Source: Candidatus Uhrbacteria bacterium (GTDB taxonomy: Bacteria > Patescibacteriota > Patescibacteriia > UBA9934 > GWF2-40-263). From it: 64,000 nucleotides of DNA. Under the pieces are notes generated by a model. It was not told where the DNA came from, searched no databases, and saw nothing but the letters and a program-made list of their open reading frames with translations. The stretch is taken from positions 1,337 to 65,336 of the forward strand of contig JACQSF010000005.1 of the NCBI GenBank assembly GCA_016206085.1, written 5' to 3'. A program made the translations under genes and the position numbers. Shown one piece after another: positions 1 through 64,000 of this stretch. The stretch's first letter is position 1. Every line of letters starts with the position of its first letter.

Positions 1-237
1 ACGAATGCGAGGCTTCAAGTTGCTGGCTCGCATGAGCCGCTGCATCTTCTTCCGGTTCATCCCGAGAGCCCAGACGACGCGCCGGGCACCGTATGCCGGG
101 TGCTCGGCCATCACAGCAATGATCTTTTGTTTGTCTTCTTCGTCGAGGGGCGGTTTCTTTGGTTTGTAGTATAGGCTCTGCCGGCAGATGCCGAGCTCCC
201 TCGCGAGCGCAGTCTTGGTCGTCTTGAGCGAGGCCAT
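1..237 (-). CDS. IS3-family transposase OrfB, N-terminal fragment (truncated by window edge)
   Basis: Own translation of the minus strand from ATG 237-235 gives MASLKTTKTALARELGICRQSLYYKPKKPPLDEEDKQKIIAVMAEHPAYGARRVVWALGMNRKKMQRLMRASNLKPRIR. This is the HTH region that precedes the DDE core in IS3 transposases. It is absent from the ORF track because no stop codon lies in the window. Confidence 0.7.
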   Translation of the reverse strand, partial: MASLKTTKTALARELGICRQSLYYKPKKPPLDEEDKQKIIAVMAEHPAYGARRVVWALGMNRKKMQRLMRASNLKPRIR

Positions 238-241
238 ACGC

Positions 242-526
242 TCACGGACGCCCCGTATTTTTTTCCGCACGCTTCTTTTCGAGCGCGAACAGTCCGATGA
301 TCTCCTTGAGCTCCTGGTTCTCGCGGCGGAGCTTGGCCACTTCGAGCGAACTCGTTCCGGTGTTGTCCGCCTGGGCCTTGAGCCACAGGTAGATCGCGTT
401 GCTCGTCACGCCGTGCTTCACGGACGCCTCGGAGACTTTCACGCCGTTCTTGATGTCCTCGAGGACGGCCTGTTTCACGGTCGCGTCAATGTGCTTTGCC
501 ATACGCGAGATATTTTCCATCCTCAC
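242..526 (-). CDS. IS3-family transposase OrfA (helix-turn-helix plus leucine-zipper-like tail)
   Basis: MAKHIDATVKQAVLEDIKNGVKVSEASVKHGVTSNAIYLWLK followed by LEVAKLRRENQELKEII, the typical IS3 OrfA layout. The ORF ends just after an A7 run (plus-strand T7 at 258-264). Confidence 0.75.
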   Translation of the reverse strand: MRMENISRMAKHIDATVKQAVLEDIKNGVKVSEASVKHGVTSNAIYLWLKAQADNTGTSSLEVAKLRRENQELKEIIGLFALEKKRAEKNTGRP

Positions 527-577
527 TGGGAAGTCTGTCTAGTGTACGGGGTCCACTCCAGGCAAAGGCGGGCGGGT

Positions 578-970
578 CTATCTCTCCCATTCTTTGATAT
601 GTGGTGAAAAATCAAGCTGATAATCCGGAATGCCTAATGACACACCATATTTTGTTACATCATCATACTGTTCTGATTTAGCACGATCAACTTTGAATAC
701 TTTATTGCGGAAGATTATGTAATGAAAATCACTGTTTTTAAAATCAGCATACCAATCATGTTCGAAGTCCAATGCCTTGCTAATTTCTTCCGCAATATTA
801 TCAGCTTGATTTTCTAAAATTTCAACGGTGTGTAATGTCCATTGTTTAATCCAAGGTGTTTTATGTTCCTCGGTTACTTGTTCAACATCCGTCTTGAGAA
901 TTTTTACTTTTCCCAAAACATCCTTATTCTCAAGACTTTCTTCAATAATTACACCGTTGAAATTTTTCAT
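578..970 (-). CDS. hypothetical protein (130 aa) in an AT-rich cassette
   Basis: Uninterrupted ORF in a markedly AT-rich segment. No motif recognised. It is bracketed by inverted repeats at 561-578 and 1007-1025. Confidence 0.45.
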   Translation of the reverse strand: MKNFNGVIIEESLENKDVLGKVKILKTDVEQVTEEHKTPWIKQWTLHTVEILENQADNIAEEISKALDFEHDWYADFKNSDFHYIIFRNKVFKVDRAKSEQYDDVTKYGVSLGIPDYQLDFSPHIKEWER

Positions 971-1100
971 ATGTTTGATTTCAGTTAATGTTTATTAAAA
1001 TCCACGATCCGAGCCCGCCTTTGCCCTATTTCGCACAACTGGTTTTTGTCTGAACTGTTTTCAGATATAAGCCCAAAATACGCTGTGTATCTGTTTCATA

Positions 1101-2621
1101 TCACTCACTCACCACAACTCCAACAGGCCTCCTCATAGAAACAATCTCTTCCAGTAACACTGTCCCGTGTGACTCTGCCTGCCTCTTGTTTGGAAGAAAC
1201 GGGATCAAGAAGAGTAGATAACCCAGGCCTATAGGGTGGTTGAGGTAGGGCGAAAAGAAGTGCGTGCCGTAGATGAAGACGATGCCGGTTACCAGAGCCA
1301 GACCGATCCAGGCCTGGTCTGTCCAGCGGTACGCCCAGAGACGCTTTATAAGCTCATAGGCGGCGTAGAGAAAGCTCAGCGGTCCTAGGATTCCCATCTT
1401 AATCCAGAGTTCGAACCAACCCCACTCCATGGAGGTCGTAGACCAGGCGCCGTCGGGACTGATCGCGCGGATGCGCGGATCGTCGGTTTCAAACGTGACC
1501 GCTTTGCCGAAACCGTGTCCGACTAAGGGGCTTGCGAGAATCTCGTTGAGAATTGGGGAGAGCAACTTCCACCGACTTGAGATCCCCGCATCCCCTGTCT
1601 CGGTCGTCCGATCCTTGAGCGAATCAAAAAGCGAACCCCCTGCGAGGCTTGGATCGGGAATGGGAAACAAGGCGATGGAGAACAAGAGTGCGACACCTAA
1701 CGCAGCTGTAAGGATAGACCAACTTGTGAATTGAAGAATGGTATGAAGACGTGGCTTCGCCGTTCTGTAGAGCATCACCAAAATGAAGAGAAGTGCTGGC
1801 ATGAGTCCCACCCAGAAACTGCGTGAGAGTGCGAGCAGTACGATAGCGATAATGACCGCACCAAGACCCATGAGCCAGCTTCGTTTTTCTCCGGTGAGGG
1901 TGAGCGCGAGCACAAACCACCCAAAGATCGCCGTGAACATTTGTGACTGAACAAATACGCGATACACACCGTTACCGACGTCTGTCACTTCAGCGATACG
2001 GAGGTCGCGGAGCAATTCATACGCGGGAGTAAGCAATGCGACCCAGAAATGGGTGAAGATATAGAGAATGGTAAACGAGATGGCTGCGGCCCAGATGGCA
2101 CCTGCGGCGAGAATTTGGAGGAGGTCATGACGATGTCTGTGATTCCAGGCCACCGAAAGCACTGGGAGAAGATAGAAAAGATAGAGATAGGCATTGCCGT
2201 CCTTGAAGACGGAGATCGGGTCTCGTGAGAGGACTCCGATGATGAATCCAAGCGCCGCTGCAAGAACCACGAAGAGGAAAATCTGTGCACGACCGTCCTT
2301 GAGTTCTGGACGATAGCGTCGCATGAGGAACCCAATCCCCCACCCCACCATAATTCCACCGAAGATCGCCATGCGCATGGAGACGGCGAATCCACCCACA
2401 TCCGCCAGAAGAAGCGCTCCATGAGGATTTGAAAAAAGTTCGATGAACACGAGATAGAGTGCATAGTCTAGTTTCTTGAAGGCAAGCGCCGCGCTCAGCA
2501 ACGATACAAGTCCCAAGAGAATCGCGGATATCCCTGTGTAGTAACCAACAATACCGATCCCATAGAGGACGGACATGCAGACAAGCGCGTACCAAAATGT
2601 GCAAGAGAAAAATTGGCGCAT
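1101..2621 (-). CDS. O-antigen ligase/polymerase-like (Wzy_C-type) polytopic membrane protein
   Basis: Many TM segments plus a large loop with GHGFGKAV. It sits next to glycosyltransferases and a flippase. The start was moved to ATG 2621, just after the upstream stop; the track ORF extends to 2666. Confidence 0.55.
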   Translation of the reverse strand: MRQFFSCTFWYALVCMSVLYGIGIVGYYTGISAILLGLVSLLSAALAFKKLDYALYLVFIELFSNPHGALLLADVGGFAVSMRMAIFGGIMVGWGIGFLMRRYRPELKDGRAQIFLFVVLAAALGFIIGVLSRDPISVFKDGNAYLYLFYLLPVLSVAWNHRHRHDLLQILAAGAIWAAAISFTILYIFTHFWVALLTPAYELLRDLRIAEVTDVGNGVYRVFVQSQMFTAIFGWFVLALTLTGEKRSWLMGLGAVIIAIVLLALSRSFWVGLMPALLFILVMLYRTAKPRLHTILQFTSWSILTAALGVALLFSIALFPIPDPSLAGGSLFDSLKDRTTETGDAGISSRWKLLSPILNEILASPLVGHGFGKAVTFETDDPRIRAISPDGAWSTTSMEWGWFELWIKMGILGPLSFLYAAYELIKRLWAYRWTDQAWIGLALVTGIVFIYGTHFFSPYLNHPIGLGYLLFLIPFLPNKRQAESHGTVLLEEIVSMRRPVGVVVSE

Positions 2622-2623
2622 AA

Positions 2624-3469
2624 TTATCGAGGTTTCACGAGCGAGGCGATAAAGCCGGTGATCCAAAAGAGTGGTTCAGACACAAGGAAGAGTATGCCTA
2701 CGAATGACCCGTGGTGCTTGAACATATATCGTCGAATCGAGCATCTGAGCATGGCCTGCTTTTTGATTGTAAGGATACGATCGAAGCTGGCACCTTTTTT
2801 GTGTCTGGCCGAGATATCTGCAAAATATCGTACTCGCCAGCCTGCATCCTTTGCACGTCGACAATAATCAACTTCCTCATACCACATAAAGAAACGCTCA
2901 TCCAACAGTTCAATCTCCTCGAGCAGTTCACGACGAATACAAAAGAGCGCGCCCATGACCTGATCGACATCGGCCGATTGCGAGTAGTCAAATCCCCGGA
3001 CGAGCCAGCGCTTGAAGGGTGCGAGATTTGGAAATACGTGATTGAGTTTTAGAAGAAGGAAGTATTGATCCAGAGGTTCTGGGAATGTCCAGACACAATC
3101 CTGTTGGCTGCCATCGAGATTTTTGAGCGTGACTCCGCCGATACCAACATCAGGTGACGTCACCATCTTGCCTTCGAGTTGCTCAAGCGCATTGTCATCA
3201 AAAATGATGTCAGGGTTCACGAGCACGATGAAGTCGCCTGTTGTCTCTTTGATCGCCAGATTGCACCCGCCAGCAAACCCGAGATTAGTCTTGCTCTGGA
3301 TTACGCGAACTTTGGGGAACCGCCGCTCAAGTTCTTCCATCGAATCCCCCGATGCGTTCTCAATGACGAATACCTCAAGTCCAGCCGAGTCGTGATGCGC
3401 GAAGAGTGACTCAACCATTTTGAGGGTATAGTCGATCGTTTTGTAATTGACGGTGATGGTCGAAATCAT
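2624..3469 (-). CDS. glycosyltransferase family 2
   Basis: N-terminal ITVNYKT...FVIENASGDS...NLGFAGGCN...VNPDI is a GT2 (GT-A fold) signature. There is a 4-nt ATGA overlap with the upstream gene. Confidence 0.8.
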   Translation of the reverse strand: MISTITVNYKTIDYTLKMVESLFAHHDSAGLEVFVIENASGDSMEELERRFPKVRVIQSKTNLGFAGGCNLAIKETTGDFIVLVNPDIIFDDNALEQLEGKMVTSPDVGIGGVTLKNLDGSQQDCVWTFPEPLDQYFLLLKLNHVFPNLAPFKRWLVRGFDYSQSADVDQVMGALFCIRRELLEEIELLDERFFMWYEEVDYCRRAKDAGWRVRYFADISARHKKGASFDRILTIKKQAMLRCSIRRYMFKHHGSFVGILFLVSEPLFWITGFIASLVKPR

Positions 3470-4167
3470 AGATGATGTTTTTGCACAATCACATCATGGG
3501 CGGCTTTATGTTTTCGAATCGCTTGAGGCGACCAGCCAATGAGTTGCCAGGGTAATCGATACACGAACTTTGGCAACCAGCGCGAATACGATGGACGATC
3601 AGATTCAACCAGAACATGATACAACGCTTCGTCCACAAACACGCCGACCTTCCCCTGCTCACTCATGGTAAGCCAGAGATCCCAATCCTGGAAGCGTTTG
3701 AGTGATTCATCGAAACCTGGAAAATCATCACGACGAATAAGCGCGGTCGTGTGAATGTAGTTTTGCGAACGAAGCGCCTCGGCGCTGAAAGGTCGACCTT
3801 GGAAGAGTCGACGTCCCCACCAAAAACTTGAATAGGCCCAAGCGGCTTTGTGGTTCTCTTTTAAAGCGTCCTCGAGTCTCTTCAACATCATCGGTTTCGC
3901 AATCACGTCAGCATCCCAAAAAATGACGAGCTCACCGGAGGATTTTTCAAACCCGTGATTACGAGCAACAGGCGCCCCTTGATTTTTTTGAAAGAAATAG
4001 TCGATTCGATCACGGTACGGGGCGAGCACATCAACGGTTGTGTCTGTTGAACCGTCATCAACAACGATCACCTCGTTTGGCCGTCGCGTCTGAGCGAACA
4101 ACGAATCAAGCGCGCGTGGAAGCGTGGTGGCGTGTTGGTAGGTGGGGATGATCACCGAGATCTTCAT
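3466..4167 (-). CDS. glycosyltransferase family 2
   Basis: KISVIIPTYQHATTLPRALDSLFAQTRRPNEVIVVDDGSTDTT is the classic GT2 N-terminus. The start was set to the ATG forming an ATGA overlap with the GT4 stop; the track ORF starts at 4203. Confidence 0.8.
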   Translation of the reverse strand: MKISVIIPTYQHATTLPRALDSLFAQTRRPNEVIVVDDGSTDTTVDVLAPYRDRIDYFFQKNQGAPVARNHGFEKSSGELVIFWDADVIAKPMMLKRLEDALKENHKAAWAYSSFWWGRRLFQGRPFSAEALRSQNYIHTTALIRRDDFPGFDESLKRFQDWDLWLTMSEQGKVGVFVDEALYHVLVESDRPSYSRWLPKFVYRLPWQLIGWSPQAIRKHKAAHDVIVQKHHL

Positions 4168-5264
4168 AGATACGGATCCAGCTTGCTCATCTGATTCTGA
4201 CACGTAAACGTCTTGGCGTGCTCGCGTGCCTGTAGGGACATTGCTGAACGAAGCTCGATATTTTTTGCCAGTGTCATGATGGCACTGGCCAGCAAACGCT
4301 CGTCTTGCGACTCGAGCAATAAACCAGTCTGTTGATCGATCACCGCCTCGTCGACTCCCTCGACTCTCGTTGCGATCGATGGTAATCCGGCTGCGGCAGC
4401 TTCAATATACACAAGTCCAAACCCTTCCTTATCAACAGAATCCTGCGAAACAGGCATAACAAACAGGTCAGACCCTTGATATAAACGCTGACGCTCCTCG
4501 TCTGAAACCATGCCATGAAACACGACATGACTGTTGAGATCCAACGTATCGACCATCGACCGCAGGCTTGACTCCATTGGACCATCGCCGACAATGTGGT
4601 ATACGAACTCGCCGAGTTCACCAGTCCCTCGAAGATGCGCGAGCGCGTTGAGAACATGCGTGTGTCCTTTGCGTTCGACGAGTCGAGAGACGGTGAGGAG
4701 GGAGAAGGGGTGGAAAGGCGGGAAGGTGGGAAGGTGAAGAGGTGGCAAGGGTGGAGTAATGCAGGGGTACACGACGAGAACCTCGGCGATACCAAAGTCG
4801 CGGGCAAGCTCGCGGGCGAGGGCTTGAGAATTGGCGACGACGAGACGCGCCCCTTGTAAAACTTTCGTTGCGAGTCGACGCTTTCGACTTGAAGACGAAG
4901 CGAGACGAATATCCATGCCGTGCACAAAAACAATGTACGGCGTTCCAGTAACCTTTTTTGCAAGCAGAGCTGCTGAACCGATCGGAAGAACATGACTCGT
5001 CAGAATGAGGTCATATCGAGAACGGTATGACCAGAGATAACGGACAGTCTTCAGCCACCTCGGCCAAATAAGTCGGCTCAGCAATGGCGCACGATAGATC
5101 GGGTATCCGGCGCTTGAATCAAACGTACTCCACGCAGGATGCGGATCCGCAAGAACCTCGATTCGATCCTTCAGGTGCTCAGCAACGGCTTGAAGGTAAC
5201 GCGCAACGCCACCTTCATTTGGGGGAAAGTCTGGGGTGATGAGGAGGATCTTTTTCTCATTCAT
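4164..5264 (-). CDS. glycosyltransferase family 4 (GT-B, Glycos_transf_1 type)
   Basis: C-terminal EGFGLVYIEAAAAGLPSIATRVEGVDEAV motif and the GT-B two-domain length. The interdomain linker carries a Pro-rich repeat encoded by 4709-4734. Confidence 0.8.
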   Translation of the reverse strand: MNEKKILLITPDFPPNEGGVARYLQAVAEHLKDRIEVLADPHPAWSTFDSSAGYPIYRAPLLSRLIWPRWLKTVRYLWSYRSRYDLILTSHVLPIGSAALLAKKVTGTPYIVFVHGMDIRLASSSSRKRRLATKVLQGARLVVANSQALARELARDFGIAEVLVVYPCITPPLPPLHLPTFPPFHPFSLLTVSRLVERKGHTHVLNALAHLRGTGELGEFVYHIVGDGPMESSLRSMVDTLDLNSHVVFHGMVSDEERQRLYQGSDLFVMPVSQDSVDKEGFGLVYIEAAAAGLPSIATRVEGVDEAVIDQQTGLLLESQDERLLASAIMTLAKNIELRSAMSLQAREHAKTFTCQNQMSKLDPYL

Positions 5265-6706
5265 ACGCGCTTGAAATATCCTAGATCCGTGAGTTTAAAT
5301 GATCCGGTAACGAGAAGCCCTACAAGATAGACGCCCCCACCGATGAACACAACAGGAATCCATCCCATGAGAGGCTTAAGGACTATGACGACGATGAGCA
5401 TGATGACGCCAACAAGGTAGATTGGCAGAATCGTTCGTACAAGTTGACGAAAGGAGAATGAGGGAATCACGCTGGGGATGTAGAAAAGACCGGCGACAAA
5501 CATGAAGACAAAGCTTGCAAGCGCTGCGTAGGCCGCACCAAGTATCCCAACCTGCGGGATAAGAATGGCATTGAGAACAATATTGATAATCATCGTGACA
5601 CCCATGATGACAGTCTTCGTTGACTGTTTTCCACAGGCATTCAGAAGCGAACCGATTGGGAAGTCAAGAAAAATCGGAATAAGGACAAAGATGAGTGTCT
5701 GCAAAACAATCGTCGCTTGTGTGTACTCCTTTCCTGCTAACAAAATAGCTTCCGGTGCCACGGCATAGAGTCCAAAAACGATCGGAGAAGAAATGAGCGC
5801 CATGTACCACATGCTTCTGAGGAAAATTTGTTTGAGACTCGCAGGATCCTTCCCTGCCACGGCACTCATGCCTGGATACAGGGCGGCGATAAAAGCAAGC
5901 GGAAGAAACTGAAAGGCATAGGTAAATTTATAGGCGATCGCGTAGACTCCCACCGCCGTGGTGTCGAGAATTTTTGAGATAAAAATTGAGTCGACATAGG
6001 AATAAATCTTGACAAAGATAGCGGCCAACGCAAATGGAAAGGCCATCTTCAAAATGAGTCGCGCGTCCTGACTTGACCAATGCGGAATGAGCGTGGACCA
6101 ACCAAGTCGTCGTGCCACACAAAAGGAAGCCACGAGGAGATTGATGAAACTTCCCCCCATAAGAGCCACAACGAGAAGTGGAAGCGATGGAGCGAGCGCA
6201 AGCACAAGGCTTCCAACGAGAGCCGTTGTCAGCATGCCTGAAAAAATACCTGCTGCCTCAAATTGGAGCGCCTGGAAGCCACGAAGCACCCCATAAAAAA
6301 ATACCTGCAGAGCGTCAAGCACAAGCACGACACAAGACATGGCGATGAGAACCTGAACGCTGTGGTCATATCCAAGGAGCCATCCCGTTGCCACAGAGCC
6401 ACTGACCGCAAGTATTATGAGCGGGAGCTTGAGAGCGAGGGCATGGGAGATGAGTTGACGAGCTTGTGTGGGGTCTTTGGCAATCTCGCGAATGGTGACG
6501 GATGTGATCCCGAACTCGGCGACGACAGAATAGATCGTTGTAATCGAAAGTGCGAGGAAATACTGACCAGTCATGTCTGGCATCATCACCCTGGCGAGAA
6601 ACAAAAAGTAGACAAAAGCGATGATCTTCTGTCCAACCGAGGCGATGGTCAAATAGAGGGCGTTTCTTGCAACTCGTTGCGTCACACAATGTGTAGTGTA
6701 ACCCAA
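5261..6706 (-). CDS. polysaccharide/oligosaccharide flippase (Wzx-like, MOP superfamily)
   Basis: A 481-aa protein with about 12-14 TM segments. The N-terminus NALYLTIASVGQKIIAFVYFLFLARVM is typical of polysaccharide biosynthesis (Wzx) proteins. It is the first gene of the GT locus. Confidence 0.7.
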   Translation of the reverse strand: MGYTTHCVTQRVARNALYLTIASVGQKIIAFVYFLFLARVMMPDMTGQYFLALSITTIYSVVAEFGITSVTIREIAKDPTQARQLISHALALKLPLIILAVSGSVATGWLLGYDHSVQVLIAMSCVVLVLDALQVFFYGVLRGFQALQFEAAGIFSGMLTTALVGSLVLALAPSLPLLVVALMGGSFINLLVASFCVARRLGWSTLIPHWSSQDARLILKMAFPFALAAIFVKIYSYVDSIFISKILDTTAVGVYAIAYKFTYAFQFLPLAFIAALYPGMSAVAGKDPASLKQIFLRSMWYMALISSPIVFGLYAVAPEAILLAGKEYTQATIVLQTLIFVLIPIFLDFPIGSLLNACGKQSTKTVIMGVTMIINIVLNAILIPQVGILGAAYAALASFVFMFVAGLFYIPSVIPSFSFRQLVRTILPIYLVGVIMLIVVIVLKPLMGWIPVVFIGGGVYLVGLLVTGSFKLTDLGYFKRV

Positions 6707-6751
6707 ATGATAACGGGGCGAAAGACAGACAGAACGATCCGTGAGACCACG

Positions 6752-6794
6752 ATAAAAAATAATCGACCACCGAACGTTAATCCGGTAGTCGATT
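6752..6794 (-). terminator. Rho-independent terminator after rpsI
   Basis: A 12-13 bp stem (aatcgaccaccg / cggtagtcgatt, one mismatch) is followed on the minus strand by a T-run (plus-strand a-run 6753-6760). Confidence 0.5.
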
Positions 6795-6812
6795 AGTTTA
6801 TGAGAGATCTCA

Positions 6813-7211
6813 TTAACGTTTGGACCACTGTGGTGAACGTCGAGCAGACTTGTGTCCGAACTTCTTTCGCTCCTTTACGCGCGCATCACGACTCAAGTAG
6901 CCTGCCTTCTTAAGCGTACTTCTAAATTCTGGATTGAAATCAAGAAGGGCTCTGGCAATCCCGAGTCGGATTCCATCTGCCTGGCCGTGAATCCCTCCCC
7001 CATGCACATGTATGGTGATATCAAAGATGTTTTCCGTCCCCGTTTCTTTCAATGGTGAGATGACCTTCTGTTGCATGGTTTCCAGCGGAAGATACTCTGT
7101 AAGGTCTCGGTCATTGATCTTAATCGTTCCAGAACCACCAGCATGGAGCCGCACGCGGGCGATCGCCTCTTTGCGACGTCCAATGGATTCGATGTACGTT
7201 CGTTCGCTCAT
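6813..7211 (-). CDS. rpsI: 30S ribosomal protein S9
   Basis: GGGIHGQADGIRLGIARALL and the C-terminal KKFGHKSARRSPQWSKR. Confidence 0.95.
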   Translation of the reverse strand: MSERTYIESIGRRKEAIARVRLHAGGSGTIKINDRDLTEYLPLETMQQKVISPLKETGTENIFDITIHVHGGGIHGQADGIRLGIARALLDFNPEFRSTLKKAGYLSRDARVKERKKFGHKSARRSPQWSKR

Positions 7212-7216
7212 ATCAA

Positions 7217-7567
7217 CTAGTTGGTTACGACCAAGCGCTTTAATCGCTGTGAGCGCTGCTTATTTTTTGGAAGCATCCGTGAGACGGCGCGACGAAGAAC
7301 ATCTGCTGGATCCTTTGCCCAAAGCGTACTAAGCTTCGTTTCTCGAAGCCCCGCGGCATAGGTTGTGTGACGATAATACGATTTTTGATTTAATTTTTTT
7401 CCGGTGAGCACCATCTTTGAAGCATTCGTCACTTGCACATGGTCACCGTCGTCAATATGAGAGGTGAAACTGGTTTTATGTTTGCCAATCAAAATCTGGG
7501 CGACTTCAGTAGCCAGTCGACCAGGCACTTTTCCTGCTGCATCAATTGTGTGGATTTCATGTGACAT
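7217..7567 (-). CDS. rplM: 50S ribosomal protein L13
   Basis: MSHEIHTIDAAGKVPGRLATEVAQILIGKHK. The start was moved to internal ATG 7567 because the track ORF (to 7621) would overlap rplQ. Confidence 0.93.
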   Translation of the reverse strand: MSHEIHTIDAAGKVPGRLATEVAQILIGKHKTSFTSHIDDGDHVQVTNASKMVLTGKKLNQKSYYRHTTYAAGLRETKLSTLWAKDPADVLRRAVSRMLPKNKQRSQRLKRLVVTN

Positions 7568-7571
7568 ACTG

Positions 7572-7922
7572 TTAGACAAGTTCAATTTGCACCATTTCCG
7601 CCCCATCATTTTTTCGGGCACCCATTTTTACAATACGCGTGTAGCCACCAGCACGATGTTGATAGCGAGGACCAAGAACCTCAAAAATCTTCTTGACAGG
7701 ATGTTCCGTGTAAAAAAACCCCATGAGTTTTCGTCGAGCGGCGATGGTAGGTTTTTTTCCCGACGTGATGGCTTTCTCCACCAACGACTTCACCGCTTTT
7801 GCCTTTGCTTGGGTCGTTTTTACCTTCTCATACAAAATCACGCTGGCGGCGAGATTTCGAAGCAAGGCCTCCCGAGGAGCCTTTTCACGACCTAAAATGG
7901 TACCTTTCTTTCGATGACGCAT
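7572..7922 (-). CDS. rplQ: 50S ribosomal protein L17
   Basis: MRHRKKGTILGREKAPREALLRNLAASVILYEKVKTT. Confidence 0.95.
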   Translation of the reverse strand: MRHRKKGTILGREKAPREALLRNLAASVILYEKVKTTQAKAKAVKSLVEKAITSGKKPTIAARRKLMGFFYTEHPVKKIFEVLGPRYQHRAGGYTRIVKMGARKNDGAEMVQIELV

Positions 7923-7928
7923 AGTCGA

Positions 7929-8645
7929 TTAGGACTCAATCTCCTGGAGGGAGCCTTGAGTATTAGTCAAAATCGAGAAATGGTCAATAAGGATTTTCGC
8001 GGACTCCTCGACCGCCTCTTTTGGAGAAATTGTTCCATCAGTCTCAATAGTCATCACGAGTTTGTCGTAGTTCGTGATTTCTCCAACACGTGTATTCTCA
8101 ACTCGATACCCGACATTTCGAACAGGAGAAAAAAGAGCATCGATAGCGATCGTTCCAATCTCTCGAGGAGCCTCTCCGGTACGCTCCTCACTCGTCGTAT
8201 ACCCGCGTCCCCGGAGTACCGTGAGTTCCATCTCAAATGTTGACGCATCGTCTGTCACGGTGGCAAGGACTAACTCAGGATTCATGATTTCAACGTCCGC
8301 ATTTGGAGCGATATCCCCGGCCGTGACAACCCTAGATCCTTTCACACTCAACTCAAGTTTGACCGGTTCATCAGAAAAACACTTCAGTCTAAGTGATTTG
8401 ACATTAAGAATAACCTCGAGGGCATCCTCCTTTACACCCTTCACTGCCTGGAACTCATGATTGACTCCTTTCATTTTTACCGCGGTCACAGCCGCACCAG
8501 GGAGAGACGACAAAAGAACGCGGCGTAGGGCGTTTCCCAGGGTTGTTCCATAGCCATGGAAACACGGTTCAACCGTAAGGATGCCTTCATTGGGGCGTTC
8601 ACTCTCGTCGAACTGGATACGTGATGGAAGAAGGATATTCTCCAT
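7929..8645 (-). CDS. rpoA: DNA-directed RNA polymerase alpha subunit, N-terminal (assembly) domain only
   Basis: GYGTTLGNALRRVLLSSLPGAAVT and the remainder of the alpha NTD. The protein stops at 238 aa, 6 nt before rplQ, with no linker or CTD. Confidence 0.9.
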   Translation of the reverse strand: MENILLPSRIQFDESERPNEGILTVEPCFHGYGTTLGNALRRVLLSSLPGAAVTAVKMKGVNHEFQAVKGVKEDALEVILNVKSLRLKCFSDEPVKLELSVKGSRVVTAGDIAPNADVEIMNPELVLATVTDDASTFEMELTVLRGRGYTTSEERTGEAPREIGTIAIDALFSPVRNVGYRVENTRVGEITNYDKLVMTIETDGTISPKEAVEESAKILIDHFSILTNTQGSLQEIES

Positions 8646-8662
8646 ACTTGTTAAAGATAAAC

Positions 8663-9277
8663 TTAACGTGAGTAAAACTCAACAATCAATGTCGGGTCAA
8701 AATCTTGTTTAAGGTCTTCTCCCTCTGGAACAGCTGTAATCTTTCCGGTATTCATTTTTTCATCACGAAAAATCCACGAAGGGAGCGTGCTGGTCTTCAT
8801 CGCTTCCGGAATGTTTTTTACAAGGCCTGTTTCCCATTTTGAGGGTTTGATGGAAATGACGTCTCCAATGGACACGTTAAATGAGGGGATGTCCACGCGT
8901 TTCTCATTCACCATGATGAAACCATGTCCAACCATCTGACGAGCCTGGCGGCGAGTCTTGACCCAACCAAGGCGATAGACAACATTATCCAAACGCAATT
9001 CCAAATACTGAACGAGGTGTACGGAGGTGTTTCCGCCCGAACGATTTGCCTTGTCAAAATAATTCTCAAATTGACGTTCAAGAATGCCGTAAATCGCTTT
9101 CGCTTTCTGCTTTTCCTTCAGCTGTTCACCGTAGGAGGAAAGACGGGATCGGCCGACGGCTTGCTTTGGACCGTGGACACCTGGCGGGTACGAACGTCGT
9201 CGAACGTACTTCTCTTTGCCAAGCGTAATTCCAAGGCGTCGTGAGCGTTTTACAATGGGGGTTCGGAAGGTAGCCAT
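8663..9277 (-). CDS. rpsD: 30S ribosomal protein S4
   Basis: RLSSYGEQLKEKQKAKAIYGILERQFENYF and an S4 domain (LDNVVYRLGWVKTRRQARQMVGHGFIMVN). Confidence 0.95.
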   Translation of the reverse strand: MATFRTPIVKRSRRLGITLGKEKYVRRRSYPPGVHGPKQAVGRSRLSSYGEQLKEKQKAKAIYGILERQFENYFDKANRSGGNTSVHLVQYLELRLDNVVYRLGWVKTRRQARQMVGHGFIMVNEKRVDIPSFNVSIGDVISIKPSKWETGLVKNIPEAMKTSTLPSWIFRDEKMNTGKITAVPEGEDLKQDFDPTLIVEFYSR

Positions 9278-9280
9278 ATC

Positions 9281-9682
9281 TTAAACGCGTCGTGGTTTTG
9301 GTTGACGGCACCCGTTATGGGGAAGAGGGGTTAAATCCTTAATAGAAAGCACCTGGAAACCGTTTGCATTGAGGGCTCGAATAGCCGAATCTCGACCGGT
9401 TCCAACGCCGCTCACGAAGACATTCACTTCTCTAAGTCCTGTTTCTTTCACGCGGTCAGCAGCCGTTTTTACAACAATACTTGCGGCGTAAGGGGTCGAT
9501 TTTTTTGGACCCTTAAAGCCACAGTTTCCTGCGCTCGACCATCCAAGCGCATTCCCATTGAGATCCGTTAGCGTAACAATCGTGTTGTTGAAGGTTGCTT
9601 GAATATAGGCACAGCCCTGAGAGACCTGCCGAATGACTTTCTTTTTTGAGCGAGGTTTGGCTATCGTCGTCTGTTCTGCCAT
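9281..9682 (-). CDS. rpsK: 30S ribosomal protein S11
   Basis: AYIQATFNNTIVTLTDLNGNALGWSSAG...KGPKKSTPYAA. The start was moved to ATG 9682; the track ORF overlaps rpsM. Confidence 0.93.
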   Translation of the reverse strand: MAEQTTIAKPRSKKKVIRQVSQGCAYIQATFNNTIVTLTDLNGNALGWSSAGNCGFKGPKKSTPYAASIVVKTAADRVKETGLREVNVFVSGVGTGRDSAIRALNANGFQVLSIKDLTPLPHNGCRQPKPRRV

Positions 9683-9689
9683 AGGAGAG

Positions 9690-10076
9690 TTACGTCTTTG
9701 TGAGGGTTCGGCGGCCGCTTCCCATTGTCTTACGAGCGTTTCCACGAACGGTGCGAGAGTTACTCTTCGTGCGTTGTCCACGAACCGGCAGACTCTTCGC
9801 GTGGCGAGTTCCTCGGTACGAACCGATTTCTTTTAACCGCTTGATACTCGAGAGACGATCACGTCGGAGGTCTCCTTCAAGACGGAAGTTCTTCTCAAGC
9901 AGGGTACGGATCGCATTCACTTGATCATCCGTGAGATTCTTTGTTCGGATGTTTTCATCTACCGTTGCCTGGGCGAGGATTTTTTTTGACGTTGACAGAC
10001 CAACACCGTATACATAGGTGAGGGCGATGACGATACGTTTGTCGTTTGGAATGGAGATACCAGCAATACGTGCCAT
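9690..10076 (-). CDS. rpsM: 30S ribosomal protein S13
   Basis: [34 protein letters not shown]. Confidence 0.95.
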
Positions 10077-10081
10077 AGAAG

Positions 10082-10195
10082 TTATCCTTGTCGTTGCTTA
10101 TGACGTGGGTTCTTACAAATCACAACCACCCGACCTTCACGACGGATGACTTTACAATCACGACAAATTTTTTTTGCTGATGCTCGTACTTTCAT
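10082..10195 (-). CDS. rpmJ: 50S ribosomal protein L36
   Basis: Own translation gives [37 protein letters not shown] (37 aa). The gene is too short for the supplied ORF track. Confidence 0.9.
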
Positions 10196-10232
10196 AACGA
10201 CAAACGTCATCGATCCCTTCGATGACGCTGGG

Positions 10233-10454
10233 TCAAAAACGATACACGACCCGACCCTTCGTCAGATCGTAAGGACTGATTTCCACCTTGACTTCATCTC
10301 CTGGAAGAAGACGGATTCTGAATTTCCGCATTTTTCCTGAGAGGTGACCCGTGATGAACTGTCCATTTTCTAATTTAATTTTGAAGTTCGCGGCCGGCAG
10401 AAGCTCCTCAACCGTTCCCCGCATCTCAATGAAATCTTTTGACGCATTTACCAT
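10233..10454 (-). CDS. infA: translation initiation factor IF-1
   Basis: [65 protein letters not shown]. The start was moved to ATG 10454. Confidence 0.9.
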
Positions 10455-10576
10455 AAGAAATAGCGACCGCATTCTAGCACCTGCGTACAAAATCAGCAAG
10501 AAATCAATGAGTTTAGGGCGCCGGTATTGTACTGATGAACGGTATTACTGTCAAGAATCAATAGTGGATAGCTTTT

Positions 10577-12346
10577 TTACTCTAAAATGGCCTTAATTCT
10601 GCGCACTCCTCCAGCAACCGCCTCCTCCTTTACAATTTTGAAGTGACCTAAAAGTCCTGTGTGTTGAACATGTGGACCCCCACAAACCTCCTTACTGTAG
10701 TATTCTCCGGTTGCTTCATTCCCGATGAGGTAGACCTTGATCTTATCTCCCAGTGTGGCGTACTTGTCCTCAAAAAGTCCAATCGCCCCACGAGACTTTG
10801 CTTCTTCCAGAGTGAGCATCAGAAAATGAACTGGGAGATCCTTGCGAATGTTCTCGTTTACCAAATTTTCGACTTCAAGTACCTGTTCTGCCGTCATCTT
10901 CTCAGGATGTGAAAAATCAAATCGAAGACGCTCGGGAGTAATGTTAGACCCCTTTTGTGCGACATGAGAACCCAACACAGATCGCAATGCCTGGTGCAAC
11001 ATATGTGTTGCTGTGTGAAGTTTCACCGTCGCCTCCGAGGTGTCGGCAAGTCCGCCGGCAAACTTCTGCTCCGAACCGGCGCGGGAAAGATCTTGATGTT
11101 TCTTGAACTCGGCTTCAAACGAATCGTGGTCGATCTCCTGTCCGTACTCCCGAGCGATCTCCTCGGTAAGCTCCAATGGGAATCCGAATGTCTGGTACAA
11201 ATCAAATGCATTAACCCCTGTGATGTTTTTGTTTCTTTCCCAAAGTTTTAACACCTCACGTTCCCCTTTTTCGAGCGTCTTGGTAAATCGCTCCTGCTCT
11301 TTTTGAATTTCCTCGAGGATGATCGTCTTTTGTTGACCTAGTGAAGGATAGGCTTCACGAAGGGTCTCTATGGCTGATTCAGCAATTGAAACAAAAAATG
11401 CTGGATCGCCGGCCACCTGTTTATAGGTTCGAATGGCTCGACGTAGAAGTCGACGCAAGATATACCCTTGGTCTTTGTTGGATGGAACCATCCCATCGGC
11501 AATAATCATGATAGCGGCTCGAAGATGATCCACGATAATACGTCCATGACGCGAAACGTGTGCAGCATCAGAATGAAGATGGAGTGTTTGAAAAATCGGT
11601 ACAAATAATTCGGTATCAAATACACTTCGCGTCCCATTGAGCACCACGAGCGTGCGCTCAAGTCCCATGCCTGTGTCTACATTGGGTTTTTCCAGCTTTT
11701 CAAACGTTCCATCTTCACGTTTGTTGTACTGCATGAAGACATCATTCCAAATTTCAACCCAACGATGATCCTCTGGATCAAAATTCTCAGGAGCAGCTTC
11801 ATCGCCCACCCAATAAAACATTTCTGTATCCGGTCCGCATGGACCCGTCTGTCCGGCTGGTCCCCACCAATTATCTTTCTTTCCAAGCTTGGCAATTCGC
11901 TTTTCAGAGATGCCCTGGCTCACCCATAATTGGTAGGCCTCCTCATCAAACGGTGCATCCGAGTCGCCGGCGAAAACAGAAACGGCGAGTTTCTTAACGG
12001 GGATTCCCAATTCTCTCGTAAGAAACTCGTAACTCCACTCGATGGCCTCTTTTTTGAAATAGTCCTGGAGCGACCAGTTTCCCAGCATCTCAAAAAATGT
12101 GAGGTGCGTGTCGTCACCCACCTCTTCAATATCCCCGGTACGAACGCATTTTTGTACGCTCGTAAGTCGACGCCCTTGCGGATGCGGTTCACCCAGCAGA
12201 TACGGAACCAGTGGGTGCATCCCCGCGGTCGTAAACAAAACCGTCGGATCGTTTTCTGGAATGAGAGAGGCCGATGGGATTCTCTTGTGTCCTTGAGATT
12301 CGAAGAATTTCAAATATTTTTCTCGAAGTTCCTGGGCAGTCATCAT
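10577..12346 (-). CDS. alaS: alanine--tRNA ligase (short form, no C-Ala domain)
   Basis: ELREKYLKFFESQGHKRIPSASLIPENDPTVLFTTAGM, plus editing-domain motifs HTATHMLHQALR and CGGPHV. The protein is about 590 aa. ATG 12346 is preferred over the TTG at 12385. Confidence 0.9.
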   Translation of the reverse strand: MMTAQELREKYLKFFESQGHKRIPSASLIPENDPTVLFTTAGMHPLVPYLLGEPHPQGRRLTSVQKCVRTGDIEEVGDDTHLTFFEMLGNWSLQDYFKKEAIEWSYEFLTRELGIPVKKLAVSVFAGDSDAPFDEEAYQLWVSQGISEKRIAKLGKKDNWWGPAGQTGPCGPDTEMFYWVGDEAAPENFDPEDHRWVEIWNDVFMQYNKREDGTFEKLEKPNVDTGMGLERTLVVLNGTRSVFDTELFVPIFQTLHLHSDAAHVSRHGRIIVDHLRAAIMIIADGMVPSNKDQGYILRRLLRRAIRTYKQVAGDPAFFVSIAESAIETLREAYPSLGQQKTIILEEIQKEQERFTKTLEKGEREVLKLWERNKNITGVNAFDLYQTFGFPLELTEEIAREYGQEIDHDSFEAEFKKHQDLSRAGSEQKFAGGLADTSEATVKLHTATHMLHQALRSVLGSHVAQKGSNITPERLRFDFSHPEKMTAEQVLEVENLVNENIRKDLPVHFLMLTLEEAKSRGAIGLFEDKYATLGDKIKVYLIGNEATGEYYSKEVCGGPHVQHTGLLGHFKIVKEEAVAGGVRRIKAILE

Positions 12347-12385
12347 AGTGGTTGCTACTCTAACACCTTGATATTTTTGATTCAA

Positions 12386-13993
12386 TTATCCATCGGACAC
12401 AACCTCTTGTGGGCGCGACTGGCGCAAGGTGCTGCGTTTCAAGCTTTCAAAGAATCGCTTTTGTTCTTCGACGCGCAACAAGGAGGCAATTCCGACATAG
12501 ACGAGCAGTCCGAGGCCACCAGCTAAGATTGCTTGAAACAAGACACCGAAAAAACTCTCCAGAGAGAGGAACGTCAAAACAACCGGTTTGCCCAATTGCA
12601 TCACCAGACCCGCAAGCATGCCCGCAACGCTTAGTTTAAACACAAGCGTAAGAATGCTCGATTCCCTTAGTGTTCCGAGTTTTTGCCGCAGAAAAATCCA
12701 CAGCAAGAGCGCATTCACAAGTGAGGCGATCGAATAGGCAATGGCGAGCGCGATGACTCCGAATTGATCTTTGAGAAGAAACGCACTGAGAATACCCACC
12801 AGAGCTGACACTAAAGCGATGATGAGTGGTGAAAGCGTATCGTGGAGCGCATAAAACGCCCGAGCCAGGACAAAAATCATGGATTGAGGAATAAAGGTGA
12901 GGGCAAAAAAAGCAAGCGTGTCGGCTGTGGCAATGGTTGCGGCCCAATCAAACGCGCCCGCTCCGACAACAACCCGAACAATCTGCGCACGGAAAATCAA
13001 AAAAAGAAGCATCATGGGCACAAGCAAGTACAACAATTGGCGTGTTGTACTGACGATGGTTTCAATCAGACCTTGCGTGTCGTTTCGGCTTGCCATTTCA
13101 GAGAGCGTCGGAAAAACCGCGATCGCAAAAGAAACACCGATAATTCCGACAGGGAAAAATTCAATATTGTAGGCGAACTGGAAAACCGTGAGGGAGCCTA
13201 CGACAAAAGTCGACGCGATGACCGTGAGGAGCAAAAGCATCAACTGGTTGATCGCCAGTCCCACAGTCCGTGGTCCCATCAATCTGAGCATTTCTCGTAT
13301 GTCTTTTGCTCCTGGTTGGAACTTCCACTTATACCGGTATCCGCTCTCCCAGACACCAACCACCTGGACACAAAAATGAAGAAGAGCCCCAAGAACAACT
13401 CCCCATGCAAGCCCAATACTTCCAACGAGATCCACAAGCCACAAGGCTCCAACAATAATTCCGACATTGTAAAAAATGGGCGCGAGCGAAAAGAGGAGAA
13501 ACTTTTTTAAACTTTGAAGCACGGAACCATAAATCATGGAGATGGCTAAAAAAATCTGAGCAAGAAACATGACCCGCATGAAGTCCGCAACTCGAAGTTG
13601 CTTTGCTTCTTCGAATCCTGGAGAAACGAGTATCGCGAGCGGTTCGGCAAACAGAACAAGTCCTAGGGAAACGACAACAATCACTCCTCCAATCAAATGC
13701 AGCGCGTTATTCGTAAATTCCCAGGCCCGCGCCTTCTTGAGAGGTTTCTGGTAATGGGATAAAAAAAGAGGAATGAAACTGGCCGAAAGAGCACCGACAA
13801 CAATTAAACTAAACAACAAGTCCGGAATCTTGAACGCGGCGTAATAGACATCAAGTGTATCCCCTGCTCCGAATGTTCCCGCCAGGATTCGGTCGCGAAC
13901 AAGGCCAACAATACGACTCGCAAACGAAAACACTCCCACAATCGTCGCGGCTCCCATAATGGTTTTTGATTCTCGCTGAAGAAATTTAAGCAT
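12386..13993 (-). CDS. murJ: lipid II flippase MurJ (MviN)
   Basis: IVGVFSFASRIVGLVRDRILAGTFGAGDTLDVYYAAFKIPDLLF and about 14 TM segments. Confidence 0.85.
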   Translation of the reverse strand: MLKFLQRESKTIMGAATIVGVFSFASRIVGLVRDRILAGTFGAGDTLDVYYAAFKIPDLLFSLIVVGALSASFIPLFLSHYQKPLKKARAWEFTNNALHLIGGVIVVVSLGLVLFAEPLAILVSPGFEEAKQLRVADFMRVMFLAQIFLAISMIYGSVLQSLKKFLLFSLAPIFYNVGIIVGALWLVDLVGSIGLAWGVVLGALLHFCVQVVGVWESGYRYKWKFQPGAKDIREMLRLMGPRTVGLAINQLMLLLLTVIASTFVVGSLTVFQFAYNIEFFPVGIIGVSFAIAVFPTLSEMASRNDTQGLIETIVSTTRQLLYLLVPMMLLFLIFRAQIVRVVVGAGAFDWAATIATADTLAFFALTFIPQSMIFVLARAFYALHDTLSPLIIALVSALVGILSAFLLKDQFGVIALAIAYSIASLVNALLLWIFLRQKLGTLRESSILTLVFKLSVAGMLAGLVMQLGKPVVLTFLSLESFFGVLFQAILAGGLGLLVYVGIASLLRVEEQKRFFESLKRSTLRQSRPQEVVSDG

Positions 13994-13995
13994 GG

Positions 13996-15123
13996 CTACT
14001 CCTGTTTCTTTCCAAGACGAACGAATGAAGCAACACCAATGAGCAGCAAGACAAGTAATGAGATCACCGAAGTGAGAATGAGTGGATTCTTCAGGTGAAA
14101 AAAGGGAACGAAAACCGTGGTTGTTTCCGAGATTATTTTCCCACTCTTATCCGTTATTGTTAACGTAACAGGAAACGCTCCCGACGTGTTATACACATGT
14201 TGGATATCAGACTTGGATGACGTCACTCCATCGCCAAAATTCCAAATGCTCACAACCTGTTCCGATCTATTTGTTCGTACCGTAAATGTGAATGCATTCC
14301 AATCGTCTTGCGTATAGGTAAAAACCGCGTTAGGCGATAGGTGAATCTCTTGATCGTCTACGGAAACCTCTGGTGGCTTTTCCTGTGTTGTGGGCACCGA
14401 CTCTTTGATTGTTTTTGCTACTTCCTCAACGATTTTTTGAAAGGCCTCTGAGCTTGGAACGGCCGTCTCCTGTGCGACTGGCTCGGGTTCTTCTTCAACA
14501 ACCGTTTGGTCAGCATCCGTTGGATAGGCGTCATCCTGGTCTGTCACACCATCTCCATCCGTGTCTTGCTGTGTTGAGTTTGTGCTCAGCTCCGCTTCGA
14601 CTTCATCGGATAGTCCATCATTATCATCGTCTGGGTCACATACATCCCCTTGCCCATCTGCGTCCGTATCCAGCTGGGCATTGTTGGATTCGTCTGGACA
14701 GTTGTCATTTGCATTGTCGATCCCGTCACGATCATTGTCTACAACGGGAGTGAACGTCGACGTGAGCGCTGAATCATTACTTGAGTTAATATCAATCGGA
14801 TCCATTCCTCGAAGGAGCGCTAAGATATTGAACGAACCCTCAGGAACAATAAAATCAATATAGACTTCTTCGGGACTCCCATCAGCAAGCAGAGAGATCA
14901 CGAGCGAATCGTCAATAAGGGTTGCTCCTTGATAGAAGCTCACATAGCCCGATACATCCTCGTCCCCAACGTTATACACTTTTGCATAAATACGAACCTG
15001 ATCCCCAGCGACAAGAACGTCGGAAGAAAAACGGATATCTGTCGGACTGATAGACAAATCTGCAGCCGCGTGTGCTGCTAGAGGAAGAAGGAAGAATCCA
15101 AGGACAATAAAAAAAGGCTTCAT
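13996..15123 (-). CDS. secreted, C-terminally membrane-anchored mosaic protein (CARDB-like, thrombospondin type-3 Ca-binding repeats, PKD domain)
   Basis: Signal peptide MKPFFIVLGFFLLPLAAHA. CARDB-like VAGDQVRIYAKVYNVGDEDVSG. TSP3-like DNDRDGIDNANDNCPDESNNAQLDTDADGQGDVCDPDDDNDGLSD. PKD-like WNFGDGVTSS...YNTSGAFPVTLTITD. C-terminal TM helix. Confidence 0.6.
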   Translation of the reverse strand: MKPFFIVLGFFLLPLAAHAAADLSISPTDIRFSSDVLVAGDQVRIYAKVYNVGDEDVSGYVSFYQGATLIDDSLVISLLADGSPEEVYIDFIVPEGSFNILALLRGMDPIDINSSNDSALTSTFTPVVDNDRDGIDNANDNCPDESNNAQLDTDADGQGDVCDPDDDNDGLSDEVEAELSTNSTQQDTDGDGVTDQDDAYPTDADQTVVEEEPEPVAQETAVPSSEAFQKIVEEVAKTIKESVPTTQEKPPEVSVDDQEIHLSPNAVFTYTQDDWNAFTFTVRTNRSEQVVSIWNFGDGVTSSKSDIQHVYNTSGAFPVTLTITDKSGKIISETTTVFVPFFHLKNPLILTSVISLLVLLLIGVASFVRLGKKQE

Positions 15124-15842
15124 AGGCGGTCTCGTTCCTTTGTTGCCGGATGACCAAACGTATAGTGGAACCGATTGTGACGGATGGGGCCCAGAAACGC
15201 CAAGTGAAGTTCTGCCAATAAATACTTGATGGCGATCTTCATCCGTCCATCTCGATCAAGCCGACGAATGGAAACCGGAATTTTTGTCGATTTTAAAAAA
15301 CCAAAATATCCATGTTCTACTGCACGACGGGCATAATCATGGTCTTCACAGAAGGTCACTCGTTCATCAAATCCCCCAATTTTTTCATGAAGCGTACGAC
15401 GTGTCAGCATACAAAATCCTGGAGCGTGCGGATACAGAGACCCCCAAGCGCGAGCATAGGTGTTGTACGCTTGGTGAAGAAAATGATCGAGGTACTGTTC
15501 AGAAAGTGGAAATACGTCACACGTAGCGAGATCGAGTTTACGCTCCAACATCTCCCCGACGGCTTTCTCTAAAAACTCTGGATCGCGGAGCTCAACATCG
15601 GCATCCAAAAAAAGGATGAACGTTGTTTGCACTTCACGAGCTCCCGCGTTTCGACCAAAAGAAATGAGCCCCCCCTCCACAACCCTTGCCCCGAATGATC
15701 GAGCGATCTCTCGTGTACGATCTGTTGATTGTGCATCAGCCACAATAACCTCTGCAGGACGCATGGTCTGTTTAGAAATGGATTCAAGAAGACGAGGAAG
15801 ATACGCTTCCTCATTTTTTGTCGGAATAACAATCGTCAACAT
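15120..15842 (-). CDS. glycosyltransferase family 2
   Basis: MLTIVIPTKNEEAYLPRLLESISKQTMRPAEVIVADAQSTDRT and FLDADV. Confidence 0.75.
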   Translation of the reverse strand: MLTIVIPTKNEEAYLPRLLESISKQTMRPAEVIVADAQSTDRTREIARSFGARVVEGGLISFGRNAGAREVQTTFILFLDADVELRDPEFLEKAVGEMLERKLDLATCDVFPLSEQYLDHFLHQAYNTYARAWGSLYPHAPGFCMLTRRTLHEKIGGFDERVTFCEDHDYARRAVEHGYFGFLKSTKIPVSIRRLDRDGRMKIAIKYLLAELHLAFLGPIRHNRFHYTFGHPATKERDRL

Positions 15843-15851
15843 AGGTCTATT

Positions 15852-16301
15852 TTAGCTTGGTCGACGTGTAAGGGCAAACAACGCAATCCCCGTCGCGACA
15901 GAAACATTGAGAGACTGTTTGCGACCGATCATGGGGATCTCCAGAGTCACGTCGCATTGAGCCAAAAGAGGAGCCTCAATGCCGGAGACTTCATTACCCA
16001 GGATGATCGCATTTTGTCCGATTGGACAAAATTGATCGATGCGTGTTGTCTGTGGACCATTTTCCAGGGCAAGAATTGTGCACCCTCTTAACCTTAGTTG
16101 AGCAACAAGATCGAGAACGTCTTGTGCCCGCTCCCAGGCGACTCGGTGCTCACTCCCCAGTGCCACCTTCGCAATCTCTTTGCGCGGAGGCGTGCCTGTA
16201 ATACCGGTCAAATAGAGCTTCTCCACGCCAAAGACATCACACGCCCGGAAGATCGAACCGACGTTATGGAGCGAGCGAATATTGTGCGCGATAACAATCA
16301 T
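15852..16301 (-). CDS. SpoU/TrmH-family RNA 2'-O-methyltransferase
   Basis: NIRSLHNVGSIFRACDVFG...ILGNEVSGI...IPMIGRKQSLNVSVATGIALF (SPOUT knot motifs). The start was moved to ATG 16301. Confidence 0.8.
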   Translation of the reverse strand: MIVIAHNIRSLHNVGSIFRACDVFGVEKLYLTGITGTPPRKEIAKVALGSEHRVAWERAQDVLDLVAQLRLRGCTILALENGPQTTRIDQFCPIGQNAIILGNEVSGIEAPLLAQCDVTLEIPMIGRKQSLNVSVATGIALFALTRRPS

Positions 16302-16342
16302 AGCTTGTAAAAATAGCCGTAAACACGTACTCTGCCCGCGAT

Positions 16343-17470
16343 ATGTCCAGCCCCTGTCCTCAGAAGGATGTGTGCGGTTCCTGTTCCTGGTCACACATCC
16401 TATATGAGAAACAACTCAAGCAAAAACGCTCCGACATCAACGGCTCATTTGGCTTGAAAAAGCTTCCACCGTGGTGCGAGACCATCCTCCCATCCCCGGT
16501 GACCGAACATTACCGCAACCGGATGGATTTTGTGATCGACTTTGAAGGACGGGTCGGGATGCGGGAGAAGGGCAAATGGTGGAGGGTCGTTGATGGAAAC
16601 ACGTGCTTTCTCGCGGACAAGCAGATTGATGACTTGTTTGTGAAGGTTCGGGAGTGGGTGAAGCAAAGTGGTTTGTCGTACTACGATCGAAAAGCCCACA
16701 CAGGATTTCTGCGCTACGCTGTGATCCGATCGACCACGCTGGGAGAGACGATGGTCAATCTCGTGACCTCTGTTCTACCCGATGAGGAGGCAATCGATTT
16801 TGTCCGATCGGACAAAATCGTATCAGCTCCATTTCACCCAACGACCTTCATCTGGTTCCAAAACTCAACGATCACGGACGTGAGCTTCGGTGACACACTC
16901 AAAATCATCTCCGGACCTGGGTTCGTCGAGGAAGAAATCCTCGGACACCGCTACCGCATCAGCCCCAACGCCTTCTTCCAAACCAACCCCCATGGAGCAG
17001 CACTCCTCCTCCAAACGGTCGAAGAGTTTTGCGGAGATCTGTCGGGAAAAACCTTACTCGACCTCTACTGTGGTTCCGGATTTTTTTCCGTTGCACTCGC
17101 AAACCGAGCCACACGCGCAATCGGAGTAGAGATGGTTCAAGAGGCTATAGACGATGCTCGCGTAAATGCTCAACTCAACAATGTAAACGTCGAGTTCCAC
17201 GACGCAAAAACAGAAGAATTTGACTGGACCAAGCTTGGCGCAGATGTCGTGATCCTCGATCCACCGCGCAGTGGGATGCATGACAAGGCACTCGCGGACA
17301 TCCTGAAAAACCCACCCAAAGAAATCGTCTACGTCTCCTGCAACTTCAAGAATTTCGCGCGCGAAATGGTACAATTGCAAAAAGTCTACCGGGTCGACAC
17401 CATGCGGGCGATCGACATGTTCCCTCACACCCCGCATGTTGAACTTGTTACAAAACTCACCATCCGGTAG
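16343..17470 (+). CDS. RumA/TrmA-family RNA (uracil-5-)-methyltransferase
   Basis: N-terminal CGSCSW cluster motif, FFQTNP, SAM motif DLYCGSGFFSVALA, DPPRSG, VYVSCN and FPHTPHVE. Confidence 0.8.
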   Translation: MSSPCPQKDVCGSCSWSHILYEKQLKQKRSDINGSFGLKKLPPWCETILPSPVTEHYRNRMDFVIDFEGRVGMREKGKWWRVVDGNTCFLADKQIDDLFVKVREWVKQSGLSYYDRKAHTGFLRYAVIRSTTLGETMVNLVTSVLPDEEAIDFVRSDKIVSAPFHPTTFIWFQNSTITDVSFGDTLKIISGPGFVEEEILGHRYRISPNAFFQTNPHGAALLLQTVEEFCGDLSGKTLLDLYCGSGFFSVALANRATRAIGVEMVQEAIDDARVNAQLNNVNVEFHDAKTEEFDWTKLGADVVILDPPRSGMHDKALADILKNPPKEIVYVSCNFKNFAREMVQLQKVYRVDTMRAIDMFPHTPHVELVTKLTIR

Positions 17471-17518
17471 CCGCAGGCTTCAGCCTGCGCTGAACGCGGG
17501 CTAAAGCCCGCGGCTACC
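17466..17518. repeat. branched GC-rich hairpin repeat (ggtagccgc ... gcggctacc with two inner hairpins)
   Basis: The 9-bp outer stem encloses gcaggc-ttca-gcctgc and gcgggc-taaa-gcccgc. The element overlaps the stop of the upstream methyltransferase and ends 9 nt before era. A half copy lies at 44038-44060. Confidence 0.6.
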
Positions 17519-17527
17519 ACATACTCT

Positions 17528-18379
17528 ATGCTAAAGTCCGGATTCGTCGTCATGATTGGACGATCAAACGTTGGTAAATCAACGCTCATGAATTCCATCG
17601 TGGGTTCAAAGATCGCCATCACGACCCCCAAACCCCAAACCACTCGCTTACCCATTCAGGGCATCATTACCCGACCGGAGGGTCAGATCGTTTTTGTCGA
17701 TACTCCAGGAATTTTGCGTGGAGCAAAGGACCCGCTTTCAAAACGTCTTGCCCAGGCCGTCGGTTCGTCCCTACAGGATGTTGATGCCGTGGCTTACATT
17801 GTCGATCCTACGCGAGAGATCGGTCAGGAAGAACGCGAGGTTATGCGGATGATCGAGAGCCTCGACAAACCTAAAGTCCTTGTCATCAACAAAATCGATC
17901 TTCGCGACAAACCCTATCTCGAGTTCTACCGAGACCTTTCAGAAAACTACACGAAGACGGTTGAGGTCTCGGCTTTGCGCGGAACCCATGTCGATACGCT
18001 CGTCGAGACGCTTTTTGAACTTCTTCCTGAGGGTGAATTCTACTATCCCGAGCATCAGCTTACGGACATGCCAAATAAAATCTGGCTTGCAGAGCTCATT
18101 CGCGAGAAACTTTTTTTACGACTTCGGCAGGAGGTCCCCTACTCCACTCACGTTGTGGTGACAGATGTTGAAGAACGTGAGAACGGGATGATGTACATTG
18201 CAGGAACCATTTTTACCACAGACGACCGCTACAAGAGTATGATCATCGGACAGGGCGGTCGGGGCATCCGCGAAATCGGACAGTCCACGCGCAAGGAACT
18301 TGAAGGGGTCATGGGATCGAAAGTGTACCTTGATCTCAATGTCGAAGTGGACCCGCATTGGATGATGCGATTTGAGTAA
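17528..18379 (+). CDS. era: GTPase Era
   Basis: G1 GRSNVGKST, G2 PQTTR, G3 DTPG, G4 NKID and a C-terminal KH domain. Confidence 0.9.
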   Translation: MLKSGFVVMIGRSNVGKSTLMNSIVGSKIAITTPKPQTTRLPIQGIITRPEGQIVFVDTPGILRGAKDPLSKRLAQAVGSSLQDVDAVAYIVDPTREIGQEEREVMRMIESLDKPKVLVINKIDLRDKPYLEFYRDLSENYTKTVEVSALRGTHVDTLVETLFELLPEGEFYYPEHQLTDMPNKIWLAELIREKLFLRLRQEVPYSTHVVVTDVEERENGMMYIAGTIFTTDDRYKSMIIGQGGRGIREIGQSTRKELEGVMGSKVYLDLNVEVDPHWMMRFE

Positions 18380-18408
18380 AAAACGCAGCCTCACGGGGCT
18401 GCTTTTTT
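18380..18408 (+). terminator. Rho-independent terminator after era
   Basis: gcagcc-tcacgg-ggctgc followed by tttttt. It overlaps the 3' end of the convergent lipoprotein gene. Confidence 0.5.
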
Positions 18409-19356
18409 ATTGATCTGTGTGATCTCGTATCCGCCGAAGCCTTCTGAGATTCCATCCTTACTCAACAATTCAAGGTTTCCCTGCGAGAGCGGCGTGAGCT
18501 GAATCTCAAGGATAAGAGGATTGTCCACGTTGGCAAGAATTTTGTAACTCGCAAACGCATTCTTTGCCTCAATCACACGCACGGTTGTGCGTACATCATC
18601 GACGAGCAAGGTAAACTCCCCCCAATCTGGATCTGCCTCAAGCGTAAGAAACGAGTCTGTATCAACAGGCTCTTCTTCTGCTTCTATCGATTCCTGCGCT
18701 GATCCCGTAACGGACGAGAGCAACCCAGAAATACTATCCACGACCGATTTGATTCGACCGGTGGCATCCTCAACTTTCAACAGAGACTCATCAAACAGAC
18801 CCAGACTTACTTTCGTCTTTCGTGTACTGACGAGTTCCTCGTATGCGTCTCGTGAGAGCCAGATCAAAGAAGCTCCCACTTCTGCCGCATCTCCCTCGAG
18901 CCAGGCCTCAGGCAACATGAGGGTATCAGCCGATTTTATAGAGGTACTGGCGATTGTGCCTTCTACTACCCGTTCTTCATACGCAGGCTCAGGGGGTTCA
19001 GGAATCTCTGTCCCAATCGGTGAACTCGCATACTGAGCGTCATAACTTTGCTGTGCTGTTTTTGACGCCTCTGTCTCCACCTGTGTCTTTATGAACCATG
19101 AGAGACTCACTTGTTCCCCTGCGATCCACGAATCAATCGTAACGGTACGTTCTTCCTCTTCTCCACCCAACCATCCAACAATCTTTCCCCCCACACCCAA
19201 AACCGTTGGTCGAGTCACAAGCTTATTTCCAGCCAAAAAAGAAAGGGACGCCGCCGCTTCCTCCGGAGTCAGACTCGAAACGTTCGTGGTAGTACAGCCT
19301 GCGCCTACAAAAAGGAGGCACAGAACTGGAATCACGAATAGGTGTTTGACGGTCAT
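18391..19356 (-). CDS. hypothetical lipoprotein
   Basis: Signal peptide with lipobox LLFVGAGC. The mature part is acidic. No recognised domain. Confidence 0.5.
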   Translation of the reverse strand: MTVKHLFVIPVLCLLFVGAGCTTTNVSSLTPEEAAASLSFLAGNKLVTRPTVLGVGGKIVGWLGGEEEERTVTIDSWIAGEQVSLSWFIKTQVETEASKTAQQSYDAQYASSPIGTEIPEPPEPAYEERVVEGTIASTSIKSADTLMLPEAWLEGDAAEVGASLIWLSRDAYEELVSTRKTKVSLGLFDESLLKVEDATGRIKSVVDSISGLLSSVTGSAQESIEAEEEPVDTDSFLTLEADPDWGEFTLLVDDVRTTVRVIEAKNAFASYKILANVDNPLILEIQLTPLSQGNLELLSKDGISEGFGGYEITQINKKAAP

Positions 19357-19361
19357 AGATC

Positions 19362-19625
19362 TTATTCAAGTTTTTTGCCATCTGCCCAGTCGCGGATACG
19401 AGCCTCATCCGTAGCTCCACAAATAAACTGATCTGTGTCTGTATTGTGGAAAAACGGAACTCCCCCACAGCGACCTCCATCGACTTTTTCTAGTTTTCCG
19501 GCATTTTCCTCGTTGTGCCAGGTTTCGAGCTTGGCTATCTCCTTCCCCTCGGAAATAAGCTTATCAACAATGGGCATCATGTGATGACAGTGTGGACACT
19601 CCTCTCCGTAGTAAAAATTGAGCAT
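19362..19625 (-). CDS. small thioredoxin-fold protein (glutaredoxin-like, CPHC active site)
   Basis: MLNFYYGEECPHCHHMMPIV ... GGVPFF, which fits a thioredoxin fold. Confidence 0.6.
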   Translation of the reverse strand: MLNFYYGEECPHCHHMMPIVDKLISEGKEIAKLETWHNEENAGKLEKVDGGRCGGVPFFHNTDTDQFICGATDEARIRDWADGKKLE

Positions 19626-19702
19626 ATACGAACTCTCGTCATTGCGATCCGGCCTTCAGGCCGCAGAAGCAATCTCCTAAATTCTTATGGTAGAATTCTA
19701 GC

Positions 19703-20299
19703 ATGCTGCCTCGAGTCCTCACAGTAGTCTTGTTCATCGCTATCATGGGCCTCCTGGTCGCCCAGCGCTTTTCGCTTCCGCCGTCTCTCCCCACTCAAAT
19801 CACGGCTGTATACGAGGAAAGTAATTATCACACCGGTGAGACTCTTAAGCGTGGTCAGTCCGTGGTCACACCAGGAAGTGGATACCTGGCAATTTCAATC
19901 GGCGAGAACATTCAGATCTTCATGGCCGCCAACACAGAGCTTACTCTTGAACGGTTGTACGAGAACGAAATGACCGTGCATCTGACCAAAGGGCGAATCC
20001 TTGTTGACGCGCAAGGCGATGTTCCTATCAAAGTGGAAACGAACTTTACTCAGCACCTCGTCCTTGAAGATATCGTCTCGTTTATCAACTACGATTTCCT
20101 AGAAACGGTTCACGTCGTTCCGATCTCCGGTTCAGTCCAAGTAAGCATCGACTCGGGCGAGAATCTTCTCACACCCGTTCCTCTCTCAATTCATGAAACC
20201 GACCCTGTGACATTCGAGAAACTCGAGGTCAACCTCGCCGCCGGCGATGCAGCTAAGTTCTACGAGTGGACGGGCACTCTTCCACAAGTAACAAAATAG
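19703..20299 (+). CDS. hypothetical N-terminally membrane-anchored protein (possibly FecR-like beta-rich domain)
   Basis: One N-terminal TM helix. The remaining sequence is beta-rich. The domain call is weak. Confidence 0.35.
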   Translation: MLPRVLTVVLFIAIMGLLVAQRFSLPPSLPTQITAVYEESNYHTGETLKRGQSVVTPGSGYLAISIGENIQIFMAANTELTLERLYENEMTVHLTKGRILVDAQGDVPIKVETNFTQHLVLEDIVSFINYDFLETVHVVPISGSVQVSIDSGENLLTPVPLSIHETDPVTFEKLEVNLAAGDAAKFYEWTGTLPQVTK

Positions 20300-20344
20300 C
20301 AGCCTAGGAGGCTACTATTTTGTTGTCCACACAAACGTTTGACT

Positions 20345-21397
20345 TTAGTCGATGATGCCGCCTCCGAGAACTTTGTCCCCATCGTAGAAGACGATCGACT
20401 GACCGGGGGTAACGGCGCGTTGGGGATCCTTGAAAGTGACAACGACACGATCGATGCTAACCACCCCCAACCCCTCCTTAAAAAGGAGTGGGGTCGAAAT
20501 CGTGCAGTCCTGTAGCTCTTGGCGATAACGGATGCGAGCTTTGCACACACACGGAACCATCGGCTTCTCGAACCAGTTGAGATGCGAGGCGGTAAGTTCT
20601 GAACGGAAGAGGGCTGGGTGAAAGTTACTTGCGACGACCAGCTCATTCGTTACTGGTCGTTTCTCCACAACATAGTACGGCGTTCCGCCACCGATCCCAA
20701 GTCCTTCGCGCTGACCGAGTGTGTAAAACGCCAAACCCTCATGTGTGCCGATGACCTTTCCGTCGACCGTTACCACGTTGCCTGGATTCTTTGGAAGCCG
20801 TTCCTGCAGGAAGGTTCGCATATCTACTTCGCCGACGAAACAAATTCCCGTTGAGTCCTTCTTGTCCGCGACCTCAAGACCTAGTTCTCGCGCCTTTTCT
20901 CGTACTTGGGGCTTAGTCATTTCTCCAATGGGAAATAAGACTCGAGAGACAACGCCTGGCTTCATCGCCCATAAAAAATAACTTTGATCCTTGTTCTTGT
21001 CAGCTCCGGTATAGAGCTTTCCGTCGATGGACCGAGCGTAATGACCAGTCGCAACAAAGGCACAGCCTAAACGATCGGCCTCCTGAACGAAGCGATCAAA
21101 CTTTATGTACTTGTTGCACAAGACGTCTGGATTTGGGGTGCGTCCTGCCTCGAACTCGCGGAACATGTCGTCCACCACGGCCTCGCGATACTCTTTTTCA
21201 AAATCAAACGTCACAAACGGAATCCCAAGCTTGGCCGATACACGGGTGGCATCTCGCTGATCACGGCGCCAATCGCAGTTGGACCAATTCTTCATGAACG
21301 CACCGATCACCTCATACCCTTGTTCAATCAAAAGCGCCGCGGACACAGATGAGTCCACCCCGCCAGAGATGCCAACTAACACCTTGGGCTTGTTCAC
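20345..21397 (-). CDS. mnmA: tRNA 2-thiouridine(34) synthase MnmA
   Basis: PP-loop VGISGGVDSSVSA, CNKYIKF, ATGHYAR, DQSYFL and C-terminal TPGQSIVFYDGDKVLGGGII. Confidence 0.9.
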   Translation of the reverse strand: MNKPKVLVGISGGVDSSVSAALLIEQGYEVIGAFMKNWSNCDWRRDQRDATRVSAKLGIPFVTFDFEKEYREAVVDDMFREFEAGRTPNPDVLCNKYIKFDRFVQEADRLGCAFVATGHYARSIDGKLYTGADKNKDQSYFLWAMKPGVVSRVLFPIGEMTKPQVREKARELGLEVADKKDSTGICFVGEVDMRTFLQERLPKNPGNVVTVDGKVIGTHEGLAFYTLGQREGLGIGGGTPYYVVEKRPVTNELVVASNFHPALFRSELTASHLNWFEKPMVPCVCKARIRYRQELQDCTISTPLLFKEGLGVVSIDRVVVTFKDPQRAVTPGQSIVFYDGDKVLGGGIID

Positions 21398-21408
21398 AGA
21401 CGCACAAG

Positions 21409-22716
21409 CTACACGAGTTTAGCGAATTTGCCAACATCTTCCCGGTGCACGAAGAAATCTGTGAACTGGAGTTTCTCGTTATACTTTTGAAGAAGATCCG
21501 AGTACTGAAAGATCGGGACGAGGTCGTATCCGCTGATCTTTTTCTTTTTGACGAAAATCTTTTGGGTTTTCTCCGGCGCTTCGCCCAAGAAGGTCAATTC
21601 TTTCTTGATGGAATGTGTGAACCACTTGATCTTCGCCTTATCGCACATAGTTTTGAGCGCCTCGAGTGTGTCTCGATCTTCTGGTTTGACCACGTCGTGA
21701 AGACGCAAAATGCGTTTCGACGTCAGACGACTCATGAGATGCATGGACCAATAGTTCTCTTCACTTCGTGCCGCCGCGAACAATTGTTCGATCACGGCTC
21801 CGTCACGGAGCATTGCATAGGCATGAGGCTCTGTTGGAATCTGTAAATCGATTTCTCCTTGGATGATGGCCTGCTCGAGGTAGTGGGTGAATCCCATTTT
21901 TGTCTTGTGACAGTAGACCTGATCGATCATGTGATAACGCGCCAGTAAGAGATCCTCAAACGCGCGGACGCCATTCTCGGAAATGATGAACACGAGACCC
22001 CCATCATGTTCCTCCACCCCCATACTTGAGATGAGCCAGTCTATGTCATACTGCCCGTACGCCACGCCGCAAAAATAGCTATCGCGCAAAAGATAGTCCA
22101 TGCGGTCGCAATCAACCTCGCCGGAGATGAACCCCTTGAGAACTTTCTGCAAACTCGGGACACGAGACTCAAGCGTTGCTAGCCACGCAGAAGGACTCGC
22201 ATCAGTATGAATGAGCGAACAGATATCCTGCGCCATCTCTAATTCGAGAACTCGTTCGCTCGCAAGCGTTTGAATGAGCAAGACGCTATAGTCTTCGTGC
22301 ACGGCCTGTCGTTCTACAGACTCACCACGCCAGGCAGACCAATCGATTGGAAGATCACGGAGCTTTGGAAACACGATCTCAGAGGCGTGTGAAAATGGGC
22401 CATGACCGATATCGTGCAGGAGTCCAGCTAGTCTGACACGTTGACGAAGGCTCTCAACTTCCTCGCGTGTCAGGCGAAAAAAAACATCCGGGGCACTCTC
22501 AACCACGCGACCAAAAAGTCGACCCGCGACATGCATGGCACCAAGGGCATGGCTAAAACGGTCATGCACCGCTCCTGGGTAGACGTACGCCTGGATAAAC
22601 CCAAGCTGTGAAATAAATCTCAACCGTTGAAAAAACGGGTGGTCAATAATCCCCCGTTCAAATTCATTGAATGCAATACGCTTATGAACCGGATCGCGTA
22701 GTTCGTAATCACTCAT
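21409..22716 (-). CDS. HD-domain phosphohydrolase (dNTP triphosphohydrolase-like)
   Basis: RLRFISQLG...VHDRFSHALGAMHVA...LLHDIGHGPFSH. The start was moved to ATG 22716; the upstream 84 nt of the track ORF are a hairpin repeat. Confidence 0.8.
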   Translation of the reverse strand: MSDYELRDPVHKRIAFNEFERGIIDHPFFQRLRFISQLGFIQAYVYPGAVHDRFSHALGAMHVAGRLFGRVVESAPDVFFRLTREEVESLRQRVRLAGLLHDIGHGPFSHASEIVFPKLRDLPIDWSAWRGESVERQAVHEDYSVLLIQTLASERVLELEMAQDICSLIHTDASPSAWLATLESRVPSLQKVLKGFISGEVDCDRMDYLLRDSYFCGVAYGQYDIDWLISSMGVEEHDGGLVFIISENGVRAFEDLLLARYHMIDQVYCHKTKMGFTHYLEQAIIQGEIDLQIPTEPHAYAMLRDGAVIEQLFAAARSEENYWSMHLMSRLTSKRILRLHDVVKPEDRDTLEALKTMCDKAKIKWFTHSIKKELTFLGEAPEKTQKIFVKKKKISGYDLVPIFQYSDLLQKYNEKLQFTDFFVHREDVGKFAKLV

Positions 22717-22725
22717 AGAGGGTTG

Positions 22726-22798
22726 GGTCAGGCAATACATGAAAAAATTTCTTGCTGGCAAAGCCGGGCCAAGAAATATTTTCATGTACTGTCTGACC
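22726..22798. repeat. 73-nt hairpin element, copy B (conserved apex ttcttgctggcaaagccgggccaag)
   Basis: Basal stem ggtcaggcaatacatga / tcatgtactgtctgacc (17 positions, 2 non-Watson-Crick). The apex is identical to that of the copy at 42052-42127. The element fills the uppP-to-HD intergenic gap. Confidence 0.65.
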
Positions 22799-22802
22799 AC
22801 AA

Positions 22803-23600
22803 CTACAGTAGCAGGAGTATCGCGATACCGACAAGCACACGGAAAATGGCGAGCTCGCTGAAACTATATCTCTTGAGAAACTTCAGAAGGAACTTCACGG
22901 TAATAAACGCGCTAATCATGGCAACGATAAACCCCACAGCGAGCGGTAGCAAGGCGATGGTCTCCTCTCCGTTGACCACGCTGCCAAGTTTCAGGAATCC
23001 GGCGGCCGCAATCGTAGGGATCGAGAGGAGGAACGAGAAACGTGCGGCGGTCTCTCGAGAGAGTCCGGATGCCAGTCCCGCGGTCATGGTGATACCGGAG
23101 CGTGAGGTTCCAGGAATAATGGCAATCATTTGGGCAAATCCAATGAGGAACGCGCGCTTGAGTCCCACGCTTTGAGGACGGTCTTTTATTTCCTTCACGC
23201 GACGATCCACGAAGTAAAGCACGCTTCCCCAGACAATGAACGACCATGCGACTATTTCAACAGAACGAAATTCAATCTCAAAAACTTCCTGAAAAAGGAA
23301 ACCAACAAGAAGGACTGGGATCGTCGCAAGGGCCACCCAGGTCGCAAGTTTGCGCCAAGCCACAGAAGCTTCATCATGGGAAGGAACCAGAAGGGCACCA
23401 ATCATGGACTTCACCTCATGCCAAAGCACCGCTACAATCGCCACCAGCGTGGCGATGTGTAAGAATGCATCAAATGCGAGACTCTGAACATCCCATCCAA
23501 ACACTTCTGGAACAAGAATTAAAAAACCCGAGCTTGAGATCGGCAAAAATTCCGTGATGCCCTGGACCAGACCCAGGACAATCGCCTGTGTAACGGTCAT
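22803..23600 (-). CDS. uppP: undecaprenyl-diphosphate phosphatase
   Basis: VLGLVQGITEFLPISSSGF ... IIPGTSRSGITMTAGL. The start was moved to ATG 23600, 1 nt after the upstream stop. Confidence 0.9.
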   Translation of the reverse strand: MTVTQAIVLGLVQGITEFLPISSSGFLILVPEVFGWDVQSLAFDAFLHIATLVAIVAVLWHEVKSMIGALLVPSHDEASVAWRKLATWVALATIPVLLVGFLFQEVFEIEFRSVEIVAWSFIVWGSVLYFVDRRVKEIKDRPQSVGLKRAFLIGFAQMIAIIPGTSRSGITMTAGLASGLSRETAARFSFLLSIPTIAAAGFLKLGSVVNGEETIALLPLAVGFIVAMISAFITVKFLLKFLKRYSFSELAIFRVLVGIAILLLL

Positions 23601-23601
23601 A

Positions 23602-25635
23602 TTAATCAAATCGAATCGTTTGGCCGGTGTGAAGCGTGCCTGTTTGATTTGTTGATTCGGACGTAACTTCGGGAGCCGAAGCCAGTTTTTTCTTCTTTCG
23701 TTTTCGTTTTCTTTTTTCCAATACGGTATCTCCACCTGAATTGATTGCCCTCGGAATCGTTTTCGTTGCTATTTCTGTTTTACGACGTTCACGAATTTTT
23801 GCTAAACAGTTCTCACAATAGAGCGGCCGTGATGGATCAAGTTTTACGCCTGCTTTAAACGCCGTACCACACTGATTGCAGATGTACTCATAGGTTTCCC
23901 CCCGCATCTCTTTTTTTCGTGGACGAATTTCTGCCTGCGTCGGTGTCTTCTGTCCCTCAAACAGCACCCCAAGATTCAAAGATGGTCCGTCGAGCGCTTC
24001 TTGTGTAGGTTCGGGTTTGGATTCTGGTCTTGATCCTTCCTGTGTGTGCGGCTTGTGAAGTGCCCCAAGGCTTATGGAGGGCTCCTCTGGTAATAACCTT
24101 ATTGGTTTCTCTTCCAGTGGTCTGGAAGGAGTTTCCAGAAACCTCCCTTTTTTTCCTTTCCGTTCCTCGCGAACGATGGCGATACAATCATCGCAATAAA
24201 TCGGACGTGATCGATCCAGTTCAACCGGAAGGACGATACCTGTTGCACATCGTGAACAGGTATATTCAAACCGAGGTTTCTTACTCTCTTTGGCCATCTT
24301 TTTCTTTTCAGCAGCCTCCTGCAGAAGCTCATCAACGTCGGCGTTCTCCATCCCGCTCCATTGTAAAACTTTTTCTTCTATTTCCACACGCGGTTTGGCG
24401 TAACGTTCGCGAGAAATTTTGATGACTTTTTGTTCTGATCCAGTTTTTTGAGAAATGGGCGGCAACGTGATCGCGGAGAATGGTTGACTTGTTACACCAT
24501 CAATCAACAGTTTAAGGTAGATGTTATATTTGGGGAGGTTGATAATGTCTTCAGGCGTAAATCGGGGCATGAATTCCGTTTCCATAAACGCGGCGTCTGG
24601 TGAACCAACACGGAACGTTATAATTGTTCCCACGTTTCCAAACACCGCGTCACGCACCGGCTCGGTTAGCTGCGCGATGTACTGATGAGCCATCGTCAAA
24701 CACAGGCGATACTTCCGAGCCTCAGAAAGGATGGAGGCGAACGACTCAACGGCGAAATTTTGAAACTCGTCAACGTAGAGGTAAAAATCTTTCCTCTCAT
24801 GCTCCAGTGTATCCACGCGTTCCATCGCGGCAAGCTGCATCTTGGTAATCAATAATCCACCCAGAAGCCGCGAGTTATCTTCACCGATACGACCTTTTGA
24901 GAGGTTAATGATGAAGATTTTTTGACTATCCATAATGTCCCGAACATTGATGGAGGACTTTACTTGCGCAACAATGTTTCGAATCACAACGGCTGACAGA
25001 AACTGTCCAATCTTATTTTGAATCGGAGCAACGGCCTCCTGGGCATATTTCTCATTGTAGGAAGCAAACTCAACCAGCCAGAACTGTTTCACGACAGGGT
25101 CCTTCACGTTTCCCACGATCCGTTTGCGAAAATCCGCATCCGATAACATGCGGTTAATGCCAAGCAATGTTTGCCCTGGCGAATCCATCAGAGCCAACAG
25201 GGTGTTATTCAAAATGTATTCCATACGACTGGACCACATATTCTCCCAAATTTTTTGAAACACTCCCATCATGCCTGAAACGACGAGATGTTTATGAGAT
25301 TCACTTACCGCCTCCAGAATATTGAATCCCACAGGGAAATCCATGTCCGCCGGATTAAAATATACGACGTCGTTGAGACGCCAACTGGGAATAAAGTCAA
25401 TGAGCCTTTCGGCTGTATCTCCATGCGGATCGACGTAGCAACAACCATGTCCAGCATAAATATCCGATAACATGAAATTTTCCAATAAGACCGTTTTGCC
25501 CATGCCTGTTTTTCCAATCACATACACATGCCGACGTCGGTCGTCAGTCCTGATTCCAAACTTTGTCATCTGATTACGGAAATTTGTCTTGGCGAAGTAG
25601 GTAACTTCGGTTTCGTGTTCGTGATTGTATGACAT
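23602..25635 (-). CDS. TraD/VirD4-like (type IV coupling-protein-like) P-loop ATPase with two C-terminal CxxC-x17-CxxC zinc ribbons
   Basis: Walker A GKTGMGKT, Walker B FYLYVDEFQNF and a TMAHQYIAQL motif. There is no TM segment. The C-terminal third contains C460/C463/C481/C484 and C586/C589/C607/C610 plus a poly-Lys tract. Confidence 0.7.
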   Translation of the reverse strand: MSYNHEHETEVTYFAKTNFRNQMTKFGIRTDDRRRHVYVIGKTGMGKTVLLENFMLSDIYAGHGCCYVDPHGDTAERLIDFIPSWRLNDVVYFNPADMDFPVGFNILEAVSESHKHLVVSGMMGVFQKIWENMWSSRMEYILNNTLLALMDSPGQTLLGINRMLSDADFRKRIVGNVKDPVVKQFWLVEFASYNEKYAQEAVAPIQNKIGQFLSAVVIRNIVAQVKSSINVRDIMDSQKIFIINLSKGRIGEDNSRLLGGLLITKMQLAAMERVDTLEHERKDFYLYVDEFQNFAVESFASILSEARKYRLCLTMAHQYIAQLTEPVRDAVFGNVGTIITFRVGSPDAAFMETEFMPRFTPEDIINLPKYNIYLKLLIDGVTSQPFSAITLPPISQKTGSEQKVIKISRERYAKPRVEIEEKVLQWSGMENADVDELLQEAAEKKKMAKESKKPRFEYTCSRCATGIVLPVELDRSRPIYCDDCIAIVREERKGKKGRFLETPSRPLEEKPIRLLPEEPSISLGALHKPHTQEGSRPESKPEPTQEALDGPSLNLGVLFEGQKTPTQAEIRPRKKEMRGETYEYICNQCGTAFKAGVKLDPSRPLYCENCLAKIRERRKTEIATKTIPRAINSGGDTVLEKRKRKRKKKKLASAPEVTSESTNQTGTLHTGQTIRFD

Positions 25636-25641
25636 GGGGGT

Positions 25642-27183
25642 CTAAATAGGGAGATTGGATGGAACGTCTTCTGACGGCGTTGCTTGTTCATCGTCAACCT
25701 CTAATTTTTTCGGCATGTGTGGGTGTGGCATGGCCTGAGAAAGTGGTTCATCGCTTACCGTTTCAGTCATCACAGGAAACGCTTGTCTGTCTGGTTCAGG
25801 TTCCATCCCAGGCGGCACGTATCCAGGCAATGTTTCCTCCAAGTACGTAATGGGAAGTCCAGAAGGCGGTTCCGCACGTTTTGATTCGCTCTTTTTGACC
25901 AGTGGAGCTTTGATGGTGATCGAGGGAAAGTGCCAAATCGTAGCCAATTCTTCCACATTCAAGAAAAACGGGTCAGCACCCACTCCCCAACTTCGTCGTT
26001 GATACGCAGACATCAGTCGACGTTGTTTTGTCGTGTAAAACCATCGCATCCAAAAATAGTCATCTTTAGGAACGGAAGGGACGTGAACAGTAAATTTGTT
26101 GAGGTTGAGGTTGGTAAGCTGGTTAAGAACCCCCTTCACGATCCCCGTTCGTTCCACTTTTACGAACGCATTTTTTCGAGCGACATACAGCACCCGAATC
26201 TTGCACCCAAGCCCGATCTTGGACGCTTTTCTGAGGATCGCTTCTGCTTCCTCCTTCTGGGCAATGGTCACCTTAAACGCCTTCCATTGATCCTCAACTT
26301 TTTCCTGCTCCTTTGATCCAAGCAGGCCACTCACATCCATCCCTATTGCCTCCTGAATAAGCCCTGCCGGCCAAGAAACGGTAGAATCAAGCGCCTCGAG
26401 AAAAAAACTTTTCTTTGCTTTCTCCTCAACACCGTACAATTTATTCACAAATTTGACACTCTTTTTCTGCCAATTGCTATCCGATGGTTGTACAAGAATC
26501 TGAATCCAAAAATGTTCTCCGGCACGCATCTTGGCGAGTTGTTCAAGCGTTACGCCAAGCGGATCCTTGATCTCCTGGGAAATTCGATCCTCAAAATCCA
26601 AATGCGTTCGAACAGGGTAAATCTGATCCCTGTCCAGTTTCATTTCGGCGCCCCACATTTCGTAGTCGTCATTGGGGAACTCGAAAGGATACTTCTTGGC
26701 ATAGTCCTCGACCTCTGAAATTTCTGCCTCAGGATAATTCGCGTAGACCCCCGCCTCAATCACGTCGCGAAACCGTGTTTGTGTACGAACCAAAAATTGG
26801 ATGTACCCTTCTGTAGAAATGATCTCAAACGCAAACACCGGATGAAGTTTCCCGTCCATCCACTTCTCCTTCCAGGTGATGGTGGACTTTGTAGCCATCA
26901 AAGAAGCAAAGAAATTTTCGAAGGCCTTGGGTGTCTGTTCGGTCATGCTGGGAACATCGATGGCAAGCACCGTGAACTTCATCTTGACTGAATATTTTCC
27001 CCGTCGATCATTGAGCCACATTTCAGCAAATCCCCAGCCCAGGGTGATGACGATGGGAATCCATCCAAACCAAATAAAAATCTCAAAAAGAATAACGTCA
27101 ATCGGCTGTGCAAAAAACGAGGAGCCACTGGAGGCGACCCCTGTTGCTTGGTGTGCGATGGGAATGACGAACAATGAAAGCAT
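25642..27183 (-). CDS. hypothetical membrane protein (two N-terminal TM helices plus a large cytoplasmic domain), partner of the ATPase
   Basis: Hydrophobic N-terminus (FEIFIWFGWIPIVITLGWGF). A 6-nt gap separates it from the downstream ATPase gene. No recognised domain. Confidence 0.5.
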   Translation of the reverse strand: MLSLFVIPIAHQATGVASSGSSFFAQPIDVILFEIFIWFGWIPIVITLGWGFAEMWLNDRRGKYSVKMKFTVLAIDVPSMTEQTPKAFENFFASLMATKSTITWKEKWMDGKLHPVFAFEIISTEGYIQFLVRTQTRFRDVIEAGVYANYPEAEISEVEDYAKKYPFEFPNDDYEMWGAEMKLDRDQIYPVRTHLDFEDRISQEIKDPLGVTLEQLAKMRAGEHFWIQILVQPSDSNWQKKSVKFVNKLYGVEEKAKKSFFLEALDSTVSWPAGLIQEAIGMDVSGLLGSKEQEKVEDQWKAFKVTIAQKEEAEAILRKASKIGLGCKIRVLYVARKNAFVKVERTGIVKGVLNQLTNLNLNKFTVHVPSVPKDDYFWMRWFYTTKQRRLMSAYQRRSWGVGADPFFLNVEELATIWHFPSITIKAPLVKKSESKRAEPPSGLPITYLEETLPGYVPPGMEPEPDRQAFPVMTETVSDEPLSQAMPHPHMPKKLEVDDEQATPSEDVPSNLPI

Positions 27184-27202
27184 ACAGACAAAACTAGTAT
27201 AT

Positions 27203-27232
27203 CAAAAAACTGGGTCTGCACCCAGTTTTTCT
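27203..27232 (-). terminator. Rho-independent terminator after secF
   Basis: aaaaactgggt-ctgc-acccagttttt, an 11-bp stem with a T-run on the minus strand. Confidence 0.5.
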
Positions 27233-27237
27233 TTCTC

Positions 27238-28131
27238 CTAGGTGTTTTTTTGAGTACGCAAAGTCACAAGCAATGGACTTGCGATAAACACGGATGAGTA
27301 GGTTCCCACCAGGACTCCAATGAGCAGTAACATCGCAAACGGACGTGTGGATTCTCCCCCAAAGAGAAAGACCGCAAGGAGCGCCAGGAAAACAGTCACG
27401 GACGTATTGATGGAACGGGCAAGTGTTTGATCAATCGCGCGATCCACAATTTCCTCAAGATGCGTTGAGATTTTCAGTTTCAAGTTTTCGCGCGTTCGAT
27501 CCAACACCACCACACCGTCATTAATAGAGTATCCCAGAATCGTCAGGGCTCCCGCAACAAAGGCTGTATCCATCTCATACCCTAGAAAATGACCCAAGAT
27601 CGCAAAGACACCAATAGAAATCAGGAGGTCATGGAAGGTTTTGAGGACGGTCAGAATCGCGATCTTTTTTCCAGAGATAAGCGTTTCGTCAGCGCTTTTG
27701 AAGGACCAGGCAAGATACAACGCGATAAGCACAAGGCTTGTGCCAATTCCCCACAGGGCCATTTGGCGCAATTCTTTCCCAATGATGGGACCAATGGAAT
27801 CGAACTTGAGTTCCGTGATCGCTCCAAATGTCTGAGTAAGACTTCCCAGAAGGACTTGGTGTTCTTCCTCCGTGATGGTGCGGGTTCTGATGAGAACACT
27901 CTCTTGTGAGAGCTGAACAACCGCCTCGGTATGTCCGGCTGTGGCCAGAGCCTCATGTACGGCAGATTGCGTCGGAAGTGGATTCATGGAAACTTCCAGG
28001 AGTGAACCTCCGGTGAAATCGATCCCAGGTCGGAGTCCCCAAACAGTCAGAGCAACAATACTCAAAACACCTAGCGCGAGTGAGAACCCATACCAGGCCT
28101 TACGATGTTCAATAATGTGTAGCTTGATCAT
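27238..28131 (-). CDS. secF: protein translocase subunit SecF
   Basis: GIDFTGGSLLEV ... SINDGVVVLDRTRE ... TSVTVFLALLAVFLFGG. Confidence 0.9.
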   Translation of the reverse strand: MIKLHIIEHRKAWYGFSLALGVLSIVALTVWGLRPGIDFTGGSLLEVSMNPLPTQSAVHEALATAGHTEAVVQLSQESVLIRTRTITEEEHQVLLGSLTQTFGAITELKFDSIGPIIGKELRQMALWGIGTSLVLIALYLAWSFKSADETLISGKKIAILTVLKTFHDLLISIGVFAILGHFLGYEMDTAFVAGALTILGYSINDGVVVLDRTRENLKLKISTHLEEIVDRAIDQTLARSINTSVTVFLALLAVFLFGGESTRPFAMLLLIGVLVGTYSSVFIASPLLVTLRTQKNT

Positions 28132-28135
28132 AACG

Positions 28136-30199
28136 TTAGGTGCGTGGAGATTTAGAAAAACTGGAGAGCCAGGGGATCTTCAGGGCGTTGCGTGGAAACG
28201 CCGCGTCCATAAAACTCCGGGTGATCACGACGGCCGTGAACATACTGACCAAGACACCAATTCCAAGCAGGAGCGCAAAGCCGCGCACAAAACTGGTACT
28301 AAACACATAGAGGACAATCGCCACGACAAGGGTCGCCACATTTGAATCGCGAATGGCCGGCCAGGCACGTAGGAATCCTTCACGCGTTGCTCCAGCAAAA
28401 TCACGTCCCGATGCAAGCTCTTCCTTCATACGTTCGATGATGAGCACATTTGCATCCACCGCCATCCCCAAAGAGAGAATGAATCCAGCCACACCCGAGA
28501 GCGTGATGGTTACACCAAAGACTCGATAAATGGCCAGGTTGAGGAGCGCGTACAACATGAGAGCCACCACGGAAAAAAAACCAGCAAGCCGGTAATACGC
28601 GATCATGTAGATTGCCACGAGCGTGAATCCAACCAATGCAGCCTTCACACTCATAGAAAGCGACGTTGCCCCAAGGGTTGGTCCAACCGTCTGCTGCGAG
28701 AGCAGCGCAAGGGCAACCGGAAGAGCCCCTGCGTTCAAACGCTGAGACAACATCTTGGCTTCCGCCACGGTAAAGTTTCCGGTGATCACGGCCTGACCCC
28801 CGTAAATTGCCTGTTGAACGACGGGTGTTGAAATGGCTGAACCATCCAAGAAGATCGCCATGGGTTGACCCACGTGTGTTTGGGTTAACGTTGCAAAGAG
28901 ATCCGCCCCTTCTCCATTAAATGTGATGGCGACATAGGCAGAGCCGGTGGATGGGTCGAATTCAACCGCTGCGCGTGTGAGGTGCTTTCCACTGAGTGAG
29001 GTATTCACCCACTCATCAGTCTGAGGAATAACATCGTAGATACTCGAAAACGGCATGAGCACACGCTGGATCGTATAAGCCGGAATGGTTCGCTCATCGC
29101 GCTTGAGGATAAGATGGTAGCCGTACTCGGTTTCAACCACGGAAGAAATCTGCCCAATCTCAAGCTGCTCGGAGGCAAGACCAAAAGACGCAACATACGC
29201 ATCTGCTGTGGACCATCCCAAATCTCCCGAATTCGAAACGGCAGAGGGATCTGTCGAGTATTGTTTTGCAAGCTCCCCAAAATTTTCTGTGGTTGCTTGA
29301 TCTTTCAAATTGGTGATTTGGATCGAGGCATCCAGGGCGGTGAGCTCGTTCGTGCAACCTGTCTTACCCTCAAAACAGATGAGGATATGTGAAAGCTGCA
29401 TCTGTGCCATGTTGGTTGACTCAAGATACTTGAAGACACTAATTCCCTCTTCGTTCTCAAGAAGGTTCCCATTCACCTGCCCGGGGATAGCACCGCGCTG
29501 TTCAAGAAGAAGAACGTACTCGCCGAAAAAGGAATCTGAGGTCACACGTTGGATGATTCCCTTTGTGGTTTCTTTGTTGCGATCTGTGCTGTACTGAGCG
29601 ACAAGCGAATCAAAATCTTCCTGAGCACGTGCTCGATTGAGCACCTCTTGTGCGGCGGCTCGTTCTTGGGTGTTGAGTTCGTCCAACCTGTCTAACTCCT
29701 CCTTAGTGGGTTCACGATCAAGCTCTTCTCCAGGCACCTTAAACTCAAGGACAGGCGTCTCGCCAATCAGGGCAATCGCTTCGCTAACCTCAAGCACGCC
29801 AGCCAATTCGATCACAACGCGATAAGACCCACCTGTCGACGTTATCTGTACAACAGGTTCAGACACGCCAAAAGCGTTTACCCGTCTCTCAATCACATCA
29901 CGAACCCCCTCAAGCGCCTCCAAGCGATCTTCCTCTGGAATTTGAGTCATGTCCGCCTCATATACAAGGTGGGTTCCTCCTTGGAGGTCAAGTCCCAGAC
30001 GGAAAGATTTTTCTTCAAGCGTTGGAGGCAACCAGCCCGTTTTTGCCTCAACAAATTTTGCTCCCTGGTTCCAAAACCCAGGAAAATCATAGAATAGGGT
30101 GACAACGATGGCGATTAAGCCAAGAATTGCCCAAGCACGGGGCTTCCATGTTTTGGAACCATGAGCCACAGTTTTTTTCTTTATTTTCCACGTTTGCAT
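28136..30199 (-). CDS. secD: protein translocase subunit SecD with inserted tandem parvulin-like domains
   Basis: LGLDLQGGTHLVYE, RVNAFGVSEPVVQ, and the C-terminal 6-TM RND-like region with GMAVDANVLIIERMKEE. A PpiC-like block occupies aa about 286-386. The start was moved to ATG 30199. Confidence 0.9.
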   Translation of the reverse strand: MQTWKIKKKTVAHGSKTWKPRAWAILGLIAIVVTLFYDFPGFWNQGAKFVEAKTGWLPPTLEEKSFRLGLDLQGGTHLVYEADMTQIPEEDRLEALEGVRDVIERRVNAFGVSEPVVQITSTGGSYRVVIELAGVLEVSEAIALIGETPVLEFKVPGEELDREPTKEELDRLDELNTQERAAAQEVLNRARAQEDFDSLVAQYSTDRNKETTKGIIQRVTSDSFFGEYVLLLEQRGAIPGQVNGNLLENEEGISVFKYLESTNMAQMQLSHILICFEGKTGCTNELTALDASIQITNLKDQATTENFGELAKQYSTDPSAVSNSGDLGWSTADAYVASFGLASEQLEIGQISSVVETEYGYHLILKRDERTIPAYTIQRVLMPFSSIYDVIPQTDEWVNTSLSGKHLTRAAVEFDPSTGSAYVAITFNGEGADLFATLTQTHVGQPMAIFLDGSAISTPVVQQAIYGGQAVITGNFTVAEAKMLSQRLNAGALPVALALLSQQTVGPTLGATSLSMSVKAALVGFTLVAIYMIAYYRLAGFFSVVALMLYALLNLAIYRVFGVTITLSGVAGFILSLGMAVDANVLIIERMKEELASGRDFAGATREGFLRAWPAIRDSNVATLVVAIVLYVFSTSFVRGFALLLGIGVLVSMFTAVVITRSFMDAAFPRNALKIPWLSSFSKSPRT

Positions 30200-30224
30200 A
30201 TGAGATAAAAGACGGCAATAGTGT

Positions 30225-30815
30225 ATGCGATCAGATCCCCTGGAGCAAGTGCACAACCCAAGATTGATTGACGCAATGAGTCTATTGATGTATGGTTCCT
30301 CGTCCTTTGGAGGTCAGATGTCAAGTACGAGAGGCGCCATTGCCCTCAAACAGGAAGTCCCGGATCAGACCCTCATCGCCCAGGAGCCAAGCCTGGTTCT
30401 GAGCGTCGTCGAGGTGGACGGAAATCCGTTGGAAGAGAACCCCTTCACGGCTACCATCCCCTTCCAACGACTCCAGGAACGGATCATCATCGGGTGTGAA
30501 AGCCCGACGCAGATCCCTCTGTTCCATCCGGATCTGGATCTGCAAGAAATCCTCAAGACCTATTCGACCGCAGACACTGGTTGGATCGTCTCGCGACAGC
30601 ATGTGCTGTTGGGCTTGCAGGATGGTGTCGTCATTGCCACCAACCTCTCCCACAGCAGTGGCACCTCATGGATCGAGAGATCCACACGCCTGCGTCCACT
30701 GCTCTCGCGCTACCCACACGTTCTTCGGCCCGGCGACATCCTTATTCTGGGGAACCCCAGTGGACGCTGTGTCCGGATTCGGATCGAGTTCTCCTCCACG
30801 TCCCACAACGAGTGA
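30225..30815 (+). CDS. hypothetical protein with an FHA-like C-terminal domain
   Basis: IIIGCES...VSRQHVLLGLQDGVVIATNLSHSSGTSWI...LRPGDILILG resembles the FHA pattern (G-R ... SR-H ... S-x-N-G-T). The true start may be at 30276. The segment is somewhat GC-richer than its neighbours. Confidence 0.35.
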   Translation: MRSDPLEQVHNPRLIDAMSLLMYGSSSFGGQMSSTRGAIALKQEVPDQTLIAQEPSLVLSVVEVDGNPLEENPFTATIPFQRLQERIIIGCESPTQIPLFHPDLDLQEILKTYSTADTGWIVSRQHVLLGLQDGVVIATNLSHSSGTSWIERSTRLRPLLSRYPHVLRPGDILILGNPSGRCVRIRIEFSSTSHNE

Positions 30816-30863
30816 ACCTACGATCTCGACCCCATGGTCGAGATTTTTAATTGGGGCATCTGT

Positions 30864-32411
30864 TCACATGTCAGTTCCTGAGTAACTAAGGTTGAGAGAC
30901 TTATTGCACAGCGGAAAGTCTGGGACGATGTTTCCTGGTCCAAGCTCTCCAAACAGCGCCCAGTTGCAAAACGATGGGTCGCGGGGCATACAGCGTTCTA
31001 TTTTTCCATTTTTGAGGTGCACGACGGTAAGAATCTCTCCGCGCCAGGATTCGACGGCACCAATACCTGATCCGTCCTTATAAGATAGACCTGTGCAGAC
31101 GACGCCACCCCTGTTCAGCTTGAGCGCCGCCAGAAGAACCTCCAGAGAAACAGCAAGCTCATCCACACGACATCGATATCGAGCATACACGTCTCCATCC
31201 ATCGCTGTCACGAGTTTCCAAGGAAGTTCCTGGTACGCGGCATACGGGTGTGAGGCTCGAACATCTCGCATGACACCAGAGGCACGAGCCGGAAGTCCGA
31301 CCGCCCCGTAGGCGATCGCTGTTTCATGCTTGAGCACACCGGTTGTCTCCAATCGCTCTCGTAGTCCATCTGATTGCATTGCCATGGCGACCAAATCCTG
31401 CATTTCTTTGACCGCGGCCGTGGCGGTCTCGCTTACCAGATCGCATTCCCCCTCTGTCCAATCGCGCGTAACACCACCTGGAACGATTGCTCCGCGCCAG
31501 AATCGGTTACCCAGCAATGATTCAGAGAGTCGCACAAGACGCTCTTTTACGCGGAAACCGTTAGCCGCCATAAGGCTGTATCCAGTTCCCATGCCAGCGA
31601 TATTGGCGAGATCGTGGATGTGCATTGTGAGACGTTCAAGTTCACACAGGGCGACGCGCAAAGCCTGCGCACGCTCTGGAACCTTTGTCTCAGAAATTTT
31701 TTCCACAGCCTGACAAAACGCGAGGGCGTGTGATGCGGCCATATCGCCGGAAAGACGTTCGATGAAAGCCAGAGCCTCCTCTGGAGTCTTCCCTTCCAGA
31801 AGTTTCTCAACCCCCTTATGAGTGAAGAACAATTTTCCCTCAAGAGTAATGATACGTTCTCCCGCGACGTTGAAGCGGAAATGTCCCGGTTCGATGATCC
31901 CGGCGTGAATCGGTCCCACAGGGATCTCATACACTCCATCCCCTTCAACATGATGCATCGGGTACGGAACCTGGGCATGATCGAGTTTGGTGTTCCAAGC
32001 AAAATCTTTTCGAAGCGGGTGTGTTTCTTCGGGGATATTTTCGTGGTGAACCAAACGGCGTGGATCTGGATGACCCTCTGGAGTAATTCCAAACATGTCT
32101 TGGAGGTAGCGCTCATACCAGTGAGCCGCCATCACGGACGCAGTAATGGACGGATAAGATGGACTCTCGGATGAGACAGATGTCGAGAGAACCAACCACT
32201 GTGCTTCCTCTTCCAGAGACAGAACCGCATGAACACTAAACGTATTTTTTTGTGCTCGGTCGTCTGTGGCATACACCAACGAAAGTGGTAAACCAGACTC
32301 GATGAGCTTCCCGACAAGAGTGGCAAACTCCACAGACTCAACCTGACAATGCATTTCGTCGTGATGAGTTGTGGAAGAAGGAAATAAAGATTTTATCTGT
32401 TTGTATGTCAT
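30864..32411 (-). CDS. fused NuoC-NuoD / HycE-like large subunit lacking all NiFe-ligand cysteines
   Basis: NuoC-like N-terminus (AAHWYERYLQDMFGITPEGHPDPRRL), then PVGPIHAGIIEPGHFRF...FTHKGVEKL. L1 reads ERLSGDMAASH and L2 reads NLSYSGTDM. The start forms an ATGA overlap. Confidence 0.85.
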   Translation of the reverse strand: MTYKQIKSLFPSSTTHHDEMHCQVESVEFATLVGKLIESGLPLSLVYATDDRAQKNTFSVHAVLSLEEEAQWLVLSTSVSSESPSYPSITASVMAAHWYERYLQDMFGITPEGHPDPRRLVHHENIPEETHPLRKDFAWNTKLDHAQVPYPMHHVEGDGVYEIPVGPIHAGIIEPGHFRFNVAGERIITLEGKLFFTHKGVEKLLEGKTPEEALAFIERLSGDMAASHALAFCQAVEKISETKVPERAQALRVALCELERLTMHIHDLANIAGMGTGYSLMAANGFRVKERLVRLSESLLGNRFWRGAIVPGGVTRDWTEGECDLVSETATAAVKEMQDLVAMAMQSDGLRERLETTGVLKHETAIAYGAVGLPARASGVMRDVRASHPYAAYQELPWKLVTAMDGDVYARYRCRVDELAVSLEVLLAALKLNRGGVVCTGLSYKDGSGIGAVESWRGEILTVVHLKNGKIERCMPRDPSFCNWALFGELGPGNIVPDFPLCNKSLNLSYSGTDM

Positions 32412-33886
32412 AAAGGTGTGAGAGACTTGGCGATCTGAGAGACCATTTCCCAACCTGCTCCAGAAAGCATCCAGATGCCGAACACGAGAGCGGCTCCCAA
32501 CTGAACCGTCATGACCGTGTGGGCAAGGTTCCCTGTTTCAACCGAGGCGTCTTGTTTTTCTTCTGGGACGACGGGGCTGTACAAAAGCTCAAACAAATGT
32601 CGACTCAGTCCCAGTCCTGCCATGGTAATTCCAAGAAGCGCAAGCAGCGCGATCACCGGACTGCGGGTCAATCCTTCTCCGACTAGGATATATTCACTCA
32701 AGAACAGTCCGGATGGAGGAACACCGATCAAAAACAGAGCCGCGATTAAAAAGAGAAACCCTGTGCGTGGCGCTCGACGCATCACATCATGGACAAGATA
32801 AAATTTTGTAGATTCAAACCGTTGCAAGAGCTCTCCTGCCCCGAAGAACAAGGTGGATTTCGCCAGGGCATGCCCAATCATGTGGATGGTGAATCCAACC
32901 ATTCCAACAGGTCCCAGTCCCACCAGCACTCCCATGATTCCCATGTGTTCCACGCTGTGGTAGGCAAGCATACGCTTGTAATTGCGCTGAATGAGCAAAA
33001 TGAATGCAGCCAGCAAAATGGAGAAGAGGCCGAAAAAGAGAAAAAACTGGTTCGTCCAGTCCGGGTTGCCAAGCGTCCCATCGACAATGACCTTGAACCT
33101 CAAGAGCGTGAAGAACGCAACATTGAGCAGGATACCCGAGAGCATAGCGGAAACCGGAGCCGGCGTTTTGCTGTGCGCGTCCGGGAGCCACGTGTGCATG
33201 GGGACAAATCCGATTTTGGTTCCAAAACCAATGAATAAGAACACGAATGCCCACATCACGATCCCAGGGTTCATCGTTCCTGCCACATCCTGAAGCAGAT
33301 TCATTCTAAATGCCTCAGCCTCGTGCAAACCCGCGCCCGCACCTGCATAGCCCAAGACGAGAATCCCAAAAAGTCCCAGGGCAATTCCTGTTGAGCACAG
33401 GACGATATACTTCCACGCCGCCTCCATCGAGGATTTCTTTCCATAAAAGGAGACAAGGAGTGTGGTTGAAAGCGTGGTCGCTTCAAGTCCAACCCAAAGG
33501 AGTCCGACGTTGTTTGCGAAAATCGCCACAAGCATGGAGAGGACAAACAGGGGTACGCTCACCATGTAGAGTCGCATGTGCCGCAAGGACAAGATCTCCT
33601 TACGTTCCTCCACGGCAAGGTAGTGAAAACTCACCCCCATGGCACAGGCGTAGAGCCAGACCACCAAGAGGGCGACAAGTGAAGCAAACGGGGTCACGTC
33701 CCACCAGGACGTTTGCCAGCCTTCTGTGAGACCGACCAATACCGGACCCAACATCCAGGTCATCGTTACAAGCGTGATGATCGATGTTATGAGACCAATC
33801 GCTCGAAGCATCCGACCATGCATGTTCGGGAGAAGACAGACAGCGGAACCGATGAGAAGAATTCCAACGGAAAGAAAAAACGTCAT
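32408..33886 (-). CDS. NuoN/NuoM / HyfF-like antiporter-type membrane subunit
   Basis: LLWVGLEATTLST and GFGTKIGFVPMHTWLPDAHSKTPAPVSAMLSG (Proton_antipo_M hallmark). Confidence 0.8.
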   Translation of the reverse strand: MTFFLSVGILLIGSAVCLLPNMHGRMLRAIGLITSIITLVTMTWMLGPVLVGLTEGWQTSWWDVTPFASLVALLVVWLYACAMGVSFHYLAVEERKEILSLRHMRLYMVSVPLFVLSMLVAIFANNVGLLWVGLEATTLSTTLLVSFYGKKSSMEAAWKYIVLCSTGIALGLFGILVLGYAGAGAGLHEAEAFRMNLLQDVAGTMNPGIVMWAFVFLFIGFGTKIGFVPMHTWLPDAHSKTPAPVSAMLSGILLNVAFFTLLRFKVIVDGTLGNPDWTNQFFLFFGLFSILLAAFILLIQRNYKRMLAYHSVEHMGIMGVLVGLGPVGMVGFTIHMIGHALAKSTLFFGAGELLQRFESTKFYLVHDVMRRAPRTGFLFLIAALFLIGVPPSGLFLSEYILVGEGLTRSPVIALLALLGITMAGLGLSRHLFELLYSPVVPEEKQDASVETGNLAHTVMTVQLGAALVFGIWMLSGAGWEMVSQIAKSLTPL

Positions 33887-33888
33887 AC

Positions 33889-34554
33889 TTAGTCAGTCAA
33901 CTCATTCAAATGAGTGGTATCGTGCGTCCCAAACAAGGCCTGAACGCGGTGGCTCAGCGTGGCCATGAGGATCGCTCCAATCAAGACGGCCGAGTACACG
34001 CCAAACTCAATCGCCACGGGAATTCCTCCTAAGGCACTCAACGAAAATGCCGCGATCCCGTTTTCAAGCACAAGGAAGCCAATAAGCTGGGAAAGCAGGT
34101 CGCGTCGCAAAATCATCATGACGAGTCCGACAAGAATGACTCCAACGGAAATCGGCAAAAGAACCAGGATCTGACCGATTCCCTCCCCCGCGAGAATGAG
34201 CGGTGAACGCAGTGCAAGAAAAATTCCTAAAGTGAAAACGAGTCCACCGACGAACCAGCTTGCCGAAGGGCGCAACGAGGATGAAAGACGTAACGACGCA
34301 CCGGAGTGTTCTGCCATGTTTCGAATCACAAAAGGAACCAGGAGTGCCTTGATGGCCACAACGGCGACGGCAACGGGAATGAGATGCATGGCAGATTTCT
34401 CATAAGCGAGAGCCAGAGCGAGGCCACCCAGCGCCACAGATGAAAATGTATAGGATCGCAAGAGGCTCGGGAGACGCATGAGCGTGAACGACGCCAGTGT
34501 CCCCGCGATAAACAGTCCAAGCATGAGCATTGTGAATAACGTAGGGGTCGTCAT
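33889..34554 (-). CDS. HyfE-like small polytopic membrane subunit (NuoK-related)
   Basis: A 221-aa protein with about 7 TM segments, placed between the HycD-like and HyfF-like genes as in hyf operons. ATGA overlap upstream. Confidence 0.6.
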   Translation of the reverse strand: MTTPTLFTMLMLGLFIAGTLASFTLMRLPSLLRSYTFSSVALGGLALALAYEKSAMHLIPVAVAVVAIKALLVPFVIRNMAEHSGASLRLSSSLRPSASWFVGGLVFTLGIFLALRSPLILAGEGIGQILVLLPISVGVILVGLVMMILRRDLLSQLIGFLVLENGIAAFSLSALGGIPVAIEFGVYSAVLIGAILMATLSHRVQALFGTHDTTHLNELTD

Positions 34555-35474
34555 ACAACAAGGGTAAGTATCAAACCGAACAAGGCGAGAAAAAAGGCAA
34601 TGCTCATATACTCCTGCATGCGGAAAAAGCGCATCTTGGCGATCGAGGACTCCAAGAGGCCGAGGGCGAACGAACCAACCACCACTGTGGCCAAAACACC
34701 ACCCACAGCCAGACCAATCGTCATGGGATCAAATGCTCCCTCGGGTTTTGCCCAAACGAGGTTTCCTAAAATAAGCAGGAACACCGTGAGTTTGATCGAG
34801 GAAGCGTATTCGAGCATCGCAAGGTAAGGACCGGAATATTCCAGAACCATCGCCTCGTGCACCATCGTAAGCTCAAGGTGGGTGGCTGGATTATCAATAG
34901 GATAGCGAGCGTTCTCGGCAAGGGTAATCAAGATGAGTGCCCCAAAACTCAACAGCAGCGCAGGATGAGACCAAGCCGACATCCCCTGTCCAAATATCTC
35001 CTGGACGGAGGTACTTTCTGCGACCGTCGCAAAAGCTGCAAACGTGGTGAGTACGGCGGGTTCAATGAGCGCGGCAAGGGTCATTTCGCGACTAGCTCCC
35101 ATCCCTCCAAACGCCGTGGCGGCATCAAGCCCACCCAACACAAGGAAGACGGAACTCAGCGCCAGAACTCCAGCCAGGACAAAGAGATCGACCTGTGAGA
35201 TTCCGCTATCAGAAAAGACAAGGGGAAGCGTTAACGCCAGGAAGACGGCAACACCTAAGACCATGAACGGTACCAACCGAAACACCCAAGATCGGCTGGC
35301 GGAAATAACATGCTCCTTTTTAAGCGTGGTCAACAGGGCGTAGTAGACAAGCAATGGCGAAGCGCCCTGTCTCCCCTGAAATCGCGCCTTAAACCATACA
35401 ACCAAACCCGACACAAATGGGGCGATGAGCAGGACAAGAACAACCTGTATGATAAGTGTGATAACCATGATCAT
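34551..35474 (-). CDS. NuoH / HycD-like membrane subunit
   Basis: LIAPFVSGLVVWFKARFQGRQGASPLLVYYALLTTLKKE is the NuoH/HycD N-terminal signature. About 8 TM segments. Confidence 0.8.
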   Translation of the reverse strand: MIMVITLIIQVVLVLLIAPFVSGLVVWFKARFQGRQGASPLLVYYALLTTLKKEHVISASRSWVFRLVPFMVLGVAVFLALTLPLVFSDSGISQVDLFVLAGVLALSSVFLVLGGLDAATAFGGMGASREMTLAALIEPAVLTTFAAFATVAESTSVQEIFGQGMSAWSHPALLLSFGALILITLAENARYPIDNPATHLELTMVHEAMVLEYSGPYLAMLEYASSIKLTVFLLILGNLVWAKPEGAFDPMTIGLAVGGVLATVVVGSFALGLLESSIAKMRFFRMQEYMSIAFFLALFGLILTLVV

Positions 35475-37453
35475 AGAGCAATCCAGAGGGTAAGGATGAT
35501 GGTGGCAAAAATGAGGAAAAGGTAGAAACGAATGTTCCCGCTCTGGACTTTTTTCACTTGCTCAGCGACCCCCAGGAGGAACCGACCGACAGGAACGTAT
35601 CCAAAGTCCATCCAGATAGAACGCATATTGAGGGTCGATGTGTGAGAAACAATCCAAGGATTGCTTGCCACCACAGGTTGAGTCGCAATCTGTTTCTTTG
35701 TTCGCAATATCAAACGAAAGAAAAATCGGATCGGCGCCGAAAAGGCCGTGGCTGTGTACTCCATGCTGGCATCAATCGGTTGACCGCAGTCCCACCCATG
35801 ATATTCCCTCTCATGCTTCACACGACTTGTGAGACGACGACCGACCCAGACAAGAACCACACTCCCCAGAAGAAGCCAAAGGATAAGCGATGGTTGAATG
35901 GTGGCGCTTCCAACGGAGAGTTCTCGTGGGGACGCCGTCATGGCTCCACCCCCAATGAGTGTCAGAACCGTCGGTGCATAGAGTCCCAGAGCGAAGATCG
36001 CAAGCGCACAGACCCCAACAGAAAACAGCTCTCCGGATGATGGAAGTTCGTGAACTTCTCTCGCGTGCGCACTCCGAGGTTCGGCCAACATGGAAAGCGC
36101 AAACAATTTCACCATGGCAAAGATCGCCAACCCCCCCACGAGTACCACAAGCGCAAATGTGAAGATCAAGACCGCACTCACCAAAACAGATGTTGAGGAA
36201 ACGTTTTGCAAGAGTCCTTGGAAGAACATCCACTCACCAAAGAAGGAACCAAACGGCGGCAAGGAGGCAGCTGCAAGGGCAAGCACACAGAAGAACACAG
36301 AGAATGCTGGAAGCGGTTTGGCAAGCCCGCCCATCTTTTCAAGATTGCGTGAATGAACGGCCCGCACCACAACCCCTGAGACAAGAAAAAGACCTGTCTT
36401 GAAAATGGCGTGAGAGATCGCAAAGAAAACTGAGGCGACGATCGCTACTTCATACAACCCTACTAGCCCAACCGAGGAGGCAAAAAATGCCACACCGATC
36501 ATGGTAAAGATAAGGCCAATGTTTTCGATACTGCTAAACGCGAGCGTCCGTTTGAAGTCACGATCAACCACCGCATACAAGACTCCAAACAGCGCCGAGA
36601 GAAGACCAAAACCTAAGATGATAAGCGAGGCAGACGTGCCAATAGGGGGAAGGATGAATAAGAGCACTCGAAGAAATCCGTAGATCGACACCTTCAGCAT
36701 GACTCCAGACATGAACGCAGAGATATGGCTTGGGGCGGCCGGGTGCGCCTCGGGAAGCCAGACATGAAATGGAACGAGTCCGGCCTTGGAACCAAAACCA
36801 AAAAAGAAGAGGCCGAAACACGTCCACAATACCCATGAGGGTACGATCCTGGCCATGGACGCGAGTGTTGAGAAATCAGTAAACAACGAACCCTGAGCCA
36901 AAAAGAGAAAGCCCGCTAAAATAGCCGCGGCTCCCAGATGTGTCATGATGAGATAGAGCAAAGCCGCTCGGATGGAGTCCTGTGACCGATCACTCATGAC
37001 CAGGAAAAAGGACGCGATGGACATCACTTCCCAGCCCGTCATAAACGCCAACGGCGTCTGTGACAAAATCACGATCTGCATGCCAAGAACAAAGGCCGCA
37101 ACAAGCGCGTTCAAACTCGGTAAGTGATACGTCTCTTGGTAGGAGCGCAGATAAGAGCCGGCATACACCGCGCACAGGACACTCACCAATGAGACGAGGG
37201 AAAAGAAAATAGCTCCGAACAAGTCTAACTGAAACACGGGAAAGAATTCCGCAAACTCGAGTAGGATCTGCAATCCTGTTTCTGGAGCAAGAAAAATCTT
37301 GAAACTTGCGATCAGACCCAGAACACCTGAAACGGCCAGCGAGACCTGCGAAAGTTTATGAAACAAAAGAGATCGTCCAGAAAGTGCGACCACCCCCGAG
37401 AGCGACGTGAACAGGAGACTCGCGAACAACATATGCTCACTCAACCATAACAT
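35471..37453 (-). CDS. NuoL / HyfB / HycC-like antiporter-type membrane subunit
   Basis: FMTGWEVMSIASFFLV and GFGSKAGLVPFHVWLPEAHPAAPSHISAFMSG. 660 aa. Confidence 0.8.
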   Translation of the reverse strand: MLWLSEHMLFASLLFTSLSGVVALSGRSLLFHKLSQVSLAVSGVLGLIASFKIFLAPETGLQILLEFAEFFPVFQLDLFGAIFFSLVSLVSVLCAVYAGSYLRSYQETYHLPSLNALVAAFVLGMQIVILSQTPLAFMTGWEVMSIASFFLVMSDRSQDSIRAALLYLIMTHLGAAAILAGFLFLAQGSLFTDFSTLASMARIVPSWVLWTCFGLFFFGFGSKAGLVPFHVWLPEAHPAAPSHISAFMSGVMLKVSIYGFLRVLLFILPPIGTSASLIILGFGLLSALFGVLYAVVDRDFKRTLAFSSIENIGLIFTMIGVAFFASSVGLVGLYEVAIVASVFFAISHAIFKTGLFLVSGVVVRAVHSRNLEKMGGLAKPLPAFSVFFCVLALAAASLPPFGSFFGEWMFFQGLLQNVSSTSVLVSAVLIFTFALVVLVGGLAIFAMVKLFALSMLAEPRSAHAREVHELPSSGELFSVGVCALAIFALGLYAPTVLTLIGGGAMTASPRELSVGSATIQPSLILWLLLGSVVLVWVGRRLTSRVKHEREYHGWDCGQPIDASMEYTATAFSAPIRFFFRLILRTKKQIATQPVVASNPWIVSHTSTLNMRSIWMDFGYVPVGRFLLGVAEQVKKVQSGNIRFYLFLIFATIILTLWIAL

Positions 37454-37457
37454 AGAT

Positions 37458-38024
37458 TTACGAATGCTTTTTAAGCGCGCATGAGAGTGCTTTTAACATG
37501 TCCGTCGGCGATGGTGGATCACCGGGAATTTTTATGTGGACCGGGATCACGTTTTCAACCGCGCCAACAACCGCATAGGAATCTTTCCAGATGCCACCGG
37601 TGCAGGCTCCATCCCCTACCGCCACCACGATGCATGGCTGTGGAGCCGCCTCGTAGGTTGTTTTTACTGCCCGCTCAAGATTCCGTGTAACGGGTCCGGT
37701 CACAAACAACATGTCTGCATGGCGAGGGGACGCAACAAAAGACAGTCCGAAACGCTCAATGTCATAGTAGGCGTTGTTCAAGGCTGTCAATTCGATCTCT
37801 TCTGCATTTGTCGATCCCCCATCGACCGCGCGAATACGGAGTGACTTTCCCCCGTACAGGGAACCGATAATCTGTTTAAGCTCAGTTCCAGCGGTCTCTA
37901 GCGACTCATCTGTTGACGTAAAGACAGACCTCTCTTCCGTTACCTTAGAACCAAAAAATAGGATCCGAAAAAGCTTGAGAATATACATAGAGTGAAAAAC
38001 GACAGGATTATAGTCCTGGGACAA
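37458..38024 (-). CDS. NuoB / HycG-like small subunit lacking 3 of 4 Fe-S cysteines
   Basis: ASPRHADMLFVTGPVT and GDGACTGGIW match the family. CCxxE/CxxC is replaced by DGGSTNAEEIE, and PGCPP by PGDPPSP. The true start may be ATG 37988, because a TATAAT box lies inside the first codons of the TTG-started track ORF. Confidence 0.75.
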   Translation of the reverse strand: MSQDYNPVVFHSMYILKLFRILFFGSKVTEERSVFTSTDESLETAGTELKQIIGSLYGGKSLRIRAVDGGSTNAEEIELTALNNAYYDIERFGLSFVASPRHADMLFVTGPVTRNLERAVKTTYEAAPQPCIVVAVGDGACTGGIWKDSYAVVGAVENVIPVHIKIPGDPPSPTDMLKALSCALKKHS

Positions 38025-38035
38025 AAACTTATCAA
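38007..38035 (-). promoter_or_regulatory. candidate sigma70-type promoter of the six-gene operon
   Basis: On the minus strand: TTGATA, 17 nt, TATAAT (plus-strand tatcaa 38030-38035 and attata 38007-38012). Confidence 0.4.
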
Positions 38036-38057
38036 TGGCTCTAAAAGTGGATAATTT

Positions 38058-38093
38058 CTGAAAGATAAAGCCGCCCGTTTCGTTAAGGCGGCT
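38058..38093 (-). terminator. Rho-independent terminator after the 38110-38850 gene
   Basis: Stem agccgcc / ggcggct (38069-38075 and 38087-38093), followed on the minus strand by ttatcttt. Confidence 0.45.
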
Positions 38094-38109
38094 GAGTTGA
38101 GCGCAGGTT

Positions 38110-38850
38110 CTAGGCGAGGGCGTGCATCTGGAAGCCTAGACCGGTGGTCAGTGTTTGCATGGGCTCGACCTCGAAGAGGTGACCCCACTGCTGGCAACCG
38201 GTCGACTCCCAGAAACGGGCGAAGGTGCTCAGGTCGACGTGATAGGTTCGGCGGCGGTGACCGTCGAGGAGTGGAATGAGGATCCCGATTCCGAGCTCAT
38301 CGGCCAATTCCTGGATCCTGGTCGCTGCATCCTTGAAGACGCTGGACTCGGCCCTCTCCAGGAGATCCCCTTCCACCCCGTAGTCCACGTGAATGGTCGG
38401 AATGATGGAATTCGTTGAATCGATCATCGAGACTTCTTCTGCGGCACGGTACTGGTGCCACAGTTGATGGAGGATCGTCATCCCCGTCATGCTGGCCGCG
38501 CCGCAGGGTGCGTGGATACAGAGGTTGACCGAGGTGATTCCCTTGAGATCAACCCCCTCGGCCTGACGGATCTGCTCGAGCAGGTTCCGGCTCATACCAG
38601 GGTAAAGGGTGCAGGTGGGATCGACGTTCATCGCTCCCCCGTGGCAGCAGAACAGGTGTGGACGAAAGATCCGTCCGCTGCGGATGGCCTCCCGCCACTT
38701 GTGGAGGATGAGATCCTTCATCTGGTCGCCGTCCGAACAGGCGACAACGATCTGGCCATTGCGGCCACGGGCGGTGTAGTCCTTGAGAACACCCCCCTCA
38801 CGCAGAACTCTGATCACCTCTCGATCGAACGCTGAAAGCCCAGCTGTCAT
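38110..38850 (-). CDS. hypothetical Cys/His-rich protein in a GC-rich patch (possible beta-carbonic-anhydrase-like metal site; tentative)
   Basis: Motifs VVACSDGDQ, HLFCCHGGAMNV and LCIHAPCGAA appear in the order and approximate spacing of the beta-CA CxDxR / FVxRNxGN / HxxCG pattern. The ATG at 38850 has GGAG 5 nt upstream. GC is visibly higher than in the flanks. Confidence 0.45.
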   Translation of the reverse strand: MTAGLSAFDREVIRVLREGGVLKDYTARGRNGQIVVACSDGDQMKDLILHKWREAIRSGRIFRPHLFCCHGGAMNVDPTCTLYPGMSRNLLEQIRQAEGVDLKGITSVNLCIHAPCGAASMTGMTILHQLWHQYRAAEEVSMIDSTNSIIPTIHVDYGVEGDLLERAESSVFKDAATRIQELADELGIGILIPLLDGHRRRTYHVDLSTFARFWESTGCQQWGHLFEVEPMQTLTTGLGFQMHALA

Positions 38851-38888
38851 GAGCACTCCGAGGGTTGATTTTGATTCGACGAGGCGAA

Positions 38889-38917
38889 AGAATAACAGAC
38901 TTCGATGAATAGATCAA
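38889..38917 (-). promoter_or_regulatory. candidate promoter of the 38110-38850 gene
   Basis: On the minus strand: TTGATC, 17 nt, TATTCT. Confidence 0.35.
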
Positions 38918-38954
38918 GGCATTTTTGTGAAAAATGACAGGATCCCCAAGCAAA

Positions 38955-38988
38955 CAAACAAAAAACAGAGGATAACTCTGTTTTTTGA
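38955..38988 (-). terminator. Rho-independent terminator of the atp operon
   Basis: aacagag-gataa-ctctgtt (38964-38982), flanked by A/T runs, immediately after the atpC stop. Confidence 0.55.
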
Positions 38989-39429
38989 CTAGGAGGTTTT
39001 TCCCACGTCTCGATACTTCTTCCGCTTCATCGCCACACGGTGCCGCGCGAGCTCTCGCTCAAGAATCGCGGCCGCATCGGCAAAGGCGACGTCGTCCACA
39101 TGCCGCTTCTCCTCAAGGAGTTGTCGTGCCCGTTCACGTGCCTCTTCTATTTTTTCGAGCTCGAGTTCCTCTGCGCGCTCAGCGGTGTCTGCTAGAACGA
39201 TCAATTTGTTTCCGGGACGTACCTCAAGAAATCCCGTTGATGCAACCAGATACTGCGTTGCTCCATCCTTACGCAACGTCAGTTCTCCTGCGCGCAGATT
39301 GGCGACGAGTGGAATATGATCTGGCAAAACCGTCACCTCCCCCATATCCGTCATAACCGAAACTGAATCCACCTCGTCCTCATAAACGATGCGTTCTGGC
39401 GTGACAATGGAGAGATGAAGTTTCTTCAT
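38989..39429 (-). CDS. atpC: F-type ATP synthase subunit epsilon
   Basis: LSIVTPERIVYEDEVDSVSVMTDMGEVTVLPDHIPLVANL, in the terminal position of the atp operon. Confidence 0.9.
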   Translation of the reverse strand: MKKLHLSIVTPERIVYEDEVDSVSVMTDMGEVTVLPDHIPLVANLRAGELTLRKDGATQYLVASTGFLEVRPGNKLIVLADTAERAEELELEKIEEARERARQLLEEKRHVDDVAFADAAAILERELARHRVAMKRKKYRDVGKTS

Positions 39430-39565
39430 AACGTGGATGTCCCCCTTTTTAAGGGGGACTACAGGGGGTTACGAGTCTGTCGATCCGTAACCACCCCCAG
39501 CCCCCGTAAAGGGGCGTGACCCCCACGGGGCTTTACGCCCTCCTTAAAAAGGAGGGGGACCGAAA
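39430..39565. repeat. 136-nt atpD-atpC spacer composed of serial GC-rich hairpins
   Basis: Contains gtccccc...gggggac, ggttacg...cgtaacc, cccccgtaaagggg and ccctccttaaaaaggaggg. The subsegment 39491-39566 is related to 20461-20500 inside mnmA. Confidence 0.6.
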
Positions 39566-40969
<1,404 letters not shown>

Positions 40970-40980
40970 TTACTTAGCCT

Positions 40981-41122
40981 CGTCATTGCGAGAAGGGAGC
41001 TTGTCGTCGACCGACGACGTAAAGTCGCGTTGCGACCACGTCGCTTTACGCGAAGCAATCCTCAAAGATTGCTTCCCGCCACGGCTTCGCCTCGCGGCTT
41101 CGGCTGGTCGCTCGCAATGACG
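40981..41122. repeat. 142-nt composite palindromic element in the atpG-atpD spacer
   Basis: A perfect 12-bp outer inverted repeat, cgtcattgcgag / ctcgcaatgacg. The inner hairpins include gtcgtcg-ac-cgacgac and gaagcaatc-ctcaaa-gattgcttc. The cattgcga...gaagcaatc motif recurs at 19638-19676. Confidence 0.6.
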
Positions 41123-41135
41123 GACGGTTGTCATA

Positions 41136-42044
41136 CTATCCTTCGAGTGCCGCTTTTCCACTGGAGATTTCCGCGATCTCTTGCGTGATGCCGGCCTGAC
41201 GAGCTTGGTTAAACGTGAATGTGAGATCGTCGATCATTTCCCCCGCCGCGTCGCTGGCGCTTCTCATAGCCATCATACGAGCAGAGTGTTCTGAGGCGGC
41301 GGATTCCAGCACCGCCTGGTAGACCATCGTCTCGACGAGCCGCGGAAGAATCCGATCAAGGACCTCGCGCGGACTGGGCTCAAACGTGTAGGCACTTGCT
41401 TTTGTGAACTTCATGTCCACGTGCCCAGCTTGTTGTGCTTGACCAACGCTCTTTACTGTTTCGACGGACAATGGGAGGAAGTCGAGAATGACGGGCATCT
41501 GGCTGACTGCACTGACAAAATCCGTATAGGCAAGCACGACCTTGTCAAACGACCCCTTGGTATATTCATCGACGATCATGCGACCAATGGGCAAAACTTC
41601 CTCAAATTTCGTGTTGTTGGTAATCTCCAAAAAACTTGCCAGGACGGGAACTTTCAGACGTTTGAGTGCGTCAGCTCCGCGTTTACCAATACACACAGCG
41701 TTGACTTGCACACTATCCCCCAAGGTTTTGATTGCCTCACGCGTGCGCCGAAGAACATTCGTGTTGAACCCACCGGCAAGGCCTCGATCGGATGTAATGA
41801 GCAAGAGGAGTACGGATGTTGTTTCACGATGGCGGTGCAGGAGCGGATGAAGGCTCGTGTCGGTAAGGTGACCAATCGATTGAATCGTGTTCCACGCAAG
41901 CTTCGCATATGGCCGCGATGCCAATACCGCGCTCACGGCTTTGCGCATTTTGCTGGCCGCAACCAGCTCCATGGCTTTGGTGATCTTGCGGGTATTCTTG
42001 ACGGACTTGATCCGACGTTTAATGGCTCTGGTTTGAACGGCCAT
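41136..42044 (-). CDS. atpG: F-type ATP synthase subunit gamma
   Basis: IKRRIKSVKNTRKITKAMELVAASKMRKA and the C-terminal ITQEIAEISSGKAALE. Confidence 0.92.
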   Translation of the reverse strand: MAVQTRAIKRRIKSVKNTRKITKAMELVAASKMRKAVSAVLASRPYAKLAWNTIQSIGHLTDTSLHPLLHRHRETTSVLLLLITSDRGLAGGFNTNVLRRTREAIKTLGDSVQVNAVCIGKRGADALKRLKVPVLASFLEITNNTKFEEVLPIGRMIVDEYTKGSFDKVVLAYTDFVSAVSQMPVILDFLPLSVETVKSVGQAQQAGHVDMKFTKASAYTFEPSPREVLDRILPRLVETMVYQAVLESAASEHSARMMAMRSASDAAGEMIDDLTFTFNQARQAGITQEIAEISSGKAALEG

Positions 42045-42051
42045 AGACCTG

Positions 42052-42127
42052 GGTCAGGTAGTGCAGAGGAAAAAATTCTTGCTGGCAAAGCCGGGCCAAG
42101 TAATTTTTTTCTCTGCACTACCTGACC
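42052..42127. repeat. 76-nt hairpin element, copy A (conserved apex ttcttgctggcaaagccgggccaag)
   Basis: A perfect 17-bp basal stem, ggtcaggtagtgcagag / ctctgcactacctgacc, plus an A/T-rich middle stem. The element fills the atpA-atpG gap (6 nt from the stop, 7 nt from the start). Confidence 0.65.
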
Positions 42128-42133
42128 TCAACA

Positions 42134-43636
42134 TCAATTAAAAGTCTGATTAAAATCTTCGATAAGCTTCTTGAGGCCAGCTTCGATTTCGTCTGTGATC
42201 GTTTTTTCAGTCTTCAACGCATTCATCACTTCAACTCCTGATGAGAGCAGATACTGCTGGAATGCTTCCTCCCAATCAACGATCTTCTCAACTGGAATCT
42301 GATCGATAAGTCCGTTGATCGCCGCAAACAACACGGCGACCTGCGCTTCAAATGGAAGTGGATGATATTGTGGCTGCTTCAACAGTTCTGTAAGCCGTCG
42401 TCCACGCTCGATCTGCTGTCGTGTACCGGCATCGAGGTCAGTAGCAAACTGGGCGAACGCTTCAAGCTCACGAAACTGGGCAAGCTCCAGTCGCAATTTC
42501 CCCGCCACCTTTTTCATCGCCTTGGTTTGCGCGGCTGATCCCACTCGGGAAACAGAAAGTCCCACGTTGAGCGCTGGGCGAATACCACGGTAGAACAAGT
42601 CCGTTTCAAGATAGATCTGTCCGTCGGTGATGGAAATGACGTTGGTTGGGATATACGCAGACACATCGCCAGCCTGCGTTTCAATAATTGGGAGCGCCGT
42701 CAACGATCCCCCACCGTTCTCTTCGTTGAGTCGCGCGGCGCGTTCGAGCAAACGGGAGTGCAAGTAAAACACGTCCCCTGGATAGGCTTCACGGCCTGGA
42801 GGTCGACGAAGCAACAGAGAAATTTCTCGATACGCCCAGGCTTGTTTTGAGAGATCGTCATAAATGACGAGCGCATCTTCGCCCTTTGCCATAAAGTATT
42901 CTCCGATAGTGCAACCGGTGAACGGAGCGATATACGAAAGCGCCGCCGGATCTGAAGCACCAGCCACGACCACGGTCGTGTACTCCATCGCTCCGGTTTC
43001 TTCTAGCCGCGCAACGATTTTTGCAATCTTGGATTCCTTTTGTCCAATGGCCACGTAAATGCATTTCACGTTCTGACCTTTTTGGTTGATGATCGTGTCA
43101 ACGGCAATGGCGGTCTTCCCGGTTTGTCGGTCACCAATGATAAGTTCACGTTGACCACGCCCAATAGGAATCATCGAGTCGACAGCCTTGATGCCTGTCT
43201 GAAGCGGAACCCCTACAGATTTACGTGTCATCACGCCTGGAGCAATTTTCTCGATTGGATAAAACGTTTTTGCCGCAAGCTTACCTTTTCCGTCCACCGG
43301 GTTTCCCAATGGATCGATCACTCGTCCAAGAACCTCGTCTGAAATAGGCACGGACAAAATACGACCCGTTGTCTTTACCGTATCTCCCTCTTTGATTTTA
43401 GAAGCTTCTCCCAGCACAACGGCTCCCACACCGTCCTCTTCAAGGTTAAGAGCCACACCAAAGACGCCGCCCGGGAACTCAAGCATCTCAGAAGCTTTGG
43501 CTCCTGAAAGCCCGCTCATACGTGCCGTGCCATCTCCCACAGATAAAACAGTTCCAACTTCTTCTTGTTTCGCTTCCGTATGAAAGTTTTGGAGCGCCCC
43601 CCTAAGCGCCTCAATAATATCCGTTTTTGTTGTCAT
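42134..43636 (-). CDS. atpA: F-type ATP synthase subunit alpha
   Basis: [63 protein letters not shown]. Confidence 0.97.
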
Positions 43637-43641
43637 ACGAT

Positions 43642-44028
43642 TTATGCGTTTCTAAGAGTCTGATTCAAGTGGGCGAGATGTCCTTCAATGGAACCGTCCA
43701 TGATTGTTTGGTCAATGCGGAGTTTCGCTCCCCCGATAATTTCTGGACGTACTTTTTCTCTCATCTCCGCACCCGGAGCCAATGCCTCCAGTTTCTTTCG
43801 CAGTGCGACCGTGAGCGGATGAGCCGTTTCGATCTTCACCGTTGCGGCTCCATAGGTTTCTCGCCAGACGGTCTCAATCGCTTCAATCACACCCTTCACG
43901 CGGTGAGTTTCGTTGCGTGATGCGAGCAGGGCGACCAATTGTGCTGCCGCACTCTCAACCTGTTGAATCGTAGCCCCCCTAAGCGCGGTAACAAAGGCAC
44001 GAGTAAGTTGTTTCTCATTTCGTCTCAT
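43642..44028 (-). CDS. atpH: F-type ATP synthase subunit delta (short, 128 aa)
   Basis: C-terminal OSCP-like [25 protein letters not shown] and the position between atpF and atpA. About 50 N-terminal residues are missing relative to typical delta subunits. Confidence 0.75.
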
Positions 44029-44042
44029 ATACAGAACGCAGG

Positions 44043-44615
44043 CTAAAGCCTGCGGCTACCACTCATATCATCGACAACCGCCTCTGCCAGTTTGGTGGCC
44101 TTTTTTTCATCAACTCCATCCTCAAGGATCTTGCGAGCCGCTTCAACCGCAATCGCCGCGATCTCTTCACGAGCGTCGCGGATCATCTGCTCTTTCTGTG
44201 CTTCAAGTTGAACTTTCCCTTGAGCGACGACTCCTTTTACTTCCTCCTTCGCCTTCGCAAGCAGTTCCTTCTTTCGATCCTCGGATGCGCTACGGGCTTC
44301 CTCCAGAATCTTGGTCGCTTCTGACTTTGCCGTAGCGATCACCTCTTTGTGTTCAGTCTCGAGCTCGCGGACTCGTTTTTCTACGTCATCTGCTTGCTTC
44401 ACGCTGCGCTCTATTTTTTCCTGACGCTCTTCCAAGAGTTTTACGATCGGCTTGTAGACCCATTTCCAGAGCACAAATAGCACAACCGCAAAATTAAGAA
44501 ACTGAGCAAGAAAAATCTTGAGGTTAATTCCAAGCGTTCCCAATCCACCACTGGCTTCCGTGGAGGAGACGACTTCCTGTGCCGCTTGTGCGACTTGTTG
44601 AACTTCTGAAGACAT
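44043..44615 (-). CDS. atpF: F-type ATP synthase subunit b
   Basis: One N-terminal TM helix (FLAQFLNFAVVLFVLWKWVY) and then a long charged helix. The last codons and the stop are supplied by the hairpin repeat at 44038-44060. Confidence 0.8.
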   Translation of the reverse strand: MSSEVQQVAQAAQEVVSSTEASGGLGTLGINLKIFLAQFLNFAVVLFVLWKWVYKPIVKLLEERQEKIERSVKQADDVEKRVRELETEHKEVIATAKSEATKILEEARSASEDRKKELLAKAKEEVKGVVAQGKVQLEAQKEQMIRDAREEIAAIAVEAARKILEDGVDEKKATKLAEAVVDDMSGSRRL

Positions 44616-44685
44616 AGTTTAAGTAAACAGGAGACTGTAAACGGTGGACAGAAATACCCGTCTACCGTAAACCGTCTACTGTCTA

Positions 44686-45007
<322 letters not shown>

Positions 45008-45832
45008 TCACGCGTGAGCTGGCTGGTGTTCTCCTTCCTCGTGTCCATGATCTTGTGTCGCCACCGTCAGATACGCAAGAGTCAACATCGCAAACACCGT
45101 AGCTTGAATGGCTCCAACCAAAACTTCCAAAAACAGAAACGGGATCGGCAGAACGTACGCAAAGATTCCAAGCATGACGGTCAAGAGAACTTCTCCGGCA
45201 AAAATATTCCCAAACAATCGTAACGACAAGGAAAGGACTTTGGCAATTTCGGAAATAATTTCGATCAGACCAACAGCGAACTCAATGAACGCCACAAGAA
45301 TAGCCATGGGACCCTTATTGATTGAACGAAAAATCCCTCGAACGTTTACGAATTTGCTTAGATGAGAGACGGGACCCAATGTGATCAAACCAACGATATG
45401 TGAACTTATGACCACAAACAAAGCCATGGCGAGTGTGAGATTGAGATCACTCGCGGCCGGTCTCAACAACGGAATAAGCTCAAGCTGTCCTTCGTGCAAG
45501 CCCCAGACACCGATAGATCCTGTTCCAGGCAACAATCCAAGCCAGTTGGAAAATAGAATAAAGAGAAAGATCGAACCAACAATGGGAAGAAACTGTTTCG
45601 CCCGTTTAAGATCACCCGTGACCTTTTGGACTTCGCCAAGCATGAACTCGACTGTGGCCTCAATGAGGTTGTGAACACCCAAAGGAACAAGACCCCGACG
45701 TCGATTTGCCACAAACGCAACAATAAGGAAAAAAAACACGGCAATCCAGCCGTTGATTATCGCATTGGTAATTGGAAAACTTCCAATGTGGAAGAGGGGT
45801 TCGGCTGCCGCTGGTGGGATGAGCAATTCCAT
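45008..45832 (-). CDS. atpB: F-type ATP synthase subunit a
   Basis: LSLSLRLFGNIFAGEVLL (essential Arg motif) and 5-6 TM segments. Confidence 0.9.
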   Translation of the reverse strand: MELLIPPAAAEPLFHIGSFPITNAIINGWIAVFFFLIVAFVANRRRGLVPLGVHNLIEATVEFMLGEVQKVTGDLKRAKQFLPIVGSIFLFILFSNWLGLLPGTGSIGVWGLHEGQLELIPLLRPAASDLNLTLAMALFVVISSHIVGLITLGPVSHLSKFVNVRGIFRSINKGPMAILVAFIEFAVGLIEIISEIAKVLSLSLRLFGNIFAGEVLLTVMLGIFAYVLPIPFLFLEVLVGAIQATVFAMLTLAYLTVATQDHGHEEGEHQPAHA

Positions 45833-45835
45833 ACG

Positions 45836-46078
45836 TTACTTGTCTTCGTTCATCAGGGACTCGTAGGCGTTTTTGTACATTTTTGCCTTGCGCACAACGC
45901 AGTAAGCAGTCAGGACAAGGGCGACAACCAGCAGAAGAATCAGCAATTGAGGTTCTGTACCATAGCGTTCGTCCAACCACTTGCCTGCGAGTGCTGCCAA
46001 GACGGCGGGTACGGCAATCGTTCCGCTGAAGTCAGCAAAGATGCGTCCCGCAAGCCTGTAATACTTCGCGTCACTCAT
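45836..46078 (-). CDS. AtpZ/AtpI-like small membrane protein
   Basis: Two TM helices, located directly upstream of atpB. The start was moved to ATG 46078. Confidence 0.5.
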   Translation of the reverse strand: MSDAKYYRLAGRIFADFSGTIAVPAVLAALAGKWLDERYGTEPQLLILLLVVALVLTAYCVVRKAKMYKNAYESLMNEDK

Positions 46079-46163
46079 AAATAAAGGCGTGAAGAGTGTA
46101 CCGGATAAATCTCCCAGGGTCAACAGAATCTCGAAAATGTGTCCCCAGAATCAAAGTGTGCAC

Positions 46164-46192
46164 TAAAAAAGACGCGAGTTTTGTCTCGCGCC
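46164..46192 (-). terminator. Rho-independent terminator after the 46195-47490 gene
   Basis: cgcgag-ttttgt-ctcgcg (46173-46190), with a T-run on the minus strand (plus-strand aaaaaa 46165-46170). Confidence 0.5.
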
Positions 46193-46194
46193 AT

Positions 46195-47490
46195 TCAGTC
46201 GTCGTAGGATCCACCCGTTTCAAAGACGGCTCTGAAGTATCCGGGACGACGAAGGTCATCGTCTTGTTGGAGGGCTCGGATCAATCCCTCCAAGTGAATC
46301 CCCTCACGTTCCATTTGAGGATCCTCTGAACGCGCCATCAAGAGAACCTCCACTTTCAGCGCCCAGAGGTTTTCGTCCACTCCCGAACGCATGGATTCCA
46401 CCAGAGCAACGATCCGTGCCCGCATTCCCTGGTAGCGTGTCGAGCGAGTCACCGTCAGTCCCTGTGGAGGGACTACTCGAGCGGTCAAATCAGGACGAGC
46501 GATGAACCCCACGGAAGGCACTGCAGCCTGGGGCACCTCAGAGTCCTTGAGAGCAAGTCGTGCGGTTTCGTCGGCAAGGCGCTTGCGTTCGTCCGCTTCC
46601 TGTTTGCGCTTGAGCTTGCGTTCCTCTGCTTCTTCATCATGGCGACGTTGCTCATCCCCCAGTCGAAGATCAGCAAGACGCTTGCGTTCGTCCGCCTCAC
46701 CCTGGATGGCGAGGCGACGCTTGAACGCTTCCTCCTGCTGGATCTGACGTCGACCACACTCCGCTGCGTCTTGATCAAATCGACGTTGCCTTTCCTCGGC
46801 CTCGTCGGCCAGGCGCTTCTTGCGTTTGGCTGGTGTCTCCTTACCACGAACGGCTGCCTCCTCGCGGAGAATTTCAGCGGTAGCTCGAGTCGTGTCCTGG
46901 ATCTGTGCGAAACCATGGACAGATTGAGGTGGATCGACGACGGCCGGAGCAGAAGCTGCGTCAGGCGTCGACGGGGTCTCATCTCCAACACTAGCCTGAC
47001 CTGCCTCCTTGCGTGTCTTCTTGTTGTCGCGGCGGGGGCGATCATCGTCCGTCCTGGAGACGCTCAGGCTCACGAGTGTGGGAGTCGAAGCCTGAACTTT
47101 TGCACCGCGTAGGGCAGAGAGTTTGAGAGCCGATGTTGAGGCGGATGCCTGAGTCACAAGTGGCGATGGAGAGGACGAAGAAACTCCTGTTACACTCGAA
47201 GGTGACACAGCCACAGAACGAATCGGTGTCACAGTTGATGCTGCTGGGGATGCAGCTCCTGCAAGCTGTTGCCATTTCCCGACGCGGGAATCGCCTGCGT
47301 TCTGGGCGATGAAGGCCGTGGAATCGAGCAGAAACTCCTCTGCCCAATCAATAACATCCTTGGAAAGGCCAGCGGCGTCTGCGGGGTCGATCTGATCGAC
47401 CTCCTTGAGTGCCTGCACAGCCGCATCCAGATCCACTCCCTTTTGGATTACCTTAGAGAACAAAGCAATCCAGGCGGTTTTCTTTTCCAT
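46195..47490 (-). CDS. hypothetical protein (N-terminal domain, Ser/Ala/Pro/Thr-rich linker, highly charged Arg/Glu coiled-coil with internal repeat, C-terminal domain)
   Basis: GGAGGA lies 5 nt upstream of ATG 47490. EADERKRLAD occurs twice, encoded by a repeated 17-mer cgcttgcgttcgtccgc. GC is above the local background. No recognised domain. Confidence 0.5.
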   Translation of the reverse strand: MEKKTAWIALFSKVIQKGVDLDAAVQALKEVDQIDPADAAGLSKDVIDWAEEFLLDSTAFIAQNAGDSRVGKWQQLAGAASPAASTVTPIRSVAVSPSSVTGVSSSSPSPLVTQASASTSALKLSALRGAKVQASTPTLVSLSVSRTDDDRPRRDNKKTRKEAGQASVGDETPSTPDAASAPAVVDPPQSVHGFAQIQDTTRATAEILREEAAVRGKETPAKRKKRLADEAEERQRRFDQDAAECGRRQIQQEEAFKRRLAIQGEADERKRLADLRLGDEQRRHDEEAEERKLKRKQEADERKRLADETARLALKDSEVPQAAVPSVGFIARPDLTARVVPPQGLTVTRSTRYQGMRARIVALVESMRSGVDENLWALKVEVLLMARSEDPQMEREGIHLEGLIRALQQDDDLRRPGYFRAVFETGGSYDD

Positions 47491-47625
47491 GTGTCCTCCA
47501 TGAGTTGCTGTTATCAGACAACAGCCAAACCTATCAGTTTGAACCTGCCCTGTCAATCAAAATCGACATAATTTTGTTCAGTTTCTATAAAAAGTGTTAC
47601 TTATTATCAAATCGGCCAGGTTCCT

Positions 47626-47654
47626 TTGACATGAGCAGCACTTTCAGCTAATCT
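47626..47654 (+). promoter_or_regulatory. candidate sigma70-type promoter of the 47712 gene
   Basis: TTGACA (47626-47631), 17 nt, TAATCT (47649-47654), in an AT-rich divergent spacer. GGAG lies 8 nt before ATG 47712. Confidence 0.45.
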
Positions 47655-47711
47655 CATCCTCTGGCGTTTTGGTAGACGTCCAGTGTCCAGTCAACCCACG
47701 GAGATCGTGAC

Positions 47712-49283
47712 ATGAGCCTTCCCTCCGCTTCAACCGCCCTCGCCCTCCCGGAACGCGTCCCCGCGCTCCTGCGGATCTACAACGATCTGCTCGACCTGGC
47801 CGCGCGCGTGCTGCGCAACAGCCTCAAGCGCGGCCGCGGCAAGCCGCCCAGCCTGGGGCAGTGCCGCAAGATCATCGAAGAGCACGTCGTGTGGGATCCC
47901 AAGTCCCCCGGCGTTCCCTTCGTCGCCCACGCCCCCTTCGCCGTCAGCCGCGAGACCGTCGGCTGGACCATCCGGCAGAAGACGACGCGCGACGGTGTCC
48001 CGGTGTTCGAGGGCGACAAGCCCAAGACCATCCTCGCCGCCGTGAAGGACTTCGTAATCGCCTGTGAGGTCAACATGCCTTCGGGCAAGGGTGGCGCGCG
48101 CGAAGATCGGCAGGTCGTCCCGCTCATCACCTGCGACGGCCGCGGTGGGCTCATGCCCTACGTCACGATCGACGAGCAGGGCGAGATCCTGCCCGGCGCC
48201 CCGCTGCTGTCCATCTTCATCCGCGACTTCGACCCAAGGGATCCCAAGAAGTCCAAGGACCGCGTCCGCGCGATCCCGCTGGGGCTCGCGAGGATCGAGA
48301 ACATCGACCGCTGGAACACGGTGGTCGCGCGCATGGCGTCTCAGGGCGGCAGCTCCTGGCAGCACATCCAGGCCATCCCCAACAGCCTCCTGCGAACGGT
48401 CCAGTACCTGACGCTCCAGCCCGGAGGACTCACGGAAACCCAGGGCCAGATGGCCATGTGGAAGCGTTCCGAGGACTTCAACCCCGACAGGCCCGACTTC
48501 TGGATCGTGGAACGGCTGCTGGGCAAGGCGGCGACGCTGGACCCCAGGAGCCGCAGCATCATCATCCAGGGCGAGGGCCGCGAGGCCGACGTTCCGGAGC
48601 AGATCTTCCTCATCGAGGAGGGCTGGAACTCGGTCGTCCTGCGGGTCTGGGGTCTCCCCGGGCAGCTCGGCGAGATCAACCTGCGCGAACTCGACATCGA
48701 GGAGACGCGGCTGGACGTGCTGGCCCTCTTCCGGGTCAGCTACTACGAGGTCAACCCCCGCAGCGGGGTCGCCATCCTGCGCGCTGCAATGGGCAAACCG
48801 CCCATGGATCAGCTCGTCGCGTGGGGGCTCATCCCACCGGACAGCAGTGTCGATCTGGCGCGTTCGACCCTCAGGGGCATGTCCACCATGATTCGTCAGC
48901 GGGTGGAGGAACAGGTCACCACGGCCTACAACGACCTGGTGCGCCTGCTGGGACCCGGTGGGGCGCAGAACCACGGCCTGTCCCTCGCGGACGCGCTTGG
49001 CTCCACCAGGGAGCACCCCGTCGAGCCCACCCCGGAGCTGCTCCGGCAGGTGCACGACAGCATCGACGAGGATCTCCTCGCGGTAGCCATCGTCAGCAGT
49101 TCCGTAGCCAAGGAGCTCGGGCTGGAGGTCTGGGCCGGCGACTGCTGGGTTCTCGTCGAGACCCGCAAGACGCTCCTGCTCGCCCTGGCCGCCTCGGCCG
49201 GGATCGAGATGGCGCCCCCGCCCACGCCGCCCGAGGCTCCCGCGGCCGCCACCGGCGACCAGCCGCCCGCCACGACCCCCTGA
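47712..49283 (+). CDS. hypothetical protein, 523 aa, extremely GC-rich orphan
   Basis: Third codon positions are almost all G/C in this frame, and the amino-acid composition is balanced. The 519-aa antisense ORF is Arg/Gly/Pro-rich junk. No recognised catalytic or binding motif. Confidence 0.6.
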   Translation: MSLPSASTALALPERVPALLRIYNDLLDLAARVLRNSLKRGRGKPPSLGQCRKIIEEHVVWDPKSPGVPFVAHAPFAVSRETVGWTIRQKTTRDGVPVFEGDKPKTILAAVKDFVIACEVNMPSGKGGAREDRQVVPLITCDGRGGLMPYVTIDEQGEILPGAPLLSIFIRDFDPRDPKKSKDRVRAIPLGLARIENIDRWNTVVARMASQGGSSWQHIQAIPNSLLRTVQYLTLQPGGLTETQGQMAMWKRSEDFNPDRPDFWIVERLLGKAATLDPRSRSIIIQGEGREADVPEQIFLIEEGWNSVVLRVWGLPGQLGEINLRELDIEETRLDVLALFRVSYYEVNPRSGVAILRAAMGKPPMDQLVAWGLIPPDSSVDLARSTLRGMSTMIRQRVEEQVTTAYNDLVRLLGPGGAQNHGLSLADALGSTREHPVEPTPELLRQVHDSIDEDLLAVAIVSSSVAKELGLEVWAGDCWVLVETRKTLLLALAASAGIEMAPPPTPPEAPAAATGDQPPATTP

Positions 49284-49299
49284 GGCCACGCCTCAACGC

Positions 49300-49352
49300 C
49301 CGCTCGAAGCAGAACCACCTCGTGGTACCTACTCTCGAGCGGCTTTTCTTTT
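49300..49352 (+). terminator. candidate terminator after the 47712-49283 gene
   Basis: 8-bp stem ccgctcga / tcgagcgg (49300-49307 and 49335-49342) followed by cttttctttt. The loop is long (27 nt) and contains the small hairpin ccac-ctc-gtgg. Confidence 0.35.
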
Positions 49353-49358
49353 CCGACA

Positions 49359-49488
49359 GAGACCTCTGCAAAAGTCGCGATCTTGCGGCTTACGGGCGCC
49401 CGCCGACCCCACTCTCCCTATGTTGCATAGGGTTCGTGGGGCTCGGCAGCCCGTGCACCGCAATCTCATCGACTTTTGCAGAGGTCTC
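49359..49488. other. 130-nt GC-rich rod-like hairpin (unclassified structured element)
   Basis: A perfect 19-bp closing stem, gagacctctgcaaaagtcg / cgacttttgcagaggtctc. Further nested pairings are ttgcgg/ccgcaa, acgggc/gcccgt, ccgacccca/tggggctcgg and ccctatg/cataggg. Confidence 0.6.
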
Positions 49489-49546
49489 GACAAGATTAGA
49501 CCTGTTGCCAAATAATTTTATGCCTGTTGATTCACCTCTGAAACCA

Positions 49547-49582
49547 ACGATCAATTATGTCCGATCGGACATAATTGATCGT
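49547..49582. repeat. perfect 36-nt palindrome acgatcaattatgtccgatcggacataattgatcgt
   Basis: Read directly from the sequence. It contains three GATC sites. Confidence 0.75.
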
Positions 49583-49654
49583 GCCCACAAATTGGTTAGG
49601 CACAAAATGATAAATCTTTCCTACAAAAAATCGACCATCGCTGGTCGATTCCCT

Positions 49655-49688
49655 ACGATCAATTTTGTCCGGTCGGACAATTTAGATC
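49655..49688. repeat. degenerate second copy of the 36-nt palindrome, overlapping the tatD stop codon
   Basis: In acgatcaattttgtccggtcggacaatttagatc, the left half differs from copy 1 at one position and the right half has diverged. Centre-to-centre distance from copy 1 is about 108 bp. Confidence 0.55.
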
Positions 49689-50539
49689 ACAAGCTGAAAG
49701 ATCGTCTTTGTATTCTCATATGTATGGTTCGCGACCTGGTCGATCGTCACCCCTTTCAACTCTGCCAGCTTTTTGGCGACATACTCGACCCGCCAGGGTT
49801 CATTTCGTTTTCCGCGATCTGGTGCTGGCGTGAGATACGGGGAATCTGTTTCAACAAGCAATCGCTCCAGTGGCAGCGCCCTGGCAACTTCCTGCAAGTT
49901 TTTCGCAAACGTAAGGATGCCACTGAACGAGATGTAAAAACCCAAATCAACAAACGCCTGCGCCTCCTCCAGCGTCCCGGTAAAACAATGAATAACACCT
50001 CGTCGTGCCAGCTTCCCTGCCCCGATCGCCTCGCGGATCATGACCGCCTGCTGAGGATAGGCATCCCGGCAATGAATCACGATAGGCTTGCTGGTCTCTG
50101 TCGCGAGATCAAACTGCGCCCGCACGGTTTCTTCTTGTCGACGAATGACTTCTGCGCGATCAGCGCTCTCGGGGATTCGATAATAATCCAGTCCAAACTC
50201 CCCGATGCCGACACACTTCGGATGCTTTGCAAGTTCGCGGTAATAATCCATATCAAACTTCTCCGTGCGCGTTTTGATCTTTGGTGTTGCCTGCTCTTCT
50301 GGTGGAAGTTCATCGTTGTCCCAAAACTCCTGTTCGACGGTGTGGTTAGGATGAAGCCCCACCGTCGCCCACATCCCCTTGTAACGTTCGGCGACTTTCA
50401 GACCATGCGCAGACGTATCTTTTTGCGTTCCAACGGTAATCATAAAAACCCCATGATCCAGGGTTCTTTTGATCACGTCATCCATGTCCTCTCGGTACGC
50501 ATTAAAATGCACATGACAGTGTGAATCGATGAGGCGCAT
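49682..50539 (-). CDS. tatD: TatD-family metal-dependent hydrolase (DNase)
   Basis: MRLIDSHCHVHFNAY ... GEFGLDYY ... IHCRDA ... VIHCF ... ETDSPYLTP. Confidence 0.85.
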   Translation of the reverse strand: MRLIDSHCHVHFNAYREDMDDVIKRTLDHGVFMITVGTQKDTSAHGLKVAERYKGMWATVGLHPNHTVEQEFWDNDELPPEEQATPKIKTRTEKFDMDYYRELAKHPKCVGIGEFGLDYYRIPESADRAEVIRRQEETVRAQFDLATETSKPIVIHCRDAYPQQAVMIREAIGAGKLARRGVIHCFTGTLEEAQAFVDLGFYISFSGILTFAKNLQEVARALPLERLLVETDSPYLTPAPDRGKRNEPWRVEYVAKKLAELKGVTIDQVANHTYENTKTIFQLVI

Positions 50540-50540
50540 A

Positions 50541-51089
50541 TCACTGTACGGGTTCTGAAATGACTGTCACGGCCGAGTTCGTCGCTGATTCAACGGACTG
50601 ACGAGCTGCTTCAGGAAAAAAGACCTGCAGCACACTCATAATGGTCAACAGAAAATCTGCAACGACAGAAGTTTCCAACGTTGTACGCAGCGCATCATCA
50701 GGAAGAACTAACATCGCGTAAAACAAAACAACACCAACGACGATCACGCCTTCAACACATCCAAACAACCCGCCCAGAAATTTGTCCAAGGACCGCGCAA
50801 ATGGAATCCATGCGAGCACATTGAAAATTCTTCCAACGAACCAAAAAACAATACCTAGGAGTCGCGTGATAATAAAAAAGATCAAAATAAAAACAATAAT
50901 CCTCGAGATCGTTCCGCCGCCAAACAAAAACCCAAACGTCTCAAACGCCGGATCTACAAGTCGAGAAGCAAACAAGGTCCCAACGATCGTTCCCAGCAGC
51001 GAGCCCAGTGTATGAACAAGCCCGAAAAAAAAACCGAAAAAGACGAATGCGCCGACAATGACCATGAGAACGATGTCAATGAAGCCCAC
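50541..51089 (-). CDS. cvpA: CvpA-family membrane protein
   Basis: MGFIDIVLMVIVGAFVFFGFFFGLVHTLGSLLG, four TM helices, and a typical size. Confidence 0.65.
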   Translation of the reverse strand: MGFIDIVLMVIVGAFVFFGFFFGLVHTLGSLLGTIVGTLFASRLVDPAFETFGFLFGGGTISRIIVFILIFFIITRLLGIVFWFVGRIFNVLAWIPFARSLDKFLGGLFGCVEGVIVVGVVLFYAMLVLPDDALRTTLETSVVADFLLTIMSVLQVFFPEAARQSVESATNSAVTVISEPVQ

Positions 51090-51100
51090 AAAAAAAGGTG

Positions 51101-52558
51101 TTAGGTGGAAAGGGGGGAAGGTGGGAAGGAAGCAGTCAAATCGCGTCGAGGGAACAAGGACTCTCCAACGAGAATAACTTTATCATAGCGACGGAGGATT
51201 TCTGAACTTGTCTGTGGAAGAACCGGCGCGAGTGCACGACCAATCCAACGGATCTGCTGTGAGATCATCGACAATACCTGCTTGGCCGCTGCTTCGTCTT
51301 GTTTCACAAGTTTAAACGGTTCTTTTTTGTCGACTTCCTCGTTTGCCTCGTCCACTACAGCAAAAACTTCATCGAGGTAAACCTTGAAGTCGTACTGAGC
51401 AATAGCCTCGTCGAGCGTTTTTTGTCGACCCGACCAGTCAATGTCAACTTCATCGAGCTTCCCCTCAAAATACTTCACACTCATGGCCGCCACGCGACTC
51501 ACCAAATTCCCCAAACGGTTGGCAAGCTCGGCATAGCGTTCCTCCATCCGCTCACGCGAAAAATCGCCGTCGTCATGGGAGGGAATTTCTCGAAGGAGAT
51601 AATAACGCAGCGCGTCCGTCCCGTACTCTTTCACTTCGTCAAACGGATCCACCACGTTTCCAAGACTCTTGCTCATCTTCTGTCCGCCTGAGGTGATAAA
51701 GCCATGAATGAAAATCTGCTTGCTTGGCGCAACACCTGCAGACATCAACATCGCCTGCCACATCGCTGATTGTTGGCGCAGGTTATCTTTTCCCGCAACT
51801 TGCACACCTGGCCAGAACCTGAACGCACCACTCTCATCGGGCCAGCCCAGGGTTGAAATGTAGTTCACGAGCGCATCAAACCAAACATACATGACCTGCA
51901 TTTCATCGCCTGGTACCGGCACGCCCCAGGGCATCTTGGATGCGATGCGCGAGATACTAAAGTCTTTCAGCCCGCCCTCCACGAATGTCTTAATCTCACG
52001 CAGACGATTCTCTGGTACGACAAAGTCGGGATGCTTCTCGTAAAGGTCTAGCAGTGGCTGCTGGTAGTTTGAAAATTTGAAGAAGTAATTCTCTTCATCG
52101 ACGAGCTGAAGTTCGAGATTTGGATGCACAGGACATCGGTTATCGACGAGCTCGGAGTCGGTCTTCTCCAGCTCACAGCCCACGCAGTACTTCACTTGGT
52201 AACGCGCTTTGTAAATATCCCCTCGCGCCTCACAGCGTTTCCAAAATTCTTGCGCGGCCGCCTCATGCTTGGGATCACTCGTCTGAATGAAATTCGTGTA
52301 CGAAAGATTCAGCGTATCCTTGAGTGCATCAAACTTCGCCGCATATTCATCGACGTACGCCTTGGGCTCCTTCCCTTCCTCGAGTGCCTTCTCGTAAATT
52401 TTTTGCCCATGCTCATCTGTACCGGTATTGAAAATAACTTCCTCTCCGCGCAGCCGATGATATCGCGCCAATGCGTCGGCCTGCACAATCTCAAGCGCAA
52501 ACCCAATGTGGGGTTTCGCGTTTACGTACGGAAGGGTCGTGGTGATGTAATACTTCAT
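51101..52558 (-). CDS. metG: methionine--tRNA ligase (short form)
   Basis: YYITTTLPYVNAKPHIGFA (HIGH), zinc knuckle CVGCE...CPVH, and KMSKSLGN. The C-terminal 9 residues and the stop are encoded by the repeat at 51104-51129. Confidence 0.92.
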   Translation of the reverse strand: MKYYITTTLPYVNAKPHIGFALEIVQADALARYHRLRGEEVIFNTGTDEHGQKIYEKALEEGKEPKAYVDEYAAKFDALKDTLNLSYTNFIQTSDPKHEAAAQEFWKRCEARGDIYKARYQVKYCVGCELEKTDSELVDNRCPVHPNLELQLVDEENYFFKFSNYQQPLLDLYEKHPDFVVPENRLREIKTFVEGGLKDFSISRIASKMPWGVPVPGDEMQVMYVWFDALVNYISTLGWPDESGAFRFWPGVQVAGKDNLRQQSAMWQAMLMSAGVAPSKQIFIHGFITSGGQKMSKSLGNVVDPFDEVKEYGTDALRYYLLREIPSHDDGDFSRERMEERYAELANRLGNLVSRVAAMSVKYFEGKLDEVDIDWSGRQKTLDEAIAQYDFKVYLDEVFAVVDEANEEVDKKEPFKLVKQDEAAAKQVLSMISQQIRWIGRALAPVLPQTSSEILRRYDKVILVGESLFPRRDLTASFPPSPLST

Positions 52559-53256
52559 AGGGGAGCTAACACGATCACAAATTCGCCTTTGATACTAGTG
52601 GATGTAAGCGCTGCTGTCACTTCTGCGGCTGTTCCTCGATAAATCGTTTCGTGGAGTTTGGTGAGTTCACGACAGACGACAAGGTGACGAGATGGCGTGC
52701 GCTTGTTGATCTCCTCAAGCGACTTGATGATGCGGTGTGTGCTTTCGTAGATAACGGCCGTCGACTCGATCAATGCAAGCCGGTCAAAATACGTCTGTCG
52801 TCCCTTCTTGTTGGGCGGAAACCCTAGAAAGAGAAACTCATCGGCTGGCACACCCGCGATCGACAATGCGGCAATCACGGCTGAGGGTCCGGGCACAGGC
52901 CTGACGACATTTTCTCGTAGGTACGAAATTTTGTCGGCAGACTTTTCGAAACGGTTGACGACCGCTTCGACGAGCTTTCCACCTGGATCGCTGATGCCTG
53001 GCGTTCCGGCATCGGTCACGAGCGCGAGGTCATGACCTTGCTCAAGCAAGTCGAGAATCTTTTTTGTTTTGTCGTCGCCCGAGTGTTGATGATAGGACAT
53101 CATCGGTGTCCTGATCCCAAAGTGATGCAACAACTTCCCAGTCACACGCGTGTCCTCGCACAAGACGGTTTGAACCAAACCCAGCGTGGTCTTTGCCCGC
53201 TCGCTCAAATCACTCAGGTTCCCAATCGGTGTGGCAACAACAAACAGCGTGGCCAT
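52555..53256 (-). CDS. rsmI: 16S rRNA (cytidine1402-2'-O)-methyltransferase
   Basis: LFVVATPIGNLSDLSERAKTTLGLVQTVLCEDTR ... DAGTPGISDPG. Confidence 0.9.
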   Translation of the reverse strand: MATLFVVATPIGNLSDLSERAKTTLGLVQTVLCEDTRVTGKLLHHFGIRTPMMSYHQHSGDDKTKKILDLLEQGHDLALVTDAGTPGISDPGGKLVEAVVNRFEKSADKISYLRENVVRPVPGPSAVIAALSIAGVPADEFLFLGFPPNKKGRQTYFDRLALIESTAVIYESTHRIIKSLEEINKRTPSRHLVVCRELTKLHETIYRGTAAEVTAALTSTSIKGEFVIVLAPL

Positions 53257-53258
53257 AC

Positions 53259-53996
53259 TTATCCCTTCTTCAAACTATCGATCGCTCGGAGGATTTCGAG
53301 GGGAACGGCGAAGATGATCGTGTTGGATGCATCGGAGGATACGTCATTGATGGTGTTGAGCGTACGCAAGTGAAGCGCACCGCTCGAGCCGGAAAGAATC
53401 CCTGCTGCCTCGGCGAGATTTTTTGCCGCCTCCACTTCTCCCATGGAATTGATAACCACCGCTCGACGCTCACGTTCGGCCTCGGCTTGCTTGGCCATCG
53501 TGCGTTTCATTTCCTCTGGGAGCGTGATGTCCTTCAACTCTACATTGTCGACTTGAATCCCCCACGGGTCTGTCAAAACATCGACGATATCTTTAATCTT
53601 CTTTGAGGCCTCCTCACGCTGGCTCAGCAATTGATCCAGATCCATTTCTCCCACAACATTACGCATCGTGGTCTGCGCAAGCTGGCTCACGGCGTAGTAA
53701 AAGTTCTCGACCTCAATGAACGACTTGGCGGCGTCTTTCACTTTATAATAGATGACGGCGTTAATGCGCGCGGAAATGTTATCGCGAGTAATGGCTTCCT
53801 GATCAGGAACGTCAACCGCCTTCACGCGCACGTCTACTTTTCGCATGATCTGGAATGGCCAGAAAACAAACTTGAGTCCAGGTCCCTTGGTGTGCGTGTA
53901 TCTTCCAAGCAAGAAAATGACACCACGTTGATACTCAAAGATCACACGAATAGTCGTGAGGACGTACAGGATGATGATCGCAACGAGAAACTCCAT
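53259..53996 (-). CDS. SPFH/Band-7 (stomatin/slipin-like) protein
   Basis: N-terminal TM helix, then IFEYQRGVIFLLGRY...GPGLKF..., and a coiled region AEAERERRA. Confidence 0.85.
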   Translation of the reverse strand: MEFLVAIIILYVLTTIRVIFEYQRGVIFLLGRYTHTKGPGLKFVFWPFQIMRKVDVRVKAVDVPDQEAITRDNISARINAVIYYKVKDAAKSFIEVENFYYAVSQLAQTTMRNVVGEMDLDQLLSQREEASKKIKDIVDVLTDPWGIQVDNVELKDITLPEEMKRTMAKQAEAERERRAVVINSMGEVEAAKNLAEAAGILSGSSGALHLRTLNTINDVSSDASNTIIFAVPLEILRAIDSLKKG

Positions 53997-53999
53997 ATC

Positions 54000-54905
54000 T
54001 TATTCGTTAGGTGAATAAATCTGCGTCTCTGGATGCATGGCTGCCCACGCGAACCAGTAGGAAGGAACGAGAACGTCGCTTTCTTCGATGATCGATTGAA
54101 TCGTATCAAATTCCTCGAGGCTGTCCACGGGAAATGCAACGGCCGTTCCCTGACGTTCGACACCAAGGACGAAAGACTTGGGGGGAAGTCGTGCATCATC
54201 ATGATCAAGCGGAAACCAAATCGCGGTGGTCTCGTAGTACCCCTCATAGGGATCCTGCGTGTAGTCTCGATCAAATCCTGTTTCGCGAGAAAGGACCTGT
54301 CCAAAGGAATACTCAGACTTAAACATCGCCCAGGTCGTGACCTGTGAGGGATACCGCGTCAGTTTCGTTTCCGTGAGTTCCCCTTCAATGACCTCCCCAC
54401 GTAATTGACTCCAGAGTGACTCTGTTGTTCGATCGTACAAGAGCGTGTTGCTGTTCCATAGTTTCCCTGAGACACCAAATGTATCTGTTCGATCGTAGAC
54501 AGCCGCCGTGTATGTGAGTGGATCAAACGTCACGAGGAGATCACGACCATTAAGTGTTTCGTTGACGACCTCATGCCAGACGAGAATTTGAAACGGATAG
54601 AATCGTGTGCGACTCCCAACCTCTACGACCATGCCATAGCCGGCGTCATTGAGATACATGTCCGCACTCGCAACAGACTCATATTCAGGTGCATCAATGG
54701 CTGGAATGTCATCTTTATGCGCGGTACCCAGAACGATCTGGTAGATCTCACTGGACTCAATCAAGACAGGCGTACGATAATATCGATACTGGTACCAAAA
54801 GATCGCTCCCACGACGAGAACAAAGATAGAGAGAAACATCCACGTGTTTCGAGACATAGCAACGATTTGGATTGACTGACTCGTGTAATACGTTACCATA
54901 CCCAC
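54000..54905 (-). CDS. DUF3179-domain protein (membrane-anchored)
   Basis: IPAIDAP...YPFQILVWHEVVNE...VTFDPLTYTAAVYDR...SGKLWNSNTLLYDRTTESLWSQ matches the remembered DUF3179 pattern. The start may be ATG 54857. Confidence 0.65.
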   Translation of the reverse strand: MGMVTYYTSQSIQIVAMSRNTWMFLSIFVLVVGAIFWYQYRYYRTPVLIESSEIYQIVLGTAHKDDIPAIDAPEYESVASADMYLNDAGYGMVVEVGSRTRFYPFQILVWHEVVNETLNGRDLLVTFDPLTYTAAVYDRTDTFGVSGKLWNSNTLLYDRTTESLWSQLRGEVIEGELTETKLTRYPSQVTTWAMFKSEYSFGQVLSRETGFDRDYTQDPYEGYYETTAIWFPLDHDDARLPPKSFVLGVERQGTAVAFPVDSLEEFDTIQSIIEESDVLVPSYWFAWAAMHPETQIYSPNE

Positions 54906-54936
54906 GGATCATTTACTTCTCATAACCCCACTCACT

Positions 54937-55494
54937 ATGGACGAATTCATCGAAAACATGCACGCGCCTCAAATGGCACACGTAAGCAAGCCCGCTCCCA
55001 AGTTTGATGTGGAGACGGTAGTAAAAGGCGGAGAGTTCTCTCGTACAACGCTTGAGGACTACAAAGGCACGTGGCTTGTGCTCTTCTTCTATCCGCTCGA
55101 CTTCACCTTTGTGTGTCCAACGGAAATCACTGGTTTCTCAAAACGCTACAACGAATTCAAAGCGCTTGGGGCGGAGGTTCTTGGAGGTTCGACTGACTCC
55201 GTCCATTCGCACAAAACTTGGCTCAAGGAACTGGGTGACCTCAATTTCCCGCTCTTCTCCGACATCACACGTGACATGAGCTGGGACTACGGCGTGCTCC
55301 TGCCCGAGCAAGGCATCGCCCTTCGCGGTACGTTCATCATCGACCCAGAAGGCATCCTGCGCTATGCGCTCTACCACGACCTAGGCGTCGGCCGCTCCGT
55401 CGACGAAACTCTGCGCGTGCTCAAAGCCCTCCAAACGGGCGAACTTTGCCCAGTTGGTTGGACAGAAGGCGACAAAACTCTCGGTAAGGCATAA
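54937..55494 (+). CDS. 2-Cys peroxiredoxin (AhpC/Prx1 type)
   Basis: WLVLFFYPLDFTFVCPTEI and the resolving-Cys region GELCPVGW. Confidence 0.9.
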   Translation: MDEFIENMHAPQMAHVSKPAPKFDVETVVKGGEFSRTTLEDYKGTWLVLFFYPLDFTFVCPTEITGFSKRYNEFKALGAEVLGGSTDSVHSHKTWLKELGDLNFPLFSDITRDMSWDYGVLLPEQGIALRGTFIIDPEGILRYALYHDLGVGRSVDETLRVLKALQTGELCPVGWTEGDKTLGKA

Positions 55495-55495
55495 A

Positions 55496-55527
55496 CAAAA
55501 ATCGGGCATCGGCCCGATTTTTTTATT
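55496..55527. terminator. bidirectional Rho-independent terminator between convergent prx and grx genes
   Basis: aaaaatcgggc-atcg-gcccgattttt, a perfect 11-bp stem flanked by A and T runs. Confidence 0.6.
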
Positions 55528-55756
55528 GAATCTTGAGAAGCTCCGCGAGTTTCTTCTGGTCAAACCCAACGACGATCTCGCCGTCGATGTCGATGACGGG
55601 CACGCCCATTTGTCCAGACTTGTGAATCATCTCCGAGGCCTTTTCCTGATTGGACATGACATCAATGTCAGTGAACTCCATGTTGTGCTCTTTGAGGTAC
55701 GCTTTCGTCTGTTTGCAAAAAGGACAGGTTGGAGTGGAGTAGATAGTCACGGACAT
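55523..55756 (-). CDS. glutaredoxin (NrdH/Grx-like, CPFC)
   Basis: VTIYSTPTCPFCKQTKAYLKEHNMEFTDIDV ... GVPVIDIDGEIVVGFD. Confidence 0.8.
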   Translation of the reverse strand: MSVTIYSTPTCPFCKQTKAYLKEHNMEFTDIDVMSNQEKASEMIHKSGQMGVPVIDIDGEIVVGFDQKKLAELLKIQ

Positions 55757-55758
55757 AA

Positions 55759-56037
55759 CTAGGAGGTTATGAGTTTTACGAGCTCGGGAATATCTTGTTC
55801 CTGAACGCGACCGAGCCAGATATTATCAGGCATGATCACCACCGTGGGACCGGTTGAGCAACGATCCAGGCATCCAGATTTGGACACACGAATCTTCGGA
55901 TCCGCCGCTGCCACCGCAAACTTAATTTTCTGGTGGAGTTCAGCCGAGCCCTTGTCTGCACAACACTCACGGCCGTCGTGACGCTCATTGGTGCAAACCA
56001 GAACAAGCTTTCGAAAGTTGGTATCTATCTGGTACAT
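55759..56037 (-). CDS. thioredoxin-like [2Fe-2S] ferredoxin
   Basis: VCTNERHDGRECCADKG ... SGCLDRCSTGPTVVIMPD (Cys pattern of the 2Fe-2S thioredoxin-like family). Confidence 0.6.
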   Translation of the reverse strand: MYQIDTNFRKLVLVCTNERHDGRECCADKGSAELHQKIKFAVAAADPKIRVSKSGCLDRCSTGPTVVIMPDNIWLGRVQEQDIPELVKLITS

Positions 56038-56040
56038 AGT

Positions 56041-57546
56041 CTAGAGACTCTTTAGATAACTCAACAATGTTCGCACGCCATGTCCCGTTGCTCCTTTTCT
56101 TGTGTAAGGATCAATCTCGCGCTCGGCATAGGCGGGCCCAGCGATATCCAAGTGCGCCCATGGCGTTTTATCGACGAACTCTTCAAGGAATAAACCGGCA
56201 GTCAGTGCTCCTCCCCAACGTGCTCCGATATTCTGCATATCCGCGACTTCACTCTTGAGAAGTTTCCGATAATTTTTCTCCAGCGGCAAGCGCCACATTT
56301 TTTCTCCTACCGACGCTGATGCCTCAAGCAGTTTTGATGAGAGCTCGTCGTTGTTAGACATCAGACCCGTGATCTCCTCGCCCAGCGCCACCATGCACGC
56401 CCCTGTCAGTGTGGCGAGATCAATAATCGCTTGTGGCTTTTGTTTGTTTGCATACGTCAATGTATCCGCCAAAGTAAGCCGACCCTCCGCATCGGTATTC
56501 AAAACTTCTATCGTCTTCTTATTCATGACGGTAAGAACATCACCAGGACGGATCGCTTTGCCGCTGGGCATATTTTCGACTGCCCCAAAAATTCCGTGTA
56601 CTTCGCATGCAGGCGCCATATCTGCGATCACAGAAAACACCCCAAGCACGGCAGCCGCTCCAGCCATATCACACTTCATCGTCATCATGCTGTCAGCAGG
56701 TTTGAGCGAGAGACCACCTGAATCAAACGTGACGGCCTTTCCAACAATGGCGACGCGTTTTTTTGTTGCTTTCTTTGGTTTGTACACCATGTGCACAAGA
56801 TAGGGCGGATGATCTGAACCCTTGGCAACACCCAAGAGACCACCTGCTCCCATACGTGTGAGCGTAAAACGATCATGCACTCGAATACGAAGTGATCCCT
56901 TTCCCTTCACGATCTGCTTTGCCGTCTCAACGAGTTTCTCTGGATACATGTCCTGTGCCGGCGTGTTCACAAGATCACGCGCAAACAGAGTGCCACGAGC
57001 CATGCGTTCACCCAATAGGACTCCCAACGTCGCTTGTCGGACGTCTTGTCCTTGATGAGAAACAATATCGAAACGTTGAACCTCGCTTTTTTCTTTTTTT
57101 GAAGAACGATACTTGTCAAAGTTGTACTGAGCGAGACGAACTCCTTCAACCATCGCCTGGGCACATTCGCTCGCTTTCAATCCACCAGCCTCAGCTCCAT
57201 GAAGAATCGAAACAACCGATTTCACCCCAAGCCCCTTGGCGACATTCAGACTCGCCGCCGCTGCTTGTCGAACCGCCTCCAAATCAAACTCCTCTTTCTT
57301 TCCGAGTCCGACAACCAAAACGCGTTTCGCGGGAATCTTCCCATTCGTGCGCATCAAAAACGTCGCCCCGAGCTTTGCCTTGAATGAATCTTCTTTCATG
57401 AACTTCTCCAGGTCCCCTCGCAGGGCTCCATTGACCGTGCCCGTAGCACCTCTTAATCCTTTCGCACCAAAAAAAATGTTAACCACGAGCATCTCGCAAG
57501 ATTGTTGAGTCAGATCTCCCTTTCGTGCGGAAATTACCATACACAA
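56041..57546 (-). CDS. pepA: leucyl aminopeptidase (M17)
   Basis: VGKAVTFDSGGLSLKP, MKCDMAGAAAV and NTDAEGRLTLAD. Confidence 0.9.
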   Translation of the reverse strand: MCMVISARKGDLTQQSCEMLVVNIFFGAKGLRGATGTVNGALRGDLEKFMKEDSFKAKLGATFLMRTNGKIPAKRVLVVGLGKKEEFDLEAVRQAAAASLNVAKGLGVKSVVSILHGAEAGGLKASECAQAMVEGVRLAQYNFDKYRSSKKEKSEVQRFDIVSHQGQDVRQATLGVLLGERMARGTLFARDLVNTPAQDMYPEKLVETAKQIVKGKGSLRIRVHDRFTLTRMGAGGLLGVAKGSDHPPYLVHMVYKPKKATKKRVAIVGKAVTFDSGGLSLKPADSMMTMKCDMAGAAAVLGVFSVIADMAPACEVHGIFGAVENMPSGKAIRPGDVLTVMNKKTIEVLNTDAEGRLTLADTLTYANKQKPQAIIDLATLTGACMVALGEEITGLMSNNDELSSKLLEASASVGEKMWRLPLEKNYRKLLKSEVADMQNIGARWGGALTAGLFLEEFVDKTPWAHLDIAGPAYAEREIDPYTRKGATGHGVRTLLSYLKSL

Positions 57547-57573
57547 AAAAACTAGACTGTTATGAAGCCTAGT

Positions 57574-57927
57574 CTACCCAAAAGGTTCATTCACGGCAAA
57601 GCCGTACACAAATGGAAGCGTCATGAACAAGAAAAAGATGATAGACACAAGAAAAAACCAAAACACACGGTCACGCCAATGCGAAACGTCACGACCTCGC
57701 CAAAAGGCCGTGGCAATCAACAACGTCGTAAAGTAGGCTCCAAGCACATCCACATACAATCCTGAGATAGGTCCTATGTCTGGATTGAGCGTCACCCATT
57801 GTGCAATCGTATCCGATTTGAAAATGAGAAGATTGTCAATCCATGCTGCGTGAAGAGCCGACGAAGCAGCGAGGATGGCAGCGAGGGCAAAAGACTCGTG
57901 GATCCGTTGTTTGAACAAGCTCATCAT
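57574..57927 (-). CDS. hypothetical membrane protein
   Basis: A 117-aa protein with about 3-4 TM helices. No recognised motif. Confidence 0.4.
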   Translation of the reverse strand: MMSLFKQRIHESFALAAILAASSALHAAWIDNLLIFKSDTIAQWVTLNPDIGPISGLYVDVLGAYFTTLLIATAFWRGRDVSHWRDRVFWFFLVSIIFFLFMTLPFVYGFAVNEPFG

Positions 57928-57928
57928 A

Positions 57929-58405
57929 CTAAATCATCGATTCAATAAGAATTGCCATGAGACCCGCAAAGCTGATCGCGATGGAGAGAAGGACTACCGT
58001 GCGATACATCCTGGCGTGAGGAGAGGCAATTTTCTCACGATACACAAACAAGATAAGAAGAGCTGTTGTTGTGAGAACGAGAGGTAATTGAAAGAGAAGC
58101 CAACGATGCGTTGAAAGAGCCTCAGACAAGGAAGCAAAGTCTCCAAACGTGTAGGAAGGCGTCGCTGCCGCGCTGAATTCGATCGCAACCGTCCCAAGCA
58201 AGAGAAACAAAATAACAAACAAGACACCGATGAGTGGTTGGACAACATGGGTCTTGGATCCAACCAGAAGACTTAACGTAAACGCCGAACCAAACAACAA
58301 AACAGTGAGACCAAAAAGCATCTGTCCAGGATGAATGAGGTCAAGCAAGAGCGTACTATCCATAGCGTCACTATTGTACAAGAATTGACGTGAAGATGGA
58401 ATCAC
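57929..58405 (-). CDS. hypothetical membrane protein
   Basis: A 158-aa protein with about 5 TM helices, 1 nt from the downstream gene. Confidence 0.4.
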   Translation of the reverse strand: MIPSSRQFLYNSDAMDSTLLLDLIHPGQMLFGLTVLLFGSAFTLSLLVGSKTHVVQPLIGVLFVILFLLLGTVAIEFSAAATPSYTFGDFASLSEALSTHRWLLFQLPLVLTTTALLILFVYREKIASPHARMYRTVVLLSIAISFAGLMAILIESMI

Positions 58406-58536
58406 GATATACTCACAGCTGAAAACTTATTTCAATGTATGCCTGGTAAACGCAAACAAATCATGACGGCGTGGAAAGCGGCACGCAAGGTGCAACTCGC
58501 CAACAGCCGCAAAGCCAAGGCCAAACGTCTTAGCAA

Positions 58537-58570
58537 AACAGAACGAACGTCTCAAGACGTTCGTTCTGTT
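58537..58570 (-). terminator. terminator hairpin after the glycosidase-like gene
   Basis: A perfect 15-bp stem, aacagaacgaacgtc-tcaa-gacgttcgttctgtt, with ttttg on the minus strand. Confidence 0.55.
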
Positions 58571-60155
58571 ATGATCCTGTTACTTCAACCGAAATCCGTT
58601 GACCACGCAACAGAATCCCCTCAAGTTTTATGTCCTCGTTTGGAACATGTTTGGTTGTATAATGGCCATCAAGATCTGGATCCAGACCAAGTCCGTATCG
58701 GATAAAGCTGACAATTGGATGAACGGACCAGGCTTGTTGGTCACCACCATCAAGATCAACGGGCGAGACGTGTTCGGGAAGCACGCGACCAGAACCCTGT
58801 TCCTCGTTAAACGTCCACCAGCGCGTCAGTGGGTAGTACCAATCCTTGTTCCCGTACTTCAGTCGTGCCCCTGCATTGATGCCATCAAGAAACGGCCAGT
58901 CCGTTCCGTTTTGATAATCATACGGCGTAAATCCCTCATACAGTGGCCAAGCGTTGAGCACTCCCCAATCACCATGAGCGATATCCTCATTCCTTGCACT
59001 TTCAAGCGTCTTTAACGTTTCAAATAGTCGATCACGTTGTGTGACACTCGCTACGTCATACAGAATCGCCATGGCTGACTCGTTCGTGACACGTTCTTCA
59101 CAGACACGATTTTCACATCGCTCATAGTAGTATCCTCCCTCTTCGTTCCAAAAAAGCCGATTTAACTGAAAGCGAACCAACAAAGACTGACGATGGAATG
59201 CCTTCGCGTGTGCGGGTTCCTTGATCGCTTCGGAAAGTTCAACTAAATCGCGCAAAGCCTTGTAATACAACACTTCATTTGAAAAAACTTCTCCTCCTCG
59301 TGGGATGGAATCAAGCCAATCCTGTAATGAATCGGCTTTTTTCTCAGGTAACATGTTCCCATTTGTATCCTTCATCGAGAGCCACGTCATGGCGTCTTCC
59401 ATCGCGGAAAATATCGTTCGTCCATTGACACGTTCAAGTAAAATGGAGGTGTCTGCGGTCCATGCCACATAGTCGCGCACAAGCATAACAAAATACGGTC
59501 CAGAATCAACGTGATCCACCCACAAAGGAAGTTTCGTTCCCGTGGGCTCAACCGAAATCGCGCTAGGTGTGCTTCCATTGGCTTCGATCCCACGCGCGAG
59601 GAGTAAAATCTGGTCGCGAATGACGTAGGGTTCAATCATGAGAATGAGTCCGCTCGACCAATACGTATCTCGATAGTATACGCGAGCTGGCGAGCGATAC
59701 TTGGGTCCAGCGGTCACATAGCGACCTCCGGCGTCCGTCTCTTGGATGCTCTCAAGAGCCACATCCAGGGAATCCTCGAACATCTGTACAAGGGTCTGAT
59801 CCTGTGAAATGAGCGTCGGTCGCTCAAACGACGTATCAACAGCGACGACAGGAGAATGTTCGTACACCGCCTCGGACGCAACAGCAATCAGCAGTGTGTT
59901 GGTCGCCCGAATGATTGTCGCCCATTCTTGTCCCACCTTTACAGCCGGCTTCCCGTTGCTATTCAAAAAATTCTTTCCCGAAATCAAAAAAAGTGACTGA
60001 CACGTGAGATCAGTTGGACAGACAAGCGAACGTTCAACCCCGGTTACGGTCACATCCAAAAACTCCATCGATTCCGCTCGTGTAACCGACGGAAACAAAA
60101 AGAGGAGGATCATCCCAATACTCCACAGCCATTTCATACACAGGTAGTGTAACAA
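58569..60155 (-). CDS. secreted (alpha/alpha)6-barrel glycoside-hydrolase-like protein (debranching/GH63/MGH1-like; family not resolved)
   Basis: Signal peptide. RDTYWSSGLILM, DWGVLNAWPLYEG and YQNGTDWPFLDGINA resemble six-hairpin glycosidases. Confidence 0.45.
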   Translation of the reverse strand: MLHYLCMKWLWSIGMILLFLFPSVTRAESMEFLDVTVTGVERSLVCPTDLTCQSLFLISGKNFLNSNGKPAVKVGQEWATIIRATNTLLIAVASEAVYEHSPVVAVDTSFERPTLISQDQTLVQMFEDSLDVALESIQETDAGGRYVTAGPKYRSPARVYYRDTYWSSGLILMIEPYVIRDQILLLARGIEANGSTPSAISVEPTGTKLPLWVDHVDSGPYFVMLVRDYVAWTADTSILLERVNGRTIFSAMEDAMTWLSMKDTNGNMLPEKKADSLQDWLDSIPRGGEVFSNEVLYYKALRDLVELSEAIKEPAHAKAFHRQSLLVRFQLNRLFWNEEGGYYYERCENRVCEERVTNESAMAILYDVASVTQRDRLFETLKTLESARNEDIAHGDWGVLNAWPLYEGFTPYDYQNGTDWPFLDGINAGARLKYGNKDWYYPLTRWWTFNEEQGSGRVLPEHVSPVDLDGGDQQAWSVHPIVSFIRYGLGLDPDLDGHYTTKHVPNEDIKLEGILLRGQRISVEVTGS

Positions 60156-60188
60156 ATTCTGATAGACTGCTGTGTATAACCAAACCCT

Positions 60189-61109
60189 ATGAAAAAAATA
60201 CTCATTTTTCTTTCTCTTCTGCTGTTTGCAGGTCTCGGTTGCGCCCCCACGACCGTATCGTTAGCGGACGACTTTAAACCGGTTGAAGGGAAGGCTTCGT
60301 CGCCAACCGGAGAAGACTCCTCCAAAGAGGGACCCTATGAACGCCGGGTGATGACCGCCATCTCCTACGATGGTCTCTCATACACAGAAAACGGAACCTG
60401 GATTGCTGATCAAGCTCATGTCCCAGATGCGGTGATAAAAAACGACACCATCTATCTCTATTACACTGGATGGATCGTCGGTGATCACCTCAACACCAGC
60501 GCGGTGGCGATCTCAGAGGATCAAGGACAAACGTGGACATATAAGTACGTAAATCTAGAAAATGCTGGATCGATCGATCGACTCGTAGACCCTGACATTG
60601 TATTGCTTGAGGATGGCACCTTCCGTCTCTTCTTCACGGCTGGGAACCCGCAAGGAATCCATTACGCCGAAGGCACGGATGGAATCACGTTTGCGTACAT
60701 GGGATCCATCTTCGCCCAAACAGATGACATCGCGATTGACTCGACAACCATAAAAATAGGCGACACGTGGCATATGTATGCTCTGTCGGGAGAAGGAATC
60801 AATCGTCTGTGGCACCTCACGAGTACTGACGGTCTCTCCTTCACCGTCTACGACCTGATCAGTTTCCCCAATGCGGGTGTCCCTTCCATGCCCTCAAACG
60901 GAATCTGGATCGACAATAAATTTTATCTCTTCCTGTACGCCGCGGACGGTTCGATTGGATCCATGTGGACGAAGAACGGCTTTGATTGGTACCCAAGCGA
61001 GCAGACACATCTACAACCAACGGAGAACGAGCTGTACGTGAAAGACCCAACCGTCGTTCAACTCGACAATGGTCAGAATCTCATGTTCTACGTCACGAAT
61101 ATTCCTTAA
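60189..61109 (+). CDS. lipoprotein with BNR/Asp-box beta-propeller (sialidase/GH-like)
   Basis: Lipobox LLFAGLGC. Asp-box SEDQGQTW, a second degenerate box STDGLSF, and repeated DP..V...G.F.LF strands. Confidence 0.5.
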   Translation: MKKILIFLSLLLFAGLGCAPTTVSLADDFKPVEGKASSPTGEDSSKEGPYERRVMTAISYDGLSYTENGTWIADQAHVPDAVIKNDTIYLYYTGWIVGDHLNTSAVAISEDQGQTWTYKYVNLENAGSIDRLVDPDIVLLEDGTFRLFFTAGNPQGIHYAEGTDGITFAYMGSIFAQTDDIAIDSTTIKIGDTWHMYALSGEGINRLWHLTSTDGLSFTVYDLISFPNAGVPSMPSNGIWIDNKFYLFLYAADGSIGSMWTKNGFDWYPSEQTHLQPTENELYVKDPTVVQLDNGQNLMFYVTNIP

Positions 61110-61136
61110 AAAACATCCCCAGACGGGGATGTTTTT
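61109..61136. terminator. bidirectional terminator between convergent genes
   Basis: aaaaacatcccc-agac-ggggatgttttt, a perfect 12-bp stem. Confidence 0.6.
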
Positions 61137-61719
61137 ATTTCAACGTTCCTTCAAGGATATGTTCGGCTGGAGCTGGGTTTGCGTCGTCTAACTCCAGCGT
61201 AAGAACAAAGAAATCGTGATCAGAAAAGTCAGTACTGGTGAGATAGACCATGGTGTATCCCTTCTGTGTTTTCTGTGCACGACCCAGAGAAAAAACCGCA
61301 AGCTCCCCCTCTCGACGAACAAGCCAGGCCTCATAAAAATACTCAGACGAGGGCTCTGGAAGATTTCCCATTTCAGCGATCAGCGTGAATGTCCCCTGCG
61401 CAAACGTTGCCTGGGCAATCCCAAATCCTTCACCGCCCGTGACATCGGCAAGAGCGGCAGACCGCCAGTCTTTCACATTCGTCTCAAGATAGGTGGTGAG
61501 ATCCCCAGGGGAGCGGCCAAACGAATCCCCCTCACGTGTGGCAGAAGCCATCGCCGCTATCTCTCCTTCATCCATTATGAGATCATTCTCTCGCGCTTCC
61601 GCCAAAATAGAGGTTCGGTCAATTGTGGAGACCCTTTGTGCGTCCTGTGCGGAGGGGTTCCCCCAACATCCAGCCCCCGTAAAAAGGATCGCCATAACCA
61701 AAAAAGCAAGCTGTTTCAT
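61135..61719 (-). CDS. hypothetical lipoprotein (C-terminal region resembles the anti-sigma-K RskA extracytoplasmic domain)
   Basis: Lipobox LFTGAGC after MKQLAFLVMAI. YEAWLV...FFVLTLELDDANPAPAEHILEG resembles the RskA C-terminus. The call is weak. Confidence 0.35.
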   Translation of the reverse strand: MKQLAFLVMAILFTGAGCWGNPSAQDAQRVSTIDRTSILAEARENDLIMDEGEIAAMASATREGDSFGRSPGDLTTYLETNVKDWRSAALADVTGGEGFGIAQATFAQGTFTLIAEMGNLPEPSSEYFYEAWLVRREGELAVFSLGRAQKTQKGYTMVYLTSTDFSDHDFFVLTLELDDANPAPAEHILEGTLK

Positions 61720-61743
61720 AGCGCCGGCAGTATAGCAGGACAT

Positions 61744-62520
61744 CTAGAGATAATCCAAGAGGCGTTCATATTGAAAAAGACCAAGCAATCGATACGCCCA
61801 AGAGAGCCAAAGACCAAGTTGATCGGTGAGCAATAGGATCCCTAGGGTAATCAAGAGAATACCCCCAATCGTTGAAACATAGGGGAGCACGACAGAAAGT
61901 CGATGAATGGTCTGTGTGGCATGACCGACCCCCCAGGCGATGAGTAAAAATGGAATTGCCAACCCAAGCGAAAAAACACTCAAGAGAAAAGTCCCTTGCC
62001 ACGCAGTTGCGGTGGAAGAGGCAAGGAACAAAATTGAACCCAGGATGGGGCCCACACACGGTGTCCACCCAAACGCGAACGTCGCACCGAAGATGAATGA
62101 GCTTGAGGGTGTTCCTGGTTTGAGTGAATATAGCAAACGGAAATGATGTTCAGAAGAGAGAGCGGCTCGCAGTACCAAAATTCGATCAAAGACCCCGACC
62201 AAGTACAAGCCAAAAAATAGAATAAAAACCCCACCAATCTTTATCAAGACACGTTGATACATGACAAGGGCTGCCCCCCCGATGCCAAACAAAAGACCAA
62301 GCAGGATAAACACCAGACTGAATCCAAGAACATAAAATACGCCGTTGAGTAGCACTCGACGACGAATAACGGCGGCGAGTCTTGGATCACGCATGTCTTT
62401 CGCGCTTGCGCCGCTGATAAATCCTAAATAGGCCGGGACCAGTGGTAGTGTGCAAGGCGCAAGGAACGTCAGGATCCCGGCGATGAAGGCGGGAATAATG
62501 AGAGCGGATGTATCAATCAT
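61744..62520 (-). CDS. ccdA: CcdA/DsbD-family transmembrane thiol-disulfide electron transporter
   Basis: FLAPCTLPLVPAYLGFISG and the second half-site GWTPCVGPILGSIL. Confidence 0.8.
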   Translation of the reverse strand: MIDTSALIIPAFIAGILTFLAPCTLPLVPAYLGFISGASAKDMRDPRLAAVIRRRVLLNGVFYVLGFSLVFILLGLLFGIGGAALVMYQRVLIKIGGVFILFFGLYLVGVFDRILVLRAALSSEHHFRLLYSLKPGTPSSSFIFGATFAFGWTPCVGPILGSILFLASSTATAWQGTFLLSVFSLGLAIPFLLIAWGVGHATQTIHRLSVVLPYVSTIGGILLITLGILLLTDQLGLWLSWAYRLLGLFQYERLLDYL

Positions 62521-62523
62521 AAA

Positions 62524-63537
62524 CTAATTGGTGATCCAGGGGGAAGGAAACTGCTTGTTCCTCAAACGATGCTCGAAAAACTGTCCAATCGTAATTGCGA
62601 TCAGAAGCATCAACGCATAGATTTTCAAAAAGGAAATAAGCGAAAGCTCTGTTCCCGCAGGAAGGGATCCCAAAATAAAAGCTGAGTACCACGAGACAAT
62701 AGAGATTGGTCCCAAAACAAACGCGAAACGTCGAGCCAGTACAAGCTCCCCTACTTTATGCTTGTGTGGTTGGGCAAAGGTAATCTTCGCAAGCTTAGGA
62801 GCGATAGAGAGATTGAGAAATGCCCCGTTGACGATGATCACACTAACCACAATAATCTTGGCAAGAAATTTAGGACTGTCATTGTAGGATACGGCTTGAG
62901 GGAGATAGAGAGCAAAACCAGTAATCACCATGAGACACAACGCAAACCAAATGAACTGGGAAAGAGTTGAAAAGACGTCAGACTCCTCCTGTGAGATACG
63001 CAGATCCCTGAGGAAACGCAAGAAGAAGATATCGGTGAGTGTTGCGGCACCCAAACCAAGAGCCATAAACAGGATATGCAGGACAAGGATGATGGGTCGA
63101 AACTCCAAAAGAATTGGGAGAACCACCTCACGCCCACCGACAATCGCAATCAGGAAGATACTCAAACAAAGGGCGGCGGAAAACAAACACCAAGTGCAGA
63201 TCTTTTTGAGGACAACTAATTGAATGAACGTGAGGTACAACGAAAACAAGAAAGCGATGGTTGAGGCAAGAAGGAGGGAGGGTTCCAACCAGTCAAACAG
63301 GACTGGTGAGGCAACCACCAGGCCGTGTCCAATCAGTAGGCCGGCATAGTACGTGATTCCGATCAGCTCAACTGGCACACCGAGGAATTTTGAAAATTCG
63401 CTGTGAATGACTTCAGCACAGTTGCCACGAAGCGGACAGATAAATGGTTGCTGGTGTGTCTGTTTTTTGTTGTACAGATACAGAGCCAGGAGAAGCCCAC
63501 CCAGGGCAAAAATGGAAATGAAGAGGGATTCAATCAT
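62524..63537 (-). CDS. VKOR-family protein with a C-terminal extension of about 190 aa and multiple TM helices
   Basis: Loop cysteines CPLRGNC, GVPVELIGITYY, and the active-site CTWC at the start of a TM helix. A further roughly 5 TM helices replace the usual Trx-like fusion. Confidence 0.6.
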   Translation of the reverse strand: MIESLFISIFALGGLLLALYLYNKKQTHQQPFICPLRGNCAEVIHSEFSKFLGVPVELIGITYYAGLLIGHGLVVASPVLFDWLEPSLLLASTIAFLFSLYLTFIQLVVLKKICTWCLFSAALCLSIFLIAIVGGREVVLPILLEFRPIILVLHILFMALGLGAATLTDIFFLRFLRDLRISQEESDVFSTLSQFIWFALCLMVITGFALYLPQAVSYNDSPKFLAKIIVVSVIIVNGAFLNLSIAPKLAKITFAQPHKHKVGELVLARRFAFVLGPISIVSWYSAFILGSLPAGTELSLISFLKIYALMLLIAITIGQFFEHRLRNKQFPSPWITN

Positions 63538-63555
63538 ACGAAAATCGTGAATCGT

Positions 63556-64000
63556 TCAACCGTTTCGGCTTGGGTAAAGATACAGAGTGATACACAGACT
63601 GAGCGCCGCGGCAAAAAAACACCAGACACTCGTAAATGCTTCTTCATAAAAAAACCAAGCGACGGAAGCGGAAAGTAACGTAGCTGCCCCAAACCATTGA
63701 ATGAATCGACTAGATGACATGAACAACGCACCGACCGTGACACTGATATAGAGGATGATTCCAGCGGTCTCAAACGGGGCACTAATCCGATAAGAAATAC
63801 TGTTGTGAATCACTTCCACATCCAACGACTGCGTAAAGAGTACAACCAGGAGATAGAATGATCCGATCGAACCAAAAAGCAGAAGAGAGCGAAGCATGCA
63901 CTTACGTTTGGGGTTTCGTTCATGAATCCACACGGCGAGTGGAATATAAACCGGCCAAAGAATAAACGCAAAGAATAAAAATCCATACGCAAGACTCTCG
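63556..64000 (-). CDS. hypothetical membrane protein, 5'-partial (reading frame stays open to the window edge)
   Basis: The track ORF starts at GTG 63933. The same frame upstream translates without a stop as ESLAYGFLFFAFILWPVYIPLAV, which is hydrophobic. Confidence 0.4.
   Translation of the reverse strand, partial: ESLAYGFLFFAFILWPVYIPLAVWIHERNPKRKCMLRSLLLFGSIGSFYLLVVLFTQSLDVEVIHNSISYRISAPFETAGIILYISVTVGALFMSSSRFIQWFGAATLLSASVAWFFYEEAFTSVWCFFAAALSLCITLYLYPSRNG

What the first reader, a model, noticed from the sequence alone, without database searches (positions are those of the whole stretch)
23602..27183. Soluble TraD/VirD4-like ATPase paired with a two-TM protein: a possible split coupling-protein / nucleic-acid translocase
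The 677-aa ATPase has Walker A GKTGMGKT, Walker B FYLYVDEFQNF and the TMAHQYIAQL motif typical of TraD/VirD4/TraG-type coupling proteins. It lacks the N-terminal transmembrane anchor those proteins normally have.

The gene 6 nt upstream (25642-27183, 513 aa) supplies two N-terminal TM helices plus a large cytoplasmic domain with no recognisable fold. The pair has its own transcription unit boundary: the secF terminator at 27203-27232 followed by a TATACT box.

No relaxase, VirB4, pilin or other T4SS or conjugation genes are nearby. The neighbours are uppP and secDF, which are housekeeping envelope genes. This suggests a chromosomal, non-conjugative role such as DNA or RNA uptake or export, or exchange with a host cell.
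Basis: partly seen in the sequence, partly recalled or inferred. Interest (0 to 1): 0.55.

Follow-up and report, generated by a model that had tools for sequence, protein, structure and literature searches.

The report
Split DUF8128 coupling-protein ATPase pair
These two adjacent genes of a Candidatus Uhrbacteria (CPR) genome are the two halves of a coupling-protein ATPase that is a single protein in actinobacterial conjugation systems and some Bacillus phages; here the pair sits next to secDF among housekeeping genes and is unusually well conserved, but its cargo is unknown.

Summary
A 513-aa membrane protein (25642-27183, minus strand) lies 6 nt upstream of a 677-aa ATPase with no TM segment (23602-25635, minus strand) in a Candidatus Uhrbacteria contig.

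The ATPase is a type IV coupling protein (T4CP) by Pfam and by fold (DotL, TrwB and Cagbeta are the top hits). It is not HerA or FtsK. The upstream protein is Pfam PF26449 (DUF8128).

Profile-profile alignment maps the two gene products contiguously onto one ~810-aa DUF8128-T4CP protein of Actinomycetota. The membrane protein matches columns 83-388 (probability 95%) and the ATPase matches columns 404-801 (probability 100%). In 4 of 4 actinobacterial loci examined that fused protein lies beside a VirB4-type ATPase and a Replic_Relax gene in a conjugation-type T4SS cluster.

In 75 of 80 species-representative CPR loci the two genes are adjacent, usually with a gap of -4 to +12 nt. The block secD-secF-pair-(uppP)-(HD)-mnmA is conserved. 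The ATPase core is more conserved than SecD, SecF or MnmA.

The pair is therefore a vertically inherited core gene pair and not a mobile element. The most likely role is the relocated, split coupling protein of the chromosomal Patescibacteria T4SS. A T4SS-independent translocase remains a serious rival. Orphan T4CP homologues in CPR were already reported in 2025. The split, the synteny and the conservation appear to be undescribed.

The parts
25642..27183 (-). Gene for the 513-aa DUF8128 (PF26449) membrane subunit, the N-terminal 'half' of the split coupling protein
   Evidence: ORF. The identical protein P0001 is annotated PF26449. hhalign against fused actinobacterial T4CPs, columns 83-388: probability 95.1%, E 3e-8. 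phrog_5156 N-terminal half: E 1.3e-12.
27025..27105 (-). The single strongly hydrophobic segment (residues ~27-53, with W41 and P43 invariant), taken as the membrane anchor; basic residues follow it on the cytoplasmic side
   Evidence: Kyte-Doolittle scan. AF2 helix 28-67. Invariant columns.
25843..26976 (-). DUF8128 alpha/beta core (residues ~70-447), separated by a low-confidence insert (256-298)
   Evidence: AF2 block-mean pLDDT 75-93 over residues 61-250 and 71-90 over 301-420. Foldseek hits: phage G gp156 1.6e-15; R388 TrwK/VirB4 probability 0.94-0.99 but E ~2e-3 and TM 0.3.
25843..25962 (-). Conserved C-terminal motif LNVEELATIWHFP...KRAEPPSGLP (residues 408-447). It is homologous to the linker that directly precedes the ATPase domain in the fused proteins and is the likely docking peptide.
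   Evidence: Invariant E411 E412 W417 H418 F419 P420 ... P439 P440 G442 L443. Aligned to SVPELAALAHLP...PP..IP of the fused proteins. Docking is inferred.
25636..25641 (-). 6-nt spacer between the stop of the membrane gene and the ATG of the ATPase gene
   Evidence: Across 75 loci most gaps are -4 to +12 nt, with 14 ATGA overlaps. The two ORFs are in frame in only 23 of 75 loci, which is the chance expectation.
23602..25635 (-). Gene for the 677-aa T4CP-type ATPase with no TM segment
   Evidence: PF10412 at 40.6 bits (cut-off 20.5) and PF12696 at 26 bits (cut-off 22). hhalign against fused T4CP columns 404-801: probability 100%, E 5e-55. Foldseek: DotL 1.1e-6, TrwB 3.5e-6, Cagbeta 4e-6.
24367..25563 (-). 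ATPase core (residues 25-423), including the helical insert (~112-236)
   Evidence: Median identity of residues 1-430 is 70.5% across 51 loci.
25492..25515 (-). Walker A GKTGMGKT (residues 41-48)
   Evidence: Sequence. Invariant columns G41 K42 T43 G44 M45 G46 K47.
24754..24786 (-). Walker B region FYLYVDEFQNF (residues 284-294)
   Evidence: Sequence. Invariant F284 Y285 V288 D289 E290 F291 Q292 N293 F294.
24166..24273 (-). Zn ribbon 1, CxxC-x17-CxxC (C460, C463, C481, C484) with conserved flanks
   Evidence: Present in 36 of 36 aligned homologues. AF2 pLDDT 73-86.
23797..23895 (-). Zn ribbon 2, CxxC-x17-CxxC (C586, C589, C607, C610), an optional duplicate
   Evidence: PF23477 and TIGR04272 hits. 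Present in only 14 of 36 homologues. AF2 pLDDT 91-94.
23605..23646 (-). Conserved extreme C-terminal peptide ...TGTLHTGQTIRFD-COOH at the end of a K/R/E/P-rich disordered tail
   Evidence: Motif sGtlxxGQtIkF[D/E] at the true C-terminus in 36 of 36 homologues.
27205..27230 (.). Palindromic terminator-like hairpin between secF and the membrane gene, followed by TATACT
   Evidence: This is a consensus match only; function was not shown.
27238..30256 (-). secD-secF, the conserved upstream neighbours of the pair (context, not part of the machine)
   Evidence: SecDF family present in 64 of 80 loci, and within three same-strand ORFs upstream of the membrane gene in 59.

Best explanation
The two genes encode one machine: a split type IV coupling protein of the DUF8128-T4CP type.

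**Shown**
- The 513-aa product corresponds to the N-terminal part of a fused protein (DUF8128 domain plus a conserved linker motif), preceded by a membrane helix.
- The 677-aa product corresponds to the C-terminal T4CP ATPase.
- The two genes are adjacent, and probably translationally coupled, in nearly all CPR relatives examined.
- The pair is a vertically inherited core gene pair with a very strongly constrained ATPase.

**Inferred**
- The DUF8128 subunit tethers a hexameric ATPase ring to the cytoplasmic face of the membrane. Its conserved C-terminal peptide (residues 408-447) docks on the ATPase as the covalent linker does in the fused form.
- The ATPase uses ATP to recruit and push a macromolecular substrate.
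- The CPR-specific tail (an invariant Zn ribbon, a basic disordered linker and a conserved C-terminal peptide) selects the substrate or an adaptor, as C-terminal extensions do in TraD and DotL.

**Most likely role.** The partner is the chromosomal, non-conjugative Patescibacteria T4SS encoded elsewhere in the genome. The pair would be that system's cognate coupling protein, relocated and split. It would be needed for substrate transfer but not for the essential pilus or assembly function.
For: **Identity**
- Pfam PF10412 and PF12696 score above their cut-offs.
- All 33 Foldseek PDB hits with E <= 1e-3 are T4CPs: DotL, TrwB, Cagbeta.
- PF26449 is recorded on the identical protein.

**Split**
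- hhalign A1 to fused columns 83-388 (probability 95%, E 3e-8), and A2 to columns 404-801 (probability 100%, E 5e-55).
- phrog_5156 matches both proteins, one in each half of the profile.
- Phage G gp156 BLASTP 2e-11; Foldseek 1.6e-15.

**Pairing**
- 75 of 80 loci have the two genes adjacent.
- Gaps are mostly -4 to +12 nt and all three stop codons are used.

**T4SS link**
- In 4 of 4 actinobacterial loci the fused protein lies immediately downstream of a VirB4-type ATPase gene and upstream of a Replic_Relax gene.
- In the two complete clusters the order is T4SS_pilin PF18895 - TrbL_3 - PrgI - (TraC_F_IV) - VirB4 - DUF8128-T4CP - Replic_Relax - NlpC/P60.
- PF18895 pilins, VirB6, VirB3, TrsD and VirB4 are the components reported for the Patescibacteria T4SS (PMC12102498).
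- VirB4 is present in 2,417 of 3,035 CPR genomes.

**Non-essentiality is compatible**
- The probable fused orthologue SEML1_0293 is scored NE while the T4SS cluster is essential.
- From general knowledge, not tested here: VirD4 is dispensable for pilus biogenesis in model systems.

**Precedent**
- TMD-less T4CPs with a separate membrane partner are a recognised class, e.g. TraJ/TraI of pIP501 (PMC7431656).
Against: - No T4SS gene is present in the 64-kb window, and none is among the recurrent neighbours of 80 loci.
- In the literature only 148 of 5,713 CPR T4CP homologues lie near virB4. T4CP homologues occur in more genomes (2,918) than VirB4 does (2,417).
- At least one 1.16-Mb Uhrbacteria assembly scored VirB4-negative still has a high-coverage T4CP hit.
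- The ATPase core is more conserved than SecD and SecF in 51 of 51 loci and than MnmA in 30 of 30. That fits a housekeeping enzyme better than a secretion-substrate receptor.
- Relaxases are rare in CPR, so the classical substrate is missing.
- The ATPase AF2 model is of modest quality (pLDDT 59).
- Whether this genome has a T4SS at all could not be checked.
Confidence: 0.5

Rival explanations
1. The pair is an exapted, T4SS-independent housekeeping translocase. The membrane-tethered hexameric motor works on its own or with another envelope machine, possibly the Sec apparatus whose secDF genes it follows. It would move DNA, RNA or protein across or along the cytoplasmic membrane, for example in nucleic-acid uptake or export, or in chromosome handling at division.
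For: - The block secD-secF-pair-uppP-HD-mnmA is conserved, with SecDF upstream in 59-64 of 80 loci and SecA nearby in 6.
- The ATPase is more conserved than SecD, SecF and MnmA.
- T4CP homologues occur in 96% of CPR genomes against 80% for VirB4, and they are almost never linked to virB4.
- A Uhrbacteria assembly scored VirB4-negative has the T4CP hit.
- The authors of PMC12102498 themselves say exaptation 'cannot be ruled out'.
- The CPR-specific invariant Zn ribbon and basic tail are absent from the Embleya fused conjugative protein.
Against: - Every non-CPR cellular relative examined in its full fused form sits in a T4SS cluster.
- No T4CP is known to translocate a substrate without a mating-pair-formation channel (general knowledge).
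- The probable orthologue in S. epibionticum is not essential, which is unexpected for a core housekeeping function.
- The conserved block mixes unrelated functions (tRNA modification, undecaprenyl-phosphate recycling), so the synteny may reflect inheritance rather than function.
- A terminator-like hairpin separates secF from the pair in this window.
- MAG incompleteness inflates apparent VirB4 absence.
Confidence: 0.3
2. The ATPase is really a HerA/FtsK-type dsDNA pump, used for chromosome segregation or repair, that has been mis-assigned to the T4CP family.
For: Weak sub-threshold Pfam hits to DUF87/HerA (E 0.04) and FtsK_SpoIIIE (E 0.041) over the P-loop. PADLOC HerA hits at 6e-4 and 3e-3. 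Many actinobacterial fused relatives are auto-annotated 'helicase HerA domain-containing'.
Against: - T4CP models score above their cut-offs, while the HerA and FtsK models score below theirs and cover only ~30-45 residues.
- All 33 Foldseek PDB hits with E <= 1e-3 are T4CPs. VirB4 follows at 6.5e-3 and one HerA-like chain at 2e-2. No FtsK chain appears.
- Profile search against the PDB finds TrwB and DotL first.
- FtsK is mentioned in a study of at least one CPR bacterium, TM7x.
Confidence: 0.05
3. The pair belongs to an integrated conjugative or mobile element, or is a decaying remnant of one.
For: Its fused homologues are on plasmids and ICEs. A lone homologous ATPase sits between transposases on a Sulfitobacter plasmid.
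Against: - The flanks are housekeeping genes in conserved order across 80 species-level genomes.
- No integrase, relaxase or T4SS gene was found.
- GC content over the pair is not atypical (0.47-0.50).
- Strong purifying selection acts on the ATPase.
- The membrane protein has no plasmid homologues.
Confidence: 0.02
4. The ATPase is a component of an anti-phage defence system (MADS-like, mad8).
For: The best PADLOC hit is mad8, E 9.5e-19, over residues 33-373.
Against: - MADS is an 8-gene operon, and no other mad gene, methyltransferase or nuclease lies near the pair.
- The membrane partner has no meaningful PADLOC hit (only Cas7b at E 0.032).
- The high conservation and fixed housekeeping synteny are the opposite of what defence islands show.
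- The mad8 hit most simply reflects shared T4CP-like ancestry.
Confidence: 0.03

Closest known systems
Fused DUF8128-T4CP proteins of actinobacterial T4SS conjugation modules (e.g. Embleya sp. NBC_00896 plasmid WP_331738717.1; Nonomuraea rubra P0440)
   Same: The same two modules occur in the same order: DUF8128, the linker motif ELAxLxHxP...PPxxxP, then the T4CP ATPase. Profile-profile probability is 95% for the first module and 100% for the second. An N-terminal hydrophobic segment is visible in the Embleya sequence (not scored). PF26449 is recorded on both.
   Different: - They are one polypeptide of ~680-810 aa, whereas here there are two genes.
- They are embedded in T4SS clusters beside a VirB4-type ATPase and a Replic_Relax gene, with pilin, VirB6, VirB3 and NlpC/P60 genes in the complete examples, on plasmids or ICEs. 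Here the pair sits in a housekeeping block next to secDF.
- The Embleya protein ends without a Zn-ribbon tail or the conserved C-terminal peptide.
TMD-less T4CPs with a separate membrane partner (class iii of Llosa and Alkorta 2017, e.g. TraJ/TraI of pIP501)
   Same: A soluble T4CP ATPase is proposed to be brought to the membrane by a separately encoded membrane protein (PMC7431656).
   Different: Those pairs lie inside conjugative T4SS operons. Homology between TraI of pIP501 and DUF8128 was not tested. The partner here carries a ~380-residue conserved cytoplasmic domain rather than only a membrane anchor.
Canonical VirD4/TrwB/TraD/DotL coupling proteins
   Same: The P-loop NBD with a helical insert is shared. 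These are the top fold matches, and the Pfam T4CP models score above their thresholds.
   Different: - Sequence similarity to solved T4CPs is limited to the P-loop region (E 4e-4 to 9e-4).
- There is no TMD in cis.
- The DUF8128 module has no counterpart in TrwB.
- The tail carries Zn ribbons.
- There is no linked T4SS or relaxase.
Orphan T4CP homologues of Patescibacteria (Quinonero-Coronel et al. 2025, PMC12102498)
   Same: This ATPase is almost certainly one of the 5,713 VirD4-type hits reported in 2,918 CPR genomes, of which only 148 lie near virB4.
   Different: In the parts of that paper read here, it does not describe the DUF8128 partner, the split-versus-fused relationship, the secDF synteny or the exceptional conservation. 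No paper in the searchable library contains the word 'DUF8128'.
Bacillus phage proteins of phrog_5156 (phage G gp156, SPO1 gp27.4, JL, Shanette, CP-51)
   Same: They are fused DUF8128-like plus T4CP-like ATPase proteins. In phage G the gene is adjacent to a VirB4-like ATPase gene.
   Different: They are phage-encoded with unknown function and are much more divergent (21-28% identity in the ATPase). In gp156 the alignment starts at residue 17, which leaves no room for a membrane anchor.
VirB4 (N-terminal domain plus C-terminal ATPase; split into TrsD + VirB4 in CPR and some Actinomycetota)
   Same: The overall logic is the same: an N-terminal alpha/beta scaffold domain followed by an FtsK-HerA-superfamily ATPase. 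R388 TrwK/VirB4 chains are the top PDB fold hits of the DUF8128 model (probability 0.94-0.99).
   Different: The E-value is only ~2e-3, TM ~0.3 and rmsd ~11 A. No profile-level sequence similarity to the neighbouring VirB4-like proteins was found (probability 0.2). The ATPase half matches T4CP models and not VirB4 models.

Membership tests
Type IV coupling protein (VirD4/TraD/TrwB; Pfam PF10412, PF02534, PF12696) | P-loop NBD that matches T4CP family models above the curated threshold | tested here: met
   PF10412 at 40.6 bits (cut-off 20.5) over residues 28-344. PF12696 at 26.0 bits (cut-off 22). PF02534 at 16.4 bits is below its cut-off of 20.1.
Type IV coupling protein (VirD4/TraD/TrwB; Pfam PF10412, PF02534, PF12696) | T4CP fold (NBD with an inserted all-alpha domain), closer to T4CPs than to VirB4, HerA or FtsK | tested here: met
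   The 33 Foldseek PDB hits with E <= 1e-3 are all DotL, TrwB or Cagbeta. VirB4 follows at 6.5e-3. The model has a helical block at 112-236. Caveat: model pLDDT is 59.
Type IV coupling protein (VirD4/TraD/TrwB; Pfam PF10412, PF02534, PF12696) | N-terminal transmembrane domain in the same polypeptide | tested here: not met
   The ATPase has no hydrophobic segment. A membrane helix is supplied by the adjacent gene. TMD-less T4CPs are an accepted subclass.
Type IV coupling protein (VirD4/TraD/TrwB; Pfam PF10412, PF02534, PF12696) | Genetic linkage to a T4SS (VirB4) and/or a relaxase | tested here: not met
   None in the 64-kb window or among the recurrent neighbours of 80 loci. Linkage is present for the fused actinobacterial relatives. 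A T4SS elsewhere in this genome could not be checked.
Type IV coupling protein (VirD4/TraD/TrwB; Pfam PF10412, PF02534, PF12696) | Hexameric ATPase that couples a substrate to a T4SS channel | not testable with these tools
   Requires biochemistry or genetics.
DUF8128 (Pfam PF26449) | Match to the PF26449 model | tested here: met
   Precomputed PF26449.1 on the identical protein P0001 and on 118 of the 120 listed homologues. The name DUF8128 comes from UniRef. The local Pfam copy lacks this model, so the direct scan found nothing.
DUF8128-T4CP fusion family (Actinomycetota; phrog_5156 in phages) | DUF8128 module followed by a T4CP ATPase, collinear with the fused protein | tested here: met
   hhalign 95.1% (E 3e-8) to columns 83-388 and 100% (E 5e-55) to columns 404-801. 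phrog_5156 matches both halves. The difference here is that the modules are encoded by two genes.
TMD-less T4CP plus membrane partner (TraJ/TraI of pIP501 type) | Soluble T4CP with an adjacent gene for a membrane protein | tested here: met
TMD-less T4CP plus membrane partner (TraJ/TraI of pIP501 type) | Partner homologous to TraI of pIP501, and location in a conjugative T4SS operon | not tested
The operon criterion is not met in this window.
HerA / FtsK-SpoIIIE pumps | Match to PF01935 or PF01580 above threshold, or best fold match to HerA or FtsK | tested here: not met
   PF01935 at 14.5 bits (cut-off 23.2) and PF01580 at 13.8 bits (cut-off 24), over the P-loop only. No FtsK chain and only one weak HerA-like fold hit.
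MADS defence system (mad8) | Part of the 8-gene mad operon | tested here: not met
   Only the mad8 model hits (E 9.5e-19). The neighbours are housekeeping genes. MADS is an 8-gene operon.
VirB4 N-terminal domain / TrsD (PF11130) | DUF8128 is homologous to the VirB4 N-terminal domain | tested here: inconclusive
   Top PDB fold hits are TrwK/VirB4 (probability 0.94-0.99) but with E ~2e-3 and TM ~0.3, and the aligned region was not reported. No Pfam PF11130 hit. hhalign against the VirB4-like neighbours gives probability 0.2.

The most novel reading that the evidence does not exclude
The pair is not a T4SS accessory at all. It would be a self-sufficient, nearly universal CPR membrane translocase derived from a coupling protein: a DUF8128-anchored hexameric motor that moves nucleic acid or protein across the cytoplasmic membrane. 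It would work on its own or with the Sec machinery whose secDF genes it has followed through CPR diversification. The invariant Zn ribbon and C-terminal peptide would act as the cargo or partner selector. That would be a new minimal secretion or uptake system, and a candidate route for the exchange with hosts on which these reduced bacteria depend.
Probability: 0.15. Interest if true: 0.8.

Novelty: new variant of a known kind. Interest (0 to 1): 0.45.

Why it matters
CPR/Patescibacteria make up a large share of bacterial diversity and depend on other cells. Their T4SS is the first shown to be essential for its bearer, yet it is described as lacking a recognisable coupling protein and relaxase (Wang et al. 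2023).

This analysis identifies the probable missing coupling protein. It is a two-gene, DUF8128-anchored T4CP that has left the T4SS cluster. In the lineages sampled it is fixed next to secDF, and it is under stronger constraint than core Sec components.

That gives a concrete, testable handle on two questions: what the patescibacterial T4SS transports, and whether a coupling-protein motor has been repurposed for a housekeeping role.

It also assigns a first context to Pfam DUF8128 as the N-terminal module of a monoderm T4CP lineage shared by Actinomycetota, CPR and large Bacillus phages.

Tried and rejected
1. **Stop-codon readthrough.** In the window the two ORFs are in frame, separated only by TAG and 6 nt. 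Across 75 loci they are in frame in only 23, which is the chance expectation, and all three stop codons are used. Rejected.
2. **MADS defence (mad8 hit).** No other mad gene is present and the context is housekeeping. Rejected.
3. **HerA/FtsK assignment.** Rejected.
4. **Integrated conjugative element.** Rejected on synteny and conservation.
5. **Sequence-level link between DUF8128 and VirB4-like proteins.** hhalign probability is 0.2. Only a weak fold-level hint remains.
6. **PDB sequence search for the 513-aa protein, single sequence and profile.** Nothing found.
7. **Plasmid search for the 513-aa protein.** No match.
8. **Rfam and tRNA scans of the window.** Nothing found.
9. **FtsK replacement idea.** A literature search showed FtsK mentioned in a study of the CPR bacterium TM7x, so this was not pursued.
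10. **AF2 model of the ATPase.** Only pLDDT 59, with the P-loop and residues 293-391 poorly modelled. Its fold matches are used with caution.
11. **Failed or faulty calls.** One script call failed and was rerun. One Pfam call had a bad coordinate.
12. **Not possible here.** I could not check whether this Uhrbacteria genome carries virB4 elsewhere, run a multimer prediction, or obtain the SEML1_0293 sequence to prove orthology.

Full report
**1. What is in the sequence**

- The 677-aa protein contains GKTGMGKT (residues 41-48), FYLYVDEFQNF (284-294) and TMAHQYIAQL (314-323).
- It has no hydrophobic segment that passes a 19-residue Kyte-Doolittle scan.
- The spacer between the two genes is 6 nt (TAG ACCCCC ATG).
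- The hairpin after secF (27205-27230) and the TATACT that follows are present.

Three details need correction.
- The 513-aa protein has one clearly hydrophobic segment (~27-53). The very short N-terminal stretch (1-10) is not a confident second TM helix.
- Its cytoplasmic domain is a catalogued Pfam family, PF26449/DUF8128. My local Pfam copy lacks that model.
- The pair is not isolated downstream. The real uppP ATG starts 1 nt after the ATPase stop codon, and the HD-domain gene and mnmA follow at 2 and 11 nt.

The identical proteins are on record from a 65.7-kb Candidatus Uhrbacteria contig.

**2. What the two proteins are**

*The ATPase.*
- It matches the T4CP Pfam models above their thresholds: PF10412 at 40.6 bits (cut-off 20.5) and PF12696 at 26.0 bits (cut-off 22). 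It matches HerA and FtsK models only below threshold, over the P-loop.
- NCBIfam gives only partial TraD/VirD4-type hits.
- Against solved structures, sequence similarity is confined to the P-loop of DotL and TrwB.
- The AF2 model is of modest quality (pLDDT 59). All of its 33 PDB fold matches with E <= 1e-3 are coupling proteins (DotL 1.1e-6, TrwB 3.5e-6, Cagbeta 4e-6). VirB4 follows at 6.5e-3, and no FtsK chain appears.

*The 513-aa protein.*
- It has no sequence match in the PDB.
- Its AF2 model is confident in the core (block-mean pLDDT about 67-93 over residues 21-250 and 71-90 over 301-420).
- The model matches Bacillus phage proteins strongly: phage G gp156 at 1.6e-15, phage JL at 5e-13, phage Slash at 1.7e-12.
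- It matches R388 TrwK/VirB4 chains only marginally: probability 0.94-0.99, but E ~2e-3 and TM ~0.3.

**3. The pair is a split of one protein**

- The 824-position profile phrog_5156 matches the 513-aa protein in its first half (positions 49-359, E 1.3e-12) and the ATPase in its second half (positions 407-806, E 1e-58).
- Phage G gp156 (825 aa) and SPO1 gp27.4 (906 aa) are such fusions.
- On an Embleya plasmid an 812-aa 'conjugative DNA transfer family protein' has the ATPase in its C-terminal half. Its N-terminal half aligns with the 513-aa protein in two collinear blocks.
- Searching with that N-terminal half recovered 97 proteins; the named ones are from Streptomyces, Frankia, Nonomuraea, Kitasatospora and Acidimicrobiia. 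Most carry PF26449, often together with PF10412, PF01935 or PF12696 in one chain.
- Profile-profile comparison settles the point. The CPR membrane-protein alignment maps to columns 83-388 of the fused family (probability 95.1%, E 3e-8). The CPR ATPase alignment maps to columns 404-801 (probability 100%, E 5e-55).
- The break falls just after a conserved motif. In the 513-aa protein this is ELATIWHFP...KRAEPPSGLP (residues 408-447). In the fused proteins it is the linker that leads into the ATPase.

**4. The split is real and the pairing is conserved**

- Of 80 species-representative genome loci encoding a relative of the 513-aa protein, 75 have the ATPase immediately downstream on the same strand. 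The records are mainly titled Patescibacteria, Uhrbacteria, Falkowbacteria, Kerfeldbacteria, Paceibacter or Minisyncoccota. Many others carry what look like placeholder names.
- Three of the five exceptions end at a contig boundary. One (L084) is a true exception, with a DnaG primase gene downstream.
- Intergenic distances are mostly -4 to +12 nt, with 14 ATGA overlaps. All three stop codons are used.
- The two ORFs share a frame in 23 of 75 loci, which is the chance expectation. So this is neither a sequencing artefact nor a readthrough fusion. It looks like translational coupling of two subunits.
- The membrane-protein family is large: 2,625 representatives at 50% clustering with E <= 1e-3. 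The best 150 are all stand-alone proteins of 218-691 aa.

**5. Genomic context**

- The window is housekeeping throughout: AlaRS, MurJ, Era, MnmA, UppP, SecDF, an Mrp/hydrogenase-like complex, F-type ATP synthase, MetRS, RpoA and TatD. No T4SS, relaxase or integrase gene was found.
- Clustering all ORFs of the 80 loci shows a conserved block: secD-secF-(sigma70_r4/HARE-HTH gene)-DUF8128-ATPase-(uppP)-(HD)-mnmA.
- Counts over the 80 loci:
  - SecDF present in 64, and within three same-strand ORFs upstream of the membrane gene in 59.
  - mnmA downstream in 38.
  - uppP downstream in 21.
  - The HD-domain gene downstream in 18.
  - SecA nearby in 6.
- The other recurrent neighbours are an alpha/beta-hydrolase, a methyltransferase, a pseudouridine synthase and a YkuD transpeptidase.
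- The pair is therefore a vertically inherited chromosomal feature.

**6. Strength of constraint**

Median identity to the window protein across the 51 loci that contain SecD, SecF and both genes of the pair:

| Protein | Median identity |
|---|---|
| ATPase core (residues 1-430) | 70.5% |
| MnmA | 57.5% |
| SecD | 50.8% |
| SecF | 47.6% |
| DUF8128 subunit | 40.3% |

- The ATPase is the most conserved of these in 51 of 51 loci, and it beats MnmA in 30 of 30.
- The tail is also structured:
  - One CxxC-x17-CxxC ribbon with near-invariant flanks is present in 36 of 36 homologues.
  - A second ribbon is present in only 14 of 36.
  - A K/R/E/P-rich low-complexity linker follows.
  - An extreme C-terminal peptide, sGtlxxGQtIkF[D/E], is present in 36 of 36.
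- The Embleya fused protein ends without any of these tail features.

**7. What the relatives do**

- In four of four actinobacterial loci the fused DUF8128-T4CP lies immediately downstream of a VirB4-type ATPase gene and upstream of a Replic_Relax gene.
- In the two complete clusters the order is T4SS_pilin (PF18895) - TrbL_3 (VirB6) - PrgI (VirB3) - (TraC_F_IV, i.e. TrsD-like) - VirB4 P-loop ATPase - DUF8128-T4CP - a small ORF - Replic_Relax - NlpC/P60. One of them lies next to an integrase.
- Quinonero-Coronel et al. (PMC12102498) report the PF18895 pilins, VirB6, VirB3, TrsD and VirB4 as components of the Patescibacteria T4SS, which they place within MPF-FATA.
- The same paper reports:
  - 5,713 VirD4-type T4CP homologues in 2,918 of 3,035 CPR genomes, with only 148 near virB4.
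  - VirB4 in 2,417 genomes.
  - Very few relaxases.
  - That exaptation of the T4CP 'cannot be ruled out'.
- Its supplement shows typically one high-coverage t4cp1 hit per genome, far from virB4. One such hit is in a 1.16-Mb Uhrbacteria assembly scored VirB4-negative.

**8. Genetic data from a cultivated relative**

- In Ca. Southlakia epibionticum ML1 the T4SS cluster is essential and is described as lacking a recognisable coupling protein (Wang et al. 2023).
- Elsewhere in that genome, SEML1_0293 (921 aa) has its T4CP domains at residues ~402-719. That is the fused layout.
- SEML1_0293 is scored non-essential at all three time points. In the Tn-seq table the value that appears to be its normalised read count falls from 5817 to 2940 to 1372 while its neighbours stay flat. 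The column meaning is my inference.
- Its upstream neighbour, SEML1_0294, is a Sigma70_r4 plus HARE-HTH protein. The family that sits directly upstream of the DUF8128 gene in 14 of my loci has the same domain pair.
- From this I infer, without proof, that SEML1_0293 is the fused orthologue of the pair studied here.

**9. Interpretation**

*Shown:* the pair is a two-gene version of a DUF8128-type coupling protein. It is core, syntenic and strongly constrained in the CPR lineages sampled.

*Inferred mechanism:* the DUF8128 subunit anchors a hexameric T4CP ring at the membrane through its helix and its C-terminal docking peptide. The ATPase recruits and drives a macromolecular substrate. The CPR-specific Zn-ribbon tail and C-terminal peptide select the cargo or an adaptor.

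*Most likely role (about 0.5):* it is the cognate coupling protein of the unlinked chromosomal Patescibacteria T4SS. This fits the ancestry of the module. It also fits the observation that the T4SS is essential while the T4CP is not. In model systems VirD4 is dispensable for pilus biogenesis (general knowledge, not tested here).

*Main rival (about 0.3):* it is a T4SS-independent translocase. The points in favour are:
- conservation above that of SecDF;
- the fixed position next to secDF;
- occurrence in more genomes than VirB4;
- the absence of relaxases.

**10. Novelty**

- Orphan T4CP homologues in CPR are already published.
- DUF8128 exists in Pfam, but no paper in the searchable library contains the word.
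- TMD-less T4CPs with separate membrane partners are a recognised class (PMC7431656).
- What appears to be undescribed:
  - the demonstration that the CPR gene pair is a split DUF8128-T4CP;
  - its deep synteny with secDF;
  - its exceptional conservation;
  - the invariant Zn-ribbon and C-terminal-peptide tail;
  - the link to SPO1-like and phage G proteins.
- I rate it a new variant of a known kind, of moderate interest.

Noticed in passing
window 47712-49283 (+), within 46000-50000: A 523-aa ORF with a normal-looking composition and no Pfam hit lies on the opposite strand to its neighbours, in a stretch with GC 0.57-0.62 against ~0.50 elsewhere. The long ORF on the other strand looks like an antisense artefact. 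This may be an acquired gene.
   Followed up: partly
L001:5953-8430 (Bacillus phage G gp156), L001:4288-5937 (gp155); L086:3747-6467 (SPO1 gp27.4): Large Bacillus phages (G, SPO1 and relatives, JL, Shanette, CP-51, SP-10) encode fused DUF8128-like plus T4CP-like ATPases (phrog_5156). In phage G the gene is next to a VirB4-like ATPase gene, and the gp156 alignment leaves no room for a membrane anchor. Their function in phages is unknown.
   Followed up: partly
L087:4002-13667; L088:4631-14191; L089:165-6241; L004:2255-10310: Actinobacterial ICEs and plasmids share T4SS clusters in which DUF8128-T4CP follows a VirB4-type ATPase and precedes Replic_Relax. In the complete examples (L087, L088) pilin PF18895, TrbL_3 and PrgI lie upstream and NlpC/P60 downstream. 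In L087 VirB4 is itself split into a TraC_F_IV-like gene (7149-7802) and a P-loop gene (7787-9004), which parallels the TrsD + VirB4 arrangement reported for CPR.
   Followed up: partly
window 23605-23646 (ATPase residues 664-677): The extreme C-terminal peptide ...sGtlxxGQtIkF[D/E]-COOH is conserved in 36 of 36 homologues, at the end of an otherwise variable disordered tail. It looks like a docking motif for an unknown partner.
   Followed up: partly
L002:6983-8170 (Sulfitobacter mediterraneus plasmid NZ_CP081110.1): The best non-CPR match to the ATPase (40% identity, 395 aa) is a lone T4CP-like gene with no DUF8128 partner and no tail. It is flanked by a recombinase and transposases, so it may have been horizontally acquired.
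   Followed up: no
L011:14-1369 and five other loci: secA lies upstream of secD-secF in 6 of the 80 loci, so in some lineages three Sec genes and the pair are clustered. The 6-kb flanks may hide more cases.
   Followed up: no
window 22803-23735 (-): The mechanically listed uppP ORF overlaps the 3' end of the ATPase gene by 134 nt. The real start is almost certainly the ATG 1 nt after the ATPase TAA (MTVTQAIVLG...). That places the DUF8128 gene, the ATPase gene, uppP, the HD-domain gene and mnmA at gaps of 6, 1, 2 and 11 nt.
   Followed up: yes
window 30864-38024 (-): Upstream of secD lies a run of genes for a NuoD/[NiFe]-hydrogenase large-subunit-like protein (from its translation), Proton_antipo_M proteins and a NADHdh (NuoH-like) protein, followed by an F-type ATP synthase operon. 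This looks like an Mrp/hydrogenase-like membrane complex, and CPR bacteria are generally described as lacking a respiratory chain.
   Followed up: no
SEML1_0142 of Ca. S. epibionticum ML1 (literature supplement, not in the window): A second T4CP/FtsK-like protein (1,019 aa, 'TraM recognition domain', P-loop domain at 381-800) is scored essential in the Tn-seq data, unlike SEML1_0293. CPR genomes therefore carry at least two distinct T4CP-like paralogues with different importance.
   Followed up: no

What the first reader, a model, noticed from the sequence alone, without database searches (positions are those of the whole stretch)
29087..29734. SecD carries tandem parvulin (PpiC-type PPIase)-like domains inserted in its periplasmic P1 head
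About 215 residues lie between the canonical SecD segments ...IGETPVLEFKVPGE and ...LSGKHLTRAAVEFDPSTGSAYVAITFNGEG.

The second half of this insert (aa about 286-386) carries the parvulin signature QLSHILICFEG ... FGELAKQYSTDPSAVSNSGDLGWS ... LEIGQISSVVETEYGYHLILK. The first half (aa about 195-280; AAQEVLNRARAQEDFDSLVAQYSTD ... EGISVFKYLE) reads like a degenerate second parvulin without the leading His. This resembles the inactive/active pair in SurA or PrsA.

A foldase physically built into the SecDF substrate-pulling head would couple translocation to prolyl isomerisation or chaperoning at the exit of the translocon. I do not know of this architecture being characterised.
Basis: partly seen in the sequence, partly recalled or inferred. 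Interest (0 to 1): 0.55.

Follow-up and report, generated by a model that had tools for sequence, protein, structure and literature searches.

The report
SecD with built-in parvulin foldase
The protein-export helper SecD of this tiny-genome (CPR/Patescibacteria) bacterium has two parvulin-type protein-folding domains built into its outward-facing arm. The same fusion occurs in several CPR lineages and has not been described in the literature I could search.

Summary
The secD gene (28136-30199, minus strand; 687 aa from the conserved ATG) carries an insert of about 240 residues. The insert lies between the Pfam SecD_1st domain and the core of the SecDF_P1_head domain.

- **Second half of the insert (pv2).** It is a canonical parvulin (PF00639, 64 bits). 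Its catalytic His/Asp/Thr/His tetrad is almost invariant in about 200 homologues. It also has a Cys pair that is always either both present or both absent.
- **First half (pv1).** It is a degenerate parvulin (27.5 bits against a cut-off of 21.7). It lacks both His residues and the N-terminal strand.
- **Nested topology.** AlphaFold models, pv2-deletion variants and a weak coevolution signal suggest that the missing strand of pv1 is supplied by the segment after pv2. This step is inferred, not shown.

It is not a misassembly. The architecture, followed by secF, recurs on hundreds of independent contigs from Uhrbacteria, Magasanikbacteria, Kuenenbacteria, Buchananbacteria, Gracilibacteria, Peregrinibacteria and Abawacabacteria.

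The most likely function is a foldase tethered to the translocon. It would be the covalent equivalent of the PpiD-SecD P1-head contact in E. coli and of the PrsA-like dome on SecDF in Mycoplasma. PPIase activity has not been tested.

I found no paper describing the fusion. I rate it a new variant of a known kind, of moderate interest.

The parts
28136..30199 (-). secD coding sequence: 687 aa from the conserved ATG at 30199, stop codon at 28136-28138.
   Evidence: ORF list. Start chosen because homologues begin MQTWK. TIGR01129 secD scores 360.8 bits against a cut-off of 244.4. The exact protein is in NCBI as SecD of a Candidatus Uhrbacteria bacterium.
30083..30136 (-). TM1 of SecD (residues 22-39, AWAILGLIAIVVTLFYDF). 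It places everything up to TM2 outside the cytoplasm.
   Evidence: Hydrophobic segment read from the sequence. Helix in the AlphaFold model. The topology is inferred from SecD homology with 3aqp and 5xan.
29738..29908 (-). N-terminal part of the P1 base (Pfam SecD_1st). It ends with the strand PVLEFK.
   Evidence: PF21760, 53.9 bits. Aligns to T. thermophilus SecDF residues 22-120.
29411..29704 (-). pv1 (residues 166-263): a long 26-residue entry helix followed by a degenerate parvulin that lacks its N-terminal strand, both His residues and the Thr.
   Evidence: PF00639 scores 27.5 bits against a cut-off of 21.7, profile positions 17-94 of 97. Alignment with Pin1 and Par10. Model pLDDT 84-98. 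Least conserved region, 37% mean pairwise identity.
29090..29410 (-). pv2 (residues 264-370): a canonical PpiC/parvulin domain with tetrad H271, D317, T357 and H362.
   Evidence: PF00639 64 bits and PF13616 67 bits. The tetrad aligns to Pin1 H59/C113/T152/H157. Conservation: 80/84, 69/84, 80/84 and 83/84 in close homologues; 116/117 His, 110/117 Asp or Glu, 117/117 Thr or Ser and 117/117 His in distant CPR homologues. Foldseek matches single parvulin domains with target TM-score about 0.8 and rmsd 2.3-3 A.
29354..29377 (-). Cys275-x6-Cys282 loop just after strand 1 of pv2. It is a probable disulfide in this extracytoplasmic domain.
   Evidence: Both Cys are present in 84 of 84 close homologues that have pv2. 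In 117 distant homologues, 69 have both, 48 have neither and none has only one. The pair is among the strongest covarying pairs. The bond itself is inferred.
29045..29089 (-). Return strand (residues 371-385, TIPAYTIQRVLMPFS). It is the probable missing strand 1 of pv1 and leads back to the P1 head.
   Evidence: Both AlphaFold models show two continuous 23-residue strands (252-274 and 360-382) running through both domains. Variants that have lost pv2 keep this segment directly after the last strand of pv1. Arg379 is His in 9 of 86 homologues. The coevolution band at i+j = 633-637 is at about the 99th percentile of background, the same register as strands 1 and 4 of pv2. A Pfam test on a synthetic permuted sequence gave no score gain.
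28715..29002 (-). Conserved core of the P1 head, the substrate-capturing subdomain of SecD.
   Evidence: PF22599, 107 bits, profile positions 19-114 of 114. Aligns to T. thermophilus SecDF from residue 159 onward.
28217..28705 (-). TM2-TM6 of SecD, including the essential TM4 aspartate (D582 in GMAVDANV).
   Evidence: PF02355. D582 is invariant in 86 homologues. It aligns with T. thermophilus D340 (the role of that residue is from PMC5974789).
27238..28131 (-). secF, starting 5 bases after the secD stop codon. SecF is the obligatory partner subunit.
   Evidence: TIGR00966 scores 256.8 bits against a cut-off of 160. The same secD-secF order is found in loci L001-L005 and next to P0138.

Best explanation
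This is a genuine SecD, paired with SecF, from a Candidatus Uhrbacteria (CPR/Patescibacteria) genome. Its extracytoplasmic P1 domain carries a rigid two-parvulin module at the junction between the P1 base and the mobile P1 head.

**Shown**
- The domain order is TM1, SecD_1st, long helix plus degenerate parvulin (pv1), canonical parvulin (pv2), return strand, P1-head core, TM2-6.
- pv2 keeps the full parvulin catalytic tetrad (His/Asp/Thr/His) and the hydrophobic pocket Phe across deep divergence.
- pv2 lacks the basic phosphate-binding loop of Pin1, so it resembles the non-phospho-specific Par10/PrsA/SurA-P2 type.
- pv1 has lost three of the four tetrad residues.
- The fusion is conserved in several CPR lineages.

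**Inferred**
1. pv2 is nested inside pv1. The strand after pv2 returns to complete the sheet of pv1, so a two-stranded ribbon makes the pair one stiff unit.
2. The module rides on the P1 head, or next to it. That is the part of SecDF that captures the unfolded chain leaving SecYEG and moves with the proton-driven cycle.
3. The module therefore acts as a foldase tethered to the translocon. pv1 and the helix would serve as scaffold or peptide-binding surface, and pv2 would catalyse prolyl cis/trans isomerisation as the chain is released.
4. In this way the fusion hard-wires a partnership that other bacteria achieve with separate proteins: PpiD contacting the SecD P1 head in E. coli, the PrsA lipoprotein in Firmicutes, and the PrsA-like dome on SecDF-SecYEG in Mycoplasma.
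5. The conserved Cys-x6-Cys pair in pv2 forms a stabilising disulfide outside the cell.
For: **Architecture and significance**
- Pfam and NCBIfam hits on the whole protein and on each half separately.

**Catalytic residues**
- Mapped by alignment with Pin1 and Par10.
- Conserved in 84 close homologues and 117 distant homologues.

**Fold**
- The model of the insert alone has pLDDT 90.1 and pTM 0.72.
- Foldseek hits SurA across both domains (E 7e-11, 237-253 aligned columns).
- It also hits single parvulin domains at target TM-score about 0.8.

**Nested topology**
- Continuous strands 252-274 and 360-382 in two independent models.
- Two independent lineages that lost pv2 keep pv1 directly joined to the return strand.
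- A coevolution band in the expected register.

**Reality and breadth of the fusion**
-. Source names include Uhrbacteria, Magasanikbacteria, Kuenenbacteria, Buchananbacteria, Gracilibacteria, Peregrinibacteria and Abawacabacteria.

**The SecDF core looks functional**
- The essential TM4 Asp is invariant and secF is adjacent.

**Functional precedent**
- In E. coli, PpiD and SecDF cooperate non-redundantly late in translocation. A photo-crosslinker at Asp-359 in the SecD P1 head crosslinks to PpiD (PMC7793623).
- The P1-head cavity contacts precursor proteins (PMC5974789).
- Mycoplasma PrsA-like lipoproteins form a dome on SecDF/SecYEG, and substrate density touches the active PpiC domain (bioRxiv 10.1101/2025.04.25.650208; 10.1101/2024.09.05.611430).

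**Independent association of the two folds**
- Small membrane-anchored proteins made of a P1-head-like domain plus a pv2-like parvulin with the same Cys pair sit next to HtrA-type protease genes.
Against: - No activity or binding data exist for any member of this family.
- Parvulin PPIase activity is dispensable for the in vivo role of SurA and PrsA, and PpiD's parvulin domain is inactive (established knowledge). Conserved catalytic residues therefore do not prove that catalysis is the selected function.
- pv2 has been lost cleanly in at least two sublineages that keep pv1 (P0060/P0098 and P0294/P0296). The PPIase domain is thus not indispensable.
- The insert evolves faster than the SecD core. 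Mean pairwise identity is 37% for pv1 and 55% for pv2, against 71-78% for the core regions.
- The full-length model has pTM 0.44 and I could not read its coordinates. The position of the module relative to the P1-head cavity and to SecYEG is not established.
- The nested-strand idea gained nothing in a sequence test with a synthetic permuted domain, and the coevolution signal is weak.
- Whether these genomes lack stand-alone extracytoplasmic PPIases was not tested beyond this window.
Confidence: 0.62

Rival explanations
1. The module is a non-catalytic holdase or extended clamp. The parvulin pair only enlarges the substrate-binding surface of the P1 head, as the parvulin domains of SurA P1 and PpiD do. 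It would help capture and hold unfolded chains, and prolyl isomerisation would be irrelevant.
For: - pv1 has lost its catalytic residues yet is retained in every lineage examined, even where pv2 was deleted.
- From established knowledge, SurA and PrsA function in vivo without PPIase activity, and PpiD's parvulin domain is inactive.
- PpiD still cooperates with SecDF (PMC7793623).
Against: The pv2 tetrad and pocket residues are almost invariant over sequences that are only 36-50% identical overall: His 116/117, His 117/117, Thr or Ser 117/117, Asp or Glu 110/117, Phe 117/117. That is hard to explain without selection on the active site.
Confidence: 0.25
2. The module is a docking or spacer element for something other than the translocating chain. 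Candidates are the cell wall or S-layer, pilus or type-IV-like machinery encoded nearby, or a specific client. The rigid ribbon-linked pair would act as a stalk.
For: - The model is a stiff, elongated two-domain unit entered through a 26-residue helix.
- secDF lies in conserved synteny with a VirD4/TrwB-like ATPase and an uncharacterised membrane protein, both in this window and next to a 41%-identical relative.
Against: - There is no evidence of any specific partner.
- The conserved active site points to peptide substrates.
- Every known extracytoplasmic bacterial parvulin (SurA, PrsA, PpiD, PEB4) acts on unfolded exported proteins (structure matches).
- The synteny may simply reflect the compactness of CPR genomes.
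Confidence: 0.1
3. The architecture is an assembly or gene-calling artefact that joins secD to a separate prsA-like gene.
For: None was found.
Against: - The insert is internal to secD and in frame. SecD sequence on both sides aligns to solved SecDF structures.
- There is no composition break across the insert.
- The same architecture occurs in hundreds of non-redundant proteins from independent assemblies, on contigs up to 842 kb long.
- It also occurs in five GTDB species-representative genomes.
Confidence: 0.01

Closest known systems
Canonical SecDF (Thermus thermophilus 3AQP/5YHF, Deinococcus radiodurans 5XAN)
   Same: - TM1, P1 base, P1 head and TM2-6 all align (E 3e-77 by sequence; Foldseek E 3e-22).
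- The essential TM4 Asp is present.
- A partner SecF is encoded immediately downstream.
   Different: - T. thermophilus has 38 residues where this protein has 242. None of the solved SecDF structures matched matches the insert.
- Here secD and secF are separate genes. In Peregrinibacteria and Gracilibacteria relatives the same insert sits in a fused SecDF of 1000-1120 aa.
PpiD (with YfgM) of E. coli and Vibrio
   Same: - It is a membrane-anchored extracytoplasmic protein containing a parvulin domain that works at the Sec translocon.
- It cooperates non-redundantly with SecDF and crosslinks to the SecD P1 head (PMC7793623; PMC9643414 listed).
- This is the best functional analogue of the fusion.
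   Different: - PpiD is a separate protein with its own TM anchor and a SurA-N-type chaperone domain. No such domain is detected here.
- Its single parvulin domain is catalytically inactive (established knowledge), whereas pv2 here keeps the full tetrad.
SurA (E. coli 1M5Y)
   Same: - It has tandem parvulins, an inactive first domain followed by an active second one.
- It gives the best structural and sequence match across both domains.
- It is reported to interact with the Sec holotranslocon (PMC9987972, listed).
   Different: - SurA is a soluble periplasmic protein with N- and C-terminal chaperone segments that are absent here.
- NCBIfam's SurA model scores 49 bits against a cut-off of 394.
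- The relative orientation of the two domains differs (rmsd 15-16 A over both domains).
PrsA of Firmicutes
   Same: - It is an extracytoplasmic parvulin foldase held at the membrane of a bacterium with a single membrane.
- It has a non-phospho-specific catalytic site with Asp in place of the Pin1 Cys.
   Different: - PrsA is a dimeric lipoprotein with an N/C chaperone domain and one parvulin.
- PrsA models score 38-48 bits against cut-offs of 343-361.
- Here the membrane anchor is SecD itself.
Mycoplasma pneumoniae dome complex (Mpn444/436/489 on SecDF-SecYEG)
   Same: - PrsA-like proteins with one active PpiC domain and several degenerate ones sit on the extracellular face of SecDF/SecYEG in a genome-reduced bacterium.
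- Substrate density contacts the active PpiC domain.
   Different: - It is a non-covalent trimer of large lipoproteins forming a chamber, not an insertion in SecD.
- It is unrelated in sequence beyond the parvulin fold.

Membership tests
SecD (protein translocase subunit, RND superfamily) | Family HMM scores above its curated cut-off. | tested here: met
   TIGR01129 scores 360.8 bits against 244.4. PF21760, PF22599, PF02355 and PF07549 are all above their gathering scores.
SecD (protein translocase subunit, RND superfamily) | Essential TM4 aspartate, and a partner SecF carrying the TM10 Asp and TM11 Arg. | tested here: met
   D582 in GMAVDANV aligns with T. thermophilus D340 and is invariant in 86 homologues. 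The adjacent secF (TIGR00966, 256.8 bits) contains GYSINDG and TLARS motifs matching T. thermophilus GYSINDS and TLSRT. The residue roles are from PMC5974789.
SecD (protein translocase subunit, RND superfamily) | Stimulation of protein export driven by the proton-motive force. | not testable with these tools
   This needs genetics or biochemistry.
Parvulin / PpiC-type PPIase (PF00639): second domain, pv2 | HMM above gathering score, and a parvulin fold. | tested here: met
   64 bits against 21.7. Foldseek matches SurA-P2, PrsA, Pin1 and Par14 domains at target TM-score 0.75-0.83 and rmsd 2.3-3 A.
Parvulin / PpiC-type PPIase (PF00639): second domain, pv2 | Catalytic tetrad equivalent to Pin1 H59, C113 (Asp in most bacterial parvulins), T152 and H157. 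| tested here: met
   H271, D317, T357 and H362 align to the tetrad. They are conserved.
Parvulin / PpiC-type PPIase (PF00639): second domain, pv2 | Measured prolyl cis/trans isomerase activity. | not testable with these tools
   This needs an enzyme assay.
Parvulin / PpiC-type PPIase (PF00639): first domain, pv1 | HMM above gathering score. | tested here: met
   27.5 bits against 21.7, E 6.4e-6, but only profile positions 17-94 of 97 are matched.
Parvulin / PpiC-type PPIase (PF00639): first domain, pv1 | Catalytic tetrad. | tested here: not met
   Only the Asp is kept. The first His is absent along with its strand, Thr is replaced by Asn, and the second His by Ser. pv1 has the parvulin fold but is not a predicted enzyme.
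Parvulin / PpiC-type PPIase (PF00639): first domain, pv1 | Complete four-stranded sheet, with strand 1 present. | tested here: inconclusive
   Strand 1 is missing at the N-terminus. The models, the pv2-loss variants and the coevolution signal suggest that residues 375-382 supply it.
SurA | Family HMM above cut-off, and the SurA N-terminal chaperone domain. | tested here: not met
   NF008038 scores 49.2 bits against 394. No SurA_N, SurA_N_2 or SurA_N_3 hit was found.
PrsA | Family HMM above cut-off, a lipoprotein signal, and an N/C chaperone domain. | tested here: not met
   PrsA-type models (NF002827, NF002846, NF002824) score 38-48 bits against cut-offs of 343-361. The N-terminus is SecD TM1, with no lipobox.
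PpiD | N-terminal TM anchor, a SurA-N-like domain, and a single inactive parvulin. | tested here: not met
   No SurA_N-type domain was found. There are two parvulins, and one has an intact tetrad. It works like PpiD by position, but it is not a member.

The most novel reading that the evidence does not exclude
The two-parvulin module is mechanically coupled to the proton-driven swing of the SecD P1 head. Substrate binding and release by the chaperone/PPIase would then be powered by the proton-motive force. This would be an energy-driven foldase outside the cytoplasm, where no ATP is available. It would also mean that several CPR lineages replaced the free extracytoplasmic chaperones of other bacteria with this single fused machine.
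Probability: 0.15. Interest if true: 0.8.

Novelty: new variant of a known kind. Interest (0 to 1): 0.55.

Why it matters
How exported proteins are handed from the Sec translocon to folding factors, without ATP, is an active question. Current work covers PpiD/YfgM at SecYEG, the interaction of SurA with the holotranslocon, and the Mycoplasma folding dome.

A natural covalent fusion of a parvulin pair to SecD, conserved across several CPR lineages, is Rosetta-stone evidence that a foldase at the SecD P1 head is a selected functional unit. It offers a compact single-polypeptide system for structural and biochemical study of coupled translocation and folding. It also adds a defined molecular trait to the poorly understood cell-envelope biology of ultra-small CPR bacteria.

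The nested parvulin-in-parvulin topology and the strictly co-occurring Cys pair are also of interest for the evolution of protein domains.

Tried and rejected
- **Misassembly or gene fusion artefact.** Rejected. The insert is internal and in frame, and it is conserved in hundreds of independent assemblies.
- **Chance resemblance of the first half to a parvulin.** Rejected. On its own it scores above the Pfam gathering cut-off, and the model has a parvulin fold.
- **Sequence test of the circular-permutation idea.** I placed the return strand in front of pv1, with a reversed-strand control and the native context. The Rotamase score did not change (27.1-27.7 bits) and profile positions 1-16 stayed unmatched. 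The result is inconclusive.
- **Coevolution analysis.** MI-APC on 239 sequences was dominated by clade signal. Only a weak band supports the ribbon.
- **Model coordinates.** I could not measure the Cys-Cys distance, the strand pairing, or the position of the module relative to the P1-head cavity.
- **Search for another parvulin in the window.** Family-specific HMMs run over all six-frame ORFs found none. This says nothing about the rest of the genome.
- **Taxonomy of distant members through cluster look-ups.** This gave almost no names. A second homologue search gave the lineage names instead.
- **The GTDB scan.** It used exact peptide patterns from a single query, so its five full-length loci are not a census.
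- **The original SecDF structure paper (Tsukazaki 2011).** It was not held. Head and base boundaries are therefore taken from the Pfam models and from the alignment to 3aqp.
- **Literature searches for the fusion.** Seven term sets aimed at the fusion found nothing.
Full report
**1. What is at the coordinates**

The finding lies inside a long minus-strand ORF (28136..30256). The next gene downstream, starting 5 bases after its stop codon, is a 297-aa ORF (27238..28131).

Homologues all begin MQTWK, so the real start is the ATG at 30199 and the protein has 687 residues. There is no composition break across the insert.

**2. Domain content**

- SecD_1st at 117-173.
- Rotamase (PF00639) at 290-384, E 2.9e-23, two stretches.
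- Rotamase_3 at 275-383.
- SecDF_P1_head at 419-514, profile positions 19-114 of 114.
- SecD_SecF_C at 518-680.

NCBIfam's secD model scores 360.8 bits against a cut-off of 244.4. The downstream ORF is SecF (256.8 against 160). The SurA model aligns across both halves of the insert.

Scanned separately:
- The second half (pv2) scores 64-67 bits.
- The first half (pv1) scores 27.5 bits, E 6.4e-6, above the gathering score of 21.7. It covers only profile positions 17-94 of 97, so the first strand with its catalytic His is missing.

**3. Where the insert sits**

T. thermophilus SecDF (3aqp) aligns at residues 22-120 with residues 55-158 here, and at residues 159-436 with residues 401-677 here. 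Thermus has 38 residues where this SecD has 242. By Pfam boundaries, the insert starts a few residues after the last strand of SecD_1st (PVLEFK) and ends just before the conserved core of the P1 head. It is at the base/head junction rather than inside the head core.

The essential TM4 aspartate is present and invariant (D582). The SecF motifs around the TM10 Asp and TM11 Arg are also present. The SecDF motor looks intact.

**4. Active site**

Alignment with human Pin1 and E. coli Par10 maps pv2 residues H271, D317, T357 and H362 onto the Pin1 tetrad H59, C113, T152 and H157. pv2 lacks the basic phosphate loop of Pin1. pv1 keeps only the Asp.

| Residue | 84 close homologues with pv2 | 117 distant CPR homologues, 36-70% identical to the search query P0203 |
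|---|---|---|
| H271 | 80 | 116 |
| D317 | 69 (Gly in 14) | 110 (Asp or Glu) |
| T357 | 80 | 117 (Thr or Ser) |
| H362 | 83 | 117 |
| F339 (pocket) | 81 | 117 |

Two cysteines just after the first strand of pv2 (C275 and C282) are present in all 84 close homologues. In the distant set, 69 sequences have both, 48 have neither, and none has only one. The pair is among the strongest covarying pairs. In an extracytoplasmic domain this points to a disulfide, which is an inference.

**5. Structure**

The full-length AlphaFold model has mean pLDDT 82 and pTM 0.44, with the insert at 84-94. The insert alone has pLDDT 90.1 and pTM 0.72.

Foldseek places the full model with SecDF structures, followed by SurA. 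For the insert alone:
- SurA is the best match across both domains (E 7e-11, 237-253 aligned columns), but in a different mutual orientation (rmsd about 15 A).
- Single parvulin domains (SurA P1 and P2, PrsA, Pin1, Par14) match at target TM-score about 0.8 and rmsd 2.3-3 A.

Both models show a 26-residue entry helix and two uninterrupted 23-residue strands, at 252-274 and 360-382. The first runs from the last strand of pv1 into the first strand of pv2. The second runs from the last strand of pv2 into the segment TIPAYTIQRVLM.

The simplest reading is a two-stranded ribbon through both domains. The segment after pv2 would supply the strand that pv1 lacks, so pv2 would be nested in a circularly permuted pv1.

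Support for this reading:
- The return segment is conserved in every lineage examined.
- Its Arg379 is His in 9 of 86 homologues.
- Two independent sublineages that cleanly lost pv2 join the last strand of pv1 to this segment by a short loop: P0060/P0098 within Uhrbacteria, and P0294/P0296 among relatives of the most divergent family member, P0203.
- Averaged coevolution along the expected antidiagonal (i+j = 633-637) reaches about the 99th percentile of background. Strands 1 and 4 of pv2 peak in the same register.

Limits on this reading:
- A Pfam scan of a synthetic permuted pv1 gave no score gain.
- I could not inspect coordinates.

I therefore treat the nested topology as likely but not shown.

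**6. Is it real, and how widespread?**

- The exact protein is in NCBI as SecD of a Candidatus Uhrbacteria bacterium. 118 of its 120 best homologues (54-85% identity, about 685 aa, many independent assemblies, contigs up to 842 kb) carry Rotamase plus SecDF_P1_head.
- A scan of GTDB species-representative genomes returned five full-length loci from Uhrbacteria, Magasanikbacteria and unnamed Patescibacteria. All have secD (pv1-pv2) followed by secF.
- Among 50%-identity cluster representatives, 33 of the 149 scanned matches to the insert carry SecD parts.
- A second search, seeded with the most divergent full-length member (P0203, 37% identical), returned 119 of 120 hits with the Rotamase domain. 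Source names include Gracilibacteria, Abawacabacteria, Peregrinibacteria (as fused SecDF of 1000-1120 aa), Magasanikbacteria, Kuenenbacteria and Buchananbacteria, plus one record labelled Bipolaricaulota. All have the order N-terminal base, (pv1), pv2, head, TM.

By NCBI taxonomy, Uhrbacteria and Magasanikbacteria are separate candidate phyla of the Parcubacteria group. The fusion is therefore an old trait shared by several CPR lineages. Whether it extends to Saccharibacteria, Microgenomates or core Parcubacteria was not determined.

The insert evolves faster than the SecD core. Mean pairwise identity is 37% for pv1 and 55% for pv2, against 71-78% for the core regions.

**7. Mechanism**

SecDF uses the proton-motive force to move its P1 head, whose amphiphilic cavity contacts the precursor emerging from SecYEG (PMC5974789).

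Precedents from other bacteria:
- In E. coli and Vibrio, the membrane-anchored parvulin chaperone PpiD cooperates non-redundantly with SecDF late in translocation. It crosslinks to position 359 of the SecD P1 head (PMC7793623).
- In Mycoplasma pneumoniae, PrsA-like lipoproteins form a dome on SecDF/SecYEG, and substrate density touches the one catalytically intact PpiC domain.

The CPR protein makes this partnership covalent. I therefore propose a foldase tethered to the translocon. pv1 and the helix would serve as scaffold and possible peptide-binding surface, and pv2 as an active, non-phospho-specific PPIase acting on the chain as the P1 head releases it.

- **Shown:** the architecture, the conservation of the active site, and the breadth of the fusion.
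- **Inferred:** catalysis, the geometry relative to the translocon, the disulfide, and replacement of free PrsA/PpiD-type factors.

The main rival is a purely non-catalytic holdase role. It is supported by the repeated loss of pv2 with retention of pv1, and by the known dispensability of PPIase activity in SurA and PrsA.

**8. Comparison with known families**

It is a member of SecD, and pv2 is a member of the parvulin family. It is not a member of SurA, PrsA or PpiD. Their family models score far below cut-off, and their chaperone domains are absent.

Seven full-text searches aimed at the fusion found no description of a SecD-parvulin fusion. Databases label these proteins simply SecD. I therefore rate it a new variant of a known kind.

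**9. Side observations**

A separate family of proteins of about 290 aa has this makeup:
- an N-terminal TM anchor;
- a P1-head-like domain (PF22599, 60-70 bits);
- a pv2-like parvulin with the same Cys-x6-Cys motif;
- a gene position always immediately downstream of a Trypsin_2 (HtrA-like) protease gene.

P0231 is a lipoprotein-like protein with SecD P1 parts and several parvulins but no TM domain. These show that the P1-head fold and parvulins associate repeatedly. That fits a shared role in quality control of exported proteins.

Noticed in passing
Proteins P0169, P0187 and P0262; loci L081 (2250-3143), L082 (3947-4807), L083 (3529-4389), L084 (2707-3567): This is a separate family of proteins of about 280-297 aa. 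Each has an N-terminal TM anchor, a SecDF_P1_head-like domain (60-70 bits) and a parvulin carrying the same Cys-x6-Cys motif as SecD pv2. In all four loci the gene lies immediately downstream of a Trypsin_2 (HtrA-like) protease gene, which suggests a membrane-anchored protease plus foldase pair. The source organisms are unknown.
   Followed up: partly
Protein P0231 (604 aa, on a 5.5-kb Logan contig): The N-terminus resembles a lipoprotein signal (LAALTGCT). It is followed by a weak SecD-base-like segment, two canonical parvulins (a 120-residue stretch between them was not examined) and a P1-head domain. There are no TM2-6 segments. It may be a soluble or lipid-anchored derivative of the SecD periplasmic module.
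   Followed up: partly
Proteins P0060 and P0098 (Uhrbacteria-like); P0294 and P0296 (relatives of P0203): At least two independent clean deletions of pv2 were found (residues 267-370 in window numbering). Both retain pv1 and the return strand.
   Followed up: yes
Proteins P0316, P0367, P0394 and P0395 (787-795 aa); P0351 and P0376 (778 aa): Some CPR SecD relatives carry a further insertion of 100-150 residues between pv2 and the P1-head core. In P0316 it contains hydrophobic segments that look like TM helices.
   Followed up: no
Window 30864-37453 (-): Directly upstream of secD lies a module resembling a group-4 [NiFe]-hydrogenase or complex I. It comprises a fused Complex1_30kDa plus 49kDa/NiFeSe_Hases protein (30864-32453), two Proton_antipo_M subunits (32408-33886 and 35471-37453) and an NADHdh (NuoH-like) subunit (34551-35474). 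This is notable in a CPR genome.
   Followed up: no
Window 23602-27183 (-); neighbourhood of P0138: Downstream of secF lie a 513-aa protein with no Pfam hit and a TrwB/VirD4-like coupling ATPase with a C-terminal zinc ribbon. A 41%-identical relative has the same order: secD, secF, a small ORF, DUF8128, then a TrwB-like ATPase. The synteny is therefore conserved across deep divergence.
   Followed up: partly
Protein P0303 (666 aa, on a 266-kb contig): One SecD-parvulin protein of the CPR type, including the Cys pair, is labelled Candidatus Bipolaricaulota at NCBI. This is either a mis-binned CPR contig or an occurrence outside Patescibacteria.
   Followed up: no
Window 30225-30815 (+): A 196-aa ORF on the opposite strand overlaps the unused 5' extension of the secD ORF. 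It has a borderline FHA hit (20.7 bits, at the cut-off). It lies between secD and the hydrogenase-like gene and may or may not be a real gene.
   Followed up: no
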